This document shows positions 1 through 52,462 of a DNA stretch of 52,462 nt, one piece after another; within the stretch, counting starts at the first letter, position 1, and the number at the start of each line of letters is the position of its first letter. The translations under genes were made by a program, and so were the position numbers. The stretch covers positions 1-52,462 of the forward strand of contig CALVUS010000001.1 in the NCBI GenBank assembly GCA_944363665.1. The letters run 5' to 3'. The notes beneath the pieces were generated by a model. That model did not search any database and was not told where the DNA came from. It saw nothing but the letters and a program-made list of their open reading frames with translations. This stretch comes from an uncultured Bacilli bacterium (GTDB lineage Bacteria; Bacillota_I; Bacilli_A; RF39; UBA660).

Positions 1-22
1 AAAAAATCAACCTTGCGGTTGA
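1..22 (-). terminator. Rho-independent terminator after the carboxypeptidase gene
   Basis: Minus-strand hairpin TCAACC-GCAA-GGTTGA (7-22) followed by T6 (rc of 1-6), 3 nt past the stop at 26. Confidence 0.6.
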
Positions 23-25
23 AAT

Positions 26-1189
26 TTATTTTCTTTTCTTCTTTCTAAACAAAAGTCTAATTATTAATGTAATTAGCAAAAAAATTACTATTATCCATAG
101 AATGGGGTTATAATACTCAATATCTTCATTAAGTATAACATCACTAGTATAAATAACATCATTATCATGTATTACTTGAATCGTTCCTAATTTGGTTCCT
201 TTTTCCGTTCCTTTTTCTATTTGAGTTACACCATCAAATACATATTCTAAATTTTCACTTGTTTTATTTTCTAAATATTGTATAACATTTTCTGTTACTA
301 CAATATTGTACTCTTTTTCTTTACTCCACATTATTGGAATACTAGCAATTATATCTCCTTTTTCTAAAATAGTTTGATAACTATAATTTTCATTATAATA
401 ATCATAAATAGTTAAAGAATCTAAAACTGCACTATATATCGGTTCTATTGATGATTTAATAACTACCAGCAAGTAATCAACATCATTTAAAGTAGTAATT
501 GATGCTAAGCATCGTCCTGCACCTTTTGTAAATCCACTTTTAGAACCTATAATTTTATCAATTTCTAAAAAGTCTTTATAAGGAGATAGTGTACTTTCTA
601 AATTAAGACCATTGGTAGTAGTATATTCTTTGGTAGTAAATATGCTTCTAAAAACTTCATTTTTTAAAGCATACTTTAATAAAATTGCTATATCATAAGC
701 AGTCGAATAATTATCAACATCATCTTTACCTATTGGATTAGAAAAACTTGTATTTTCCAGTCCAATTGTATCAGCCAAGGCATTCATTTGTAAAACAAAA
801 TCATCATACCCTAAAGTATTATTAACGATCGCATTTACAGCATCAGCTCCACTTGGTAATAAAATACCATAAAGCAAATCTAAATAAGTAACTTTGTCTC
901 CAACTTGAAATCCTGCTTTAGAATAACCATTAGTCCCCACAAAATCTTGAGATGTAATAGTAATGTAATCATTTAAATCATCAATATTATCAATTGCCAC
1001 TAAAGCCGTCATTATTTTAGTTAAACTAGCAATATTTGTTTGTTCTTGACTGTTTATTTCATATAAAATGGTATCATCATTTAAATTATAAAGAATAACA
1101 TTTTCGCCACTTATATCAAAGTTAGAAGCATATACATAAATAGGAAAACATAAAAAAAGAAAAATTAAAAATTTAAGACACTTTTTCAT
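26..1189 (-). CDS. Serine-type D-Ala-D-Ala carboxypeptidase (peptidase S11, PBP5-like), membrane anchored
   Basis: 387 aa; N-terminal signal peptide; SxxK (SLTK), SGxD-type (PSGADA) and KSG (KSGFT) penicillin-binding motifs; C-terminal TM helix plus KKKRK. Confidence 0.85.
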   Translation of the reverse strand: MKKCLKFLIFLFLCFPIYVYASNFDISGENVILYNLNDDTILYEINSQEQTNIASLTKIMTALVAIDNIDDLNDYITITSQDFVGTNGYSKAGFQVGDKVTYLDLLYGILLPSGADAVNAIVNNTLGYDDFVLQMNALADTIGLENTSFSNPIGKDDVDNYSTAYDIAILLKYALKNEVFRSIFTTKEYTTTNGLNLESTLSPYKDFLEIDKIIGSKSGFTKGAGRCLASITTLNDVDYLLVVIKSSIEPIYSAVLDSLTIYDYYNENYSYQTILEKGDIIASIPIMWSKEKEYNIVVTENVIQYLENKTSENLEYVFDGVTQIEKGTEKGTKLGTIQVIHDNDVIYTSDVILNEDIEYYNPILWIIVIFLLITLIIRLLFRKKKRK

Positions 1190-2573
1190 CTAATTCGTAT
1201 ATTGTCCCTTCTCTAGTGTCTTTTAAAACAATGCCTTGTTTTAATAAATTATCTCTTATTTCATCAGCCAATTTGTAATCTTTAACTTTTTTAGCATCAT
1301 CTCTTTTTTTTATCATTTCCATTATATAATCTTCATTTTGAGCTTTTTTTTCTTCTTTTTTTAATAAATCTAAACTAAAAACTTCATCCCATTTGCTAAT
1401 TAAATGATATTTAGTATCGTTATCTACATCACTTTTTAATAAGTCATAAAGTACTGTTAATGCATTAGCTGTATTTAAATCATCTTCTAGACAAATCTTA
1501 AATTTATTATTCCAAATATTATAAATCTCATCATTAACATTATCACCATATTTAATAGTACTCGTCTTATTTAGTAATTTTTTATAAGCATTTAAAGCAC
1601 CATCTAAAGCTTCATAAGAAAATACTAACTGACGACGATAATGACTCATCAAACACATAAATCTAAAGGCTAAAGGATTATATTCTTTTTCTTTTAAAAC
1701 ACTTACTGTAAGTATTGCCCCACTACTTTTACTCATTTTACCAGATTCATCGTTTAGATGTTCATTATGAAACCAATAATTGCACCATTTATGACCTAAA
1801 TATGCTTCACTTTGAGCTATTTCATTAGTATGATGAGGAAAGATATTATCTACTCCACCACCATGAATATCTAAGTATTCTCCAAGAAATTTAATACTAA
1901 TACCAGTACATTCAATGTGCCATCCAGGATAACCTAATCCCCAAGGACTATCCCATTTTAATTCTTGATCCTCAAACTTTGATTTAGTGAACCATAAAAC
2001 AAAATCATTTTGATTTTTTTTAGCTTGATCTTCTTCAACACCAGCCCGTACTCCAACTACCATCTCATCAGCTTTATGATTAGTAAGTTTATAATAATCA
2101 TCTAATTTTGTTGTATCAAAATAAATATTGCCTCCTGATTTATAGGCATATCCAGTTTCCAATAATTTGGTAATTATTTTTATATATTCAGCAATATTTG
2201 CTGTTGCAGGACTTACTATATCAGGCATACGATTATTTAATAATTCAAAATCTCTAAAAAAAGCATCGGTATAAAATCTAGCTATATCCATAACTGTTTT
2301 ATGCTCTTTTTTAGCACTTTTAACCATTTTATCATCACCAGAATCAGAGTCACTAGTTAAATGTCCTACATCAGTAATATTCATAACTCTTTTAACATTA
2401 TATCCTAAATATCGTAAAGTTTTATCTAAAATGTCATGCCCAATATAGTTGCGCATATTGCCAATATGAGCATAATGATAAACCGTTGGTCCACAAGTAT
2501 AAAAGCTTACACAATCTTCATTCCAAGGAACAAAATCTTCTACTTGTCTAGTTAATGTATTATATATTTTCAT
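1173..2573 (-). CDS. cysS: Cysteinyl-tRNA synthetase
   Basis: 466 aa; class I aaRS HIGH-type motif (HYAHIGNMR) and KMSKS; length and layout typical of CysRS; AAGGAG RBS upstream. Confidence 0.95.
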   Translation of the reverse strand: MKIYNTLTRQVEDFVPWNEDCVSFYTCGPTVYHYAHIGNMRNYIGHDILDKTLRYLGYNVKRVMNITDVGHLTSDSDSGDDKMVKSAKKEHKTVMDIARFYTDAFFRDFELLNNRMPDIVSPATANIAEYIKIITKLLETGYAYKSGGNIYFDTTKLDDYYKLTNHKADEMVVGVRAGVEEDQAKKNQNDFVLWFTKSKFEDQELKWDSPWGLGYPGWHIECTGISIKFLGEYLDIHGGGVDNIFPHHTNEIAQSEAYLGHKWCNYWFHNEHLNDESGKMSKSSGAILTVSVLKEKEYNPLAFRFMCLMSHYRRQLVFSYEALDGALNAYKKLLNKTSTIKYGDNVNDEIYNIWNNKFKICLEDDLNTANALTVLYDLLKSDVDNDTKYHLISKWDEVFSLDLLKKEEKKAQNEDYIMEMIKKRDDAKKVKDYKLADEIRDNLLKQGIVLKDTREGTIYELDEKVS

Positions 2574-2589
2574 AATTTAATTCTCCTTG

Positions 2590-2973
2590 TTATTTTTTTG
2601 TAACTTCCAATGTAGCACCTTTTTCATCTACTCTGATAAGTTCAACTGCATAATCAGTATCCTTGACTGTTTTTTTACTTTCTTCTAAAGTACCTAGTTT
2701 AATATATGCAATTTCATGTTCGTTCATAATTAAAAACTTAACAACATCTTGGCCTTCATAATCGCAATTATTATCTAAACACTTATTTTCATCGATTGCT
2801 AATAATTTTAATGTAACTTCATCTCCTATTACCGCATAATCCATCTCTTGTAAAGTAAAATATTTAGCAAATTCAGTATTTACTTTTTGACAATCAAAGA
2901 AAAATTTGTAAATTCCAAAAACTATTAATCCTACCAGCAGTAACCCCAAAATTATTCTAATTATTTTTTTCAT
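2590..2973 (-). CDS. Hypothetical membrane-anchored protein
   Basis: 127 aa; single N-terminal TM helix; ATGA-type start/stop overlap with gltX indicates translational coupling; no recognisable motif. Confidence 0.6.
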   Translation of the reverse strand: MKKIIRIILGLLLVGLIVFGIYKFFFDCQKVNTEFAKYFTLQEMDYAVIGDEVTLKLLAIDENKCLDNNCDYEGQDVVKFLIMNEHEIAYIKLGTLEESKKTVKDTDYAVELIRVDEKGATLEVTKK

Positions 2974-4391
2974 TTATTAATCCTATCCAAAATCGTATTT
3001 TTTCCAATTAAATATAGAGTATCTGCTAGTTCTGGTCCATGCATAAAACCACTAGCCACAATTCTTATTGGCATGTAAAGTAATTTACCTTTTACACCCA
3101 AATTATTTTTAACATTATTTATTGCATTATTGATATTAGCTATTTGCCAATCATCAATATTAGCTATTTCTTTACTATATTCTTCTAATATAGCTGGTAT
3201 TTTTTCATCACTTTTTAAAAATTCCATTTCTTCTTCATCTAAAGATATATCTTTTATAAAAAAATTTTTAGTTACTTCATTTATTTGTTCACCATAGTTT
3301 AAATGATCTTTATAAATCAATAATAATTTATCTAACCAGACTTCATCTTTATCACTGACATCTTGTTTAAAATATTTTTTTATCCAGTCTAAATACTTGT
3401 CATCTTCCAGTTTAGTTATATATTGATGATTAAACCATTCTAATTTTTTGACATCATATTGACTAGATGATTTACTTATTCTTGACTCATCAAAATTAGC
3501 AATTAATTCTTCCATACTGAACAATTCTTGATTATTATTAGGACTCCAACCAAGTAAACTTAAATAATTAACAATAGCTTCTGGTAGAAAACCAACATTA
3601 TATAAATCCATAAATGATGCATCACCATTTCGTTTAGAAAGCTTATTACCATCTTCTCCAAGAACCATGGCAACATGAGCATAAATTGGCTTTTCCCAAC
3701 CAAATGCTTCATATAACAAGTTATATTTAGCAGTTTGATCTAAATATTCTTTTCCGCGAATTACATGGGTAATTGCCATTAAATGATCATCTACTACATT
3801 AGCAAAATTATATGTTGGAAGACCATCACTTTTTAGAAGTATTTGATCATCTAAAATACTATTGTCAATTTTTATTTTACCATATACTAAATCTTCTACA
3901 ATAGTTACACCAGTTTTAGGCATTTTTTGCCTAATTACATATGGTACTCCATTTTTTAAATTTTCAGCTATTTTTTCGGCACTTAAATGACTACATCTAC
4001 CATCATATAAAAATGGTCTTTTACGTGCTGCTGCTTTTTTTCGCATTTCTTCTAATTCTTCTTCTTTACAAAAGCAATAATATGCTTTTCCTTTTTCCAC
4101 TAATTCTAAAGCATATTTTTTATAAATATCTTTTCTTTCACTTTGAATATAAGGTCCATATCCCTTTTCGTTCATTGGTCCTTCATCAATCTTAAAATTA
4201 CAAAGCTCTAAAGTTTTATAAATAAATTCAATTGCTCCAGGTACTGCTCTTTCTTGATCAGTGTCTTCAATTCTTAGTATAAAATCTCCATTATATTTTT
4301 TTGCTAATAAATATTCAAATATAGCTGTCCTTAAATTTCCTATATGCATATATCCAGTTGGACTAGGGGCAAAACGTGTTCTTACTTTCAT
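2970..4391 (-). CDS. gltX: Glutamyl-tRNA synthetase
   Basis: 473 aa; RFAPSPTGYMHIGNLRTA (HIGH region) and KLSKR (KMSKS variant) characteristic of GluRS; TGA stop. Confidence 0.95.
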   Translation of the reverse strand: MKVRTRFAPSPTGYMHIGNLRTAIFEYLLAKKYNGDFILRIEDTDQERAVPGAIEFIYKTLELCNFKIDEGPMNEKGYGPYIQSERKDIYKKYALELVEKGKAYYCFCKEEELEEMRKKAAARKRPFLYDGRCSHLSAEKIAENLKNGVPYVIRQKMPKTGVTIVEDLVYGKIKIDNSILDDQILLKSDGLPTYNFANVVDDHLMAITHVIRGKEYLDQTAKYNLLYEAFGWEKPIYAHVAMVLGEDGNKLSKRNGDASFMDLYNVGFLPEAIVNYLSLLGWSPNNNQELFSMEELIANFDESRISKSSSQYDVKKLEWFNHQYITKLEDDKYLDWIKKYFKQDVSDKDEVWLDKLLLIYKDHLNYGEQINEVTKNFFIKDISLDEEEMEFLKSDEKIPAILEEYSKEIANIDDWQIANINNAINNVKNNLGVKGKLLYMPIRIVASGFMHGPELADTLYLIGKNTILDRINK

Positions 4392-4433
4392 AACTTCAAC
4401 TCCTATCTTATTTTATCAAATTATTGATTTTTA

Positions 4434-5279
4434 TTAAATATATTTTTGTAATGTTTGTTGTAAATATGTTGCTTTTGCTGCCAAATTGGGATATTTATAT
4501 AAATTTATCCCTAAACATAAATATTCAAATATTCGTGCTCGATCTTCCATAGCACTACTACGAGCATAATTATCAATAAAATATACTTCCGAATAATATT
4601 TATTACCATCGATAGTATCCGAAAAAATTTGATTTGTGTAAAAAGTTTGTGAATAACTAAAGTCTTTAGGGTTTAAACTATCCCATTCAACAAAAAATTC
4701 GTTATGCATTTTTAAATATTCTTCAATTGCATGCATCGTTTCATGAAAGGCAATATTAACAATATTTTCATTACTATTTACTTTAATAATTATCATATAT
4801 TTATTACTTTTTTTAAAAAATAAACCAACAATATCTGCATTATTAGAATCTGCTTTATCTTTATTTTTTATTTCACTAACTAGGTATATTTCTAATCCTT
4901 GCATATTATATTTATAAAAATTATTAAACAAATCACTACCTAAAGTACTAAAATAGGTTCCTAATTGATTTAAAGAACTTATAATAACATTACTATTTTT
5001 TATTGTTTCTAATTGATAACTAATATTTAAGTTTTCTGCTATATCGTAAACGTTTATATTAACATTATAATTTTCTTTATAATAATTTAATTGATCACTT
5101 ATAATATTAGTATCTTCATTAATACTTCTACTTACACTAGCCATATCTAAATATGTAGTATCAACATTTTCAGAATTTATTTCTGTATTTATTGTTAATA
5201 AATCACTACTTATCAACAATAAAGCTATAAATATAAGTGAAAACAGCAAAACTAATTCATTACTTTTTTTCATTTTCAA
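4434..5279 (-). CDS. Membrane-anchored protein with HExxH motif (putative zinc metallopeptidase-like)
   Basis: 281 aa; N-terminal TM helix; HETMH motif followed by a downstream conserved-looking E/D (MEDRARIFEY); family not identified. Confidence 0.45.
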   Translation of the reverse strand: MKMKKSNELVLLFSLIFIALLLISSDLLTINTEINSENVDTTYLDMASVSRSINEDTNIISDQLNYYKENYNVNINVYDIAENLNISYQLETIKNSNVIISSLNQLGTYFSTLGSDLFNNFYKYNMQGLEIYLVSEIKNKDKADSNNADIVGLFFKKSNKYMIIIKVNSNENIVNIAFHETMHAIEEYLKMHNEFFVEWDSLNPKDFSYSQTFYTNQIFSDTIDGNKYYSEVYFIDNYARSSAMEDRARIFEYLCLGINLYKYPNLAAKATYLQQTLQKYI

Positions 5280-5321
5280 CTCACCATAGCTAGTATACTA
5301 ACATGAAATTTTTGGCAAGTC

Positions 5322-5344
5322 AAAAAAAATCGCGTTAAGCGATT
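5322..5344 (-). terminator. Rho-independent terminator after trxB
   Basis: Minus-strand AATCGC-TTAAC-GCGATT hairpin overlapping the trxB stop, followed by T8 (rc of A8 at 5322-5329). Confidence 0.65.
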
Positions 5345-6218
5345 AATTCATATTATATATGACTCTAGCCCCATCAGATGTTGCTGTTACTAATTGATAT
5401 ACGTCTTTTTGGATAATGTCACCAATTGCATATACATCTTTAATTGGAGTTTGCAATTTATCGTTTACTATTATATATCCATTATCATCTAAAATTGATT
5501 TATCAACTATTTCTGTTGCTGGTCTATAACCAATATATATAAATACTCCTGCAACATTTAAATTTTTTCCATTATCTAAAGTTATAGATTCTAGCTTTTC
5601 ATCTTTAGTATTATATTTTTTTATATTGGCATTATATATTATTTCTACTTTAGGATTATTTTTAATTTGTTCAACTAATAATTCCTCTCCTCTAAAGCCA
5701 TCTCTTCTATTTATGAGATAAATCTTTTTTGCGATGTTAGATAAATACATAGTTTCTTGTAAAGCACTATTACCAGTTCCAACTACAGCTATATCTTTAT
5801 CTTTATAAAAAAATGCATCACACATGGCACAAGTAGATAATCCTCTTCCTAATAAATCATCTTCATTATCTAAACCTAAAAATTTTGGTTTTCTACCCAT
5901 AGCTAGAATCACTTTTTGAGTTTTATATTCATTATTAATTGTTTTAATTGTCTTTACTTTACTTTGTAAATCAAGAGATATAACCTCTTCTAAAATATAA
6001 GGTATTTCCATAGATTCGACTTGTTCCAATAATTTTTGGGCAAAATCAGGACCAGTTATATCCTTCAATCCTGGATAATTACTGATTAAATCTATATTAT
6101 TAAGTAAGCCTCCTGGCATTCCTTTATCAATTAATAATACTTTCTTATTGCTCCTTTTGGCATAAATAGCTGCTGTAATACCGCTAATGCCCATGCCAAC
6201 AATTATTATATCATACAT
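5343..6218 (-). CDS. trxB: Thioredoxin-disulfide reductase
   Basis: 291 aa; N-terminal FAD GxGxxG (VGMGISG), redox CxxC (CAMC) followed by the NADPH-binding GTGNSA. Confidence 0.85.
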   Translation of the reverse strand: MYDIIIVGMGISGITAAIYAKRSNKKVLLIDKGMPGGLLNNIDLISNYPGLKDITGPDFAQKLLEQVESMEIPYILEEVISLDLQSKVKTIKTINNEYKTQKVILAMGRKPKFLGLDNEDDLLGRGLSTCAMCDAFFYKDKDIAVVGTGNSALQETMYLSNIAKKIYLINRRDGFRGEELLVEQIKNNPKVEIIYNANIKKYNTKDEKLESITLDNGKNLNVAGVFIYIGYRPATEIVDKSILDDNGYIIVNDKLQTPIKDVYAIGDIIQKDVYQLVTATSDGARVIYNMN

Positions 6219-6229
6219 AAATAGCCTCC

Positions 6230-7039
6230 TTAAAATCTGACAGTTTGATTTTCATCTTGATTATACAAATCTTCATAACGACCTTTACGACTGGTAATCA
6301 TTATTATTATTACCCCAATTACAATCATTATAACTGAAACTATTTGAGCGACTTTAAACCCACCAAGCATTAAAGAATCAGTCCGCATCGATTCAATAAA
6401 GAAACGAATTAAACCATACCACATTAAATAAATTGCTGTTGGTTGGCCAACTTTAGTTATTTTAAGACGACGTACAATTAATATAATTATTAATCCTACT
6501 AAACATAATAATGATTCATATAAAAATGTCGGTTCATAATATATTCCGCCAATATTCATACCTTCGATTATAAAATTGGGAATATGTAGATTTTGTAAAT
6601 GAGTCAGAGTTGTTGCTGCTCCATGTGCTTCTTGATTAAAAAAGTTTCCCCATCTGCCAATAGCCTGTGCTAATAATAATGCTGGAACAATAAAATCTAA
6701 AAAACGAATAGTTCTTACTTTATACTTTTTACAATATAAAATACAGGTAATAAGGCCAAAAATTATGCCTCCATGAATGGCTAATCCACCTTCCCATATT
6801 TTAAATATATCCCAAAAGTTTGAATATAATTCTAAATTAAACAAAACATAATATATTCTAGCACCAATTATACCAACAATAATCGACCAAAAACACAAAT
6901 TAAAGGCAAAATCAGTAGGATAATTATATCTTTTAGCTTCTCTTATTATCATTATTATCGCAATGATGGCTCCAATTACTATTAGCAATGAATACCATTC
7001 AATTTTAACATTACCTATACTAAAAATATATCGATCCAT
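6230..7039 (-). CDS. lgt: Prolipoprotein diacylglyceryl transferase
   Basis: 269 aa polytopic; GGLAIHGG and GRWGNFFNQEAHG signature blocks of Lgt. Confidence 0.9.
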   Translation of the reverse strand: MDRYIFSIGNVKIEWYSLLIVIGAIIAIIMIIREAKRYNYPTDFAFNLCFWSIIVGIIGARIYYVLFNLELYSNFWDIFKIWEGGLAIHGGIIFGLITCILYCKKYKVRTIRFLDFIVPALLLAQAIGRWGNFFNQEAHGAATTLTHLQNLHIPNFIIEGMNIGGIYYEPTFLYESLLCLVGLIIILIVRRLKITKVGQPTAIYLMWYGLIRFFIESMRTDSLMLGGFKVAQIVSVIMIVIGVIIIMITSRKGRYEDLYNQDENQTVRF

Positions 7040-7062
7040 TAATCGTCCTCCCTATAATATTA

Positions 7063-9870
7063 TTATAGCATCTTTTTTAAGAATTCTCCAGTATAAGATT
7101 TAGTACATTTTGCCACTTCTTCTGGTGTTCCTGTTGTAACAATTTTTCCACCGTTTTTGCCACCATCAGGGCCTAAATCAATAATATAATCGGCAACTTT
7201 TATAACATCTAAATTATGTTCTATAACTATAACTGTATCCCCATTATCTACAATTCGATTTAATATTTCCAATAATTTTTTTATATCATCTGTATGTAAT
7301 CCCGTTGTTGGTTCATCCAAAATAAATAAGGATTTCCCAGTTGCCTTTTTTTGCAATTCTTTAGCTAGTTTAACTCGGCCAGCTTCACCACCAGATAATG
7401 TTGGTGCTGATTGACCTAATTTAATATAGGAAAGGCCGACATCCATCATAACTTTTAATTTATTATATATTTTCGGAACATTTTGAAAAAACTCAATAGC
7501 TTCACTAACTCGCATATCTAAAACTTCACTAATATTTTTTCCTTTATATTTTATTTCTAAAGTTTCTTTATTATATCTTTTTCCTTTACAAACATCACAA
7601 GGTACATATACATCTGCTAAAAAGTGCATTTCAATTTTTTTTACTCCATCGCCCCAACAATTTTCACATCTTCCACCTTTAACATTGAAAGAAAACCGAC
7701 TTTTATCATATCCACGTAATTTAGCTTCTTTGGTGCTAGCATATAAATCTCTTATATCATCAAATACTCCGACATAAGTTGCAGGATTACTTCTTGGAGT
7801 TCTCCCAATAGCATCTTGAGTAATTTGCACTACTTTATCAATGTTTTCAAGCCCCGTAACTTCTTTACATTTTCCTGGTACAACTTTACTTCGATATAAT
7901 TTATTGGCTAATGTTTTATATAAAACTTCATTTATTAAAGAAGATTTCCCAGAACCAGATACACCAGTTATACATACAAATTTATTTAATGGTATATCTA
8001 CTGAAACATTTTTTAAATTATTTTCTTTAGCACCCTTAATACTAATTTTTAAACCATTTCCCTTTCTTCTAGTTTTTGGAACTGCAATTTTTTCTATTCC
8101 ACTTAAATATCTTCCAGTTAAGCTTTCAGGATTATGCATAACTTCTTCTGGAGTACCAGCAGCCATAACTCGGCCTCCAAACTCTCCAGCACCAGGACCA
8201 ATATCTATTAAATAATCGGCTGCTAACATAGTATCAGTATCATGTTCAACAACAATTAAAGAATTACCTAAATCTCGCATTTCTTTTAATGAATTAATAA
8301 GCTTTTCATTATCTTTTTGATGTAAACCGATACTAGGTTCATCCAAAACATATAAAACACCTGATAAATGTGAACCAATTTGAGTTGCTAGTCTAATTCT
8401 TTGAGCTTCTCCACCTGATAAAGTACCAGCACTACGAGTAAGAGTTAAATAAGAAAGACCTACATTATTTAAAAACTCTAATCTAGAAATAATTTCTTTT
8501 AAAATTAAACCACTAATCTCTTTTTCTTCGTTTGTTAATTTTAATTTTTTAACAAATTCTAATAAATCACCGATTGACATGTCAGTCATATCGTAAATGT
8601 TTTTCCCATTAATGTAAACCGATAAAACGGATTTTTGTAATCTTTTACCTTTACAAACTGGGCATTCAGTTTCAACCATGAATCCTGCTAACCAATCTCT
8701 AATCCAACCACTTTTAGTTTCGATATATCTTCTTTCTAATGCTGGTATAACACCTTCATAACTACTTTTAGTATTTCTAGTATTACCATTTTTAGATACA
8801 TAATTAAATTCCATTATTTCATCAGTTCCATATAATATATAGTCCAACTTTTCTCTCGGTATATCTTTTAGTGGCAGATTCATGTCAATATCATAATGTT
8901 TACACACAGTTTCTATTTGTGTAAAATAAGTGGTTGAATCCATACTTATGGCAGTTATCCCACCATCGATTATTGATTTATCCCAATTGGGAATAAGTAA
9001 ATCTTCACTTATTTTTAATTTAGTACCAAGTCCTTTACACTCAGGACATGCTCCGTATGGAGCATTAAATGAAAATATTCGTGGTTCTAATTCCGGCATT
9101 GAAAAATTACATTTAACACATGCATATTTTTCACTCATTAAAATTTCTTCATCATCTACTAAAATTACCACTTTTCCATCTGCTTTTTTAGTGGATGCTT
9201 CAATTGCTTCAAATATACGGCTTCTTTCCGCATCATCAACGGTAATTTTATCCATGACAATATCAATATTATCTTTTTTATTTTTTTCTAATATTATTTC
9301 ATCATGTAAACTAACTATTTTTCCATTAACACGAACTTTAGAATATCCTTCTTTTCTAAGTTCATCAAATAAGTCTTTATGAGTTCCTTTTTCGCCATGG
9401 ACAATAGGGGATAAAATTGTCACAGTCTTTCCTATATACTCCATAACTTTATTAGTCATCTCTTCAATACTTTGACTAGTTATAGGAATTTTATGATTCG
9501 GACAATATGGAATACCTATACGAGCAAATAATAATCGTAGATAATCATATATTTCTGTAATAGTACCTACTGTTGAACGCGGATTTTTATTCGTCGATTT
9601 TTGATCTATAGAAATAGAGGGACTTAATCCTTCAATTGAATCAACATCAGGTTTTTCATTAACTCCAATAAACTGCCGAGCATAAGCTGATAATGATTCA
9701 ACATATCTTCTTTGACCTTCGGCATAAATTGTATCAAAAGCTAAACTGCTTTTACCACTTCCAGATACTCCAGTCATAACTACTAATTTATTTTTAGGAA
9801 TTTCTAAATCAATATTTTTTAAATTATTTTCTCTTGCTCCCTTAATTATTATTTTATCTATATTTGCCAT
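7063..9870 (-). CDS. uvrA: Excinuclease ABC subunit A
   Basis: 935 aa; two ABC modules (Walker A GVSGSGKSS twice, LSGGE signature twice) and CxxC zinc modules; AAGGAGG RBS. Confidence 0.97.
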   Translation of the reverse strand: MANIDKIIIKGARENNLKNIDLEIPKNKLVVMTGVSGSGKSSLAFDTIYAEGQRRYVESLSAYARQFIGVNEKPDVDSIEGLSPSISIDQKSTNKNPRSTVGTITEIYDYLRLLFARIGIPYCPNHKIPITSQSIEEMTNKVMEYIGKTVTILSPIVHGEKGTHKDLFDELRKEGYSKVRVNGKIVSLHDEIILEKNKKDNIDIVMDKITVDDAERSRIFEAIEASTKKADGKVVILVDDEEILMSEKYACVKCNFSMPELEPRIFSFNAPYGACPECKGLGTKLKISEDLLIPNWDKSIIDGGITAISMDSTTYFTQIETVCKHYDIDMNLPLKDIPREKLDYILYGTDEIMEFNYVSKNGNTRNTKSSYEGVIPALERRYIETKSGWIRDWLAGFMVETECPVCKGKRLQKSVLSVYINGKNIYDMTDMSIGDLLEFVKKLKLTNEEKEISGLILKEIISRLEFLNNVGLSYLTLTRSAGTLSGGEAQRIRLATQIGSHLSGVLYVLDEPSIGLHQKDNEKLINSLKEMRDLGNSLIVVEHDTDTMLAADYLIDIGPGAGEFGGRVMAAGTPEEVMHNPESLTGRYLSGIEKIAVPKTRRKGNGLKISIKGAKENNLKNVSVDIPLNKFVCITGVSGSGKSSLINEVLYKTLANKLYRSKVVPGKCKEVTGLENIDKVVQITQDAIGRTPRSNPATYVGVFDDIRDLYASTKEAKLRGYDKSRFSFNVKGGRCENCWGDGVKKIEMHFLADVYVPCDVCKGKRYNKETLEIKYKGKNISEVLDMRVSEAIEFFQNVPKIYNKLKVMMDVGLSYIKLGQSAPTLSGGEAGRVKLAKELQKKATGKSLFILDEPTTGLHTDDIKKLLEILNRIVDNGDTVIVIEHNLDVIKVADYIIDLGPDGGKNGGKIVTTGTPEEVAKCTKSYTGEFLKKML

Positions 9871-9928
9871 TGTATTCCTCCTTAAGCATTAAATATTCTA
9901 TCATATTTTAAAATTAAAATACATAAAT

Positions 9929-9957
9929 AATTTACACCAAACTATAGTTTGTGTCAA
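9929..9957 (-). promoter_or_regulatory. uvrA promoter TTGACA-N17-TAAATT with a LexA-box-like palindrome CAAAC-TATA-GTTTG (9938-9951) filling the spacer
   Basis: Read on the minus strand: -35 = rc of 9952-9957, -10 = rc of 9929-9934; perfect 14-bp palindrome with the 5-4-5 geometry of the Firmicute Cheo box CGAAC-N4-GTTCG. Confidence 0.55.
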
Positions 9958-10015
9958 TAAAATTATTTTTTTGACAAATTTATCGTAAAATAGTTATGTA
10001 GCACAAAATATCAGT

Positions 10016-10044
10016 TTGACAAAAAATGATAATTATGCTAAAAT
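10016..10044 (+). promoter_or_regulatory. Sigma-A type promoter TTGACA-N17-(TGc)TAAAAT for the 10093 gene
   Basis: Consensus -35 at 10016-10021, 17-nt spacer, extended -10 TGCTAAAAT ending at 10044; RBS AAAGGGGG at 10078-10085. Confidence 0.6.
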
Positions 10045-10092
10045 ATAGGCGATTTAAAAGATATATTTTTGCTATGTAAAGGGGGTACTAAT

Positions 10093-11613
10093 ATGTACGA
10101 AGATGGAAGCAAAAAAATAAATTTCAATTGGGGGTCACTTGCTATTAAATTAGCAATATTAGCAGTAATTATATTTATTATTTGTTTTATAATTACCAAA
10201 TTAACTGGAAACAAATCCAATAGTACTTCAACTTTAGCTATTAGTAATAACGATTACATTACTAATATTACATCAATGAAAGATGCAGCTTTTGAATACT
10301 TTACACCTTCCAAGTTACCAGAAAATATTGGTGGAACTGAACGACTAACATTGTCTGAAATGCTAAATCAAAAATTACTAATTGATTTTACAAATGATGG
10401 GGATACTTGTGATATTGACTCTAGTTATATTCAAGCTACCAAAACCGCTGATGGCAATTATGCACTGAAAATTAGTCTTGATTGTGGTGATAAATCAGAT
10501 TTCATTATAACCACTATTGAAGAACAATCCTGTGTAATTGATGGAAATTGCAATGAAACTACAAATACTGATGTTGTAATAAATGATGATGAAAAAACAA
10601 ATGATACCAATACTAACAATAATGACAACAACAATAGTAATAGTAGTAATAACAGCAATACAAATAGTGGCAGTAGCTCAACAACTACTACTGGCAGTTC
10701 TTCAAATACAAGTAATAAAGTAACTACTACAGTAAAAACTACTGTTAATATTAAAATAAGCTGCTCAATAAATGGTTGCACAACTAGTAAGCCAAGTGAG
10801 CCAAGTAAACCTAGTGAACCAACCGAACCTGAAGATCCGACACCTGATACACCAGAAGATCCTGATAAAGATGATACAACAAATGATGAAAAAACTAAAT
10901 ATTATAAATTAGTTAAATGGTCTGATTGGGAAGAAGGATATTCATCAAAAAGTAATACAGAAAATAAAAAAGAAACTGTGACAACTTATGATTATTGTGA
11001 ATATACTGATAAAACCTATTACACTACTAGTTGGGTAAGTGCATCAAAAAGTTCCCAAAATTACAATTATGAAATCGAGTTACAAAATATAGATGCTAGA
11101 GATATAGTTGATAATGAAATTTCGATAACGGATAAATCTTATTTTTCAAGTTCAACTACAGATTATAAAAAATATATGGATCAAACTAATGCTCTACATA
11201 TGACTGGTAATGTAAGTTCTCATAATATTAATATTTCTAGTGCATCTGCATTTAGAAATTCATCATTAACTGAAAACAATTTCAACTATGCAATAAGTAG
11301 TTTATATAAAGATGGTAATAGTTATAAAACATTAATAACAATTAATTATCGAAATAGTAATGGTGTAAGTCGTTATTATGCAAATAATATTGGCAGTTAT
11401 ATATACTTTGTACCACTTAAATTTACTGTAACATACGTTGATGAAGACGATTGTACTAGAGATACCTATGAAAATAGAAATGATTATAAAGGATATTATA
11501 GAACAAATAAAGATACTGAAAGCATTTGGTATCACAGAACAGCTACATATAAATGGAGCACAAATAAAAATCTAAGTGGTTGGGATTATACTGGAGAATA
11601 CGAATACAGATAA
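10093..11613 (+). CDS. Membrane-anchored surface protein with Asn/Ser/Thr low-complexity region and PSEPSKPSEPTEP linker
   Basis: ORF track starts at TTG 10069, but ATG 10093 sits 7 nt after a strong RBS. One TM helix, a Cys-containing domain, an N/S/T-rich stretch (DNA 10600-10720), a Pro/Glu/Asp linker, then a Tyr/Asn-rich C-terminal domain of unknown family. Confidence 0.7.
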   Translation: MYEDGSKKINFNWGSLAIKLAILAVIIFIICFIITKLTGNKSNSTSTLAISNNDYITNITSMKDAAFEYFTPSKLPENIGGTERLTLSEMLNQKLLIDFTNDGDTCDIDSSYIQATKTADGNYALKISLDCGDKSDFIITTIEEQSCVIDGNCNETTNTDVVINDDEKTNDTNTNNNDNNNSNSSNNSNTNSGSSSTTTTGSSSNTSNKVTTTVKTTVNIKISCSINGCTTSKPSEPSKPSEPTEPEDPTPDTPEDPDKDDTTNDEKTKYYKLVKWSDWEEGYSSKSNTENKKETVTTYDYCEYTDKTYYTTSWVSASKSSQNYNYEIELQNIDARDIVDNEISITDKSYFSSSTTDYKKYMDQTNALHMTGNVSSHNINISSASAFRNSSLTENNFNYAISSLYKDGNSYKTLITINYRNSNGVSRYYANNIGSYIYFVPLKFTVTYVDEDDCTRDTYENRNDYKGYYRTNKDTESIWYHRTATYKWSTNKNLSGWDYTGEYEYR

Positions 11614-11628
11614 TAAAGCAAATCTGAT

Positions 11629-11663
11629 AGAGATGATCATAATATCTTATCATCTCTTTTTAT
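11629..11663 (+). terminator. Rho-independent terminator of the 10093 gene
   Basis: AGAGATGAT (11629-11637) / ATCATCTCT (11649-11657) stem followed by TTTTTAT. Confidence 0.7.
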
Positions 11664-11710
11664 ATGCAATAATGACGTTTTTGATTATACAACAATATAT
11701 ATTTAATATT

Positions 11711-11751
11711 TAAAACAAAAAAGTAGTTCATATAAAAGATATGAACTACTT
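11711..11751 (-). terminator. Rho-independent terminator closing the Tad-like operon
   Basis: 12-bp stem AAGTAGTTCATA / TATGAACTACTT (11721-11732, 11740-11751) followed on the minus strand by TTTTGTTTTA. Confidence 0.75.
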
Positions 11752-11768
11752 TACTATTTAAATTTTAT

Positions 11769-12122
11769 TTAGTCTCCAAAATTTTCGTTATAAGCATCTG
11801 TGCAAACGTCACCACCAGGACTAGAAATACATCTAGCACAAACTTCGTATTTATCACTTGTTGAAGTATCAACTAAACGAATAACAAATGATACAATTGT
11901 CGGTACAAAGAATATTGCTACAGCAGCAATACAACGCATTAATAATGATTTTGCTGCTTTAGATACTTCTTTATTATCACTCGAAATTACAGCCTTTCCT
12001 AAGTCTACCATTCCCAAAATAATCAAAATTATAGGAATTACAATTTTAAATACTAATAAAAAATATCCAACTGTTCGCCATATATTAGCAGTATCTGCGC
12101 AAAAAGTATCAACATTCCCCAT
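11769..12122 (-). CDS. VirB2/TrbC-like two-TM hairpin protein (pilin-like), paralog A
   Basis: 117 aa; two TM helices joined by a GKAVISSDNKEVSKAAKSL loop; Cys-containing C-terminal tail; clear paralog of 12179-12532 and of 49753-50205. Confidence 0.55.
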   Translation of the reverse strand: MGNVDTFCADTANIWRTVGYFLLVFKIVIPIILIILGMVDLGKAVISSDNKEVSKAAKSLLMRCIAAVAIFFVPTIVSFVIRLVDTSTSDKYEVCARCISSPGGDVCTDAYNENFGD

Positions 12123-12178
12123 AATTCTAACACTCCTCTCTTTTTCTAACTATATTTTACTCTATTACTCGTTTAAAG

Positions 12179-12532
12179 TCAATCTTTATTGGTAAAAATG
12201 CCTTCATTGTGACTAGTATCACATTTATCATTTGGTGAAGTAAGGCAATCAACACAATTTAAATAATCATCTTGTACTTCAGAAAAGCCACCTATAAAAT
12301 TAAAAAACACATTTATTATTGTGGGAATAAAGAAAATAACTATAGCAATTATAAATTTCTTTAATAATGATGATGCAGTTTTTGACATAGCTTTAGCATC
12401 ACTGTCCATTATAGCTTTAAAAAAATCTATCATTCCTAAAATTATCAAAACTAATGGCACTATAATTTTAATAATCATAATTGCATAACCTACAATTTGC
12501 CAAACCTTTGCTGTTTTGTAACAAAATTCCAT
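12179..12532 (-). CDS. VirB2/TrbC-like two-TM hairpin protein (pilin-like), paralog B
   Basis: 117 aa; same architecture (FKAIMDSDAKAMSKTASSL loop, FFIPTI second helix, CVDC...C tail). Confidence 0.55.
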   Translation of the reverse strand: MEFCYKTAKVWQIVGYAIMIIKIIVPLVLIILGMIDFFKAIMDSDAKAMSKTASSLLKKFIIAIVIFFIPTIINVFFNFIGGFSEVQDDYLNCVDCLTSPNDKCDTSHNEGIFTNKD

Positions 12533-12546
12533 ATTTTACACCCCCA

Positions 12547-13533
12547 TTATTTAAAAATACTAAATATTCCTGAGCCATTAGGATCTATTCTACTAAACCC
12601 TAAGGCAGATAAAAATGCATTAATAATTGGTTGATTATCCAATTTGTCATCCAAATACGGTAAATTGTAAAATACTTTACTTCCACTTTCTTTTTCAAAT
12701 TCCGATACATCTTTTTCCGATAATATACTCCGATTTAATACAATTTTTTTGCCTTTAAGTTCTTCAAAAATCATGTTATCTTTTCTAATTAATTTATTTA
12801 ATTGAATACGTCCAGGTTCTATTAGATAAATAATATCGTTACAATAATTAGTAACATCGCTATTATTTAAATCTACTAGTATAACATCACAATTAGAATT
12901 GCTAGCAATATAATCACTAAAATTCATACTGGAAATGCTATCTAAACTGGAATCATTAAAATATTCAAAATCATTTGCATCTATTTCTACTGCTTTTACT
13001 TTATACACTTTGTCCAAATGAATTTTCATCAAATATGTTAAAGTTGTTGCTCCAGCATGATCCGTAACATTTTTGATACCAATAACTTTTTGAGATATTT
13101 TACCTCTTGTTGTATCAACCGCATTTTCATTTAAAGCTGGTCTTTTGTAGCCATTAATATTATGAAAATTTGCTACATCTTTATAAGAATTTGGGTTATC
13201 TATCAAATATCTTATAACATTAATATCATTTGTAAAATTATATATCCCCATCGATATTAATTGTGAAATATACATTGGTGAATTTACAACCTCAGAATCA
13301 TCTAATAACAATATTACTTTGGACATATCAAAATTAACTGACAAATTTTGCATGGTTTTTATATCTTGATAATTTTTAATAGCAGTTATATCAATAATCA
13401 TTTTATTAAAATAGAAATTAGAAAACTGAGCTATTAATTCATCAACCGAAAACTCTCCATTTATACTTTTAATAATATCAATATCTAAACTAGCCAGTAA
13501 AGCTTGATATTTATTAGAAATTATTACATTCAT
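12547..13533 (-). CDS. tadZ: TadZ/CpaE-like protein: receiver-like N-domain plus ParA/MinD-like domain with degenerate Walker A
   Basis: 328 aa; position in the locus; P-loop-like VIGIKNVTDHAGATTLTY lacks the canonical GK[ST] lysine; a later hhhhD (VILVDLN) resembles a Walker B. Confidence 0.55.
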   Translation of the reverse strand: MNVIISNKYQALLASLDIDIIKSINGEFSVDELIAQFSNFYFNKMIIDITAIKNYQDIKTMQNLSVNFDMSKVILLLDDSEVVNSPMYISQLISMGIYNFTNDINVIRYLIDNPNSYKDVANFHNINGYKRPALNENAVDTTRGKISQKVIGIKNVTDHAGATTLTYLMKIHLDKVYKVKAVEIDANDFEYFNDSSLDSISSMNFSDYIASNSNCDVILVDLNNSDVTNYCNDIIYLIEPGRIQLNKLIRKDNMIFEELKGKKIVLNRSILSEKDVSEFEKESGSKVFYNLPYLDDKLDNQPIINAFLSALGFSRIDPNGSGIFSIFK

Positions 13534-14009
13534 ATTATTCCTCCGATCAAATTATTGCTGCCAACAAAGGAATTAGTTCTTCCATTTACATTAAATGTTG
13601 CTATATCTCCCAAAAAAGGTAAATTAAATCTATAAAATACAATTATATCGTAATAAATATAGTCACGTGAATCACTAGGTTGACTAACTTGAGAAAAACA
13701 ATAATAATATCTTGTTGCTCCATCAGCTTCTTCATAATTGCCTTCTAAGTCTATTGCTCCGTACCATTTTACGTTATCATCTTGAGGACAATTTCCCGTA
13801 GTAGTATAACTTTGACCTACTAAATAATTATTAATTATATCACTAGATTGGGAAGTTAAACCCTCATATTTTTCAATAATAGATAGCATTTCATTTTTTA
13901 CACGATAAGCTTTAGAATAGTTTAAAACAAGGGTTAAAAAACATGCAAAAATTAAAATGAATAAAATCATTATTTGAAAAACCCAAGTAGAACCTGATAC
14001 TTCTCGCAT
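13530..14009 (-). CDS. Pseudopilin-like (TadE/TadG-position) membrane-anchored protein, paralog 1
   Basis: 159 aa; short polar N-terminus (MREVSGS) then a hydrophobic helix; paralogous to 14024-14524 (shared ...VKNE(M/I)L(S/N)IIE... and ...YTTTGNCP/YRTTGTCP blocks). Confidence 0.45.
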   Translation of the reverse strand: MREVSGSTWVFQIMILFILIFACFLTLVLNYSKAYRVKNEMLSIIEKYEGLTSQSSDIINNYLVGQSYTTTGNCPQDDNVKWYGAIDLEGNYEEADGATRYYYCFSQVSQPSDSRDYIYYDIIVFYRFNLPFLGDIATFNVNGRTNSFVGSNNLIGGII

Positions 14010-14023
14010 AATCTTATCTCCTT

Positions 14024-14524
14024 TTAATTTTTATATATTATTCTAGTTTCACCTTTTGTTTGAAAATTATATAGTTGTTTAATAACTGGAATATCTAATT
14101 GATAAAACACCACTATTTGAACATAAGATCCATCAACAAAATCATCAGTAGCTACTGTTCCAGCACCTAGTTCTCCTTCCAGGTAACCATCTAATTCTGA
14201 AGTAACATTAACTTTTCTTATACAAACAGATGCTTCTTGGCCAGATGTCACTGGAGATCCATTACGTTGATATCCTTGATATTCATCAGGGCAGGTTCCC
14301 GTAGTTCGATAAGATGTTTCATTGATTGTATCAATTATATCTTCACTTAAATTGCCATTATCTCCTTCATATACTCCATTATTAGCTTCAATTATATTTA
14401 AAATTTCGTTTTTTACACCAAAAGCATTTGAATTATTAATTGTTAAGCACATAATTGCTGTAAATAGCAATACAAATAATATAAATATTTGAAAAATAGT
14501 TGTAATACTTATTGATTCCTTCAT
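14024..14524 (-). CDS. Pseudopilin-like membrane-anchored protein, paralog 2
   Basis: 166 aa; same architecture as 13530-14009. Confidence 0.45.
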   Translation of the reverse strand: MKESISITTIFQIFILFVLLFTAIMCLTINNSNAFGVKNEILNIIEANNGVYEGDNGNLSEDIIDTINETSYRTTGTCPDEYQGYQRNGSPVTSGQEASVCIRKVNVTSELDGYLEGELGAGTVATDDFVDGSYVQIVVFYQLDIPVIKQLYNFQTKGETRIIYKN

Positions 14525-14533
14525 TAAAACTCA

Positions 14534-14812
14534 CTATCCTCTATAAAGACAATCAAAGCTATTATCACTAGATCTGTCTTCCTCTTCATCATCCCAACAT
14601 GTGCAATACATTATTCCTTCTACTTCATGCAAACCAGGTAATCCTCTAATAGATTCTTCACTACAGTTGCAAACTGCCTTATTACATTGTGCAGTACTTG
14701 TAAAGTTAAAATCTAGCATTGGCCACAAAACACCGAAAAAAAAGGCCATCAAGACCCCAATTGATATCATAACAATTACTGCTAGATTTATTTCTCCTGT
14801 AGCCTCTTTCAT
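14534..14812 (-). CDS. Pilin-like protein with Cys-rich C-terminal extension
   Basis: 92 aa; MKEATGE leader-like N-terminus followed by a 22-25 residue hydrophobic helix; six Cys in the C-terminal half. Confidence 0.55.
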   Translation of the reverse strand: MKEATGEINLAVIVMISIGVLMAFFFGVLWPMLDFNFTSTAQCNKAVCNCSEESIRGLPGLHEVEGIMYCTCWDDEEEDRSSDNSFDCLYRG

Positions 14813-14829
14813 AATTCTTTACCAACTAT

Positions 14830-15087
14830 CTATTCAGAATCATCAGCTGCATCATCATATTGAATTGGATCACCTTCAGCACAGTAACATATCTTTTGAT
14901 CAGTATCAACTCCGCCAGATCCTTGTGTTGAATCTAATTTTCCACCAGGACACATATTAGAACATGTACTTCTTGCCAAACTAGTTTGAATACCAGGCCA
15001 AACTACAGCATAGAAGAATGCTCCTACAGCAACTATCGCAACGACAGTAACAACAGTCATATTTAATTCACCAGTCGCTTCTTTCAT
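14830..15087 (-). CDS. Pilin-like protein (probable major subunit) with Cys-containing acidic C-terminus
   Basis: 85 aa; identical MKEATGE N-terminus; hydrophobic helix; four Cys; strong RBS AAAGGAGGAA; its own promoter immediately upstream. Confidence 0.55.
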   Translation of the reverse strand: MKEATGELNMTVVTVVAIVAVGAFFYAVVWPGIQTSLARSTCSNMCPGGKLDSTQGSGGVDTDQKICYCAEGDPIQYDDAADDSE

Positions 15088-15119
15088 ATTAAATAAATTC
15101 CTCCTTTTACCATATTTTT

Positions 15120-15148
15120 ATTATAACTTATTTTTAAGTAAATATCAA
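15120..15148 (-). promoter_or_regulatory. Internal promoter TTGATA-N17-TATAAT in front of the pilin-like genes
   Basis: Minus strand: -35 = rc of 15143-15148, 17-nt spacer, consensus -10 = rc of 15120-15125, within the 84-nt gap between the tadC-like gene and the first pilin-like gene. Confidence 0.55.
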
Positions 15149-15171
15149 TTTTTTTTATTATGTAATGTCAA

Positions 15172-15960
15172 CTAAACATTCATCATTTGAACAACTGCAA
15201 GGATTAGCAAAACCATCAGTCCAGCTCCTGTAGCAATTAACATGCTCATAGTTTTGCCTTCCATCTTCTCCAAGCGATTTTTATAACGTGTCTCTCTAGC
15301 TTTTTGTTGCAAACTAGATATAGATCTTGAAAACATTAAAATTTGTTCTTGTTTACGTTCTTGACGACCTAAACTTAAACGATATAAAAGTCGCATCATT
15401 CTCATTGAATCACGAACAGGATATTTACGAGCAAATTCCATATAAGGTTCAATTGTATCATCACCAGCATTTATAGCATCAATCATTTCTTGTAACCCAT
15501 CTTTAAATATTTCCGGAGCATCTGCCATTGATTTACCAATTGCAACTGGAACAGTATAATGTTGAATAAGAATTTCTAAATTCTTTAAATAATGCGGTAA
15601 CATAGCATCTATTTGATGCATATGACGTGTATAGAATTTTTTAATATCACTATAAGGTTGCTTAAATATAAATATTCCCACAACAGCAATAATTAGTAAC
15701 TTTACAGCATTTAAGTCTTGAATCATGTATAAAAATAATAACACCATAACAATCAATGCATTTTTAATTCTTTTATTAAATAATACATCAGGATTCATAG
15801 CTGTACCATATTTAGCTCGAACATAAAAATCCCAATCACTTTCTTTAAGCCTTAAAAATAGCATTTGATTATCGCTAATCATTTGATTAATATTAATTTG
15901 TCCTGAAACTGTCATAATAAGAAAAACAATTACCGCTATAATAATAATTTCTACTTGCAT
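15172..15960 (-). CDS. tadC: TadC-like platform protein (T2SS-F/GspF-like fold)
   Basis: 262 aa; TM helices at the N-terminus, around residues 70-100 and at the C-terminus, flanking a cytoplasmic domain of about 130 aa; directly follows the tadB-like gene with a 1-nt overlap. Confidence 0.55.
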   Translation of the reverse strand: MQVEIIIIAVIVFLIMTVSGQININQMISDNQMLFLRLKESDWDFYVRAKYGTAMNPDVLFNKRIKNALIVMVLLFLYMIQDLNAVKLLIIAVVGIFIFKQPYSDIKKFYTRHMHQIDAMLPHYLKNLEILIQHYTVPVAIGKSMADAPEIFKDGLQEMIDAINAGDDTIEPYMEFARKYPVRDSMRMMRLLYRLSLGRQERKQEQILMFSRSISSLQQKARETRYKNRLEKMEGKTMSMLIATGAGLMVLLILAVVQMMNV

Positions 15961-16865
15961 TATTCCACCCCTACATCTTCATTATAATACTTTTCTCCAG
16001 AAAGAAGGAAAAAAGAATTGATAAGAACAACTGCATGTAGTATTAACTGAACGTACCAAATTTCGATAAGTTCAATATAGTTTTCTTCACCTAACATATA
16101 TCGTAAAACAACAACTAATAAATATAATGTTAAACCAAATTTGATAAAACGGCCATGAAAATTTTTACGATCCATTTGGTCACGATAAACACCTTCAACA
16201 AGAGCATCGATATCCATTGACATATTTTCTAAAGCTTGTCCTGAATCACGAGCACCTTCTTTAGTTATTTGTAAAAATAATTGATGCATATTTTTGACCA
16301 TATAATATGGGTACTTATTATTAAAATATTGAATAGATTCATCTATCGTTCCATTTTGATAAGACATTTCAATCATTTTTTTGACATCTTCTAAAACTGG
16401 ATTTTCTAAAATACCCGAATCTCTTACTCCTTCTAAAGCTTTTACAAAACTTTGAGTAGTATTAAATTCCATTATAACATTGGTTGTATAGGTTTGAATT
16501 TGTTCAAATAAAAATTCACTATAAATTCTTTGGCAACGTAAATATGCTAAATATGGAATAAAAGAAATAGCAACAATTGCATATATAGCAGCTATAATGA
16601 TACTGTAAAAATAAAAGTATCCTATTAAAACTGCAAAACCACCAAATAATAATACTTGTGTTATATATTGCCTAGTGGTATATTCTTGACCTAATTCAAT
16701 AGCTTTTTCGCGAACCATTTTGAATGAATAAGGAGCATATTTATCATATATTTTGGTTGCATTTCCCGCTACAAACTTATAAACGTTTTCACCAGGATTA
16801 CGACGATAAATTAAAACAAAAGCCGCTATAAGCAATAATATTACTAATTCTAAAAGTGTTCCCAT
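15960..16865 (-). CDS. tadB: TadB-like platform protein (T2SS-F/GspF-like fold)
   Basis: 301 aa; same TM/cytoplasmic-domain/TM layout; immediately downstream of the secretion ATPase. Confidence 0.55.
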   Translation of the reverse strand: MGTLLELVILLLIAAFVLIYRRNPGENVYKFVAGNATKIYDKYAPYSFKMVREKAIELGQEYTTRQYITQVLLFGGFAVLIGYFYFYSIIIAAIYAIVAISFIPYLAYLRCQRIYSEFLFEQIQTYTTNVIMEFNTTQSFVKALEGVRDSGILENPVLEDVKKMIEMSYQNGTIDESIQYFNNKYPYYMVKNMHQLFLQITKEGARDSGQALENMSMDIDALVEGVYRDQMDRKNFHGRFIKFGLTLYLLVVVLRYMLGEENYIELIEIWYVQLILHAVVLINSFFLLSGEKYYNEDVGVE

Positions 16866-16878
16866 ATTTACTCCTTTC

Positions 16879-17994
16879 TTATAAACTTTCTATTCCCATA
16901 ACCTCTGTATTATTGGCAATACTATTTTCTTCTTTAACAAAGTAATTAGGATCCATATCTACTCCTTGAACACCTAAATAAGCAATTAAATACTTACTAG
17001 GATTATTAAAAGAAAATTTGCCATCTAAGCTTTTTTTAAATAAAATATTTGATTTTGCTTCATTATTATCATCAACATAAAATTCTACTACTTCTATTAT
17101 TTCTCTTTGGAATCTTCCTAATTCTTTACTCATATAGCCTTTAACATGAATACCAATCTGAACATAACGATGAATAGATTTTAAAAATTGATCTATATCT
17201 TGACTACTTTCTAACAAACTATACATCCGCATTGGAATATTTAAAGCTCTATCTGAGTGAATAGTAGAAATAATATTATGCCCAGAGGAAATAGAGTTAC
17301 GAACAGCAGTAACTGCCTCTGCAGAACGAACTTCTGATAACAATATCCATCTTGGATTTTGCCGCATACAAGTAACTAAAACATCAGAATATGAAGCAAT
17401 ATTATTAGTTTTCATAGCAACTATATCACGATGGGGAAAAATTTTATCCAAATGTAATTCTAGTGTATCTTCAATGGTAATTATTTTTTCATTTTCTTTA
17501 GTATGACTGGCTAAATATTTAACTAGTTCTGTTTTCCCACTCCCAGTTTCACCACTAACAATTATATTGCAGTGTCCTTCTACACAAGTCATTAAAAAAT
17601 CATGAAGATTTTCAGTAACATATTGTTCATTTAACAACTTTTCTTTATTTAGACGGATTTTGGCAGGCGTCTTTCTTATTAAGCAAGCAATTCCATTTGT
17701 AGCAATTGAATCATGAACAAAATTAAGACGTAATTCTGCAGATTCGGCATCCAAAAAAGGATGAGCCATATTAAAAGTTTTACCCATAACATTTGAACAT
17801 TGAAAAGCTAATTTTTCCATTAATGCATTATTTATTTCTGGTCTTTCAACACGATAAACACCCTTATTAAGAGTTTTTAGCCAAACTTGACCACCATTAG
17901 AATATGAAACGTCAGTTATATTATCTTCTTCTAAAAACTCTTTTAAAGGTCCAAAATCTATTTGTGAAAATATTGCATCATTCACACTTGTCAC
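16879..17994 (-). CDS. tadA: CpaF/TadA-family secretion ATPase (VirB11/GspE superfamily)
   Basis: 371 aa; Walker A SGETGSGKTE, ITIEDTLEL Asp box, MRQNPRWILLSEVR Walker B region, STIHS His box. The true start may be the second in-frame GTG (17985), 6 nt after GAGGTG. Confidence 0.85.
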   Translation of the reverse strand: MTSVNDAIFSQIDFGPLKEFLEEDNITDVSYSNGGQVWLKTLNKGVYRVERPEINNALMEKLAFQCSNVMGKTFNMAHPFLDAESAELRLNFVHDSIATNGIACLIRKTPAKIRLNKEKLLNEQYVTENLHDFLMTCVEGHCNIIVSGETGSGKTELVKYLASHTKENEKIITIEDTLELHLDKIFPHRDIVAMKTNNIASYSDVLVTCMRQNPRWILLSEVRSAEAVTAVRNSISSGHNIISTIHSDRALNIPMRMYSLLESSQDIDQFLKSIHRYVQIGIHVKGYMSKELGRFQREIIEVVEFYVDDNNEAKSNILFKKSLDGKFSFNNPSKYLIAYLGVQGVDMDPNYFVKEENSIANNTEVMGIESL

Positions 17995-18000
17995 CTCTTT

Positions 18001-18765
18001 TTAATTATTAATATCTAATACCATACTATCAATTAATTGATTTAATGCTAAATTAGAGTAAGCAGTTTCAGCACCTTCAATTGTATATAATTTATTCCTT
18101 GGAACTGGATATAAATCCCAATTTAAATATTCAATCCAACTTAGATACTCAAACATTTCGGTTGGTACTGCAAAAGATAACCATGCAGGTGTTCTTACTT
18201 CATTGCCGTCAAATACATTTTGACCATTAGAATCTTTTACAGAAACCACATCTATACTAGTAATAAATTCATCATAAACAATTTGACCGTCAAGACTTGC
18301 TCTTAACCATAAATCTATTTTATCTCCTGGATATATTGAATTTGCATAAGTACTAGTATTATCAACCTTTAACCAATATAAAGTATACCCATTTGGTAAG
18401 TCTTCTTGTTCTCTTTCTTTTAAATCTTCTCGATCTACTACTTGACTAGTATAAAACATAGCACCTTCCTTAATCGATGTTTCATTCTTGACATATCTAC
18501 CAACTAATTGCGATGTAGAAGTAATAACACTAGCATTTTTTAAAAATTCACTATTTACTTCTACAAATTCAAAATCTTCTGAAGTAATTTCCTCTGTAGC
18601 TGTTATATCTCGAGTAGCAACTGGTACTCGTTGTGGATTTACAGCATTACTTACTGTCATATTATAGAAAAACCATAGCACTATTACTCCTGCTAGAACT
18701 GCTAAAATTGTCACTGTATTACGATTTAATAAAAATTTTCGCAAATTATTAATAATATTTCCCAT
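18001..18765 (-). CDS. cpaB: CpaB/RcpC-like Flp pilus assembly protein (SAF domain), paralog 1
   Basis: 254 aa; N-terminal TM helix, then RVPVATRDITATEEITSEDFEFVEV... typical of the CpaB SAF domain. Confidence 0.7.
   Translation of the reverse strand: MGNIINNLRKFLLNRNTVTILAVLAGVIVLWFFYNMTVSNAVNPQRVPVATRDITATEEITSEDFEFVEVNSEFLKNASVITSTSQLVGRYVKNETSIKEGAMFYTSQVVDREDLKEREQEDLPNGYTLYWLKVDNTSTYANSIYPGDKIDLWLRASLDGQIVYDEFITSIDVVSVKDSNGQNVFDGNEVRTPAWLSFAVPTEMFEYLSWIEYLNWDLYPVPRNKLYTIEGAETAYSNLALNQLIDSMVLDINN
18307..18354. repeat. 48-nt tract identical to 19095-19142 inside the two cpaB paralogs
   Basis: ccataaatctattttatctcctggatatattgaatttgcataagtact occurs in both genes (encodes STYANSIYPGDKIDLW), while the flanking DNA is diverged. 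Confidence 0.9.
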
Positions 18766-18767
18766 TT

Positions 18768-19553
18768 TTATCCTCCGTTTGAGTAATCAGCACCCATATC
18801 CATAGTTTTATCTTTAATTATCTGTAAAAGTTGCTCATTAGATATTTCCGTTGCCCCACTTTCAGTATTATACAATTTATTTCTTGGGACTGGAGTTATA
18901 CTAATGTCTGATATAAATTCTGCAATTTTTAAATAACGGTACATATCAGTAGGAACCGCAAATAACAACCAAGCAGGTGTTCTTCCACTTGTTACATCAA
19001 ATACATTTTGGCCAGAAGAATCTCTTACTGCCAATACTTCAATTCCCGAAATAAATTCACTAAAAACTAGTAAACCGTTTTGTCTAGTTTGCATCCATAA
19101 ATCTATTTTATCTCCTGGATATATTGAATTTGCATAAGTACTTACATTATTAACTTGCAATTGATAAATAGTATATCCATCTGGAATTTCATCAAATATC
19201 GAATTTGGCAACTCTTCCTTTTCAACTACTTGAGTTGTATAAAACATACCACCTTCAGGAATGGATGTACCTGTACTAACATATTTACCAACTAAATCAT
19301 TGACATTTGTTATAACATCAGCATCACTTAAAAAACGATTGCTAATTTCTACCATTTCTATATCATCTTGAGTAATTTCCGAAGTTGCAGATAAATCTTT
19401 ATTTGCCACCGGAACTCGTCTTGGATTAACGGCATTGTTAACTCGATATGTATAAAAACCAAACAATACCGCTACTCCAACAACAAATCCTAAAATAGTT
19501 ACTGTTGTCTTATTGGTAAAAAATCTTTTAAAAGTTCCTATTAGACCTCCCAT
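18768..19553 (-). CDS. cpaB: CpaB/RcpC-like Flp pilus assembly protein (SAF domain), paralog 2
   Basis: 261 aa; RVPVANKDLSATSEITQDDIEMVEI...; collinear paralog of 18001-18765. Confidence 0.7.
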   Translation of the reverse strand: MGGLIGTFKRFFTNKTTVTILGFVVGVAVLFGFYTYRVNNAVNPRRVPVANKDLSATSEITQDDIEMVEISNRFLSDADVITNVNDLVGKYVSTGTSIPEGGMFYTTQVVEKEELPNSIFDEIPDGYTIYQLQVNNVSTYANSIYPGDKIDLWMQTRQNGLLVFSEFISGIEVLAVRDSSGQNVFDVTSGRTPAWLLFAVPTDMYRYLKIAEFISDISITPVPRNKLYNTESGATEISNEQLLQIIKDKTMDMGADYSNGG

Positions 19554-19571
19554 TTTATTCCTCCATTTTTA

Positions 19572-19979
19572 TTAAAGTGCATTACCTTCAATTATTGCAT
19601 CAATTCTTTCTACCATATCAAACGATTCTGGATCTCCAACAACATTAAAGGTATTTGATTTACTTTTAACCTCAACACTGACCTTTGGTGGCGCTTCATA
19701 AACCCCATAAAAACTTACAGTATATGTTGTAGATAAAGAAGCAGTTTCAGCAAATCTTCTCAAAAAGCTTTCATAAAATTTTTCTTTATTAATTTTAATT
19801 TCGCCATAACTTCGATAATAAGAATAATCTACCGCATCTACTAAAGCTGCTTCTGTTATTTCTTTTATCAAATAATAATCTTGAGTACTAGAAGTAGTTA
19901 AGTTTTGTACTAATAACATTATAACTACCACAAATATTCCGAGTAATATTAGCCAGTATCCCCAAAATGCATTTTTCAT
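19572..19979 (-). CDS. Hypothetical membrane-anchored protein of the Tad-like operon
   Basis: 135 aa; one N-terminal TM helix; no recognisable motif. Confidence 0.5.
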   Translation of the reverse strand: MKNAFWGYWLILLGIFVVVIMLLVQNLTTSSTQDYYLIKEITEAALVDAVDYSYYRSYGEIKINKEKFYESFLRRFAETASLSTTYTVSFYGVYEAPPKVSVEVKSKSNTFNVVGDPESFDMVERIDAIIEGNAL

Positions 19980-19992
19980 TACTTATTCACCC

Positions 19993-22900
19993 CTACTTCC
20001 ATGATGGACCACCAATAACTGTTAGAGCACCAGAATTTTCTTGTAAAGTTGGCATTTCCCATGTACTCCATAATGTCCAATATCCATCAGCATTAGCAGC
20101 ATCATTGTCATCAGATCTACTACCAACTGGAGTTCTATTATATACAGTAATATCATCACCATAATCAGCAATTAACTCATCAATTACTTCACTATAACAG
20201 TATATATCAGGAACTACTGTACCATCTTCCAAAGTAGCATCATAACATGTTAACGTATCATTAGCATAGCCACCAGAGCCTTCAGCAGAAGCATTAATGC
20301 TTTTCAATTCATTAATTAAATCAGATGTAAGTCTAACGCTAAATGCTAAAGATGAATCATCACCAGTTTTATCATAAATCATTTCATTTTCAGTTTCTAT
20401 TTCATCGATCGTAGCCTCAGCTTTATCAACTAAAAGTTGTAATGGAGCCATACTAGTAGTAATATTCCAATTTGTCCAATCTTCAGCAGTTGTCCAGTTA
20501 TATCCAGGTTGTCTATCTACAGAATTGACATCTGTTGATATGATTGGTTTTACATTAATGTCTAATTCATCTAAATTAAATATGCAGTTTACACAATCAA
20601 ACACACATTCTGGACAGTCAACCCATTCACAGCCATCTTCATCACATTCAAAATCACAATTTGGACATTCAGGGGAACGACAATCACTTTCATAATAACA
20701 TAAATAATTACCATCAAAAGTTTCTTCGTCAATACCTTTAGCATATGCAACACTTTCGTCATTTATTTCGATTTCAGTAGTTCCATCTGGATTAACGTCT
20801 AATCTTACAACATCTATTAATCTACCTAATTCACCATCATCATAAAATTCACCAAGGTCTTCAATTAATAATTGATATATTCCTCCACCAACAACACTAG
20901 TAGATACTGGCAATACATTTTCTAAAGCTTCCAATTGCAATTTATCGCCAGCATAATCATTTACAATCGTTATTTTGCCATTAGCAGCTATTTGATAAAA
21001 CACAGTTGGAGTTTCATAGCTTTGAGCTTTTTTAACAGTTTTTCTAATAAATCTTGCTTGAGAAATATCTCTAGAATCGGTTTCACAGCCATCACCAGCA
21101 AAACAAACAACATAATCACGATTTTCATAAGCACCAGATACATTAGATGCATAATTCCATTCATCTATATCTTGAATATCTTGAGTAATATTTCCAGCTT
21201 CTGTTGGATCGTCACTATCTGTTTCACCAGTCATATCAAATACATCACTAGCGCCTTCACAAACATATTTATCATCCGCAGTTTCATAACAAACTTCAAT
21301 TTCACTTTCATATTCAAATTCATCTTCAATAGGAATTAAATAATCAGCATCAGTTATAGATGATTGTTTTAACAAATCATAATATGTTGTGAACATTGGT
21401 TCATCTTCACCACGGAATTCATTATAGAAATATTTAATTTTTTGATTAAATTGATATACATTTTCCCACATTCCAGTACATGCATTTAAATCTGTAATCA
21501 ATTTTTGATAATCTTCATAAGCTTCCTCTAAATCTTCTTCTGCTTGATCACGTTTTTCTTGCCAATCTTCTAACCAGTCATCATATTTCTCATTCGCTGA
21601 TTCATCTATTCCGCCGCAACAATGCTTTGTACATCCTCCTTCAGGTGATACATCACAGCAATAATGATTATGACTATCCGTAAATGATGTTCCTGAATCA
21701 TCTATATTTTCTGAAGAAAAATATCCATTTTCATTAACAAATGAAAATTCATAACTTAAATAATCATCCCACTCAATTTCTATAGTGTCTCGTTTAGTAC
21801 CGTAACCGCATTCCCCTTCTATTGTATTTTCAATCCAACTTTCTACTCTAGCATTTGCAGCATTCCATCTATTCATGGCATCTACCATTCTACTTTGAGC
21901 ACTTTCAATTTCATCAAGATATTTTTCTATATCTATTCCCATATCATCTACTGTACCTGCTGTATAACAATCTTTTTTACCTTCAACTCGTGCTGTTAAT
22001 TTGAAATTTGTACCACAGTTTACATCAGAAATAATTGGATCTAATGTAATTCCGCCTAAAGCTTCTTCATTATCTGTCCAACTAATATAATCTTCTTTAC
22101 AGTAAACTGAACAAAATTCATTGTCTGAATTTACACCACCATTTTCTTCAGAAAGTAAATAACTATTTTGAGCTTCATCAGTATTATTTAATATACATTT
22201 TTTGATTTCTTCTGAAGTATAAACATTGGCAACAGCATCTTCTTCATCATCACTACAAACCGGAACTTCTATAACAGTTTCACAAATTTCGCTTTGTTCT
22301 GCACATGTAATTCTGCCACTAACTTCACCAGTTTGAGCTCCACCTTCTTCATCAGCTTTAGCTACCACGAAAAATCTTTGAGTATTTGTTGTACTAGGTC
22401 TTAATAAAGCACCGTAATATTCAACACTTGTATCATGATAATCATAGCTTAAAGTAAAATCTGCTGCTGTACATTCTTCAATAGTCAAATCTTTAGAAAC
22501 TAAAATACGAATTCTAATTATTCCACTTCTTTTATCTTGAGTACCAGTCAAAGATCCAGTTGGCAAAGCCTTAGAAATATCTGTACTAGCATCCAATGTA
22601 GCCCAGTCAGTAGTTTCGGTAGAATATTCAATGGATTCAATTGTAATTCCATTAGCATTACATTGTGGACAATCCAATTGAACATTATTTATATATCCAT
22701 CTTCAGCAGCAATATTGTTGACTTCCATATTGATATAAACATATTCAGTTGCTGTAGTTTCATTTTGTTCTACAGATTCTGTATCGCCAACTCTCGCATC
22801 AATAGAAAAAGCTAAATTTTTGTTTCTATAATAATCTGATGCTGCTTCAACTCCTAATCTAAACAATTTTTGAGCAGCATAGATAACGTTATAAGAAGTA

Positions 22901-23577
22901 CTTCCTTCTGCTCCATAAATCATAACAATATTAGGATCATACCAGCTACCATACTTTCCAGCGATATATCTTTGGATGCATGCTTGATCATTTGTCGTAC
23001 AGCTATTTAATCCAGGAACTATTTCTGTAGCTCCCATGCCACTATAAATTGTTGCCCAATGAACACCTAGATTTATTAAAGATGATCCTTTTGCTCGATA
23101 TGCGGCAGATAATGTTGCATTACCACCCCAACCATAAAGTCCCATTGTAAATGCCCGTTGAGCTATACTTGTAGCTAAATAAAGGTCATTGCCACTAACA
23201 ACAGTTCCGTTATCTAAAGTTAAACTAGAATTAAATTGATTATATCCATTTGCTAAAATAGCTAATATCCCATGATCATATGAATTTACTTCATCATGTT
23301 GGCTATCTGCTCCTAAAATACGATCTATTGTATATGAGCCTCCACCTTGAAGATGTGGATCTTCACAGTATGTTACATAATCTTTACCATTTACACTACT
23401 ATGATATTTTATTTCACCATTATAAGTATAATTCCCATATCTAAGACCATCAGCTGTTACAGTCCCATCTTTTACAATAGAAAAGCTAGCACCTTCACTA
23501 AAATCAATAGCTTTAACTTCATTAAAGCCTACAATAAACATTAAACCTAATATTAATAATTTTACACTTTTTTTCAT
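19993..23577 (-). CDS. Large secreted Cys-rich acidic protein, putative adhesin with an N-terminal thioester-(TQXA)-like domain
   Basis: 1194 aa; signal peptide ...NEVKA/IDF; YCEDP (Cys71), ANGY, then LYLATSIAQRAF (Gln140), resembling the YC..P / GY / ATQxA(I/V)W pattern of Cys-Gln thioester domains; 10 Cys in 39 residues at DNA 20584-20700; no LPXTG motif or C-terminal TM helix. Confidence 0.6.
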   Translation of the reverse strand: MKKSVKLLILGLMFIVGFNEVKAIDFSEGASFSIVKDGTVTADGLRYGNYTYNGEIKYHSSVNGKDYVTYCEDPHLQGGGSYTIDRILGADSQHDEVNSYDHGILAILANGYNQFNSSLTLDNGTVVSGNDLYLATSIAQRAFTMGLYGWGGNATLSAAYRAKGSSLINLGVHWATIYSGMGATEIVPGLNSCTTNDQACIQRYIAGKYGSWYDPNIVMIYGAEGSTSYNVIYAAQKLFRLGVEAASDYYRNKNLAFSIDARVGDTESVEQNETTATEYVYINMEVNNIAAEDGYINNVQLDCPQCNANGITIESIEYSTETTDWATLDASTDISKALPTGSLTGTQDKRSGIIRIRILVSKDLTIEECTAADFTLSYDYHDTSVEYYGALLRPSTTNTQRFFVVAKADEEGGAQTGEVSGRITCAEQSEICETVIEVPVCSDDEEDAVANVYTSEEIKKCILNNTDEAQNSYLLSEENGGVNSDNEFCSVYCKEDYISWTDNEEALGGITLDPIISDVNCGTNFKLTARVEGKKDCYTAGTVDDMGIDIEKYLDEIESAQSRMVDAMNRWNAANARVESWIENTIEGECGYGTKRDTIEIEWDDYLSYEFSFVNENGYFSSENIDDSGTSFTDSHNHYCCDVSPEGGCTKHCCGGIDESANEKYDDWLEDWQEKRDQAEEDLEEAYEDYQKLITDLNACTGMWENVYQFNQKIKYFYNEFRGEDEPMFTTYYDLLKQSSITDADYLIPIEDEFEYESEIEVCYETADDKYVCEGASDVFDMTGETDSDDPTEAGNITQDIQDIDEWNYASNVSGAYENRDYVVCFAGDGCETDSRDISQARFIRKTVKKAQSYETPTVFYQIAANGKITIVNDYAGDKLQLEALENVLPVSTSVVGGGIYQLLIEDLGEFYDDGELGRLIDVVRLDVNPDGTTEIEINDESVAYAKGIDEETFDGNYLCYYESDCRSPECPNCDFECDEDGCEWVDCPECVFDCVNCIFNLDELDINVKPIISTDVNSVDRQPGYNWTTAEDWTNWNITTSMAPLQLLVDKAEATIDEIETENEMIYDKTGDDSSLAFSVRLTSDLINELKSINASAEGSGGYANDTLTCYDATLEDGTVVPDIYCYSEVIDELIADYGDDITVYNRTPVGSRSDDNDAANADGYWTLWSTWEMPTLQENSGALTVIGGPSWK

Positions 23578-24338
23578 ATTTCACTACTCCTACGTCTTTT
23601 TATAATTACAACCACTACTATCCCCACTATTACAACTAAACTAATTCCTCCTACTATAAAAGGAACTTTATGTTCAGATATAAATTTTCCTATAGACTCC
23701 AACCAAGATAAATCTTCTTCATCATTAGCATCACCGTTTTGGATTCTATCTACCTCAGCAGTAACATTATCAATAAAATCTGCAAAATCTATATCACCAA
23801 ATGTAACATATTCTTGACATAAATAATAATCAGATGCCACTTCACACATACCATAAGTTGAATAACTATTATATCTTGGCAATGTCAAAGTCATTGTCCT
23901 TATAGTGTCATCTTGACATCCATTATTGCCAGTTGATTTGACAGTTATTGTCAATCTTGCAACTTCGGACACGTCATTCCATTCAATAGCCAATGTGCCA
24001 TTATTAGTATCTGAAAAATTATATCTTGTTACATCGCTAGATTTATCACTACTTACTTCGATATAAAGATTTTCAGTTAAATTTAAAATGTTAATTTGCA
24101 AATAATCTGTCTTTGGAACCCAAGTTTCTTCTTCTTCGGTTCCTAAAATAGAATCTGGAGGCCCATATAAATTAGGATCTAATTCTTTTTCTTTAATTTC
24201 ATAATTTGCTCTTATCTCACTAGCTTCATTATTTAAAGTTGCCCTTTGGGTATAATCACAAGTACCAACCGCCTTTGCTGTACCAATAAACATTCCAAAA
24301 ACAGCTAGTGATAAAAATATATATTTCAATCTATACAT
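23574..24338 (-). CDS. Secreted, C-terminally tail-anchored protein (first gene of the operon)
   Basis: 254 aa; signal peptide ...GTAKA/VG; C-terminal TM helix plus KRRRSSEI; ATGA overlap with the 1194-aa gene. Confidence 0.55.
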   Translation of the reverse strand: MYRLKYIFLSLAVFGMFIGTAKAVGTCDYTQRATLNNEASEIRANYEIKEKELDPNLYGPPDSILGTEEEETWVPKTDYLQINILNLTENLYIEVSSDKSSDVTRYNFSDTNNGTLAIEWNDVSEVARLTITVKSTGNNGCQDDTIRTMTLTLPRYNSYSTYGMCEVASDYYLCQEYVTFGDIDFADFIDNVTAEVDRIQNGDANDEEDLSWLESIGKFISEHKVPFIVGGISLVVIVGIVVVVIIKRRRSSEI

Positions 24339-24359
24339 TTTGCCACCTACCTATGATTT

Positions 24360-24388
24360 AGTTTAACATAAATGCATTTAATTTTCAA
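24360..24388 (-). promoter_or_regulatory. Candidate operon promoter TTGAAA-N17-(TGt)TAAACT
   Basis: Minus strand: -35 = rc of 24383-24388, -10 = rc of 24360-24365, followed by RBS GGTAGGTGG and ATG 24338. AT-rich context lowers specificity. Confidence 0.4.
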
Positions 24389-24461
24389 TGGTATTTATTA
24401 ATTTATTCAAAGCAAAAAAATCTTTTATTACCATATCTTTTCTAATAGACAATTTAAACTT

Positions 24462-24505
24462 CAAAATAAAAGGATTGCCTCCTGTAAATCACGAGTTACA
24501 ATCCT
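24462..24505 (-). terminator. Terminator after the flavodoxin gene
   Basis: AGGATTG / CAATCCT stem (24471-24477, 24499-24505) with a partly paired interior, followed on the minus strand by TTTATTTTG. Confidence 0.5.
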
Positions 24506-24551
24506 CTAATTAAAAATTAATAATATACTTGGCTAAATTATTATGTCTACT

Positions 24552-25112
24552 TTAAACTTCAAGCCAATTACCGGTACCTGCAGCATCCGCTAGTAATTCA
24601 CCACTTTGTCCTAAGCCAGATGATGAAGATGTACAGAATGGAATAACTGTCTTACCACTAAAGTCATTAGCTTCAACAAATGTATTTACTGGCCAAGCAG
24701 CAATACCCCACCATATTGGGTAACCAATAATTATAGTATCATAATCATCCCAATTAGGTACTTCTGTTGAGAGTAATTCAACATCACGTAATGATTCATC
24801 TTCATGTTCACGAGAAACTCGAGAGTCATCATCTGTCCAATCTAAATCATCAGATGTATATTCATCTACAGGCACTATTTCAAAAATATCTGCTTCAATA
24901 TTGTTAGCAATTTGCTCTGCAACAGCCTCTGTATGTCCTTGAGCTGAGAAATAAACAACTAAAGTTCTTTCACCAGAAACATTTACATTTTCATTACTAT
25001 TGCTATTATTATTATTTTCATTATTATCTTTATTATTTAAGAAAAGAATTAAAACTATTCCAACAATAATTACCACTAATACAATTAATACAACAGCTAT
25101 TTTTTTATTCAC
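24552..25112 (-). CDS. Flavodoxin-like protein with N-terminal TM anchor and poly-Asn linker
   Basis: 186 aa; KK-TM helix, NNKDNNENNNNSNSNEN linker, then LVVYFSAQGHTEAVAEQIA... and a WW/CTSSS flavodoxin-like core. Confidence 0.75.
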   Translation of the reverse strand: MNKKIAVVLIVLVVIIVGIVLILFLNNKDNNENNNNSNSNENVNVSGERTLVVYFSAQGHTEAVAEQIANNIEADIFEIVPVDEYTSDDLDWTDDDSRVSREHEDESLRDVELLSTEVPNWDDYDTIIIGYPIWWGIAAWPVNTFVEANDFSGKTVIPFCTSSSSGLGQSGELLADAAGTGNWLEV

Positions 25113-25137
25113 TTATTTTTTCCTCCTTTCTTTGAAC

Positions 25138-25166
25138 TTGACAATAGTTCAATTGTTTTTTACAAT
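25138..25166 (+). promoter_or_regulatory. merR-family gene promoter TTGACA-N17-TACAAT
   Basis: -35 at 25138-25143, 17-nt spacer, -10 at 25161-25166; overlaps the divergent MerR-type promoter back-to-back. Confidence 0.6.
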
Positions 25167-25169
25167 TTA

Positions 25170-25200
25170 AATATACATGACGGGTGTTACTCCCGGTCAA
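25170..25200 (-). promoter_or_regulatory. MerR-type promoter TTGACC-N19-TATATT driving the flavodoxin gene, with dyad CGGGAGT-A-ACACCCG in the spacer
   Basis: Minus strand: -35 = rc of 25195-25200, 19-nt spacer 25176-25194, -10 = rc of 25170-25175. A 19-bp spacer is the hallmark of MerR-activated promoters. A near-identical copy lies at 28071-28101. Confidence 0.7.
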
Positions 25201-25225
25201 CTATTTTTTAAAGGAGATGTTAAAT

Positions 25226-25633
25226 TTGCCATATACAATGAAAGAAACTTGTAAAAAAACTGGTTTAAATTATGACACTTTAAAATTTTACTGTAATGAA
25301 GGACTAGTTCCAAACGTCAAAAGAGACAAACATAACTATCGCATTTTTGATGACAATAATATTGCTTGGATAAAAAGTTTATCTTGTTTAAAAAACTGCA
25401 ACATGAGTATTGGAGAAATGAAAAAATATTTAAATCTTTGTCTTGATGGCGAACAAACCATTCCTGAAAGACAAGTAATACTAGATATTAAACTAAAAGA
25501 ATTAGAAAATAGAATGCAAGAAATTCAAAAAAGTATTGATTATATCCATTGGAAACAAGGATTTTACAATGATGTGTTAAACGGTAAAACTAAGTATTAT
25601 AGTAATCTTATAAGCATCAAAAATGATGACTAA
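25226..25633 (+). CDS. MerR-family transcriptional regulator, AdhR/NmlR-like (thiol-based electrophile or aldehyde sensor type)
   Basis: N-terminal HTH (M)PYTMKETCKKTGLNYDTLKFY...; LSCLKNCNMSIGE aligns by eye with the Cys52 region IKCMRNAGLSIE of B. subtilis AdhR. TTG 25226 lies 9 nt after GGAG, whereas the ORF-track start 25184 would overlap the promoter. Confidence 0.8.
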   Translation: MPYTMKETCKKTGLNYDTLKFYCNEGLVPNVKRDKHNYRIFDDNNIAWIKSLSCLKNCNMSIGEMKKYLNLCLDGEQTIPERQVILDIKLKELENRMQEIQKSIDYIHWKQGFYNDVLNGKTKYYSNLISIKNDD

Positions 25634-25642
25634 CAAGCACCA

Positions 25643-26749
25643 TCATTTTCGATCAATAATTATTAAAGGAATATACACTTCATCATCACTATATCCGGCA
25701 TGATGTGAATAAAGCATTGAACTATCATGAGTAACTAAAGCTTTGTTCGAGTCCTCTGCAATTGCTATGAAATCCCCAATAGCACTTTCAAATAATGGAT
25801 TTTCTTCACCATCCCCAAATAACTTACTAGCAATTACTTCATCCTTAGTATACAACCTGAAGTACTCTCCAAATAATTTTTTAAATAATTTAGCAAACTC
25901 ATCATGCATTCCAGTCTTTACTTTAAATGAAACTGCTCTTTCTTCTAGAGATGGAACTCTTTCTAGCATAGCCATTAAGTCGGGATAATCATCAAGTAAT
26001 ATATTATCAACAACAATATGCCCATGGTCAGCTACTACAAAAACTAATGTATCATTAAGATTCTTACAAAACTTTTCAACTTTATCATTACGTTCTTTAA
26101 TTAACTTTCTTACTTCATTACTATCTGGTCCAAAATCATGCATCGTATAATCCGGTTCATCATTATATGCATAGATATACTTTTTCCCATCATTAGCACA
26201 TTCTCTAGCAATAATATTAAACATTTCATCTAAATTTTTATAAGCAGTATCCCCAAAAGGAAACAATGAAACTCCACTATATTCACCATTATCATTAATT
26301 TCTTCCGTAATATCTTTATAATTAAAGTATTTCTTTTTTACACTATCAAAACCACTATTATATTCCCCATCATCTTTATTAGTTCCAAAAAACATTTTTA
26401 TTGTTTTATCAAGTGGTTCAATATATGTATACCACCCCAAATATCCGTGTTCTACCGGATTAAGTCCTGTTCTCATTGAAATTGTTGCTGCCGTAGTTGT
26501 TGCTGGAAAAACAGTTGTTATTTCCCTAGCCATATGCTTAACTAAAAATGCATCCTTATCTAAATTTCTTTTAAGTATTTTAGAACCCATTCCATCAAAT
26601 AAAATTACTACTACATTTTTAGGTTTCTTTTCACTCAACAACTTATCAACATAATCTAATGTATTATGTTGATATTCTAGCCCAAAATATTTTCTAATTG
26701 AACAAGCTAAATTTGTAATACATTCATTATAGTTATTTTTTACAATCAT
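25643..26749 (-). CDS. Alkaline-phosphatase-superfamily nucleotide pyrophosphatase/phosphodiesterase-like protein
   Basis: 368 aa; VVILFDGMGS metal site, FPATTTAATISMRTG nucleophile region, VVADHGH. Confidence 0.7.
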   Translation of the reverse strand: MIVKNNYNECITNLACSIRKYFGLEYQHNTLDYVDKLLSEKKPKNVVVILFDGMGSKILKRNLDKDAFLVKHMAREITTVFPATTTAATISMRTGLNPVEHGYLGWYTYIEPLDKTIKMFFGTNKDDGEYNSGFDSVKKKYFNYKDITEEINDNGEYSGVSLFPFGDTAYKNLDEMFNIIARECANDGKKYIYAYNDEPDYTMHDFGPDSNEVRKLIKERNDKVEKFCKNLNDTLVFVVADHGHIVVDNILLDDYPDLMAMLERVPSLEERAVSFKVKTGMHDEFAKLFKKLFGEYFRLYTKDEVIASKLFGDGEENPLFESAIGDFIAIAEDSNKALVTHDSSMLYSHHAGYSDDEVYIPLIIIDRK

Positions 26750-27087
26750 TATAAATCTTCCTCACTTAATAATGGTATTATATCAATGCCAGGCTCTTCA
26801 TATGGATGAACCTCTCTTATTACTTCAATTATTCCTTTGGCATCTTCAATATTACATTGTACTTCTAATTTTTCTTCATTAACATATTCCACATTTCCCA
26901 CATTACCTAAAAATGGATTAGCATCTTTATTAGGTTTAAATGTTCCAATAATTTTTGAAGAATTTGAACAATGAGTATAATTACCAATTATTCCTGCACC
27001 AGCATCAAGAATAGCATTTCTAACAACATCTAAATAATCTTCTGGAATATTTACAACAATCTTTACTTTATTTATATTTATATGCAT
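26749..27087 (-). CDS. Small ferredoxin-fold protein resembling the NIF3/YqfO insert domain
   Basis: 112 aa; pattern ...KIVVNIPEDYLDVVRNAILDAGAG.IGNY.HC...HPYEEP recalled from stand-alone YqfO-like proteins; 1-nt overlap with the downstream gene. Confidence 0.4.
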   Translation of the reverse strand: MHININKVKIVVNIPEDYLDVVRNAILDAGAGIIGNYTHCSNSSKIIGTFKPNKDANPFLGNVGNVEYVNEEKLEVQCNIEDAKGIIEVIREVHPYEEPGIDIIPLLSEEDL

Positions 27088-27128
27088 AATTACCTCACTT
27101 ATCTAAAGTGTACCATATATTTTTCCAC

Positions 27129-27161
27129 TTAAAAAGCATTAAAAGCAAAATCTTTTAATGC
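27129..27161 (-). terminator. Rho-independent terminator after the aldo-keto reductase gene
   Basis: 10-bp stem GCATTAAAAG / CTTTTAATGC (27136-27145, 27152-27161) followed on the minus strand by TTTTT. Confidence 0.75.
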
Positions 27162-27168
27162 CTATAAA

Positions 27169-28029
27169 TTATTTATCTCTTCTTTCGTAAACCATTTTAT
27201 CAAACCATTCAACCATGTTAGGATCTTGATGGTTAAAGAATAATGAATCACTCGTATCAAGTGCTTTTATTGCATCCATGTCTTCACTTGATAATTCAAA
27301 ATCAAATACATTGAAGTTTTCTTCCATTCTTTCAATATGTGTTGATTTACAAGCAATAATTACTCCTCTTTGAATTAACCAACGAAGTATTACTTGAGCA
27401 GCACTCTTATTATATTTCTTACCAATTTCCACTAAAGTCGGATTACTAAACATATTGTTTTTACCTTCACCAAATGGTGCCCATGCTTCAATATGTACCC
27501 CATATTTTTCCATATTTTCTTGGGCCTTAAATTGAGCATTTAGGGGATTTGTTTCCACTTGATTAACGGCAGGTACAACTTTTCTACCAAATAAACACAT
27601 ATCAGTAAGTCTATCTGGATAAAAATTACTTACTCCAATTGCTCTAATTTTTCCTTCCTCATATAAATCTTCTAGTGCTCTATATGCTCCATAATAATTA
27701 CTAAATGGTTGATGTAATAAAACTAAATCGATATAATCAGTTTTAAGTTTTTTTAGCGATTCTTCAACAGATGCCTTACATTTTTCATAACCATAATTAT
27801 CAATCCATACTTTCGTAGTTATAAAAAATTCTTCTCTTGGTATACTACTTTCTTTAATAGCATCCCCAACTTCTGCTTCATTAAAATAACTTTGTGCTGT
27901 ATCAATTGCTCTAAAGCCTACGTTTATTGCATCCATTACACATTTTTTAGTATCACTCGCAGGTATTTGATAAACACCAAAACCAAGTATTGGCATTTCT
28001 ACCCCATTATTTAATTTTACATATTCCAT
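27169..28029 (-). CDS. Aldo/keto reductase (2,5-diketo-D-gluconate reductase-like)
   Basis: AIDTAQSYFNE, LLHQP and IAWAPFGEG-type blocks. ATG 28029 (MEYVKL...) lies 7 nt after GGAAGGAG, while the ORF-track ATG 28035 is too close to the RBS. Confidence 0.9.
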   Translation of the reverse strand: MEYVKLNNGVEMPILGFGVYQIPASDTKKCVMDAINVGFRAIDTAQSYFNEAEVGDAIKESSIPREEFFITTKVWIDNYGYEKCKASVEESLKKLKTDYIDLVLLHQPFSNYYGAYRALEDLYEEGKIRAIGVSNFYPDRLTDMCLFGRKVVPAVNQVETNPLNAQFKAQENMEKYGVHIEAWAPFGEGKNNMFSNPTLVEIGKKYNKSAAQVILRWLIQRGVIIACKSTHIERMEENFNVFDFELSSEDMDAIKALDTSDSLFFNHQDPNMVEWFDKMVYERRDK

Positions 28030-28070
28030 AAACATTCTCCTTCCATACTATTTTTTTCTAGTACAATTTA

Positions 28071-28101
28071 AATATACCACTTAGGAGTTACTCCCGGCCA
28101 A
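28071..28101 (-). promoter_or_regulatory. Second MerR-type promoter TTGGCC-N19-TATATT driving the aldo-keto reductase gene, with dyad GGAGT-A-ACTCC in the spacer
   Basis: -35 = rc of 28096-28101, 19-nt spacer 28077-28095, -10 = rc of 28071-28076. Shares the blocks CCGGGAGTAAC and TATATTTAAATTGTA with the 25161-25200 site. Confidence 0.7.
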
Positions 28102-28157
28102 TACCTTTTTTTTAAAAAACAAGCAATCTTTATATTTCAATAATTAAATATATTTAA

Positions 28158-28787
28158 TTAAAACTCTTTTTTTAAATAAATCCTTTTAGAAACAAAATAA
28201 GATATTACTAATAAGATTATAGATAATAAAGGTAATAATAAATAATAATATTTGTTAAAAAATTCAACAAAACCGCTTGCATTTTCTAAATCGATACCTG
28301 TAAAAATGAAACCAAGCAATGCGACAATAACAAACACACCTACAAATACTCCAATACGTCCCTTTTCAACTCCAAATTTAAATATTAAAGGAAACATCAA
28401 TGATTCAAATAATACAATAGCAAACACACATCCTAGTATCATTCCAAACATTTCTGAATAGTTAATATTTTGTTCAAAAAATCCCATAATCACTGCGATA
28501 ACAACAGTTACCAAAAGTGCAATCAACCATAAAATTATACTAGCAACATATTTGGATTTAACTATATTTTTTCTTAAAACTGGCAAAGTTATGGCATAAG
28601 CTTCCCACTTGTTATACTCATCATAACTAAATGTTGTCATAAATACCATCATTGAAACAAATACTGGTACAATTACTATAACGTTATTTTCTTGCAAAGC
28701 AATGATTACAAATACTACTAAAAATAATAATACATTTCTAAGATTTCCTTTAATCATGAGTAAATCTTTTTTTACTAAACCTAACAT
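28158..28787 (-). CDS. ABC-2 type transporter permease
   Basis: 209 aa with about 6 TM helices; overlaps the ATPase gene stop; third gene of a GntR-ATPase-permease operon. Confidence 0.7.
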   Translation of the reverse strand: MLGLVKKDLLMIKGNLRNVLLFLVVFVIIALQENNVIVIVPVFVSMMVFMTTFSYDEYNKWEAYAITLPVLRKNIVKSKYVASIILWLIALLVTVVIAVIMGFFEQNINYSEMFGMILGCVFAIVLFESLMFPLIFKFGVEKGRIGVFVGVFVIVALLGFIFTGIDLENASGFVEFFNKYYYLLLPLLSIILLVISYFVSKRIYLKKEF

Positions 28788-29647
28788 GTTTTTTCCCCCT
28801 TTATCATAATTACCATCAATTCTTCTAAAGTTATTTTATCTACTACCATATTTTTATATTTTTTACCTACCTTTTCTTTATCACTTACTAATATTTCATA
28901 ATTGTATTTATTCTTTTTATAAGTAATACAATCATTTTTATCTATTTTATTAAATTCTTCTTCACTGCATTTAAGTATGCCATAATTATCCAAAATATCA
29001 TCCTTAGATTTATTTAATAATACTTTACCATTATCAATAAAAACAATTTCATCAGCAATATGTTCCAAATCACTAGTTATATGAGTTGAAAATAAAATAG
29101 TATGTTCCTCATCTTCAATAAATTTTAAAAATATATCTAAAACTTCATTTCTAACTACAGGATCAAGTCCACTCGTTGGTTCATCAAGTATCAATAACTT
29201 AGGTTTATGAGCTAAAGCTGTAGCAATTTCTAACTTCTTTTTCATTCCTTTTGATAACTTTTTAATACTACTTGTAATAGGTATATTAAATTTTTCCAAA
29301 TAATCATAATATAGTTTACTATCCCAAGTTTTATAAATACTTTGCATTATTGAATTAATATCTTTGGCATTTAATACTTCTGGAAAAAAAGAATTATCTA
29401 AAACTACACCAATATCTTCTTTTATATTTATTTCTTTATTCTTAAGATTTTTGCCAAATATTTTAATTTCACCCTTATTAATTATTAAAATATCTAATAT
29501 AGATTTAATTAAAGTTGTCTTGCCTGCACCATTTTCACCAATTAAACCGATAATTTCCCCAGCTGGAATATCTAAAGAAAGTTCTCCTAATTGAAAGTTA
29601 TCATCATATCTTTTAACTAAATTTTTTATTTCTACTACCTTATTCAT
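28781..29647 (-). CDS. ABC transporter ATP-binding protein
   Basis: Walker A GENGAGKTT, signature LSKGMKKK, Walker B LILDEPTSGLD. Start taken at MNKVVEIKNL (ATG 29647), overlapping the GntR stop. Confidence 0.9.
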   Translation of the reverse strand: MNKVVEIKNLVKRYDDNFQLGELSLDIPAGEIIGLIGENGAGKTTLIKSILDILIINKGEIKIFGKNLKNKEINIKEDIGVVLDNSFFPEVLNAKDINSIMQSIYKTWDSKLYYDYLEKFNIPITSSIKKLSKGMKKKLEIATALAHKPKLLILDEPTSGLDPVVRNEVLDIFLKFIEDEEHTILFSTHITSDLEHIADEIVFIDNGKVLLNKSKDDILDNYGILKCSEEEFNKIDKNDCITYKKNKYNYEILVSDKEKVGKKYKNMVVDKITLEELMVIMIKGEKTC

Positions 29648-30023
29648 TGTTATCATCTCCATAAAATATATCAATTAATTCTTTAAGATCTTCTTTTTTT
29701 ATTTTAAATTGTTTAGCTATATCTACTACATCTTCAATATGTCTTTCAATATCTTTATTTGCTTGTTCTTTCGCAAGCTCAGTATTTTTCGGAGCTACAA
29801 AAGTCCCTTTCCCTTGCCTAGATATTATGTAACCTTCACTTTCTAGCTCATCGTATGCTTTTTTTATTGTCATTACACTTATTTTAATATCCTGCGCTAA
29901 ATTTCTAATCGAAGGTAAAGCTTCATCTTCTTTTAATTCTCCATTCATTATCTGCTCAATCATAGCTTTTTTTATTTGCTCATAAATAGGTACCGAACTA
30001 CTATTACTGATAATTAACTTCAT
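29640..30023 (-). CDS. GntR-family transcriptional regulator, YtrA-like short subfamily
   Basis: 127 aa; winged HTH PIYEQIKKAMIEQIMNGELKEDEALPSIRNLAQDIKISVMTIKKAYDELESEGYI. Confidence 0.85.
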   Translation of the reverse strand: MKLIISNSSSVPIYEQIKKAMIEQIMNGELKEDEALPSIRNLAQDIKISVMTIKKAYDELESEGYIISRQGKGTFVAPKNTELAKEQANKDIERHIEDVVDIAKQFKIKKEDLKELIDIFYGDDNNE

Positions 30024-30033
30024 ATTGCCTCCT

Positions 30034-30070
30034 TGTTATACAGTATATAACACTATATGACAGTTGTCAA
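30034..30070 (-). promoter_or_regulatory. GntR operon promoter TTGACA-N17-TATACT overlapped by the 19-bp palindrome TGTTATA-N5-TATAACA (30034-30052)
   Basis: -35 = rc of 30065-30070, -10 = rc of 30042-30047; perfect 7-bp inverted arms cover the -10/+1 region, consistent with an autorepression operator. Confidence 0.6.
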
Positions 30071-30090
30071 TAAATATTAAAAAAAGAAGA

Positions 30091-31080
30091 TCATTTTCTA
30101 ATCTCCTTATAAATTCTTTGTAATCTTTCTTTTACTTCATTATTAGCAAATATATATGGTATTGAACCAATATTACACTCTAGTAAATCATTTATATCTA
30201 AATTAGTTTCATTTAATATTTTTTCATATTCTTTATTTATATCTATATTAGATACTGTATCATTATCTGTACTAATATTTATTTTTACCCCATCTTTATA
30301 TAATTTTTCTATTGGATGTTTACCGCTTATTGCTTCTGTTTGATAATTACTAGTTACACATACTTCTAGTAGTATCTCTTCATCAATTATTCTTTTTTCT
30401 GTGGCATTATCATCAATACATCTAATTCCATGCCCTATTCTTTTAGTACCAACATCTAAAGCAGCATTAATACTATCAACACTTGCTGCCTCACCAGCAT
30501 GAATTGTGTAAGGAATACCTTCACTTTTAGCATATTTAAATAAACTAGCATAATCCCTTGTTGGATATATAGCTTCTGCACCAGCTAAATCTATGCCAAC
30601 AACTCCTTTACCCAAATACTTTTTAGCAATATTTATAATATTTAAATTATCTTCTTTTGTATCTCCGCGCATCATACAAAGGATAATTCCACCCATAATG
30701 CCCATTTCAAGATTTGCTTTATTAAACCCATTAATAACAGATATTACCACATCATCCAAATTTAAATTATTATCTAAATGTTTATTCGGAGCAAATCTGA
30801 CTTCTGCATATATAACATTTAGTTTGGCAAGTTTCATAAAAAGATTATAGCTAGTTTGTTCCAATCTTCTACAAGTTTGTAGTAACTTACAAGATAAATT
30901 AAATTTTTCTAAATAGTCATTTAAACTTTTAACATTTTCATCAACTTGTAGTTCTTTAAGCAGATCTTTTTTAGTATAATTGATACCATCTTCCAAAGCC
31001 CATTTGAAAGCATCATTTATATCTATTGAACCATCCAAATGTAAATGCAAAACTATTTTGGGGATATCTTCTACAGTCAT
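30091..31080 (-). CDS. add: Adenosine deaminase
   Basis: 329 aa; HLHLDGS, HAGE and STDND metal/catalytic motifs. Confidence 0.9.
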   Translation of the reverse strand: MTVEDIPKIVLHLHLDGSIDINDAFKWALEDGINYTKKDLLKELQVDENVKSLNDYLEKFNLSCKLLQTCRRLEQTSYNLFMKLAKLNVIYAEVRFAPNKHLDNNLNLDDVVISVINGFNKANLEMGIMGGIILCMMRGDTKEDNLNIINIAKKYLGKGVVGIDLAGAEAIYPTRDYASLFKYAKSEGIPYTIHAGEAASVDSINAALDVGTKRIGHGIRCIDDNATEKRIIDEEILLEVCVTSNYQTEAISGKHPIEKLYKDGVKINISTDNDTVSNIDINKEYEKILNETNLDINDLLECNIGSIPYIFANNEVKERLQRIYKEIRK

Positions 31081-31360
31081 TATTTTTCACCAATATCATT
31101 TTATCATAATTTTATAGGTTATTCTATTTTAAATTTATGTGCTAGATAAACGATATTATCGGAAATCTACGCTAATATTGTGTACATTTACATTTTTTTG
31201 TTTTTGCTTTTTAAATAAATGAATATTTCATTATTTATCTCTTTATAATCATAAACAATATAATTATTGTTATCAAAAAGCACTGTGTTTATACTTTTTC
31301 TATATATTTCGCTACTATCAGCCTCGCATTATATTCAATATCATAACATATTTATTTAAT

Positions 31361-31386
31361 ACAAAAACAGGGTTCAAATAACCCTG
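31361..31386 (-). terminator. Rho-independent terminator downstream of the 39-codon ORF
   Basis: CAGGGTT-ATTTG-AACCCTG hairpin (31368-31386) followed on the minus strand by TTTTTGT. Confidence 0.7.
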
Positions 31387-31460
31387 CCTTTACATCCATT
31401 ATACTTAAACTTTCGGAAGAACCGTTATTCAGACTTAAGTTAAACTAATCTTATTGAAAT

Positions 31461-31580
31461 CTATTTATTTAAACAATGTTCATATGTTTTTCTTTCTTTA
31501 GTTCTTATTATTCCTAATACAATCATAAATAATAAAAATATTGTAATTATTATAAAAGGAATTAAAAAAATTAAAAACAT
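31461..31580 (-). CDS. Unannotated 39-aa hydrophobic peptide (small membrane protein, type I toxin-like)
   Basis: Not in the ORF track. ATG 31580 lies 7 nt after GGAGGG (31588-31593). Translation: MFLIFLIPFIIITIFLLFMIVLGIIRTKERKTYEHCLNK, one TM helix plus a basic tail; its own terminator lies 75 nt downstream. Confidence 0.45.
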   Translation of the reverse strand: MFLIFLIPFIIITIFLLFMIVLGIIRTKERKTYEHCLNK

Positions 31581-31687
31581 AAATTATCCCTCCATATAAA
31601 TTATAACAAAAAAACCTAAAAAAAATACTATAATAAATATTTATTGTGAAAAATGAATTTACATTTTATAATATTTTTGGTGATAAA

Positions 31688-32167
31688 ATGTTAGTCAATC
31701 ATGAATTAAAACCAATTTATGATAAAAATTCTCAAATATTAATCCTTGGAAGTATGCCAAGTGTTAAATCTAGAGAAGAAAAATTTTATTATGCTAATAA
31801 AAATAATCGTTTTTGGGAAATATTTGAAATATTATTCAATGTTCAATTTAAAAATAATTATCATAAACAACAATTTCTACTTGAAAATCATATAGCTTTA
31901 TGGGATGTTTTTAAAACATGTGAAATAAATGGATCAAGCGATGCATCCATAAAAAACTATGAATTAAATGATATCGATATGATTATAAATGCCTCAAATA
32001 TTCAAGTTATTTTTTGCACGGGTAAAACTGCATATCAAAGTTTGCTTAAAAATTATAAAACGATTTTGCCTATATTTTATTTGCCCAGTACATCTAGTGC
32101 CAATGCCGCATATAAATTAGGGGATTTAACAAGGGAATATCAAATAATCAAAAAGTATTTATACTAA
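31688..32167 (+). CDS. DNA-deoxyinosine (hypoxanthine) glycosylase, UDG family 6-like
   Basis: LILGSMPS, FYYANKNNRFWEI and LPSTSSANA blocks. Start at ATG 31688 after GGTGA, whereas the ORF-track GTG 31646 lacks an RBS. Confidence 0.7.
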   Translation: MLVNHELKPIYDKNSQILILGSMPSVKSREEKFYYANKNNRFWEIFEILFNVQFKNNYHKQQFLLENHIALWDVFKTCEINGSSDASIKNYELNDIDMIINASNIQVIFCTGKTAYQSLLKNYKTILPIFYLPSTSSANAAYKLGDLTREYQIIKKYLY

Positions 32168-32758
32168 AGTGTTATTTATTTTTTTAGAATAATATTCATC
32201 TAATGTCATATTTGTTTTATATAATTTTTCAGCTAGTTTTAAACCAACAAATCTAAAATGCCATGGTTCATATTGAAATCCTGTTATATTTTCTTTATCT
32301 TTAGGGTATCTAAGTATAAAACCATATTTATATGAATTATTAGCTAACCAAATAGCTTCTTTATCTTCACCTTTTACATTATCATCATAAACACCATTAT
32401 GATAGTAAGCAATATCAATTGCTAAGCCCGTTTGATGCTCACTAGAGCCAGGAAGTGCTATCAAAGTATAAGCTTCAGCTCCTTTTTCTTTAATTAAATT
32501 ATCTAATAACACTTGTTGATAATTATAAGATCTATATCCACTATCAATGATAAATTCAACACCATCCCTTTTAGCATCATTTATCATCAGTTGAATATAG
32601 GGATAAATATCTGCTCTTACCATAGGTTTTAAATTAGGATCCTTATATTTGTGAAAATTATTTTCATTTTGATCCGTAACAACTAAATTTTTAGGACAAT
32701 AATTACGTGGTAATAAATTTTTTTTATTAACTAAAATATCTATTGGTAATTCATTCAT
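32159..32758 (-). CDS. M15B (VanY-like) D-alanyl-D-alanine carboxypeptidase
   Basis: SGYRSYNYQ, SEHQTGLAIDI and EPWHFRF zinc-ligand blocks. Confidence 0.85.
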   Translation of the reverse strand: MNELPIDILVNKKNLLPRNYCPKNLVVTDQNENNFHKYKDPNLKPMVRADIYPYIQLMINDAKRDGVEFIIDSGYRSYNYQQVLLDNLIKEKGAEAYTLIALPGSSEHQTGLAIDIAYYHNGVYDDNVKGEDKEAIWLANNSYKYGFILRYPKDKENITGFQYEPWHFRFVGLKLAEKLYKTNMTLDEYYSKKINNTLV

Positions 32759-33969
32759 AAATTAAACTCCCCATTTTTAAATATTAGCATTTTACCATTT
32801 TTAGTTTCAGCAACAATATTTAAATCATCAGTCCCAATCATAAAATCAACATGGTTATTGGAGTGATTTAGACCTTTTTTTCTTCGCATCTCAACATTTT
32901 CATCTTCAGCTCCTTTTAAACATTCTGGAAATGCATCACCCAGTGCTATATGACAAGAAGCATTTTCATCTAAACAAGTTTCGCCATAAATGAAATTAGT
33001 TTGGGCTATCGCCGTATTCTTATCAACTAATGCACATTCTCCTAAGAAACATGAGTATTCATCACTTTCAATAATACCTTTTAATATTTCTTTACCTACT
33101 TCTGCATCATAATCTACTACTTTACCATTTTTAAATTTAACCCAAAATTTATCGACAAGTGCTCCCCCATACATAAGAGGTTTTGATGCATAAACTACTC
33201 CCTCTGTTAATCTATAATCTGGTGAAGTAAATGCTTCATAAGTTGGCATATTAACTATGACATCACTACCATCATATCCCGCACATTGCCATAAGGCATC
33301 CGGAGAAAGTCCAATAACCAAATCAGTTCCTAAAGAATTTGTATAATGCATTTTTGTAATTTGCAATTCGTTCAATTTACTTACTAACATTCTTTGTCTA
33401 TCCAAAAATTTGTTCCACTCTTCTATCGGATTTTCCCTATCGACCATTGTACAATGACACATCAATTTAAAGTATTCATTATAAGCATCATCTTCGCTTA
33501 AATCTGGAAACTTTTCCTTTGCCCATATCTTATTGGGAATAACTGCAATACACCAGGAAATTTCATTTTTTAATTGTTTTTCTTTATAAATTGGTTTACT
33601 TGTCCTTGTTTTAAGAGAAGCTGCAGTCATATTTTCTGATGGAATATCTGCAAAATAGCCAGGAAATTCTGTTGACAACATCAAGAATGCTGCATCCTTC
33701 TTAGCATATTCATCCCAAATAGCATCATCAAAGTAATCATCATTATTTATTTCTTCAACACTTTGAAGTAATTTTTGATGTCTTTCTTCTTTATCATTTC
33801 TATCCAAATAAATATCTTCTATTCCTCTTGATTTTGCTTTATTGACTAGTTTTTCTACAAAAGCATCATTATCACTATAATAATTAATAAACAAAGAATT
33901 ACTCTTTTTAAAACACAAACATCTATCGATTAATAAATCGACATATTTATTTTCTAATTCTTCAATCAT
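32755..33969 (-). CDS. Peptidase M29 aminopeptidase (AmpS/PepS-like)
   Basis: 404 aa; HIALG... and NHSNNHVDFMIG C-terminal metal-binding blocks typical of M29. Confidence 0.8.
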   Translation of the reverse strand: MIEELENKYVDLLIDRCLCFKKSNSLFINYYSDNDAFVEKLVNKAKSRGIEDIYLDRNDKEERHQKLLQSVEEINNDDYFDDAIWDEYAKKDAAFLMLSTEFPGYFADIPSENMTAASLKTRTSKPIYKEKQLKNEISWCIAVIPNKIWAKEKFPDLSEDDAYNEYFKLMCHCTMVDRENPIEEWNKFLDRQRMLVSKLNELQITKMHYTNSLGTDLVIGLSPDALWQCAGYDGSDVIVNMPTYEAFTSPDYRLTEGVVYASKPLMYGGALVDKFWVKFKNGKVVDYDAEVGKEILKGIIESDEYSCFLGECALVDKNTAIAQTNFIYGETCLDENASCHIALGDAFPECLKGAEDENVEMRRKKGLNHSNNHVDFMIGTDDLNIVAETKNGKMLIFKNGEFNL

Positions 33970-34016
33970 TTCTTCACCCTAATAAAAGTATAGCACAAAA
34001 ATATAATAAAATTCTA

Positions 34017-34466
34017 TTATTCTATTGTAAATTCGGCAGCTACATGTCTATTATCATATGGATTTTTTTTACTTGAAAAATCTTTAACAATTCTATACTT
34101 TCCGTTTTCTAATGAACCATAAAGCCATTTCCAATCAACTTCCATAGTTAACTTATTGTCCTCTCCAACAGAATGACCAATCGCATGCCAGCCGACATTA
34201 CCTTCCACAATATCTTCAAGTTCATACCACTTACCATCTTCTAGTTTATCAATTCTATACCATTCACCATAAGTATTATCTTCTCCGGATAAATCAGTAA
34301 TAACAATTACTGCACCTGTATTTGTAAGTGTTCCTTCAACAATTTCCATAGTAACGTTATCCACCGGATTAAATTCCGCCTCGTTACTTTTTAATTGTGA
34401 CATCACTATAACCCCTACAATACATATAACCAACACCACACATATAACAATAATGCTCTTCCTCAT
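34017..34466 (-). CDS. Hypothetical membrane-anchored protein
   Basis: 149 aa; N-terminal TM helix and a beta-rich extracytoplasmic domain; family not recognised. Confidence 0.5.
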   Translation of the reverse strand: MRKSIIVICVVLVICIVGVIVMSQLKSNEAEFNPVDNVTMEIVEGTLTNTGAVIVITDLSGEDNTYGEWYRIDKLEDGKWYELEDIVEGNVGWHAIGHSVGEDNKLTMEVDWKWLYGSLENGKYRIVKDFSSKKNPYDNRHVAAEFTIE

Positions 34467-34523
34467 AGCTCCTCCTTATAAAAATTATAACAAAAAGGAT
34501 ATGTTTTTTATTAAACACACCTT

Positions 34524-35549
34524 TTACTTATTTGGATCTACTAAAATTTTAACTGCAGCATCTTTGCCACTTGTAAGACGTTCATATGCATCCTGTACTT
34601 TTTCTAAAGGTACAATGTCATCAACAAATTTTAAAACATCAATTTTTTTATTCGCAATTAAATCGATACAAGATTTAAATTCATTATAAGTATAAGCAAT
34701 TGCTCCTTGAACTACTAATTCTTTCATAACAGCCATTACCGTATAAGTAGGAACAGCATCAGTGGCAACTCCAACTAATACTACAATGCCCCCAGGTTTT
34801 ACCATAGATATAGCACTATTAACAGCAGCACTATTTCCCACACATTCAATTACTACATCAAATCCACCATTAGTTTTATCGATTAACTTTCCTGCTAAAT
34901 CTTTATCCGTAGCATCATAATATTCATCAGCTACCTTTAAATCTACAGCCTTTTTTCCTCTTGCTTCATTGGTTTCTGTAATAGCTACATAACTTGCTCC
35001 TTCTTTTTTAGCAAATTCTGCTGAAGCTAGACCAATTATACCAGCTCCAATAACTAAAACATCATCACCAACAGCAATTCTTCCTAAATGAGCCGCATGA
35101 AGTCCAACTGAAATAGGCTCAACCATGGCAGCTTCCTCATCTTTCATATTATCGGGAACTTTTAAAACCATGTCACTTCTAACAGCAATTTTTTTAGTCA
35201 AACCGCCAGGATTGTCAATTGATAATCCAATTGCTTCACTCCATGTTTTAGGGCAAAATTGAACATCACCATTACGACATGCTTCACATTCTCCACATGG
35301 TGAGATTGGTAAAGCCGTAACACGATCACCTTTAACTAAGTCTAACCTATCTCCGGGATCAACAACTACTCCAACAAATTCATGCCCCATTACTAGTCCT
35401 TTTGGTTCACCATTAACCCAATAATGGATATCAGATCCACAAATACCTGTTTTGGTAACTTCAACAATTACTTTTTTGCCGTCAGCAACAGGTTCAGAAA
35501 TTTCTTTAATTTCAAATTTTTTTACATCTTTTATAGCAACCGCTTTCAT
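34524..35549 (-). CDS. Zinc-dependent medium-chain alcohol/polyol dehydrogenase
   Basis: GICGSDIHYW, GHEFVGVV, structural-zinc Cys cluster CGECEACRNG, GAGIIG NAD-binding fold. Confidence 0.85.
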   Translation of the reverse strand: MKAVAIKDVKKFEIKEISEPVADGKKVIVEVTKTGICGSDIHYWVNGEPKGLVMGHEFVGVVVDPGDRLDLVKGDRVTALPISPCGECEACRNGDVQFCPKTWSEAIGLSIDNPGGLTKKIAVRSDMVLKVPDNMKDEEAAMVEPISVGLHAAHLGRIAVGDDVLVIGAGIIGLASAEFAKKEGASYVAITETNEARGKKAVDLKVADEYYDATDKDLAGKLIDKTNGGFDVVIECVGNSAAVNSAISMVKPGGIVVLVGVATDAVPTYTVMAVMKELVVQGAIAYTYNEFKSCIDLIANKKIDVLKFVDDIVPLEKVQDAYERLTSGKDAAVKILVDPNK

Positions 35550-35662
35550 GTATTCCTCCTTATCATAAAAATTATATCATAAATTCAAGCATTAATTATA
35601 AATATATCCAAATATATTTACAAAATATTGTCACTTATAATATAATTGTTGCGGAGGAAAAA

Positions 35663-36415
35663 ATGATAAAAGTTGATAAAGTAACAAAAAAATTTTTAAA
35701 AACCAATAAGAAAAAAGAAAAAATAGAATTTATAGCAGTAAACAATTTATCATTTAATGTTAATGAAGGAGAAATTTTAGGCATACTTGGACCAAATGGA
35801 GCTGGGAAAACAACACTACTTCGCATGATAGCTGGCATTATGCAGCCCGATAGTGGTTTTATAACAATAGATAACTTAGATTATAAAAATAACGAAATTG
35901 ATATTAAAAAGAAAATTGCCGATCTATCTGGTAACACTAAAATTTATGGAACTATATCTCCTTATGAATTGCTTAAGATGTGTGCTGAAATTTATGATGT
36001 AGATAAGGAAGAAATAGAAAAAAAAATTAAAAATATAAGCAAAATACTAAACATGGATAACTTTTTATATAATCGCATTGAAAAATTATCTACCGGCCAA
36101 ACTCAAAGAGTAAATATTGCTAGATGCTTAATTCATAACCCAGAATATTATATTTTAGATGAGGCAACAAGCGGGCTTGATATTGTAACTAGTCAAATTA
36201 TTTTAAACTTTATTAAAAATGAAAAGGTAAAAGGTAAAACTATTCTTTATTCTACTCATTATATGGAAGAAGCGGAAAATATTTGTGACATGATAATAAT
36301 GATTAACAAAGGTAAAATTATAACTACCGGTACCCCAGAAGAAATTAAGAAAAAAACTAAAACTACAAATCTCCGAGATGCCTTTTTTAGTTTAGTAGGT
36401 GAATCAAATGAATAA
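35663..36415 (+). CDS. ABC transporter ATP-binding protein (NatA-like)
   Basis: Walker A GPNGAGKTT, signature LSTGQTQR, Walker B ILDEATSGLD. Confidence 0.85.
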   Translation: MIKVDKVTKKFLKTNKKKEKIEFIAVNNLSFNVNEGEILGILGPNGAGKTTLLRMIAGIMQPDSGFITIDNLDYKNNEIDIKKKIADLSGNTKIYGTISPYELLKMCAEIYDVDKEEIEKKIKNISKILNMDNFLYNRIEKLSTGQTQRVNIARCLIHNPEYYILDEATSGLDIVTSQIILNFIKNEKVKGKTILYSTHYMEEAENICDMIIMINKGKIITTGTPEEIKKKTKTTNLRDAFFSLVGESNE

Positions 36416-37556
36416 TAAAACATTACTTATATTAAAAAAAGAATTACGAGAACTATTTAGAGATAAAAAATCTTTATCAATGATGTTAATAATACCTATA
36501 TTTATTCCTTTGATTATAATTGGTATGTCGGCTTTATTTGAATCACAAAATAATGTAGATATCGAAACATATAATAAAATTGGATTTGATTATGAATTAA
36601 GTGATACCGAAATAGAAATACTAAAATCATTAGATATAGATTATAACATTAAAGAGACTGACGAATTGAAAGAAGATTTTAATAATAAAGAAATTAATAG
36701 TTACATTACAAAAGATGGAAATAATTATATTATAAATTATGATGAAGCAAATATTGAAAGTAGTTATGCCGCTGAAATGGCTAGAAATTATTTAGAAGCA
36801 TATAAGAGTATTTTAGAAGAAAGTTATTTAACTTTAAATAATGTCGATATAGAAAATTTTAATAATTTATTAACGTATGAATCAAAAAGTATTGAGCAAC
36901 AAAACTTTTATGCTAATTACATTGTCAATTATGCCTTTTTATTTATATTAATGGCAATAACAGTATCTGCAACTTATCCAGCAACAGATGCCACCGCTGG
37001 AGAAAAAGAACGTGGAACATTAGAAACATTACTTACATTCCCAATTAAAAGCAAAGATATAATTATTGGAAAATTATTAAGTGTAACATTATCATCCATA
37101 ATTACTGGCTTACTTAGTCTGATACTTTCTATTATAGCAATCGCCTATGTTGGTAATGCATTTAGTATTTATGAAGGTACTACACTTTTAAATAGTACTA
37201 TTATAATATGCTCTATAATAATTATTATTGCTTTTTCTATAATGATAAGTGGATTATGTATAGCAATAGCTAGTATGTCAGCATCTTTTAAAGAAGCACA
37301 AAGTGCCCTAACACCACTGACATTTATTGCATTTTTTCCTGGTATGATTGTATTTTTATTAAATATAAGCAATAATGCTATTTTATCAATTATACCATTT
37401 ATAAATTTTAGTATAATATTTACAGATATAGCTAACGGGAATTTAAATATTTTATATTTAGCTCTTATGTTTATATCAACTATAATTATAATAATTTTAG
37501 TTATTCATCATATCATAAAGCAATATAAATCAGAAAAAGTATTATTCAATAATTAA
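36399..37556 (+). CDS. ABC-2 permease with large first extracytoplasmic loop (NatB-like)
   Basis: 385 aa; TM1, a loop of about 140 aa, then 5 TM helices; overlaps the ATPase gene. Confidence 0.7.
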   Translation: MNQMNNKTLLILKKELRELFRDKKSLSMMLIIPIFIPLIIIGMSALFESQNNVDIETYNKIGFDYELSDTEIEILKSLDIDYNIKETDELKEDFNNKEINSYITKDGNNYIINYDEANIESSYAAEMARNYLEAYKSILEESYLTLNNVDIENFNNLLTYESKSIEQQNFYANYIVNYAFLFILMAITVSATYPATDATAGEKERGTLETLLTFPIKSKDIIIGKLLSVTLSSIITGLLSLILSIIAIAYVGNAFSIYEGTTLLNSTIIICSIIIIIAFSIMISGLCIAIASMSASFKEAQSALTPLTFIAFFPGMIVFLLNISNNAILSIIPFINFSIIFTDIANGNLNILYLALMFISTIIIIILVIHHIIKQYKSEKVLFNN

Positions 37557-37560
37557 AAAT

Positions 37561-37588
37561 GCTCATCTCTAATGATGAGCTATTTTTT
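37561..37588. terminator. Bidirectional intrinsic terminator between the ABC operon and the MscS gene
   Basis: GCTCATC-N6-GATGAGC hairpin (37561-37580) with a T-run on the plus side (37582-37588) and ATTTTTAATT on the minus side. Confidence 0.75.
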
Positions 37589-38431
37589 ATTTTTATTATT
37601 TTTTTCAATAATTTCAACATGTGGATATGGTATTTCAATTCCCTCTTTAGGAAATCTATTATTAATAACATAGTTTAATTGATACATATTTTCAAACACA
37701 TCACTATTATTATCTCCCCACACCCAAGCAGTTAAAGCAATACCAGAATCATCTAATTTTGATACACGGACTTTAGGAAATTCAACATCTCTATTTTTAC
37801 CTTTAGAATTTGGATGATATAATTTATTCATTTCTTCTTTGAGTATATTTATTGCTTTATCAACATCAGATTCATAAGATATATTAAATGTTACTAATTT
37901 TACATTTTCATTATCACTATAGTTAAAGTTTTCTATAGTATATGTATTCATCTCACAATTTGGTATTATTACTCTTCTATTATTAATAGTTCTAATTATC
38001 GTATGACGCATAGTAATGTCTTCAACTGTTCCACTAACATTTTTATCTACACATTCTATAAAGTCACCAACTTCATAGGGATTACCCACAACAATTGCAA
38101 TACTACCAAAAAAATTTTTTAAACTTTCTTGAGCAGCAAGACCTACAACAACTGAACCAATGCCTAGACCAGATAATATAGTCACGGAAAACGAATTAAA
38201 CACTTCAAATTGAGTAAGACACACTAGAATGGCTAATGAACAAATCACTACTTTTTTAATCCTTTTTATAAACATCAATAAAGTTGTAATATTCTTTTTT
38301 CTTTTTAATTTAATAGTTCTATTAATTATACTGTCAAGTATTTTATTTACAACAAATGATATTATAATTATGACAATAACTGCTATTAATTTGTCTAAGT
38401 AATTTTCCCAAAAATTATCCAATTTTATCAC
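37580..38431 (-). CDS. Small-conductance mechanosensitive channel (MscS family)
   Basis: 283 aa; 3 TM helices followed by GSIAIVVGNPYEVGDFIE... beta-domain typical of MscS; GTG/TTG start ambiguous. Confidence 0.8.
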   Translation of the reverse strand: MIKLDNFWENYLDKLIAVIVIIIISFVVNKILDSIINRTIKLKRKKNITTLLMFIKRIKKVVICSLAILVCLTQFEVFNSFSVTILSGLGIGSVVVGLAAQESLKNFFGSIAIVVGNPYEVGDFIECVDKNVSGTVEDITMRHTIIRTINNRRVIIPNCEMNTYTIENFNYSDNENVKLVTFNISYESDVDKAINILKEEMNKLYHPNSKGKNRDVEFPKVRVSKLDDSGIALTAWVWGDNNSDVFENMYQLNYVINNRFPKEGIEIPYPHVEIIEKNNKNKK

Positions 38432-38516
38432 CTAATCTAATTATAACAATTTTACTTTGACATTACAAATAAATCAAAGTATAATAAAGAAAATTTTACA
38501 GAAGAGAGGTTTTATA

Positions 38517-39284
38517 ATGTTTACGTTTTTAAATGTAGGTTCTGATTTATTATTAAAAGATTTTTTTCTTCCCATTAAAAATGATAATATAAAACCTAAA
38601 GGGGGTCTTTGGGCAACTTATCAAAATGAAAGAAATGTTTTTTTTAACGAATGGGTGGATTATTTAAGTATCAAACCATACATTTTATTTTATAAAAGGC
38701 AAACCAAAGATCCTTTTAAAATTCCTGCAACTTTTATTACTCTTAAAGAAAATGCCAAAATATTTATTGTTAATAATGAAAATACCCTAAATTTTTTGAT
38801 AAAGTATTATAATGATGGAAAAGGGTGGATAGACTTTGAAATATTAAGTAAAGATTGTGATGGTATATTTATAAAAATAAGAAATTTACTTAATTCTAAA
38901 TATTTTGATAAACTAAAATTGTTTGCTGTAAATTCTCTTATTTTATTTAATTTAGATTGTATATCATATTATCAAAAGGCAAATATCGAAATTGCCCCAT
39001 ATGATTTTTTTGACAATTCGCATTTTACTGATTATGAAATCAAAATTCAAAAACAAAAAAACAAAATTGATGATGCCAAATATTATGTTTTCATTAAGGA
39101 TATTATACATTACTTATCAAACAAAAATATAAGTAATCCAGATCAAATATCTACAATTATAAATACTGAATTATCTGAACAAATAAAATCATTAATTACA
39201 AAACTAAATTTAGAATATAATTATAATAAAGAAAATGAAGACATTGAAAATCTATTAATTCGCAAATTATTACATACCATATAA
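38517..39284 (+). CDS. Hypothetical cytoplasmic protein
   Basis: ATG 38517 lies 7 nt after AGAGAGG (ORF-track start 38457 lacks an RBS); no recognisable motif. Confidence 0.5.
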   Translation: MFTFLNVGSDLLLKDFFLPIKNDNIKPKGGLWATYQNERNVFFNEWVDYLSIKPYILFYKRQTKDPFKIPATFITLKENAKIFIVNNENTLNFLIKYYNDGKGWIDFEILSKDCDGIFIKIRNLLNSKYFDKLKLFAVNSLILFNLDCISYYQKANIEIAPYDFFDNSHFTDYEIKIQKQKNKIDDAKYYVFIKDIIHYLSNKNISNPDQISTIINTELSEQIKSLITKLNLEYNYNKENEDIENLLIRKLLHTI

Positions 39285-39878
39285 CTAATTAATTTTAAAA
39301 ATTTTCTTAATGATTAAACTGAGTATATAGGCAATTATTACCATTAAAATTACTGTTATTATACTGCTAGGATTTTGAAAACTTTCTACTATACCAGTAC
39401 CAACTTCCCCCCAGAAATACACTAAAAATATTTTACTAATTAAAATAGCTATAAAAAACTTCTTAAAATTCATATTTACTAAACCTGCAGCAATATTCAT
39501 CATAAATGCTGGAGTGAATGGTATTGATAAAATAACTGTAATTTTAGTTAAAGATAAATTTTCTATATAATTCATACATTTATTTAAAAGTTCAATATTT
39601 TTAATTTTTTTTACTACCCAATTTCTCAAGAATTTTTTTACAACAAAATAAGAAATAAGACAACCAATTATTGTACAAATCCACGAAATAATAAATCCTA
39701 AAATGTGTCCAAAAGCTATAAAATTAATTGTTATAAATACAAATAATGGTAATGCTGGTATTATCGATTCTAAAATAATTAGCAGACAACCTAAAAAAGG
39801 GCCATAAAAGCCCAATGAGTCAATAGTATCCATAATAAAATTATAAAAATCTTTAAATACTTCTCCCATAAAAATCAC
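39285..39878 (-). CDS. TVP38/TMEM64 (DedA-related, VTT domain) membrane protein
   Basis: 197 aa polytopic; YGPFLGCLLIILESIIPALPLFVF... matches the VTT-domain pattern. Confidence 0.7.
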   Translation of the reverse strand: MIFMGEVFKDFYNFIMDTIDSLGFYGPFLGCLLIILESIIPALPLFVFITINFIAFGHILGFIISWICTIIGCLISYFVVKKFLRNWVVKKIKNIELLNKCMNYIENLSLTKITVILSIPFTPAFMMNIAAGLVNMNFKKFFIAILISKIFLVYFWGEVGTGIVESFQNPSSIITVILMVIIAYILSLIIKKIFKIN

Positions 39879-39939
39879 TATTCTTATTATAGTACAAAAA
39901 TAGGAAAAATACTATTACAATTTCTTATAACTAATTTAG

Positions 39940-40200
39940 CTATTTACATTGAACAACTTGAGTAACATCATAACCGTAAAATTCTAGCATTGCTACAACT
40001 TTTTGACTTAAATGGCCTTTATTACAAATAATGTAATATTTTTTAGAATAATCTAAGCAAGATTTATAACTCATAAGAAGTTTATCTGCATAAATATTAA
40101 TACTATTTGGTGTTGGATTTTTTTGATAATCCAAAGGATGCTGAACATCTATTAGAATACCCATGCTTGGATTATATTCACTTAATTTAATTTTTTTCAT
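39940..40200 (-). CDS. Single-domain rhodanese-like protein
   Basis: 86 aa; active-site-like loop ICNKGHLS in rhodanese context. Confidence 0.6.
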   Translation of the reverse strand: MKKIKLSEYNPSMGILIDVQHPLDYQKNPTPNSINIYADKLLMSYKSCLDYSKKYYIICNKGHLSQKVVAMLEFYGYDVTQVVQCK

Positions 40201-40249
40201 AATACCACACTATATTTTATGTTTTTAAATTAAAATAAAAGATGACAAA

Positions 40250-42427
40250 TTAATCATCATCTCCAAAAAAATCATCAAAAAATTCATCATCAGAAATAAT
40301 ATTATCATCTATTATTTTACTATCAGAATCAATGTTTATCTTTGGTTTATCATTTTTAGCATTAACATTTTTTATGATATCATTATCATTACCTTTTTCC
40401 AAAGTTTCTTTATTTAATACCGAATCTTTAGTTTTTGGTAAATTTAGATCTTCAATATCAAATAATACATTTTTACCTGATTCTATATTTAAATTATTAA
40501 TTTGATTTTTACTTTCTTGTTCTTGCTTATCCAATTCTTTAAATTTTTCATCCAAATCTTTTAACATCTTATCTATATCCAAAGTGTTAAGGGCATTATC
40601 AGGATTAGGCATGCTATATGGATTTACTTCATTAAAGCCCATAAATGGTGATGCAGGCCTAAATGGATTGGGACTTCTAAACGGATTATCCCCTAATTCA
40701 GCCATCTTTTTACTTTTTTCTTCAGTAACAAATTTTTTTAAATCAAATATTTCTACTTCTTGTTTCATTCTCGTTGGATATGCTTCTTCTTTTCTTTCTA
40801 TTCCCCAATTCATTTTAAAATCAGGTTCTAATTTTGTTCTAAATGGATTCGTTCTAAGCCTTATGATAATTGCCTCAAATAACTTCATTTTTTGTAAATC
40901 AGTCACAGTGATAAGTGGTCTTGTTGCACTCTTATCTTTTTCATCAGTAATTTTAACTTCTCCACACATTTTACTAATTTCTTCTAAGGCTTTCATTTCT
41001 GTACTTATTAAATATACCCAGTTACCACAGTTACCTTTAATTATTTCAGCTACGTTATCACCATAAACATCATTTAATTGAGCAAAGTTTTGAATTATAA
41101 ATGTAAAACGTATATCTCTACTTCTAGCTGCTGATACCATAGCATCAACATCTTTAAGTGGAGGCATATTTGCAAATTCATCTAAAATGAAATTAGTTCT
41201 AAATGGTAATTTGCCACCATTTTCCTGAGCAACATCAATTAAAGTTTCATAACATTGTTTAATAAATATAGTCATTAAACTATGATATGTTTTCTTTTCA
41301 TCATGAATAATCATAAAAACAGCAGTTTTACCATTACCAATTTCTTTCATGTCAAAATCACTGTATGAAAGCATCTCACTTAAAGCTTCACCAGTTGCAA
41401 ATTTTCTAATTTTTTGTCTAAATGTAGATAGTTGGCCTCCTTTAGTTTCACTCGGAGCATTTATTACAGCAGATGCAAAAATGTATTCGTTAGACTTTTC
41501 GCCCTTCATTCCAAAATACTCTTTAATGTAATTACTAGTTGCATATCTTTCTTCACCAACAGTACTCATTACATTAATACTATTTAAATTTACTTCTCTT
41601 TCTTTTGCATCTTTAAATAAACCTAAAGCTAGACCGGAAAAATAGTCTGCTGAAGATTTTTCCCAGAAATCAGACTCTGACTTATTATTTGGATCATACA
41701 ATATATTTAAAGCTACATCATCTAACAATTCTATTGCTTTATCTTGATTACCACTACGATAATATTTTAAAGGTAGTGTTAAAGGATTCCAAGAATTACC
41801 ACGTAAAGGTTCTCGAAAATTTAAAACAATTATTTTATATCCCTTTTCTTTTAAATATGAAGCACTGTATTTATAAATTTCTCCTTTAGGGTCAGTAATT
41901 ATCATACTTTCACCCTTCTTAGCAAGTAAATTTACCATTGGTTTAACTATGGTTTGAGTTTTACCACTACCAGTAGAACCAATAACTAAATTATGATATT
42001 CTCCATTATCTACCCATATTTCCTTACCATTATTAATTAACGGAATACCTGCAGCATCTAAAGTTTCACTTTGAGGCAATACTTTAACTACATCACTTTG
42101 ACTTTTAATATCTTTATCACTAGCCCACTTAGAATAACCATCATTGGATTTTTCTTTAAATTTTATACCAATACCATGGCCACCTTTATCTTTTTTAAAA
42201 ATATATGAAGAAACACTAGAAAAAATTGCTACTAAAGCCGCTATAAATAAAAACAATGTAACTGGTAAATACATCCCCGTAAAAGCTTTAAAAGGAAGCA
42301 AACCATAAAAAGTTCCTTCATTTGCAAGAGATGCTACATTTAATACTGCAATGGCACAAAGATATAATAATAAAACACAATAAATGCAAAATAATAAAAA
42401 ATCTTTTGGCTCAATTTTAAATTTCAT
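40250..42427 (-). CDS. virD4: Type IV coupling protein (VirD4/TraG family)
   Basis: 725 aa; two N-terminal TM helices, Walker A GSTGSGKTQT, Walker B FILDEFANMP; 151-aa low-complexity C-terminal tail ending DDEFFDDFFGDDD. Confidence 0.9.
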   Translation of the reverse strand: MKFKIEPKDFLLFCIYCVLLLYLCAIAVLNVASLANEGTFYGLLPFKAFTGMYLPVTLFLFIAALVAIFSSVSSYIFKKDKGGHGIGIKFKEKSNDGYSKWASDKDIKSQSDVVKVLPQSETLDAAGIPLINNGKEIWVDNGEYHNLVIGSTGSGKTQTIVKPMVNLLAKKGESMIITDPKGEIYKYSASYLKEKGYKIIVLNFREPLRGNSWNPLTLPLKYYRSGNQDKAIELLDDVALNILYDPNNKSESDFWEKSSADYFSGLALGLFKDAKEREVNLNSINVMSTVGEERYATSNYIKEYFGMKGEKSNEYIFASAVINAPSETKGGQLSTFRQKIRKFATGEALSEMLSYSDFDMKEIGNGKTAVFMIIHDEKKTYHSLMTIFIKQCYETLIDVAQENGGKLPFRTNFILDEFANMPPLKDVDAMVSAARSRDIRFTFIIQNFAQLNDVYGDNVAEIIKGNCGNWVYLISTEMKALEEISKMCGEVKITDEKDKSATRPLITVTDLQKMKLFEAIIIRLRTNPFRTKLEPDFKMNWGIERKEEAYPTRMKQEVEIFDLKKFVTEEKSKKMAELGDNPFRSPNPFRPASPFMGFNEVNPYSMPNPDNALNTLDIDKMLKDLDEKFKELDKQEQESKNQINNLNIESGKNVLFDIEDLNLPKTKDSVLNKETLEKGNDNDIIKNVNAKNDKPKINIDSDSKIIDDNIISDDEFFDDFFGDDD

Positions 42428-42484
42428 TGGATTACTTCCTTTCTTAACAAATATTATACAACATTTTCTTAATTATGAAAATTG

Positions 42485-43306
42485 CTAATTTCCATCAAAT
42501 GTTAGACTATAAGTATTATCAGTATATTCATATATTAAATATGTTGTTTCACCAGCATTACTAAAATAACCTTTTTGTATAAATATACTATCATATTGAG
42601 AATCTAATAAATTTATAAAATAACCTATCCTATATGTTGGAGACACTAATATATTTGCTGAATTTACAAGCTCTTTTTCTAATACTATTATTTCTCCGTT
42701 TAAATTTACATATAATAAATTAAAATATACAGATTGATCTATCTCACTAAATATATTTGATAGAGATATTACTTTATCCATTATTCCGTTACTATCTAAA
42801 TCAAGCATTACTTTTTGATTTGTTGACAATGACATCATATCAATGTTATTTTCTAAAATTGTGGAAGCTTCTTGTAAATCAATAGAATCTACAACAGAAA
42901 TATTATTATTTCTAACATTCATTTTTAATCCACTTGTTCCTGCAACTAAATCTCCATCATAATCTATATAATTATTATTTTCATCAAATATATTCCAATT
43001 TACTCCTTTTTTTAAATAATAATTTCCAAAAAATGTTTTATTTACATAAATATCAAATAAGACTTCATCAAATTCTTCATTACTAGCTAGTGACCATATT
43101 CCACCATTATTTTTTAATTGAATTATATTGTTTATTTCCAAATAATCATATGTAATTTCCACTGGATCATTATCAATATCAATATTCGACCCGTTATTAT
43201 CGGGATTATCATTTGGTTCTTCTTTAACCATAAATATAATGCCAACTATTAAAGCATATCCCAATAATAATATTAAAATTAATATACAAGCTGCCTTTTT
43301 ATTCAT
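42485..43306 (-). CDS. Membrane-anchored T4SS-associated protein in the PrgL/VirB8-like position
   Basis: 273 aa; N-terminal TM helix; call based on position between the hydrolase and coupling protein genes; no motif evidence. Confidence 0.35.
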   Translation of the reverse strand: MNKKAACILILILLLGYALIVGIIFMVKEEPNDNPDNNGSNIDIDNDPVEITYDYLEINNIIQLKNNGGIWSLASNEEFDEVLFDIYVNKTFFGNYYLKKGVNWNIFDENNNYIDYDGDLVAGTSGLKMNVRNNNISVVDSIDLQEASTILENNIDMMSLSTNQKVMLDLDSNGIMDKVISLSNIFSEIDQSVYFNLLYVNLNGEIIVLEKELVNSANILVSPTYRIGYFINLLDSQYDSIFIQKGYFSNAGETTYLIYEYTDNTYSLTFDGN

Positions 43307-44912
43307 TTATATCCTCCACATTAAATAATCTTATTCCATCAACATCTGAAACATTTATATTAGAAATTTTACCACCAGCAGGATCTCTAGTAACAAAAGT
43401 ATTGCCTGCCATTCCGGTATAAACGACAAAATGTCCTGCAACATGCTCAGAATTTACAAAATGCAATAAAATAATTTCGTAATCTTGAGCATAGGATTGA
43501 ACTGTTGAAATTTTATTTTCATTGCTTCCCATTAGTGCAACAGATGCAACAAAGTTTAACGATGGTACTATTTCTTTTAATTTTGAACAGCTCCAATTTA
43601 TATTACCACCGGCATTAAAACAAGATCCTTCATTCAATTCGGTTACAAAAGTACCTGCATTAAAATTTTCTATACTAGTATCTAATTCTAAACAAGATAT
43701 TGCTATAGCAAGTGATGTCACTGCACAACCAGCAGCCCCCATTGTGCTAGAAGAATTACCTAAATGAATTCCTGACCAATTAGGATCACTTTGAGAATAT
43801 AAGGTGCAAGTATTAGAATAAAAATTACATACTGCTGGATTTAAATTAAATATATTATATCTAACTTCGGACATCGAAGATACTTGCCACTTAGCATATG
43901 CTAATTGATCTTCATCAGTAGTAGCTACACAATTAGTACCTCCGCCTGCATCACAGTAGGAATTACTGGAACATATTTGAGCAACTTCGTTGGCTCTAGA
44001 TGAACTCATATATTCTTTTATAACTTCGTAATATTTACATCCACCTAGGCTATAACTACCTGGATTATACCAATAAGATCCGATATAAGCATATCGTGAC
44101 ATCATCTCATCTACACTAATATATTGAGAAACATTTTCTATAAATGCGAGTACTCCCTCATCAAAGCTAGGATAACTATCACAACTTGAGGAACCATTAA
44201 AGCATCCTATTCCCCAATAATTGTTAGTTTGTCCTCCTGGTGATCCACCTTCTTTAATTGCTCTAACAATAACTAATTCCGGATTTATATTATTTTTAAC
44301 TGATAAATCATAAATTGAATCTGCATTTTCTATAAATGTACTAGCATATGAGTAATTACTACCTGTAAAGTAATCTTCTACATAACTTATAAAATCACTT
44401 TTAGAAAGAGAGGTTGTGTTTAAAGGAAATTCAGAACAATTTTCTAAATACGAAGAACTATATGAATTATTATCTTCTATGCTACCACCCAATATTACTA
44501 AAATAATTATTAATAATATAACAATAATAACTATAACTACTAAAATCCATGGGTTTGCTGCTATTAAAGCACCTATTTTAGCTGCAACTGCACCAGTAGC
44601 TTTTGTTGCTGCTTTACCAGCAGCTTTTCCAGCTTGCTTTGCTCCCTCTTTTACAGCTGTTTTGGCAACTTCTTTACGGGTACTATTTGTATCTTCCTTA
44701 GTTTCTGATTGACCAGCATTATCTTTTATATTTTCATTAGATTCTGGTGTTTCTTCAATAGAATCTTCCTCTGTATTTTCTGTTTCTTCTGGAGTTTCTT
44801 CCTCATCTAGATCTTCTTGCATAGAAAAAGTGCCTAATCGTCTTTCTTTATCATGATTAGGATCATAAAGTAATCTATTATTAGAATTATTTATACTACT
44901 TTTTCTATTCAA
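43299..44912 (-). CDS. Bifunctional cell-wall hydrolase (VirB1 analog): GH73-like glucosaminidase plus C39-like cysteine peptidase
   Basis: 537 aa; acidic N-terminus, Ala/Lys-rich segment, TM helix; NINPELVIVRAIKEGGSPGGQTNNYWGIG (GH73-like); MGAAGCAVTSLAIAI and AGHFVVYTG (Cys/His of a C39_2-like peptidase). Confidence 0.65.
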   Translation of the reverse strand: MNRKSSINNSNNRLLYDPNHDKERRLGTFSMQEDLDEEETPEETENTEEDSIEETPESNENIKDNAGQSETKEDTNSTRKEVAKTAVKEGAKQAGKAAGKAATKATGAVAAKIGALIAANPWILVVIVIIVILLIIILVILGGSIEDNNSYSSSYLENCSEFPLNTTSLSKSDFISYVEDYFTGSNYSYASTFIENADSIYDLSVKNNINPELVIVRAIKEGGSPGGQTNNYWGIGCFNGSSSCDSYPSFDEGVLAFIENVSQYISVDEMMSRYAYIGSYWYNPGSYSLGGCKYYEVIKEYMSSSRANEVAQICSSNSYCDAGGGTNCVATTDEDQLAYAKWQVSSMSEVRYNIFNLNPAVCNFYSNTCTLYSQSDPNWSGIHLGNSSSTMGAAGCAVTSLAIAISCLELDTSIENFNAGTFVTELNEGSCFNAGGNINWSCSKLKEIVPSLNFVASVALMGSNENKISTVQSYAQDYEIILLHFVNSEHVAGHFVVYTGMAGNTFVTRDPAGGKISNINVSDVDGIRLFNVEDINE

Positions 44913-44926
44913 TTAAACCACCTTAA

Positions 44927-46711
44927 CTAATAACCTCCACCGTAGCCAAATGAGTCCAATTCTTCTTGAGTTATTAAAACTCTTATTTGCATTCTTTTAT
45001 TTCCACAAATAAATAATGCTTGTCCTTGTTCATAATATTTAATTGCTTGCTTTTCAGTTTCATTTAAATCTATTAATTTTGATAAATCTTCTACAGCTTG
45101 TTTTCTAAGTCCCATAACTATGTAGTAAGAAGCATTATCAAATATTGCTTTTCCATGTGTAATTATATTTGGTGCAGCAAAGTCTGTTGGTTGTTGAGTA
45201 ATAATAATTGTCCCTGTATTATATTTTCGACTACGACGTTGTATTTGAGCCAAAAATTCAGCTCCTAATTCATTGTGACCTGATAATAAAACATGTGCTT
45301 CATCAACCATCATAACAGTATTAACTGATTTATCTAGACATAGACCCCATGCATATTTTAAGACATTAAAGAACAATGCATTTTTAATGTTTTCATCACT
45401 ATTCATTAGTTCTTTTATATTAAATACTATAAAATCACTTTCAAAATGTAATGTAGTATGCCCAGTAAAATAATATCTAAGTTCTTTTACTAAAGGTCTA
45501 ATCTTAAGTTCTAGTCTTTCCATTACATCTCTTTCATGGGTTGCATCAGTCATTGATAACAGTCTTCCTCTAATTGTAGCATATACGTCATCAAATGTTG
45601 GATAATCAGCACTGGTAAGTTTAGTAAAATCCGTATCATAATCTATTTTATATCTTTTATATGTATCTTGTACAACTTCACTAAACATTGTTAATACATC
45701 ATCTTCTATACTTGGAGAATAATACTTCATAAATGCTTTTATTTGTTGAATTGTTCTAGTTAAAACGGTGTAACCTAATCCTTGAGCAATTTCATCTTCA
45801 TCAGCATCGATAACTATTTCGAGAGGATTAATCATACCAAACTCTCCACCTTTACCTAAATCGATAAAATCGCCACCAAAAGAATTTGTCATTTCTTCTA
45901 GCTCGCCTTCAGGGTCGACACATACAATCTTAAAACCATTTCTAATATGAGTTCTTAAAAGTACTTTGGCAGCTGTTGATTTACCACTACCTGACATACC
46001 AAGTAATATTAAATTAGCATTATTTCGATTATTTTCTTTTTGTATTTGGTATAAAAATTGATTAAATAATATAACTCCCCCAGATGCATCTACACCTAAA
46101 AGTGTAGCATTTCCTGGATCTTTAATATTATCAAATATAAAAGGATACATTGCAGCAATTGTAACTGAGGGAATCGGGGTTCCAATTCTATTTTCTATAT
46201 CTTGCGGAGGAAATATCGGAAGTATCGATTTTAATGCCTTTTCTTGTTCAAACATTAAAGATACTGCTCGCATTCCCATTGCATCTAAATAACTTCTCAC
46301 TTGAATTTTACGTAACTCTAATTCTTCTTTATTATCAGCTGTAATCATTAAATGCATTTGAAAATCAAATATTCTTGCTTGTGTTGCTGCAAGCATTTGA
46401 ATAAATTGTTCCAAAGACTCATAATCTTGACGTATTTTTTCTTGCATTGTTTGATCTTTTTCGCTTTGATAACGAACTTTTAAATCAGCAATTTCCTTGT
46501 TAAGCATTTTTTGTAATACTGAAAATTGAATCGGAATATGCTTTATTGCAACTTTTACACCATTAATATTTGTTAAATCTGACAAATATCCTGGTGGTAT
46601 ACTTCTTGGAAAAGCAATTACTGTCATAATAGTAGAATATTTACCACCAATAACAAATTCAGTTGGTTTAAACTCCATCCCTTTTGGAGCAACTTCACTT
46701 TTTAATTTCAT
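44927..46711 (-). CDS. virB4: VirB4-family conjugation ATPase, C-terminal (ATPase) part
   Basis: 594 aa; Walker A GMSGSGKST, Walker B MMVDEAH; begins at the ATG directly after the in-frame TAA that ends the preceding ORF. Confidence 0.85.
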   Translation of the reverse strand: MKLKSEVAPKGMEFKPTEFVIGGKYSTIMTVIAFPRSIPPGYLSDLTNINGVKVAIKHIPIQFSVLQKMLNKEIADLKVRYQSEKDQTMQEKIRQDYESLEQFIQMLAATQARIFDFQMHLMITADNKEELELRKIQVRSYLDAMGMRAVSLMFEQEKALKSILPIFPPQDIENRIGTPIPSVTIAAMYPFIFDNIKDPGNATLLGVDASGGVILFNQFLYQIQKENNRNNANLILLGMSGSGKSTAAKVLLRTHIRNGFKIVCVDPEGELEEMTNSFGGDFIDLGKGGEFGMINPLEIVIDADEDEIAQGLGYTVLTRTIQQIKAFMKYYSPSIEDDVLTMFSEVVQDTYKRYKIDYDTDFTKLTSADYPTFDDVYATIRGRLLSMTDATHERDVMERLELKIRPLVKELRYYFTGHTTLHFESDFIVFNIKELMNSDENIKNALFFNVLKYAWGLCLDKSVNTVMMVDEAHVLLSGHNELGAEFLAQIQRRSRKYNTGTIIITQQPTDFAAPNIITHGKAIFDNASYYIVMGLRKQAVEDLSKLIDLNETEKQAIKYYEQGQALFICGNKRMQIRVLITQEELDSFGYGGGY

Positions 46712-47278
46712 TTACATCACCGCCCCAAAGTTTGTTTGTTCGCCACCATTTAAGAAATTATCCAAAATAACTCTTAAATCGTTATTAGAAGCTTGTGTTG
46801 ATTGCAAACCAGCACTAGCAAGACCACTGATTAAATTATGAATTTTTTTCTGAACAAGCTCTAATCTTTTTTCTTTAAATAATATATAGTATTCAGTATC
46901 AACAACATTGTATTCAACACTTGTAAATAAATTTGCTTTATTTATATCTTGCATAATTAATTTTTTAATTGCATTATTTTGAGAATTATTATACATAAGC
47001 TGCAATTGTGATACATAAACATCAATATCAACAGGACGATCTGCAATAAGTAACCAAAACTCAAAATCAATACTATTATAAAAATTTCTTAAATTATAAA
47101 TAACATTATTTTGAGTTCCAGCATCTAAAATGAATATATTTCTTGGTGTTATTTTAACACCAGTAACATAAGATCCATCTTGTAATTGAATCATTCCATT
47201 TATTATTTGTCTTATAGGAAGCCAATCCTCTGTATAATTTTTACTATTATCAACTGCACTATTCAACTTCTGAGTCAT
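46712..47278 (-). CDS. virB4: VirB4 N-terminal domain encoded as a separate ORF
   Basis: 188 aa; DWLPIRQIINGMIQLQDGSYVTGVKITPRNIFILD resembles the N-termini of PrgJ/TcpF-type VirB4 proteins; same frame as and contiguous with 44927-46711. Confidence 0.6.
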   Translation of the reverse strand: MTQKLNSAVDNSKNYTEDWLPIRQIINGMIQLQDGSYVTGVKITPRNIFILDAGTQNNVIYNLRNFYNSIDFEFWLLIADRPVDIDVYVSQLQLMYNNSQNNAIKKLIMQDINKANLFTSVEYNVVDTEYYILFKEKRLELVQKKIHNLISGLASAGLQSTQASNNDLRVILDNFLNGGEQTNFGAVM

Positions 47279-47573
47279 ATTTCACACACCAACCTCTCCA
47301 ATAATATTTTCTAGGACTAAGTATAAACGTTATTACATTTATGATAAATTGTAAAACATTATGGTAATACATAACAGGTGTTACTAAGAAACCAGTTATT
47401 AATGCAGGAAGCAAAATGAGAACCATTTCTACTGCCGATGCCTGATTAACAAGTATTAATAATAGCAATGTAATACCACAACCAGAACCAAATAATATTA
47501 AATCGACTGGTGTAAAAAATCCTAGTATTAATTGCGATTTTTTAGAATTTGCAGGTATTATATAATTATTCAT
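47259..47573 (-). CDS. PrgI/TcpE-family (VirB3-like) small membrane protein
   Basis: 104 aa; two TM helices, C-terminal RKYYWRGW; sits immediately upstream of and overlapping virB4, as in Gram-positive T4SSs. Confidence 0.65.
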   Translation of the reverse strand: MNNYIIPANSKKSQLILGFFTPVDLILFGSGCGITLLLLILVNQASAVEMVLILLPALITGFLVTPVMYYHNVLQFIINVITFILSPRKYYWRGWCVKYDSEVE

Positions 47574-47591
47574 TCCTTTTTATCCTTTCTT

Positions 47592-49742
47592 TTATTTATT
47601 TCCTTCTTTTTGTTTCTTTTCTTGCACTAACTTAGCAATTTCCGTAGTTACATCACCATTCTTATTCTTAAATTGTTTATCATTATATAGAATTCCACCC
47701 ACAGAACTTTCAAGAGTTTTCTTAGCAGCTTCAATATCACTAAAATTATTTGTACTTAAAGCTTGATTAATTAAATCCAATTGAGTTTGATCAATATCTT
47801 TCATTGATAAAGAATTAACTAATTCATTATCAGCATGTTGTCTCTTATATGTTTCAAATTTTTCAAATTGTGCTGTGAATCTTCCATCTCCACTTTGCAA
47901 TTTTTCGTGTATAGCACGCATTGAAGCCAACTTCACAGCAGTATCATATTTTTCAATTTCTTGTGTTTTTGTAAATATTGCAGCTGCCTCGGCATTTTTA
48001 AAGACATTACCATCCTTATCTTTCAAAATAGCTCCATTACGTTTATCATAAACTTCACCATTAGCATTTAATTTATAGAAATTAGTATATTCTGATAAAT
48101 CTCTCTCTTGAGCAGATTTTTTTAAACCTTGATAAGCCATTACACTTTCATTATCTGAAACCAAATCAAACAAATCTTTTTTAAATCCCATACCTTCTTG
48201 ATAAATAGCTTGTTCAGCTTGTAAATGTTCAAGACTAGTATTTTTACCAGCCCATTGGCTTATACCATATTTCAAGTCATCAACATGGCCAGCACCAACA
48301 CTAATCGCTCCACCAACGAATGGAATTTTACCAACATTATGTCCAAAAACCGTTTGATTTTGATGACTAGCTTTATAAGCTGCTCTTTTAGCCTTAGCCG
48401 CTCCAGCTGCTGCGGCACCTTTACTAGCTGCACTACGAACATCGCCAAATTTCTTTGCACCTCGAGCAGTATAACCTGATCTCACAGCAGCAGAGCCAGC
48501 TCCACCAATAGCACTCTTTATTGAAGAGAATAATCCGCCACCAGCTGCTCTAGTAGCATTATAATTTCTAATTCCAGCAGTTACTAGACCTCCAGCCGCG
48601 GCTCCAGCAATTAATCCACCACCCATGGTAAGCTTATCCATAATACCAAGCTTCATACCGCCAGTATCAAGACCAAATAATTCTCCAATTAATTTTGGAC
48701 ATTGTCTTATAAATATAACTACTCCCATTATAAGTAATGCTTGAACTATTTGTTCTTGAGCAAATCCACCTAGTAGATCAAAATCAATAGTTGAAAAATT
48801 ATCAATTATTTTAGTTAATAATAATACACCAATGCACATTACACCAATGCGAATAAATACTTCTAAAAATAAACTTATTACTTGTTTAGTCCATTTTGAA
48901 AAGGTATCTTTTAATTTTCCACCAGGTAAAATTCGACATACAACTGGTATTGGAGCAATTATTTGATAAAAAGCAAGTTTAACAACCCTAACAGCCAAAT
49001 CAAAGCAAAATGATAAAAGCACATAAGCTAAAAACAATCCAGCTAATGTAGAAATAATAAACATATAATCTATCTGTCCTTCATTAACTGCCGATGCAAA
49101 AGATGAATAAGCTGAAAATGATCTTGTTCCACTATAAACCTGATTATCAACAGTCATTAAATCTTCCCCATCACTATTTGTAATAAAATTCTTACAATCA
49201 TCAGAAAGTGATCCATCCGTTCTTAAAGTGCCTACTGAATAATTATTTCCATCACTAGTACACCACTCCTCGCTTTCATGAAAAAAGGCTCGAAACGTAT
49301 AATAAGACATTTGTCCACCTGATTTTTCAATTGTATCAGTACTACTATTATCACCTAAAATTATTTTAAAAATTGTATTATTATTTAAAAATACATTTTG
49401 TATATTAAAAGCTACACTAAATACTGTAGGTAGTAAAATAATGATAATTAAAGAGGTTAAAATGTTTTTCACTAAATTTGGAAATGAGCTTTCTCCTTTA
49501 GCAAAACTGTCAGGATTTATTATAGCTTTTAGTAAAGAATAAGCTAAAATAAATAGCATTATTACTCCTAAAACAATATATATGCTTTGCACAATTTCTT
49601 CATAATCATTATTGCTAAAAATATTAATTTTTGCTAAAAAAAGAAATATTTCATAAAAATAGTTGACTAAATTGTAAACAATTCCATCTAAAATTAATAA
49701 AAGTGTATACACTCCTGTAATAAGTGTCCCTACTATGTCCAT
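47592..49742 (-). CDS. VirB6-like polytopic channel protein (PrgH/TcpH/ConG analog)
   Basis: 716 aa; at least 6 TM helices, a Gly/Ala-rich segment (GGGLIAGAAAGGLVTAG...) and a soluble C-terminal region of about 270 aa. Confidence 0.65.
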   Translation of the reverse strand: MDIVGTLITGVYTLLLILDGIVYNLVNYFYEIFLFLAKINIFSNNDYEEIVQSIYIVLGVIMLFILAYSLLKAIINPDSFAKGESSFPNLVKNILTSLIIIILLPTVFSVAFNIQNVFLNNNTIFKIILGDNSSTDTIEKSGGQMSYYTFRAFFHESEEWCTSDGNNYSVGTLRTDGSLSDDCKNFITNSDGEDLMTVDNQVYSGTRSFSAYSSFASAVNEGQIDYMFIISTLAGLFLAYVLLSFCFDLAVRVVKLAFYQIIAPIPVVCRILPGGKLKDTFSKWTKQVISLFLEVFIRIGVMCIGVLLLTKIIDNFSTIDFDLLGGFAQEQIVQALLIMGVVIFIRQCPKLIGELFGLDTGGMKLGIMDKLTMGGGLIAGAAAGGLVTAGIRNYNATRAAGGGLFSSIKSAIGGAGSAAVRSGYTARGAKKFGDVRSAASKGAAAAGAAKAKRAAYKASHQNQTVFGHNVGKIPFVGGAISVGAGHVDDLKYGISQWAGKNTSLEHLQAEQAIYQEGMGFKKDLFDLVSDNESVMAYQGLKKSAQERDLSEYTNFYKLNANGEVYDKRNGAILKDKDGNVFKNAEAAAIFTKTQEIEKYDTAVKLASMRAIHEKLQSGDGRFTAQFEKFETYKRQHADNELVNSLSMKDIDQTQLDLINQALSTNNFSDIEAAKKTLESSVGGILYNDKQFKNKNGDVTTEIAKLVQEKKQKEGNK

Positions 49743-49752
49743 TTTAACTCAC

Positions 49753-50205
49753 CTAACCAATTCCACATGTACCATATACACCAAGCAAACTCATAATAAA
49801 ATTTACTAATATTGGCAAGAAAAATAGTATAATGCAATATACAAATCTCAATCCAGTTGTCTTACCAGCTTTTTTTAATGCATCTTTGTCATTAGATACT
49901 ATAGCCTTCAAAAATTCAATTGTGCTTAAAACTAATAGTGCTGCAATAGCAATATATTTCATTATATCTAATACAAATTGGATCCAATAAGCCGGTTGTT
50001 GATCATTCCTTGGATCTCCAAGTATTCCTTCACAATCAAGACTTTCATATTCGGTAATATCTGAATCAACAACTTTTTCTACATAATTTTTAGATTCATT
50101 TATTGTATAATTTTCAAATACTGATGCACTTACTGTATTAGAAAAAGTAAAAAAAGATAAAAGTATTATAACACTTAGCAAAAATTTATTTTTAAAAATT
50201 GCCAT
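49753..50205 (-). CDS. VirB2/TrbC-like pilin-like protein, paralog C
   Basis: Signal peptide then two TM helices with an FLKAIVSNDKDALKKAGKTTG loop, paralogous to 11769-12122 and 12179-12532. Start taken at MAIFKNK (ATG 50205) after GGGAG. Confidence 0.55.
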   Translation of the reverse strand: MAIFKNKFLLSVIILLSFFTFSNTVSASVFENYTINESKNYVEKVVDSDITEYESLDCEGILGDPRNDQQPAYWIQFVLDIMKYIAIAALLVLSTIEFLKAIVSNDKDALKKAGKTTGLRFVYCIILFFLPILVNFIMSLLGVYGTCGIG

Positions 50206-50249
50206 TATAATCACTCCCATCTTTACTATTTGTGCAATTTCACACGTAA

Positions 50250-50278
50250 ATTATATCATTAATTTATTAATGTGACAA
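50250..50278 (-). promoter_or_regulatory. T4SS module promoter TTGTCA-N17-(TGa)TATAAT
   Basis: Minus strand: -35 = rc of 50273-50278, 17-nt spacer, extended consensus -10 = rc of 50250-50255. Confidence 0.55.
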
Positions 50279-50292
50279 TCCCTTTTCCACAT

Positions 50293-50323
50293 CAAAAAAC
50301 TCTATAAAAATTGATTTATAGAG
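50293..50323 (-). terminator. Rho-independent terminator of leuS
   Basis: CTCTATAAA / TTTATAGAG stem (50300-50308, 50315-50323) directly after the leuS stop, followed on the minus strand by TTTTTTG. Confidence 0.75.
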
Positions 50324-52462
50324 CTATTTAACTACAATATTTATTAATTTATTTGGTACAACAATAGTCTTAACTATATTTTTTCCATCAGTATAATTTT
50401 TTACGTTTTCTAAAGTCAATGCCTTTTGTTTTATTTCTTCTTCAGAAATTTCACCATTTGTCGGAATTTTACCTCTTATTTTACCATTTACTTGAACTAC
50501 TATTTCACAAATTTCTGCAATTATTTTACTTTCATCATAACTTGGCCACATCGATTCACAGATTGGCTTATAACCTAATTCTTCATTTAACTCTTCTGTG
50601 ATATGAGGAGCTATTGGATTAAGAAGGGTTAACAACAGTTGATAATCTTTTTTAGTTATATTTTTTTGATCATCATATGAATTAGCTAAAATCATAAGTG
50701 TTGAAATGGCTGTATTATAGGAAATATTTTGTAAATCATGATCTACTTTTTTGATACTTTTATTAATAATACTTTCTAATTTAGGAGAATATTCTTCACC
50801 AGCAATTACTTTATTTTTTAATCGTATTACTTTATCAATAAATCTTTTACATCCCTTTAATGAATCTGTACTCCATGGACAATCCATTTGATAATCCCCC
50901 ATAAATAATTCATAAGTTCTTAATGTATCAGCACCATATTCTTTCACAATATCATCAGGATTTATAACATTTCCTTTTGATTTACTCATTTTTTGATTAT
51001 CTGAACCTAAAACCATTCCGTGACTAACTCTCGTCCAAATCATTTCTTTATGTGGTACTAAACCGATATTATATAAAAATTGTACCCAAAATCTCGCATA
51101 AAGTAAGTGTCTAGCCGTATGTTCCATTCCACCATTATACCAATCGACTCTTCGCCAATACTTCATAGCATCCATTGATGCAAATTCTTTATTATTGTGT
51201 GGATCCATAAATCTTAAAAAATACCAACTTGACCCAGCCCAATTTGGCATAGTATCAGTTTCACGTTTTGCAGGTCCTCCACATTTAGGACAAGTTGTAT
51301 TAACCCAATCCGTAATTTTAGCAAGTGGACTTTCACCATTCTCAGTTGGTTCATATTCGGCAACATCAGGTAAAAGCAAAGGCAAATCTGCTTCATTCAT
51401 CGGTTGCCAGCCACATTTTTCACAATAAATCATTGGAATAGGTTCTCCCCAAAATCTTTGTCTTGAAAAAATCCAATCTCGCATTTTATAATTTATTTTT
51501 TTCTTACCACATTTATGCTTTTCTAAAAATTCTAGCATTTTATTTATGGCATCTTCTTTATTTAAACCATCTAAAAATCCCGAATTAATATGAATGCCAT
51601 CACCGGTATATGCTTCTTTAGAAATATCACTAGAATCAGAATATAATACTTGAATGATTGGAATATTGTATTTAATTGCAAATTCGTAGTCTCTCTCATC
51701 ATGGGCTGGAACAGCCATAATAGCACCAGTTCCATAACTAGCAAGAACATAATCGCTTATATAGATTGGAATTTTTTCTCCATTTACTGGATTTATGGCA
51801 TAAGCTCCCGTAAATACACCAGTTTTTTCCTTATTAAGTTCCGTTCTTTCCATTTCATTTTTTAATGTACAAGCCTTTTTATATGCTTCTACTTCTTCTT
51901 TTTTATCTTTAGTTGTAATTTTATTAACTAACTCTTGTTCTGGTGCTAAAACACAATATGTTGCTCCAAATAAAGTATCACATCTCGTTGTAAATACAGT
52001 AAATTCATAATCACTATTAGCTACTTTAAATATAACTTCTGCACCTATAGACTTACCAATCCAATTTATTTGGCCTAATTTTACTTTTTCGGCAAAATTA
52101 GTATCATCTAATCCCTTCAACAAATCTTCAGAATAATCACTCATTCTAAGCATCCATTGACTTTGCTCTTTTTGAACAACTTGAGTTCCACATCGCTCAC
52201 ATACTCCACCAGCAGCATCTTCATTAGATAAAACAGTTTTGCAATTTGGGCACCAATTAACTGGAGCAGTTGCCTTATATGCCATGCCATGTTTATAAAA
52301 CTGTAGAAATTGCCATTGTGTCCATTTGTAATATTCTGGATCAGTTGTGGAAAATTCTCTATCCCAATCAAATGAAAAACCTAAAGTTTGCATTTGTCTT
52401 TTAAAAGTCTTAATATTTTCTTTTACTGCTTCCTTAGGATGAATATGATTTTTTATTGCATA
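50324..52462 (-). CDS. leuS: Leucyl-tRNA synthetase (5' end outside the window)
   Basis: The frame stays open from M 52393 to the window edge (…YAIKNHIHPKEAVKENIKTFKRQ-MQTLGFSFDWDREF); KMSKS (QKMSKSKGN), CP1 editing region, Zn-binding CxxC pairs. Confidence 0.95.
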   Translation of the reverse strand, partial: YAIKNHIHPKEAVKENIKTFKRQMQTLGFSFDWDREFSTTDPEYYKWTQWQFLQFYKHGMAYKATAPVNWCPNCKTVLSNEDAAGGVCERCGTQVVQKEQSQWMLRMSDYSEDLLKGLDDTNFAEKVKLGQINWIGKSIGAEVIFKVANSDYEFTVFTTRCDTLFGATYCVLAPEQELVNKITTKDKKEEVEAYKKACTLKNEMERTELNKEKTGVFTGAYAINPVNGEKIPIYISDYVLASYGTGAIMAVPAHDERDYEFAIKYNIPIIQVLYSDSSDISKEAYTGDGIHINSGFLDGLNKEDAINKMLEFLEKHKCGKKKINYKMRDWIFSRQRFWGEPIPMIYCEKCGWQPMNEADLPLLLPDVAEYEPTENGESPLAKITDWVNTTCPKCGGPAKRETDTMPNWAGSSWYFLRFMDPHNNKEFASMDAMKYWRRVDWYNGGMEHTARHLLYARFWVQFLYNIGLVPHKEMIWTRVSHGMVLGSDNQKMSKSKGNVINPDDIVKEYGADTLRTYELFMGDYQMDCPWSTDSLKGCKRFIDKVIRLKNKVIAGEEYSPKLESIINKSIKKVDHDLQNISYNTAISTLMILANSYDDQKNITKKDYQLLLTLLNPIAPHITEELNEELGYKPICESMWPSYDESKIIAEICEIVVQVNGKIRGKIPTNGEISEEEIKQKALTLENVKNYTDGKNIVKTIVVPNKLINIVVK

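Follow-up and report, generated by a model that had tools for sequence, protein, structure and literature searches.

The locus considered here raises the question of why a conjugation-type type IV secretion system (T4SS) should lie between core genes, and whether it belongs to a mobile element or to the bacterium itself. It occupies positions 40250–50220 (minus strand) of a 52,462-nt stretch of DNA from an uncultured Bacilli bacterium, referred to below as the window. The reading that we favour, with a probability of about 0.6, is that of a domesticated monoderm conjugation-type T4SS that is fixed in the chromosome and inherited vertically in RF39-like, genome-reduced gut Bacilli, is under strong purifying selection and does not belong to any mobile element.

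The cluster is a single operon of eight genes behind a strong promoter, in the order VirB2-like protein, VirB6-like protein, VirB3-like protein, VirB4 (two ORFs of 188 and 594 aa), anchored two-domain wall hydrolase, 273-aa anchored protein and VirD4. All parts listed in the first-pass annotation were located at the coordinates it gives, but its count of seven genes becomes eight ORFs because VirB4 is split. The promoter that it proposed (50250..50278, minus strand) was confirmed as a sigma-70-type site with an extended −10 element (TTGTCA-17-TG-TATAAT), matching 11 of 12 positions and ranking first between 39800 and 50500. At least 13 other species have a comparable promoter (TTGACG-17-TG-TAAAAT), with a conserved 5' leader behind it, ahead of the first gene. 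Immediately past the leuS stop codon, an A+T-rich hairpin (CTCTATAAA / TTTATAGAG) with a T6 run was read by eye (50294..50323, minus strand) and is probably the leuS terminator. The terminator scan did not report this hairpin because it requires at least three G-C pairs. Downstream of the operon, the expected rhodanese, DedA/VTT and MscS genes were confirmed by Pfam-type scans of the ORFs. The rhodanese is a single-domain protein of 86 aa (39940..40200, minus strand; Pfam Rhodanese 5e-6), and the 49-nt gap between it and VirD4 contains no terminator-like hairpin. It directly follows VirD4 in nearly all loci that extend that far, even where VirD4 is apart from VirB4 (L129, L130 and L160 among examples). 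A gene for a cI-like HTH protein comes after VirD4 in some loci and is absent from others.

The first gene (49753..50205, minus strand) is contained in an ORF of 155 aa (49753–50220) with a signal peptide and two transmembrane (TM) helices. The true start is likely the second ATG at 50205, which lies behind a GGGAGTG ribosome-binding site and would give a protein of 150 aa. The signal peptide is followed by a variable stretch and a Cys-TM1-loop-TM2-Cys hairpin; alignment A1 shows that both TM helices and the two flanking cysteines are conserved, and the helices are also detected by a hydropathy scan. Other strains and species have variants of 350–420 aa that carry an extra ectodomain. Two tandem 117-aa hairpin proteins (11769..12532, minus strand), at the end of a Tad-like locus, are paralogues of the 150-aa protein, with 29–30% identity over 46–68 aa (pairwise E-values 9e-9 and 4e-6); the paralogy that had been noted earlier is therefore real but weak. 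One of the 117-aa proteins matches Pfam T4SS_pilin (1.5e-4) and the Mycoplasma Mbov_0395 pilin-like model (0.011). PF18895 is matched by only two of 32 family members, both under the Pfam gathering score, and the family has no match among solved structures. The VirB2 label is thus a tentative one, for which hairpin topology and gene position speak, together with weak profile matches.

The VirB6-like channel protein (47592..49742, minus strand; 716 aa) has six TM helices within residues 1–360 and matches NCBIfam MMCAP2_0566 (6e-18), Mbov_0396 (3e-10) and pLS20_p028 (3e-7) as well as Pfam TrbL (8e-4). The VirB3-like protein (47259..47573, minus strand; 104 aa, two TM helices) matches Pfam TcpE (5e-4) and positions 2–96 of the VirB4_plasma profile, is intact in 85 of 86 loci and has a dN/dS of 0.086. 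The N-terminal domain of VirB4 is encoded as an ORF of its own (46712..47278, minus strand; 188 aa) that corresponds to profile positions 95–276 (1.2e-14), overlaps the preceding gene by 20 nt and ends in a stop codon abutting the next ATG. It is assigned to PF26593 (TraC-like) in precomputed annotations, has a dN/dS of 0.037, and is homologous to a 225-aa ORF upstream of VirB4 in a Thomasclavelia integrative and conjugative element (ICE). The ATPase proper (44927..46711, minus strand; 594 aa, Walker A GMSGSGKST) matches NF045975 (7e-106), conju_CD1110 (6e-51), Pfam P-loop_TraG and AAA_10, and PDB entry 4ag5 (9e-56); its length is 593–595 aa in 85 of 86 loci. Taken in order, the ORFs of 104, 188 and 594 aa are collinear with one Mycoplasma-ICE VirB4 profile of 894 positions.

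The next gene encodes a predicted wall hydrolase, the VirB1 equivalent (43299..44912, minus strand; 537 aa). Its layout comprises an acidic disordered N-terminus, a TM anchor (residues 123–141), a GH73-like domain with an invariant Glu and an NYWG motif, and a C39/papain-like Cys-His-Asp domain. A Pfam scan found no hydrolase domain in this protein, but Foldseek searches with its AF2 model (pLDDT 91) returned PeiR, the C39 peptidases of PCAT1 and ComA, and the LytB glucosaminidase with probabilities of 0.97–1.0, all at E > 0.008. In homologues, the N-terminal half is joined to NlpC/P60, CHAP, M23 or M15_4 domains, and the corresponding position in other species is occupied by proteins with M23, lysozyme, SpoIID or CHAP domains. 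The hydrolase function claimed earlier is thus reasonably suggested by fold and positional counterparts, with Pfam silent. The 273-aa protein that follows (42485..43306, minus strand) has one N-terminal TM helix by hydropathy scan and is the positional counterpart of PrgL/VirB8. It has no match in Pfam, NCBIfam or PDB searches, and its AF2 model (pLDDT 41) offers no usable fold; a protein of 235–323 aa follows the hydrolase in every locus with an adjacent VirD4. The last gene encodes the VirD4 coupling ATPase (40250..42427, minus strand; 725 aa), with two N-terminal TM helices, intact Walker A (GSTGSGKT) and Walker B motifs and an acidic C-terminal tail. It matches T4SS-DNA_transf (7e-53), TraG-D_C (7e-25) and TrwB_AAD_bind (1e-21), and scores 294 bits against conju_CD1115 (2e-87; model cut-off 250). 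VirD4 and its acidic tail would suit DNA-relaxase and protein substrates equally. In one sub-clade (L049–L083), neither VirD4 nor the hydrolase lies within 10 kb of VirB4, so that its members may have a split or reduced machine.

The Tad-like pilus module of the window (12547..19553, minus strand; T2SSE 7e-28, SAF/RcpC, VirB11 TIGR02788 1e-33, TadA-family TIGR03819 2e-29, CpaB 2e-10) comprises two CpaB/SAF proteins, a VirB11/TadA-type ATPase, two polytopic proteins of TadB/C size, two small pilin-like proteins, two of TadE size and one of 328 aa. In several species this locus abuts the T4SS directly, forming one 17-gene block. It adjoins the T4SS genes in L050, L054, L062, L072, L077, L079 and L081 and the hydrolase–VirD4 part in L136, and in other species genes of the 117-aa hairpin type separate the Tad-like genes from the VirB6 gene.

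Relatives of VirB4 were found in 329 stretches of GTDB species-representative genomes, the best 80 of which are 80–96% identical. The assignment of these relatives to RF39 was made by matching genus names to PMC13155120, which places the genera CAG-460 and CAG-776 in RF39/UBA660 and describes them as having reduced genomes and no nucleotide synthesis. A VirB4 of exactly the same sequence is present on at least 22 metagenome contigs, and its neighbours are the same in all six that were compared. Across dozens of species, the cluster is found in conserved chromosomal contexts: the gene order is kept and continues into rhodanese-DedA-MscS-ADH, and the upstream genes are of housekeeping type (LysM-CmpB-Hydrolase_2 followed by leuS or tRNA-Trp, or FemAB-FemAB). 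No truncated copies or pseudogenes were found among 86 related loci. The dN/dS analysis that had been proposed gave 0.030 for VirB4 and 0.071 for VirD4, no higher than neighbouring housekeeping genes (leuS 0.10, ADH 0.071, MscS 0.09) at equal dS (0.85–1.0 for the T4SS genes), which indicates purifying selection. Pairwise VirB4 and VirD4 distances track those of DedA and MscS (Spearman 0.7–0.83); since these are linked neighbours, the correlation is also compatible with transfer of larger chromosomal blocks. The description of a stand-alone Gram-positive-type T4SS between core genes, with a retained function, is therefore supported by the conserved context, the intact loci and the low dN/dS of the two ATPases (0.03–0.07).

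Two cassettes depart from this conservation. Within one species, the VirB6-like protein and the pair formed by the hydrolase and the 273-aa protein exist as swapped, highly divergent alleles. The conservation profile places the hypervariable parts of the VirB6-like protein in a loop (residues ~121–210) and a C-terminal domain (~450–716). At least three VirB6-like alleles occur within one species, one of them 45% identical to the allele of the window yet 92% identical to that of another species.

A scan of every ORF of at least 90 aa in the window found no relaxase, recombinase, Rep or Par family, in agreement with the first-pass annotation. Strain contigs that reach 3–6 kb past leuS carry only LysM, CmpB, Hydrolase_2, amidase and nuclease genes there, and no relaxase or integrase. 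The window has no flanking att-like repeats and no tRNA, and its G+C content is uniform without a compositional break. The best plasmid-borne VirB4 is 29% identical to the one described here; the nearest relative outside the group (34%) belongs to the Thomasclavelia ICE, where SSB, primase and serine recombinase genes were detected, so such genes are recognisable when present.

These data bear most directly on whether the cluster is an ordinary or decaying ICE with its relaxase and integrase outside the window or recently lost. The gene set is conjugative in origin, and a variable cI-like HTH gene can accompany VirD4. About 12 related loci have a tRNA-Trp directly upstream of the cluster, and tRNA genes are classical ICE integration sites; however, the tRNA 3' end has no downstream repeat. 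On either side, the surrounding housekeeping genes are conserved from species to species, the T4SS genes are intact with dN/dS of 0.03–0.09, and nothing here compares with the recombinase, primase and SSB found within 7 kb of VirB4 in the nearest true ICE. An ordinary ICE was ruled out on conserved context, absence of pseudogenes and ATPase dN/dS, and the earlier option of a decayed integrative element is rejected on the same observations and the lack of flanking repeats; contradicted by this evidence, the ICE reading retains hardly any probability. It is also possible, though unlikely, that the cluster is a chromosome-borne machine for DNA transfer among RF39 cells, with a relaxase elsewhere or relaxase-free as in mycoplasma chromosomal transfer; the benefit would then be recombination ('sex') in a reduced genome. 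Its closest curated families are those of Mycoplasma ICE (VirB4_plasma 7e-106, Mbov_0396, Mbov_0395 pilin-like), and VirD4 bears TrwB_AAD_bind, TraG-D_C and an acidic tail. Strains of the same species are mosaics of divergent alleles common to several species, suggesting frequent homologous exchange, but transformation or phage could also produce such mosaicism. In known conjugative elements, exclusion systems act on hypervariable VirB6-like proteins (F TraG/TraS, ICEBs1 ConG/YddJ), a parallel to the variability seen here; the shuffling of hydrolase domains, however, resembles adaptation to foreign walls more than to the cell's own. Mycoplasma ICE machinery, for which no relaxase has been identified, mediates chromosomal transfer and provides a precedent (PMC6030558, PMC12857230). 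Against this, the 52 kb and its flanks yielded neither a relaxase nor an oriT-like feature, and VirB4 is conserved beyond housekeeping genes across hundreds of species, more than would be expected for facultative gene exchange.

A device for DNA uptake or release, comparable to Helicobacter ComB, the gonococcal genetic island or archaeal Ced and scavenging DNA or nucleotides with the Tad-like pilus, is decidedly improbable. De novo nucleotide synthesis is reportedly missing in RF39 (PMC13155120), the T4SS is physically joined to a pilus module, and one strain (L002) has a secreted-nuclease-type gene (Endonuclease_NS) a few kb upstream. VirB4 also weakly matches Ced ATPase models (CedD 4.5e-10), but only in the P-loop region. 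Known uptake T4SSs such as ComB lack VirD4, which is among the best-conserved genes here, and Saccharibacteria take up DNA through ComEC and type IV pili, independently of which their T4SS is essential (PMC12857230).

Since the T4SS is conserved, inherited, linked to a pilus set and free of mobilising genes nearby, the bacterium has probably adopted it for a function of its own between cells. By homology to characterised T4SSs, a single promoter would drive all eight genes, the VirB6-like and VirB3-like proteins would form a membrane channel powered by the two-piece VirB4, and the anchored GH73-like/C39-like hydrolase would open the peptidoglycan. The 273-aa protein and disulfide-clamped VirB2-like hairpins may build the extramembrane part, and VirD4, through its ATPase domain and acidic tail, may recruit a cytoplasmic substrate and pass it to the channel. 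The Tad-like module, evolutionarily coupled to the T4SS, probably establishes or maintains contact with a putative partner cell. The cassettes swapped between strains are outward-facing parts (the VirB6 loop and tail, hydrolase, 273-aa protein and hairpin-protein ectodomain), and their swapping would suit a role in recognising or breaching partner cells of varied kinds.

The closest parallel to this presumably domesticated T4SS is found in Patescibacteria, whose epibiotic growth depends on a chromosomal, relaxase-less T4SS with VirB2-like arrays (Wang et al. 2023, cited in PMC12857230; Quinonero-Coronel et al. 2025, PMC12102498). Both systems combine a monoderm-type set (VirB1, B3, B4, B6 and VirD4) with two or more VirB2-like hairpin proteins, are chromosomal and widespread in a genome-reduced lineage without a relaxase nearby, co-occur with a pilus system and have hydrolases with varied wall-degrading domains. 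By this analogy, contact-dependent exchange with other bacteria in the service of the cell's own dependent lifestyle is favoured over mobile-element transfer, and the RF39-like system would be a Bacillota counterpart of the Patescibacteria T4SS. In contrast to the latter, the host here belongs to the Bacillota (class Bacilli), a Tad-like pilus, which some species have fused with the T4SS into one block, takes the place of the type IVa partner, and loci have only 2–3 pilin-like genes, some with large ectodomains. The closest relatives of VirB4 that bear a name come from Erysipelotrichales, from a Mycoplasmatota plasmid and from the Mycoplasma-ICE model, and not from Patescibacteria; the two lineages therefore probably co-opted their T4SSs independently.

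The first-pass annotation had likened the module to prgH-prgI-prgJ-prgK-prgL...pcfC of pCF10. That gene order holds, but the nearest curated families are of Mycoplasma-ICE and C. difficile CTn4 type. The Mycoplasma ICE module (CDS5 VirD4, CDS15/Mbov_0395 pilin-like, CDS16/Mbov_0396, CDS17/Mbov_0397 VirB4) gives the best curated profile matches and shares the local order of pilin-like protein, polytopic TM protein and VirB4, and a relaxase has been identified in neither system; scores here are, however, under the equivalog cut-offs (355 versus 590 bits). The RF39-like cluster differs in its three-piece VirB4, its lack of a DDE transposase and its fixed, non-mobile chromosomal position, and in a wall hydrolase and a VirB8-position protein that are absent in mycoplasmas (PMC12857230). 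With monoderm conjugative systems (pCF10 PrgH-I-J-K-L/PcfC, pIP501, ICEBs1, the CD1108/CD1110/CD1115 families of C. difficile CTn4 and the Thomasclavelia ramosa ICE, L167), it shares the order VirB6, VirB3, VirB4, hydrolase, small anchored protein and later VirD4, and a two-domain hydrolase. VirD4 exceeds the CD1115-family cut-off, and the N-terminal VirB4 ORF is separate, as in the Thomasclavelia ICE. Those systems reside on plasmids or ICEs with a relaxase, recombinase, SSB or primase and sortase-dependent or PrgB-type adhesins, none of which is present here; the place of the adhesins is taken by the VirB2-like protein and the Tad-like module.

The Rickettsiales vir homolog (rvh) T4SS is likewise vertically inherited in a reduced genome, has no mobile-element link and includes unusual, variable VirB6-family proteins. 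It differs in being a P-type system of diderms, with its genes in scattered islands, some components duplicated and its targets in eukaryotic hosts, and the likeness of the RF39-like system to it is one of inheritance, genomic setting and VirB6 variability, with no close sequence relationship. No paper tying RF39 to a T4SS was found in the literature; the swapped divergent VirB6-like and hydrolase/273-aa alleles and the 17-gene block of T4SS and Tad-like genes are new. The split VirB4, the hypervariable cassettes, the T4SS–Tad-like fusion seen elsewhere in the group and the parallel with Patescibacteria known from the literature are additions to the first-pass annotation.

Nearly all genes of the window, which has a G+C content of about 28%, lie on the minus strand. 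Between leuS (50324–52393) upstream and a small rhodanese gene (39940–40200) downstream, eight co-directional ORFs are packed with gaps of 0–57 nt and two overlapping pairs. The VirD4 coupling protein (40250–42427) was identified with PF02534 (7e-53) and NF045973 (NCBIfam conju_CD1115; 294 bits against a cut-off of 250), and inspection of the sequence revealed intact Walker motifs, two N-terminal transmembrane (TM) helices and an acidic C-terminal tail. The VirB4 ATPase (44927–46711), in which an intact P-loop and the Walker A and B motifs can be read, matches the 'Mycoplasma ICE VirB4' model NF045975 (7e-106), TIGR00929 (1.8e-26), P-loop_TraG and PDB entry 4ag5 (9e-56). The VirB6-like protein (47592–49742), with six TM helices, matches MMCAP2_0566 (6e-18), Mbov_0396 (3e-10) and pLS20_p028 (3e-7), and the VirB3-like protein (47259–47573), with two TM helices, matches TcpE (5e-4), all under the family cut-offs. 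The cluster combines what characterizes a T4SS in general, a VirB4-family ATPase with an intact P-loop and a VirD4-type coupling protein, with the mark of the monoderm (MPF_FATA-like) type, VirB6-like and VirB3-like membrane proteins adjoining virB4. These four genes had been named in the first-pass annotation and were recovered by profile search, but a 188-aa ORF (46712–47278) was missing from its list.

This additional ORF corresponds to positions 95–276 of the 894-position VirB4 profile (NF045975), of which a 104-aa ORF covers positions 2–96 and the 594-aa ORF positions 294–891. Thus, a single polypeptide of mycoplasma ICEs is represented here by three translationally coupled ORFs; the 594-aa ORF scores 354.8 bits against the equivalog cut-off of 590 for NF045975. 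A frameshifted pseudogene was considered and rejected, as the three ORFs are intact in 85–86 loci with dN/dS values of 0.03–0.09. The same split is present in a functional-looking ICE of Thomasclavelia ramosa, in which a 225-aa ORF is the homologue (E 8e-7) of the window's 188-aa ORF; therefore, the split is a trait of the family and not a sign of decay.

The first gene of the cluster, which probably starts at the second ATG (50205), preceded by a GGGAGTG ribosome-binding site, codes for a hairpin protein in which two hydrophobic helices come after a signal peptide. The 273-aa protein is anchored by a single TM helix near its N-terminus; in position, size and anchor it would suit a VirB8-like protein (PrgL/TcpC, NTF2-fold). 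It gave no domain or family match in Pfam or NCBIfam and only chance-level matches in a profile search of the PDB; a homologue search returned only three relatives, and an AlphaFold2 model built on this shallow alignment (pLDDT 41) was discarded.

The 537-aa protein had been called a cell-wall hydrolase from the sequence. Pfam contains no hydrolase domain matching it, and phmmer and a PDB profile search returned nothing meaningful; the assignment was upheld by a fold model and by the proteins in the same position in other species. Residues 151–537 were modeled with AlphaFold2 from an alignment of 86 sequences, with a mean pLDDT of 91 for the ectodomain. Foldseek comparison of the model with the PDB placed one domain near PeiR, the PCAT1 peptidase domain, ComA (target TM-score about 0.6) and a Bacillus C39-like peptidase, all C39/papain-like, and the other near the GH73 glucosaminidase LytB, with probabilities of 0.97–1.0, yet E-values all above 0.008. 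The invariant residues (the glutamate of an R-A-x-x-E-G motif, an N-Y-W-G motif and a Cys/His/Asp set) are consistent with a GH73-like plus C39/papain-like reading. In relatives, the first half of the ectodomain is joined to NlpC/P60, CHAP, M23, M15_4 or Amidase_5, and positional orthologues carry M23, lysozyme, SpoIID or CHAP domains. The protein is accepted here as a cell-wall hydrolase of the VirB1 type, on structural and positional grounds.

The promoter proposed for the cluster (50278–50250) agrees with the consensus at 11 of 12 positions, carries a TG extension and is the best site in the region. At least 13 other species have a similar promoter, with a conserved leader after it, ahead of the first T4SS gene. 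The leuS terminator that had been placed in front of it is partly borne out: an A+T-rich 9-bp hairpin with a T6 run can be read directly after the leuS stop codon, but the terminator scan reported nothing there, owing to its G-C threshold. At the other end, an 86-aa single-domain rhodanese comes after VirD4 in practically all loci long enough to show it, including those in which VirB4 is apart (L129, L130 and L160) or an HTH gene intervenes. No terminator-like hairpin was found in the 49-nt gap between VirD4 and the rhodanese gene of the window, and the rhodanese may be co-transcribed with, or functionally linked to, the T4SS. A 252-aa HTH gene of the cI/Xre type, recorded for L001 (16555–17313), L003 and L006, lies between the two in some strains of the window's species and in many other species. 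It is absent from the corresponding site of the window (40200–40250), so that a possible regulator shows presence/absence polymorphism among strains of one species.

All window ORFs of at least 90 aa were scanned against Pfam, and no relaxase, tyrosine, serine or DDE recombinase, replication or partition family was found in the 52 kb, in agreement with the first-pass annotation. The alternative, an ordinary or decaying ICE with a relaxase and an integrase just past the window, is contradicted by the strain contigs that extend beyond leuS, in whose precomputed flank annotations neither relaxase nor other mobility genes appear. The exact VirB4 protein is present on at least 22 metagenome contigs; all six of those displayed have identical neighbours, and the genes past leuS on them encode Hydrolase_2, CmpB, LysM, amidase and nuclease proteins. 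The window contains no tRNA gene and shows no compositional step in G+C at the cluster, and the search for att repeats yielded no flanking direct repeats, only chance A+T-rich matches. A tRNA-Trp(CCA) gene stands in for leuS, 40–250 nt ahead of the first T4SS gene, in twelve other loci (L008, L009, L010, L012, L015, L019, L022, L023, L029, L044, L087 and L089); its 3' end is not duplicated downstream of the cluster in the two loci checked. An ordinary or decaying ICE was rejected on these grounds (no flanking repeats, no tRNA gene in the window and no duplicated tRNA-Trp 3' end), and of the features by which an ICE or conjugative plasmid would be recognized, relaxase, recombinase and Rep families are absent from the window ORFs of at least 90 aa, a relaxase also from the annotated flanks of the strain contigs, and att repeats from the window.

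The Thomasclavelia ramosa element serves as a positive control. Its VirB4 relative (L167/L168; 34% identity) lies in a recognizable ICE that comprises SpaA-type adhesins/pilin with a sortase, an SSB, a 704-aa VirB6-like protein, a 121-aa protein, the 225-aa ORF, VirB4 (606 aa), a Glucosaminidase+M15_4 hydrolase, a Toprim primase and a large serine recombinase, with housekeeping genes beyond it; VirD4 and a relaxase are absent from its 10-kb flanks. It makes plain what the RF39 cluster lacks: mobility genes are recognizable in a related system and would have been seen in the RF39 cluster had it contained any. For that cluster, this ICE is a useful mobile reference.

A survey with one genome per GTDB species returned 329 stretches with VirB4 relatives, the best 80 of the 329 being 80–96% identical. 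The genomes include Firmicutes bacterium CAG:460 and Mycoplasma sp. CAG:776, and the genera CAG-460 and CAG-776 belong to the family UBA660 of the order RF39, genome-reduced uncultured gut Bacilli (2026; PMC13155120). Judging from the genus names in the record titles, the VirB4-bearing lineage would be RF39/UBA660. Synteny, assessed by tBLASTn, is conserved in about 45 loci of species representatives and in the majority of 80 further metagenome loci: the order is hairpin protein, VirB6, VirB3, 188-aa ORF, VirB4 and large protein, and then small anchored protein, VirD4, rhodanese, DedA, MscS and ADH. The upstream context takes three forms: LysM-CmpB-Hydrolase_2 followed by leuS or tRNA-Trp, two FemAB genes, or the Tad-like locus. 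The VirB4 ORF is intact (593–595 aa) in 85 of 86 loci, the lone exception terminating at a contig end, and VirD4 is intact in all 48 loci that extend to it. None of the related loci examined lacks the cluster, and in all of them it is intact and syntenic.

Comparison with L007, the locus from the closest other species, by the Nei-Gojobori method gave dN/dS values of 0.030 for VirB4, 0.037 for the 188-aa ORF, 0.071 for VirD4 and 0.086 for the VirB3-like protein, which bears out purifying selection; the flanking genes gave 0.10 (leuS), 0.071 (ADH) and 0.09 (MscS). The dS is 0.85–1.0 in T4SS genes and neighbours alike, close to saturation, so that all these ratios are approximate. The pairwise protein distances of VirB4 and VirD4 vary in step with those measured for DedA and MscS (Spearman 0.7–0.83), the genes compared being linked neighbours, and VirB4 evolves two to three times slower than DedA and MscS. 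The T4SS cluster is chromosomally fixed and is not a mobile element. In one sub-clade (L049–L083; VirB4 about 81–83% identical) the cluster stops after VirB4 and is followed by collagen-like, guanylate kinase and glycosyltransferase genes, and in the metagenome loci L129, L130 and L160 VirD4 and the rhodanese occur with no VirB4 within 10 kb. These two arrangements would fit a split system, on the assumption that both come from the same genome.

Contigs that encode the identical VirB4 protein (dS of the flanks 0.01–0.03) diverge from the window strongly at three places. In L002, a contig of the same species, the VirB6-like gene shares only 45% identity with the window allele (dS 0.98) and 92% with that of another species (L007), and the species of the window has three or more VirB6-like alleles. 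The hydrolase of L002 is an unrelated 846-aa M23 plus phage-tail-lysozyme protein that has only the N-terminal anchor in common with the 537-aa protein, and the gene after it encodes a different protein of 300 aa. The first T4SS gene of L001 encodes 401 aa with an added ectodomain, compared to 150 aa in the window. In the VirB6-like protein, the six-helix core is conserved, and the loop at about 121–210 and the C-terminal 270 residues are highly variable. Across species, VirB4 is always followed by one protein of 520–1326 aa and one of 235–323 aa; the domains found in 36 of the large proteins are M23 (15/36), Phage_lysozyme (11/36), SpoIID (11/36), Phage_lysozyme2 (10/36) and, more rarely, CHAP, C39-like and GDSL (2/36 each). 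The contrast between conserved motor and exchanged alleles indicates that the motor is frozen and the outward-facing parts are swapped as modules, and such polymorphism within one species offers a natural handle on specificity.

The Tad-like locus (12547–19553) encodes two CpaB/SAF proteins, an ATPase, two polytopic proteins of TadB/C size, two small pilin-like proteins and two of TadE size, and ends with two 117-aa hairpin proteins (11769–12532). The paralogy proposed between this locus and the T4SS is supported by matches of the 117-aa proteins to the first T4SS gene (E 9e-9 and 4e-6), but is weak. One 117-aa protein matches the Pfam T4SS_pilin model at 1.5e-4 and a Mycoplasma 'pilin-like conjugal transfer protein' model at 0.011. 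Hairpin proteins have the VirB2/TrbC-type topology of a signal peptide and two hydrophobic helices, and in the family alignment two conserved cysteines bracket the helical hairpin on the outer side; it may be speculated that this pair acts as a disulfide clamp. Since only 2 of 32 family members match PF18895 (T4SS_pilin; best 1.5e-4, below the gathering score) and a family profile search of the PDB gave no match, the VirB2-like or pilin label is putative.

The Tad-like ATPase matches VirB11, TadA-family and TrbB models, all under the cut-offs, and CpaB was matched at 2e-10; the TadB/C-sized and pilin-like proteins have no family match, and no prepilin peptidase was seen in the window. The best model for the ATPase (16879–17994) is VirB11 (TIGR02788, 1e-33), with the TadA-family model slightly behind. 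To our knowledge, monoderm T4SSs normally lack VirB11; if this ATPase works with the T4SS, all three classical T4SS ATPases would be present. In seven other loci (L050, L054, L062, L072, L077, L079 and L081) the whole Tad-like locus is directly upstream of the T4SS genes, forming in L062 a run of 17 co-directional genes from the pilus ATPase through VirD4 and the rhodanese, and in L136 the Tad-like genes are followed directly by the hydrolase, a 229-aa protein and VirD4. Thus, the 28-kb separation in the window is one of several arrangements, and the T4SS and the Tad-like locus look like one functional unit. Directly upstream of the Tad-like genes on the minus strand lies a trio (19572–24338): a 135-aa DUF5411 protein (9e-58), a 1194-aa Cys-rich secreted protein that matches no family, and a 254-aa protein that has a signal peptide and is anchored at its C-terminus. 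L054 likewise has these three genes ahead of its Tad-like genes, and they may represent an adhesin or the tip of the apparatus. Adjoining the two 117-aa hairpin genes on the opposite (plus) strand, a gene at 10069–11613 encodes 514 aa with a TM helix at the N-terminus and an extended low-complexity stretch rich in Asn, Ser, Thr and Pro; the protein matches no family.

An exhaustive search of 1.8 billion representatives assigned the VirB4 family one 50% cluster and two clusters at about 45%, all others being at or below 35%. In the next clusters, the proteins that carry names come from Erysipelotrichales and, in one case, from a Mycoplasmatota plasmid; among plasmid-borne VirB4 proteins, the best match shares 29% identity with the window protein. 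We found no description of a T4SS in RF39 in the literature, RF39 genomics papers included. The closest known parallel is the T4SS of Patescibacteria, which is chromosomal, mostly relaxase-less and of monoderm-conjugation origin (2025 review PMC12857230; 2025 survey PMC12102498), has arrays of VirB2-like pilins and is essential for epibiotic growth (PMC12857230, PMC12102498). Among monoderm T4SSs it is described as the sole exception in having VirB2-like subunits (PMC12857230), and the origin of these pilins was left open (PMC12102498). The RF39 system is likewise chromosomal, lineage-wide, relaxase-less in the window and equipped with VirB2-like genes, the last weakly supported. Unlike the Patescibacteria system, it is related in sequence to Mycoplasma and Erysipelotrichales ICE modules and is partnered by a Tad-like module, to which it is fused in some genomes; its cassettes, moreover, are polymorphic within a species. 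The nearest named relatives and the best profile (Mycoplasma-ICE VirB4) argue against a placement of this VirB4 inside the monophyletic Patescibacteria clade.

The T4SS parts of RF39 form an apparently complete monoderm set that is constrained and is served by one promoter; its exposed parts vary as cassettes, and it is genomically coupled to a pilus module. By homology with characterized T4SSs, VirD4 would select a cytoplasmic substrate, VirB4 would energize a channel of VirB6-like and VirB3-like proteins, and the hydrolase would breach the peptidoglycan; the anchored 273-aa protein and the hairpin proteins would form the extracellular part, and the Tad-like filament would supply contact. The favored function is a lineage-owned, contact-dependent one that would be aimed at other cells, because the VirB4 motor is more strongly conserved than housekeeping genes, the range of hydrolases is like that of enzymes attacking foreign walls, and the host lineage is reduced and reportedly without nucleotide synthesis (PMC13155120). 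The main rival is DNA exchange between RF39 cells in the style of mycoplasma chromosomal transfer, with which the alleles common to different species are compatible. The contact-dependent function can be given a more specific form, to which we assign a probability of about one in four: RF39 would rely on the combined T4SS and Tad-like pilus for contact with bacteria as an epibiont or parasite, drawing from or injecting the host cell, with the cassettes setting the host range. This would be a Patescibacteria-like lifestyle in Bacillota, probably of independent origin, and RF39 would then be culturable only together with a partner bacterium.

Abundant gut Bacilli make up the order RF39, which is common in the guts of humans and animals, has no cultured representative and was tied to host growth traits in one study (PMC9606305, PMC13155120). 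Under tighter conservation across the lineage than a tRNA synthetase, the secretion machine offers a strong clue to the lifestyle, and possibly to the culture, of these reduced cells. It would provide a second case of a monoderm T4SS as a host-owned organelle, probably independent of Patescibacteria, and VirB2-like proteins in a system related to Mycoplasma and Erysipelotrichales ICEs bear on the source of the Patescibacteria pilins (PMC12102498). The fused T4SS/Tad-like block suggests cooperation of two machines usually studied apart.

Two further features were observed in the flanks of related clusters. In L001 (2779–5592), leuS is called as a 937-aa protein with a NUDIX domain match, compared to 798 aa for the other leuS proteins. 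Proteins with collagen-triple-helix repeats flank the cluster in L053 (12134–15310) and L030 (2056–2895), from CAG:776-like and CAG:609-like genomes, and one flanking collagen-repeat protein carries a BclA C-terminal domain of the exosporium type.
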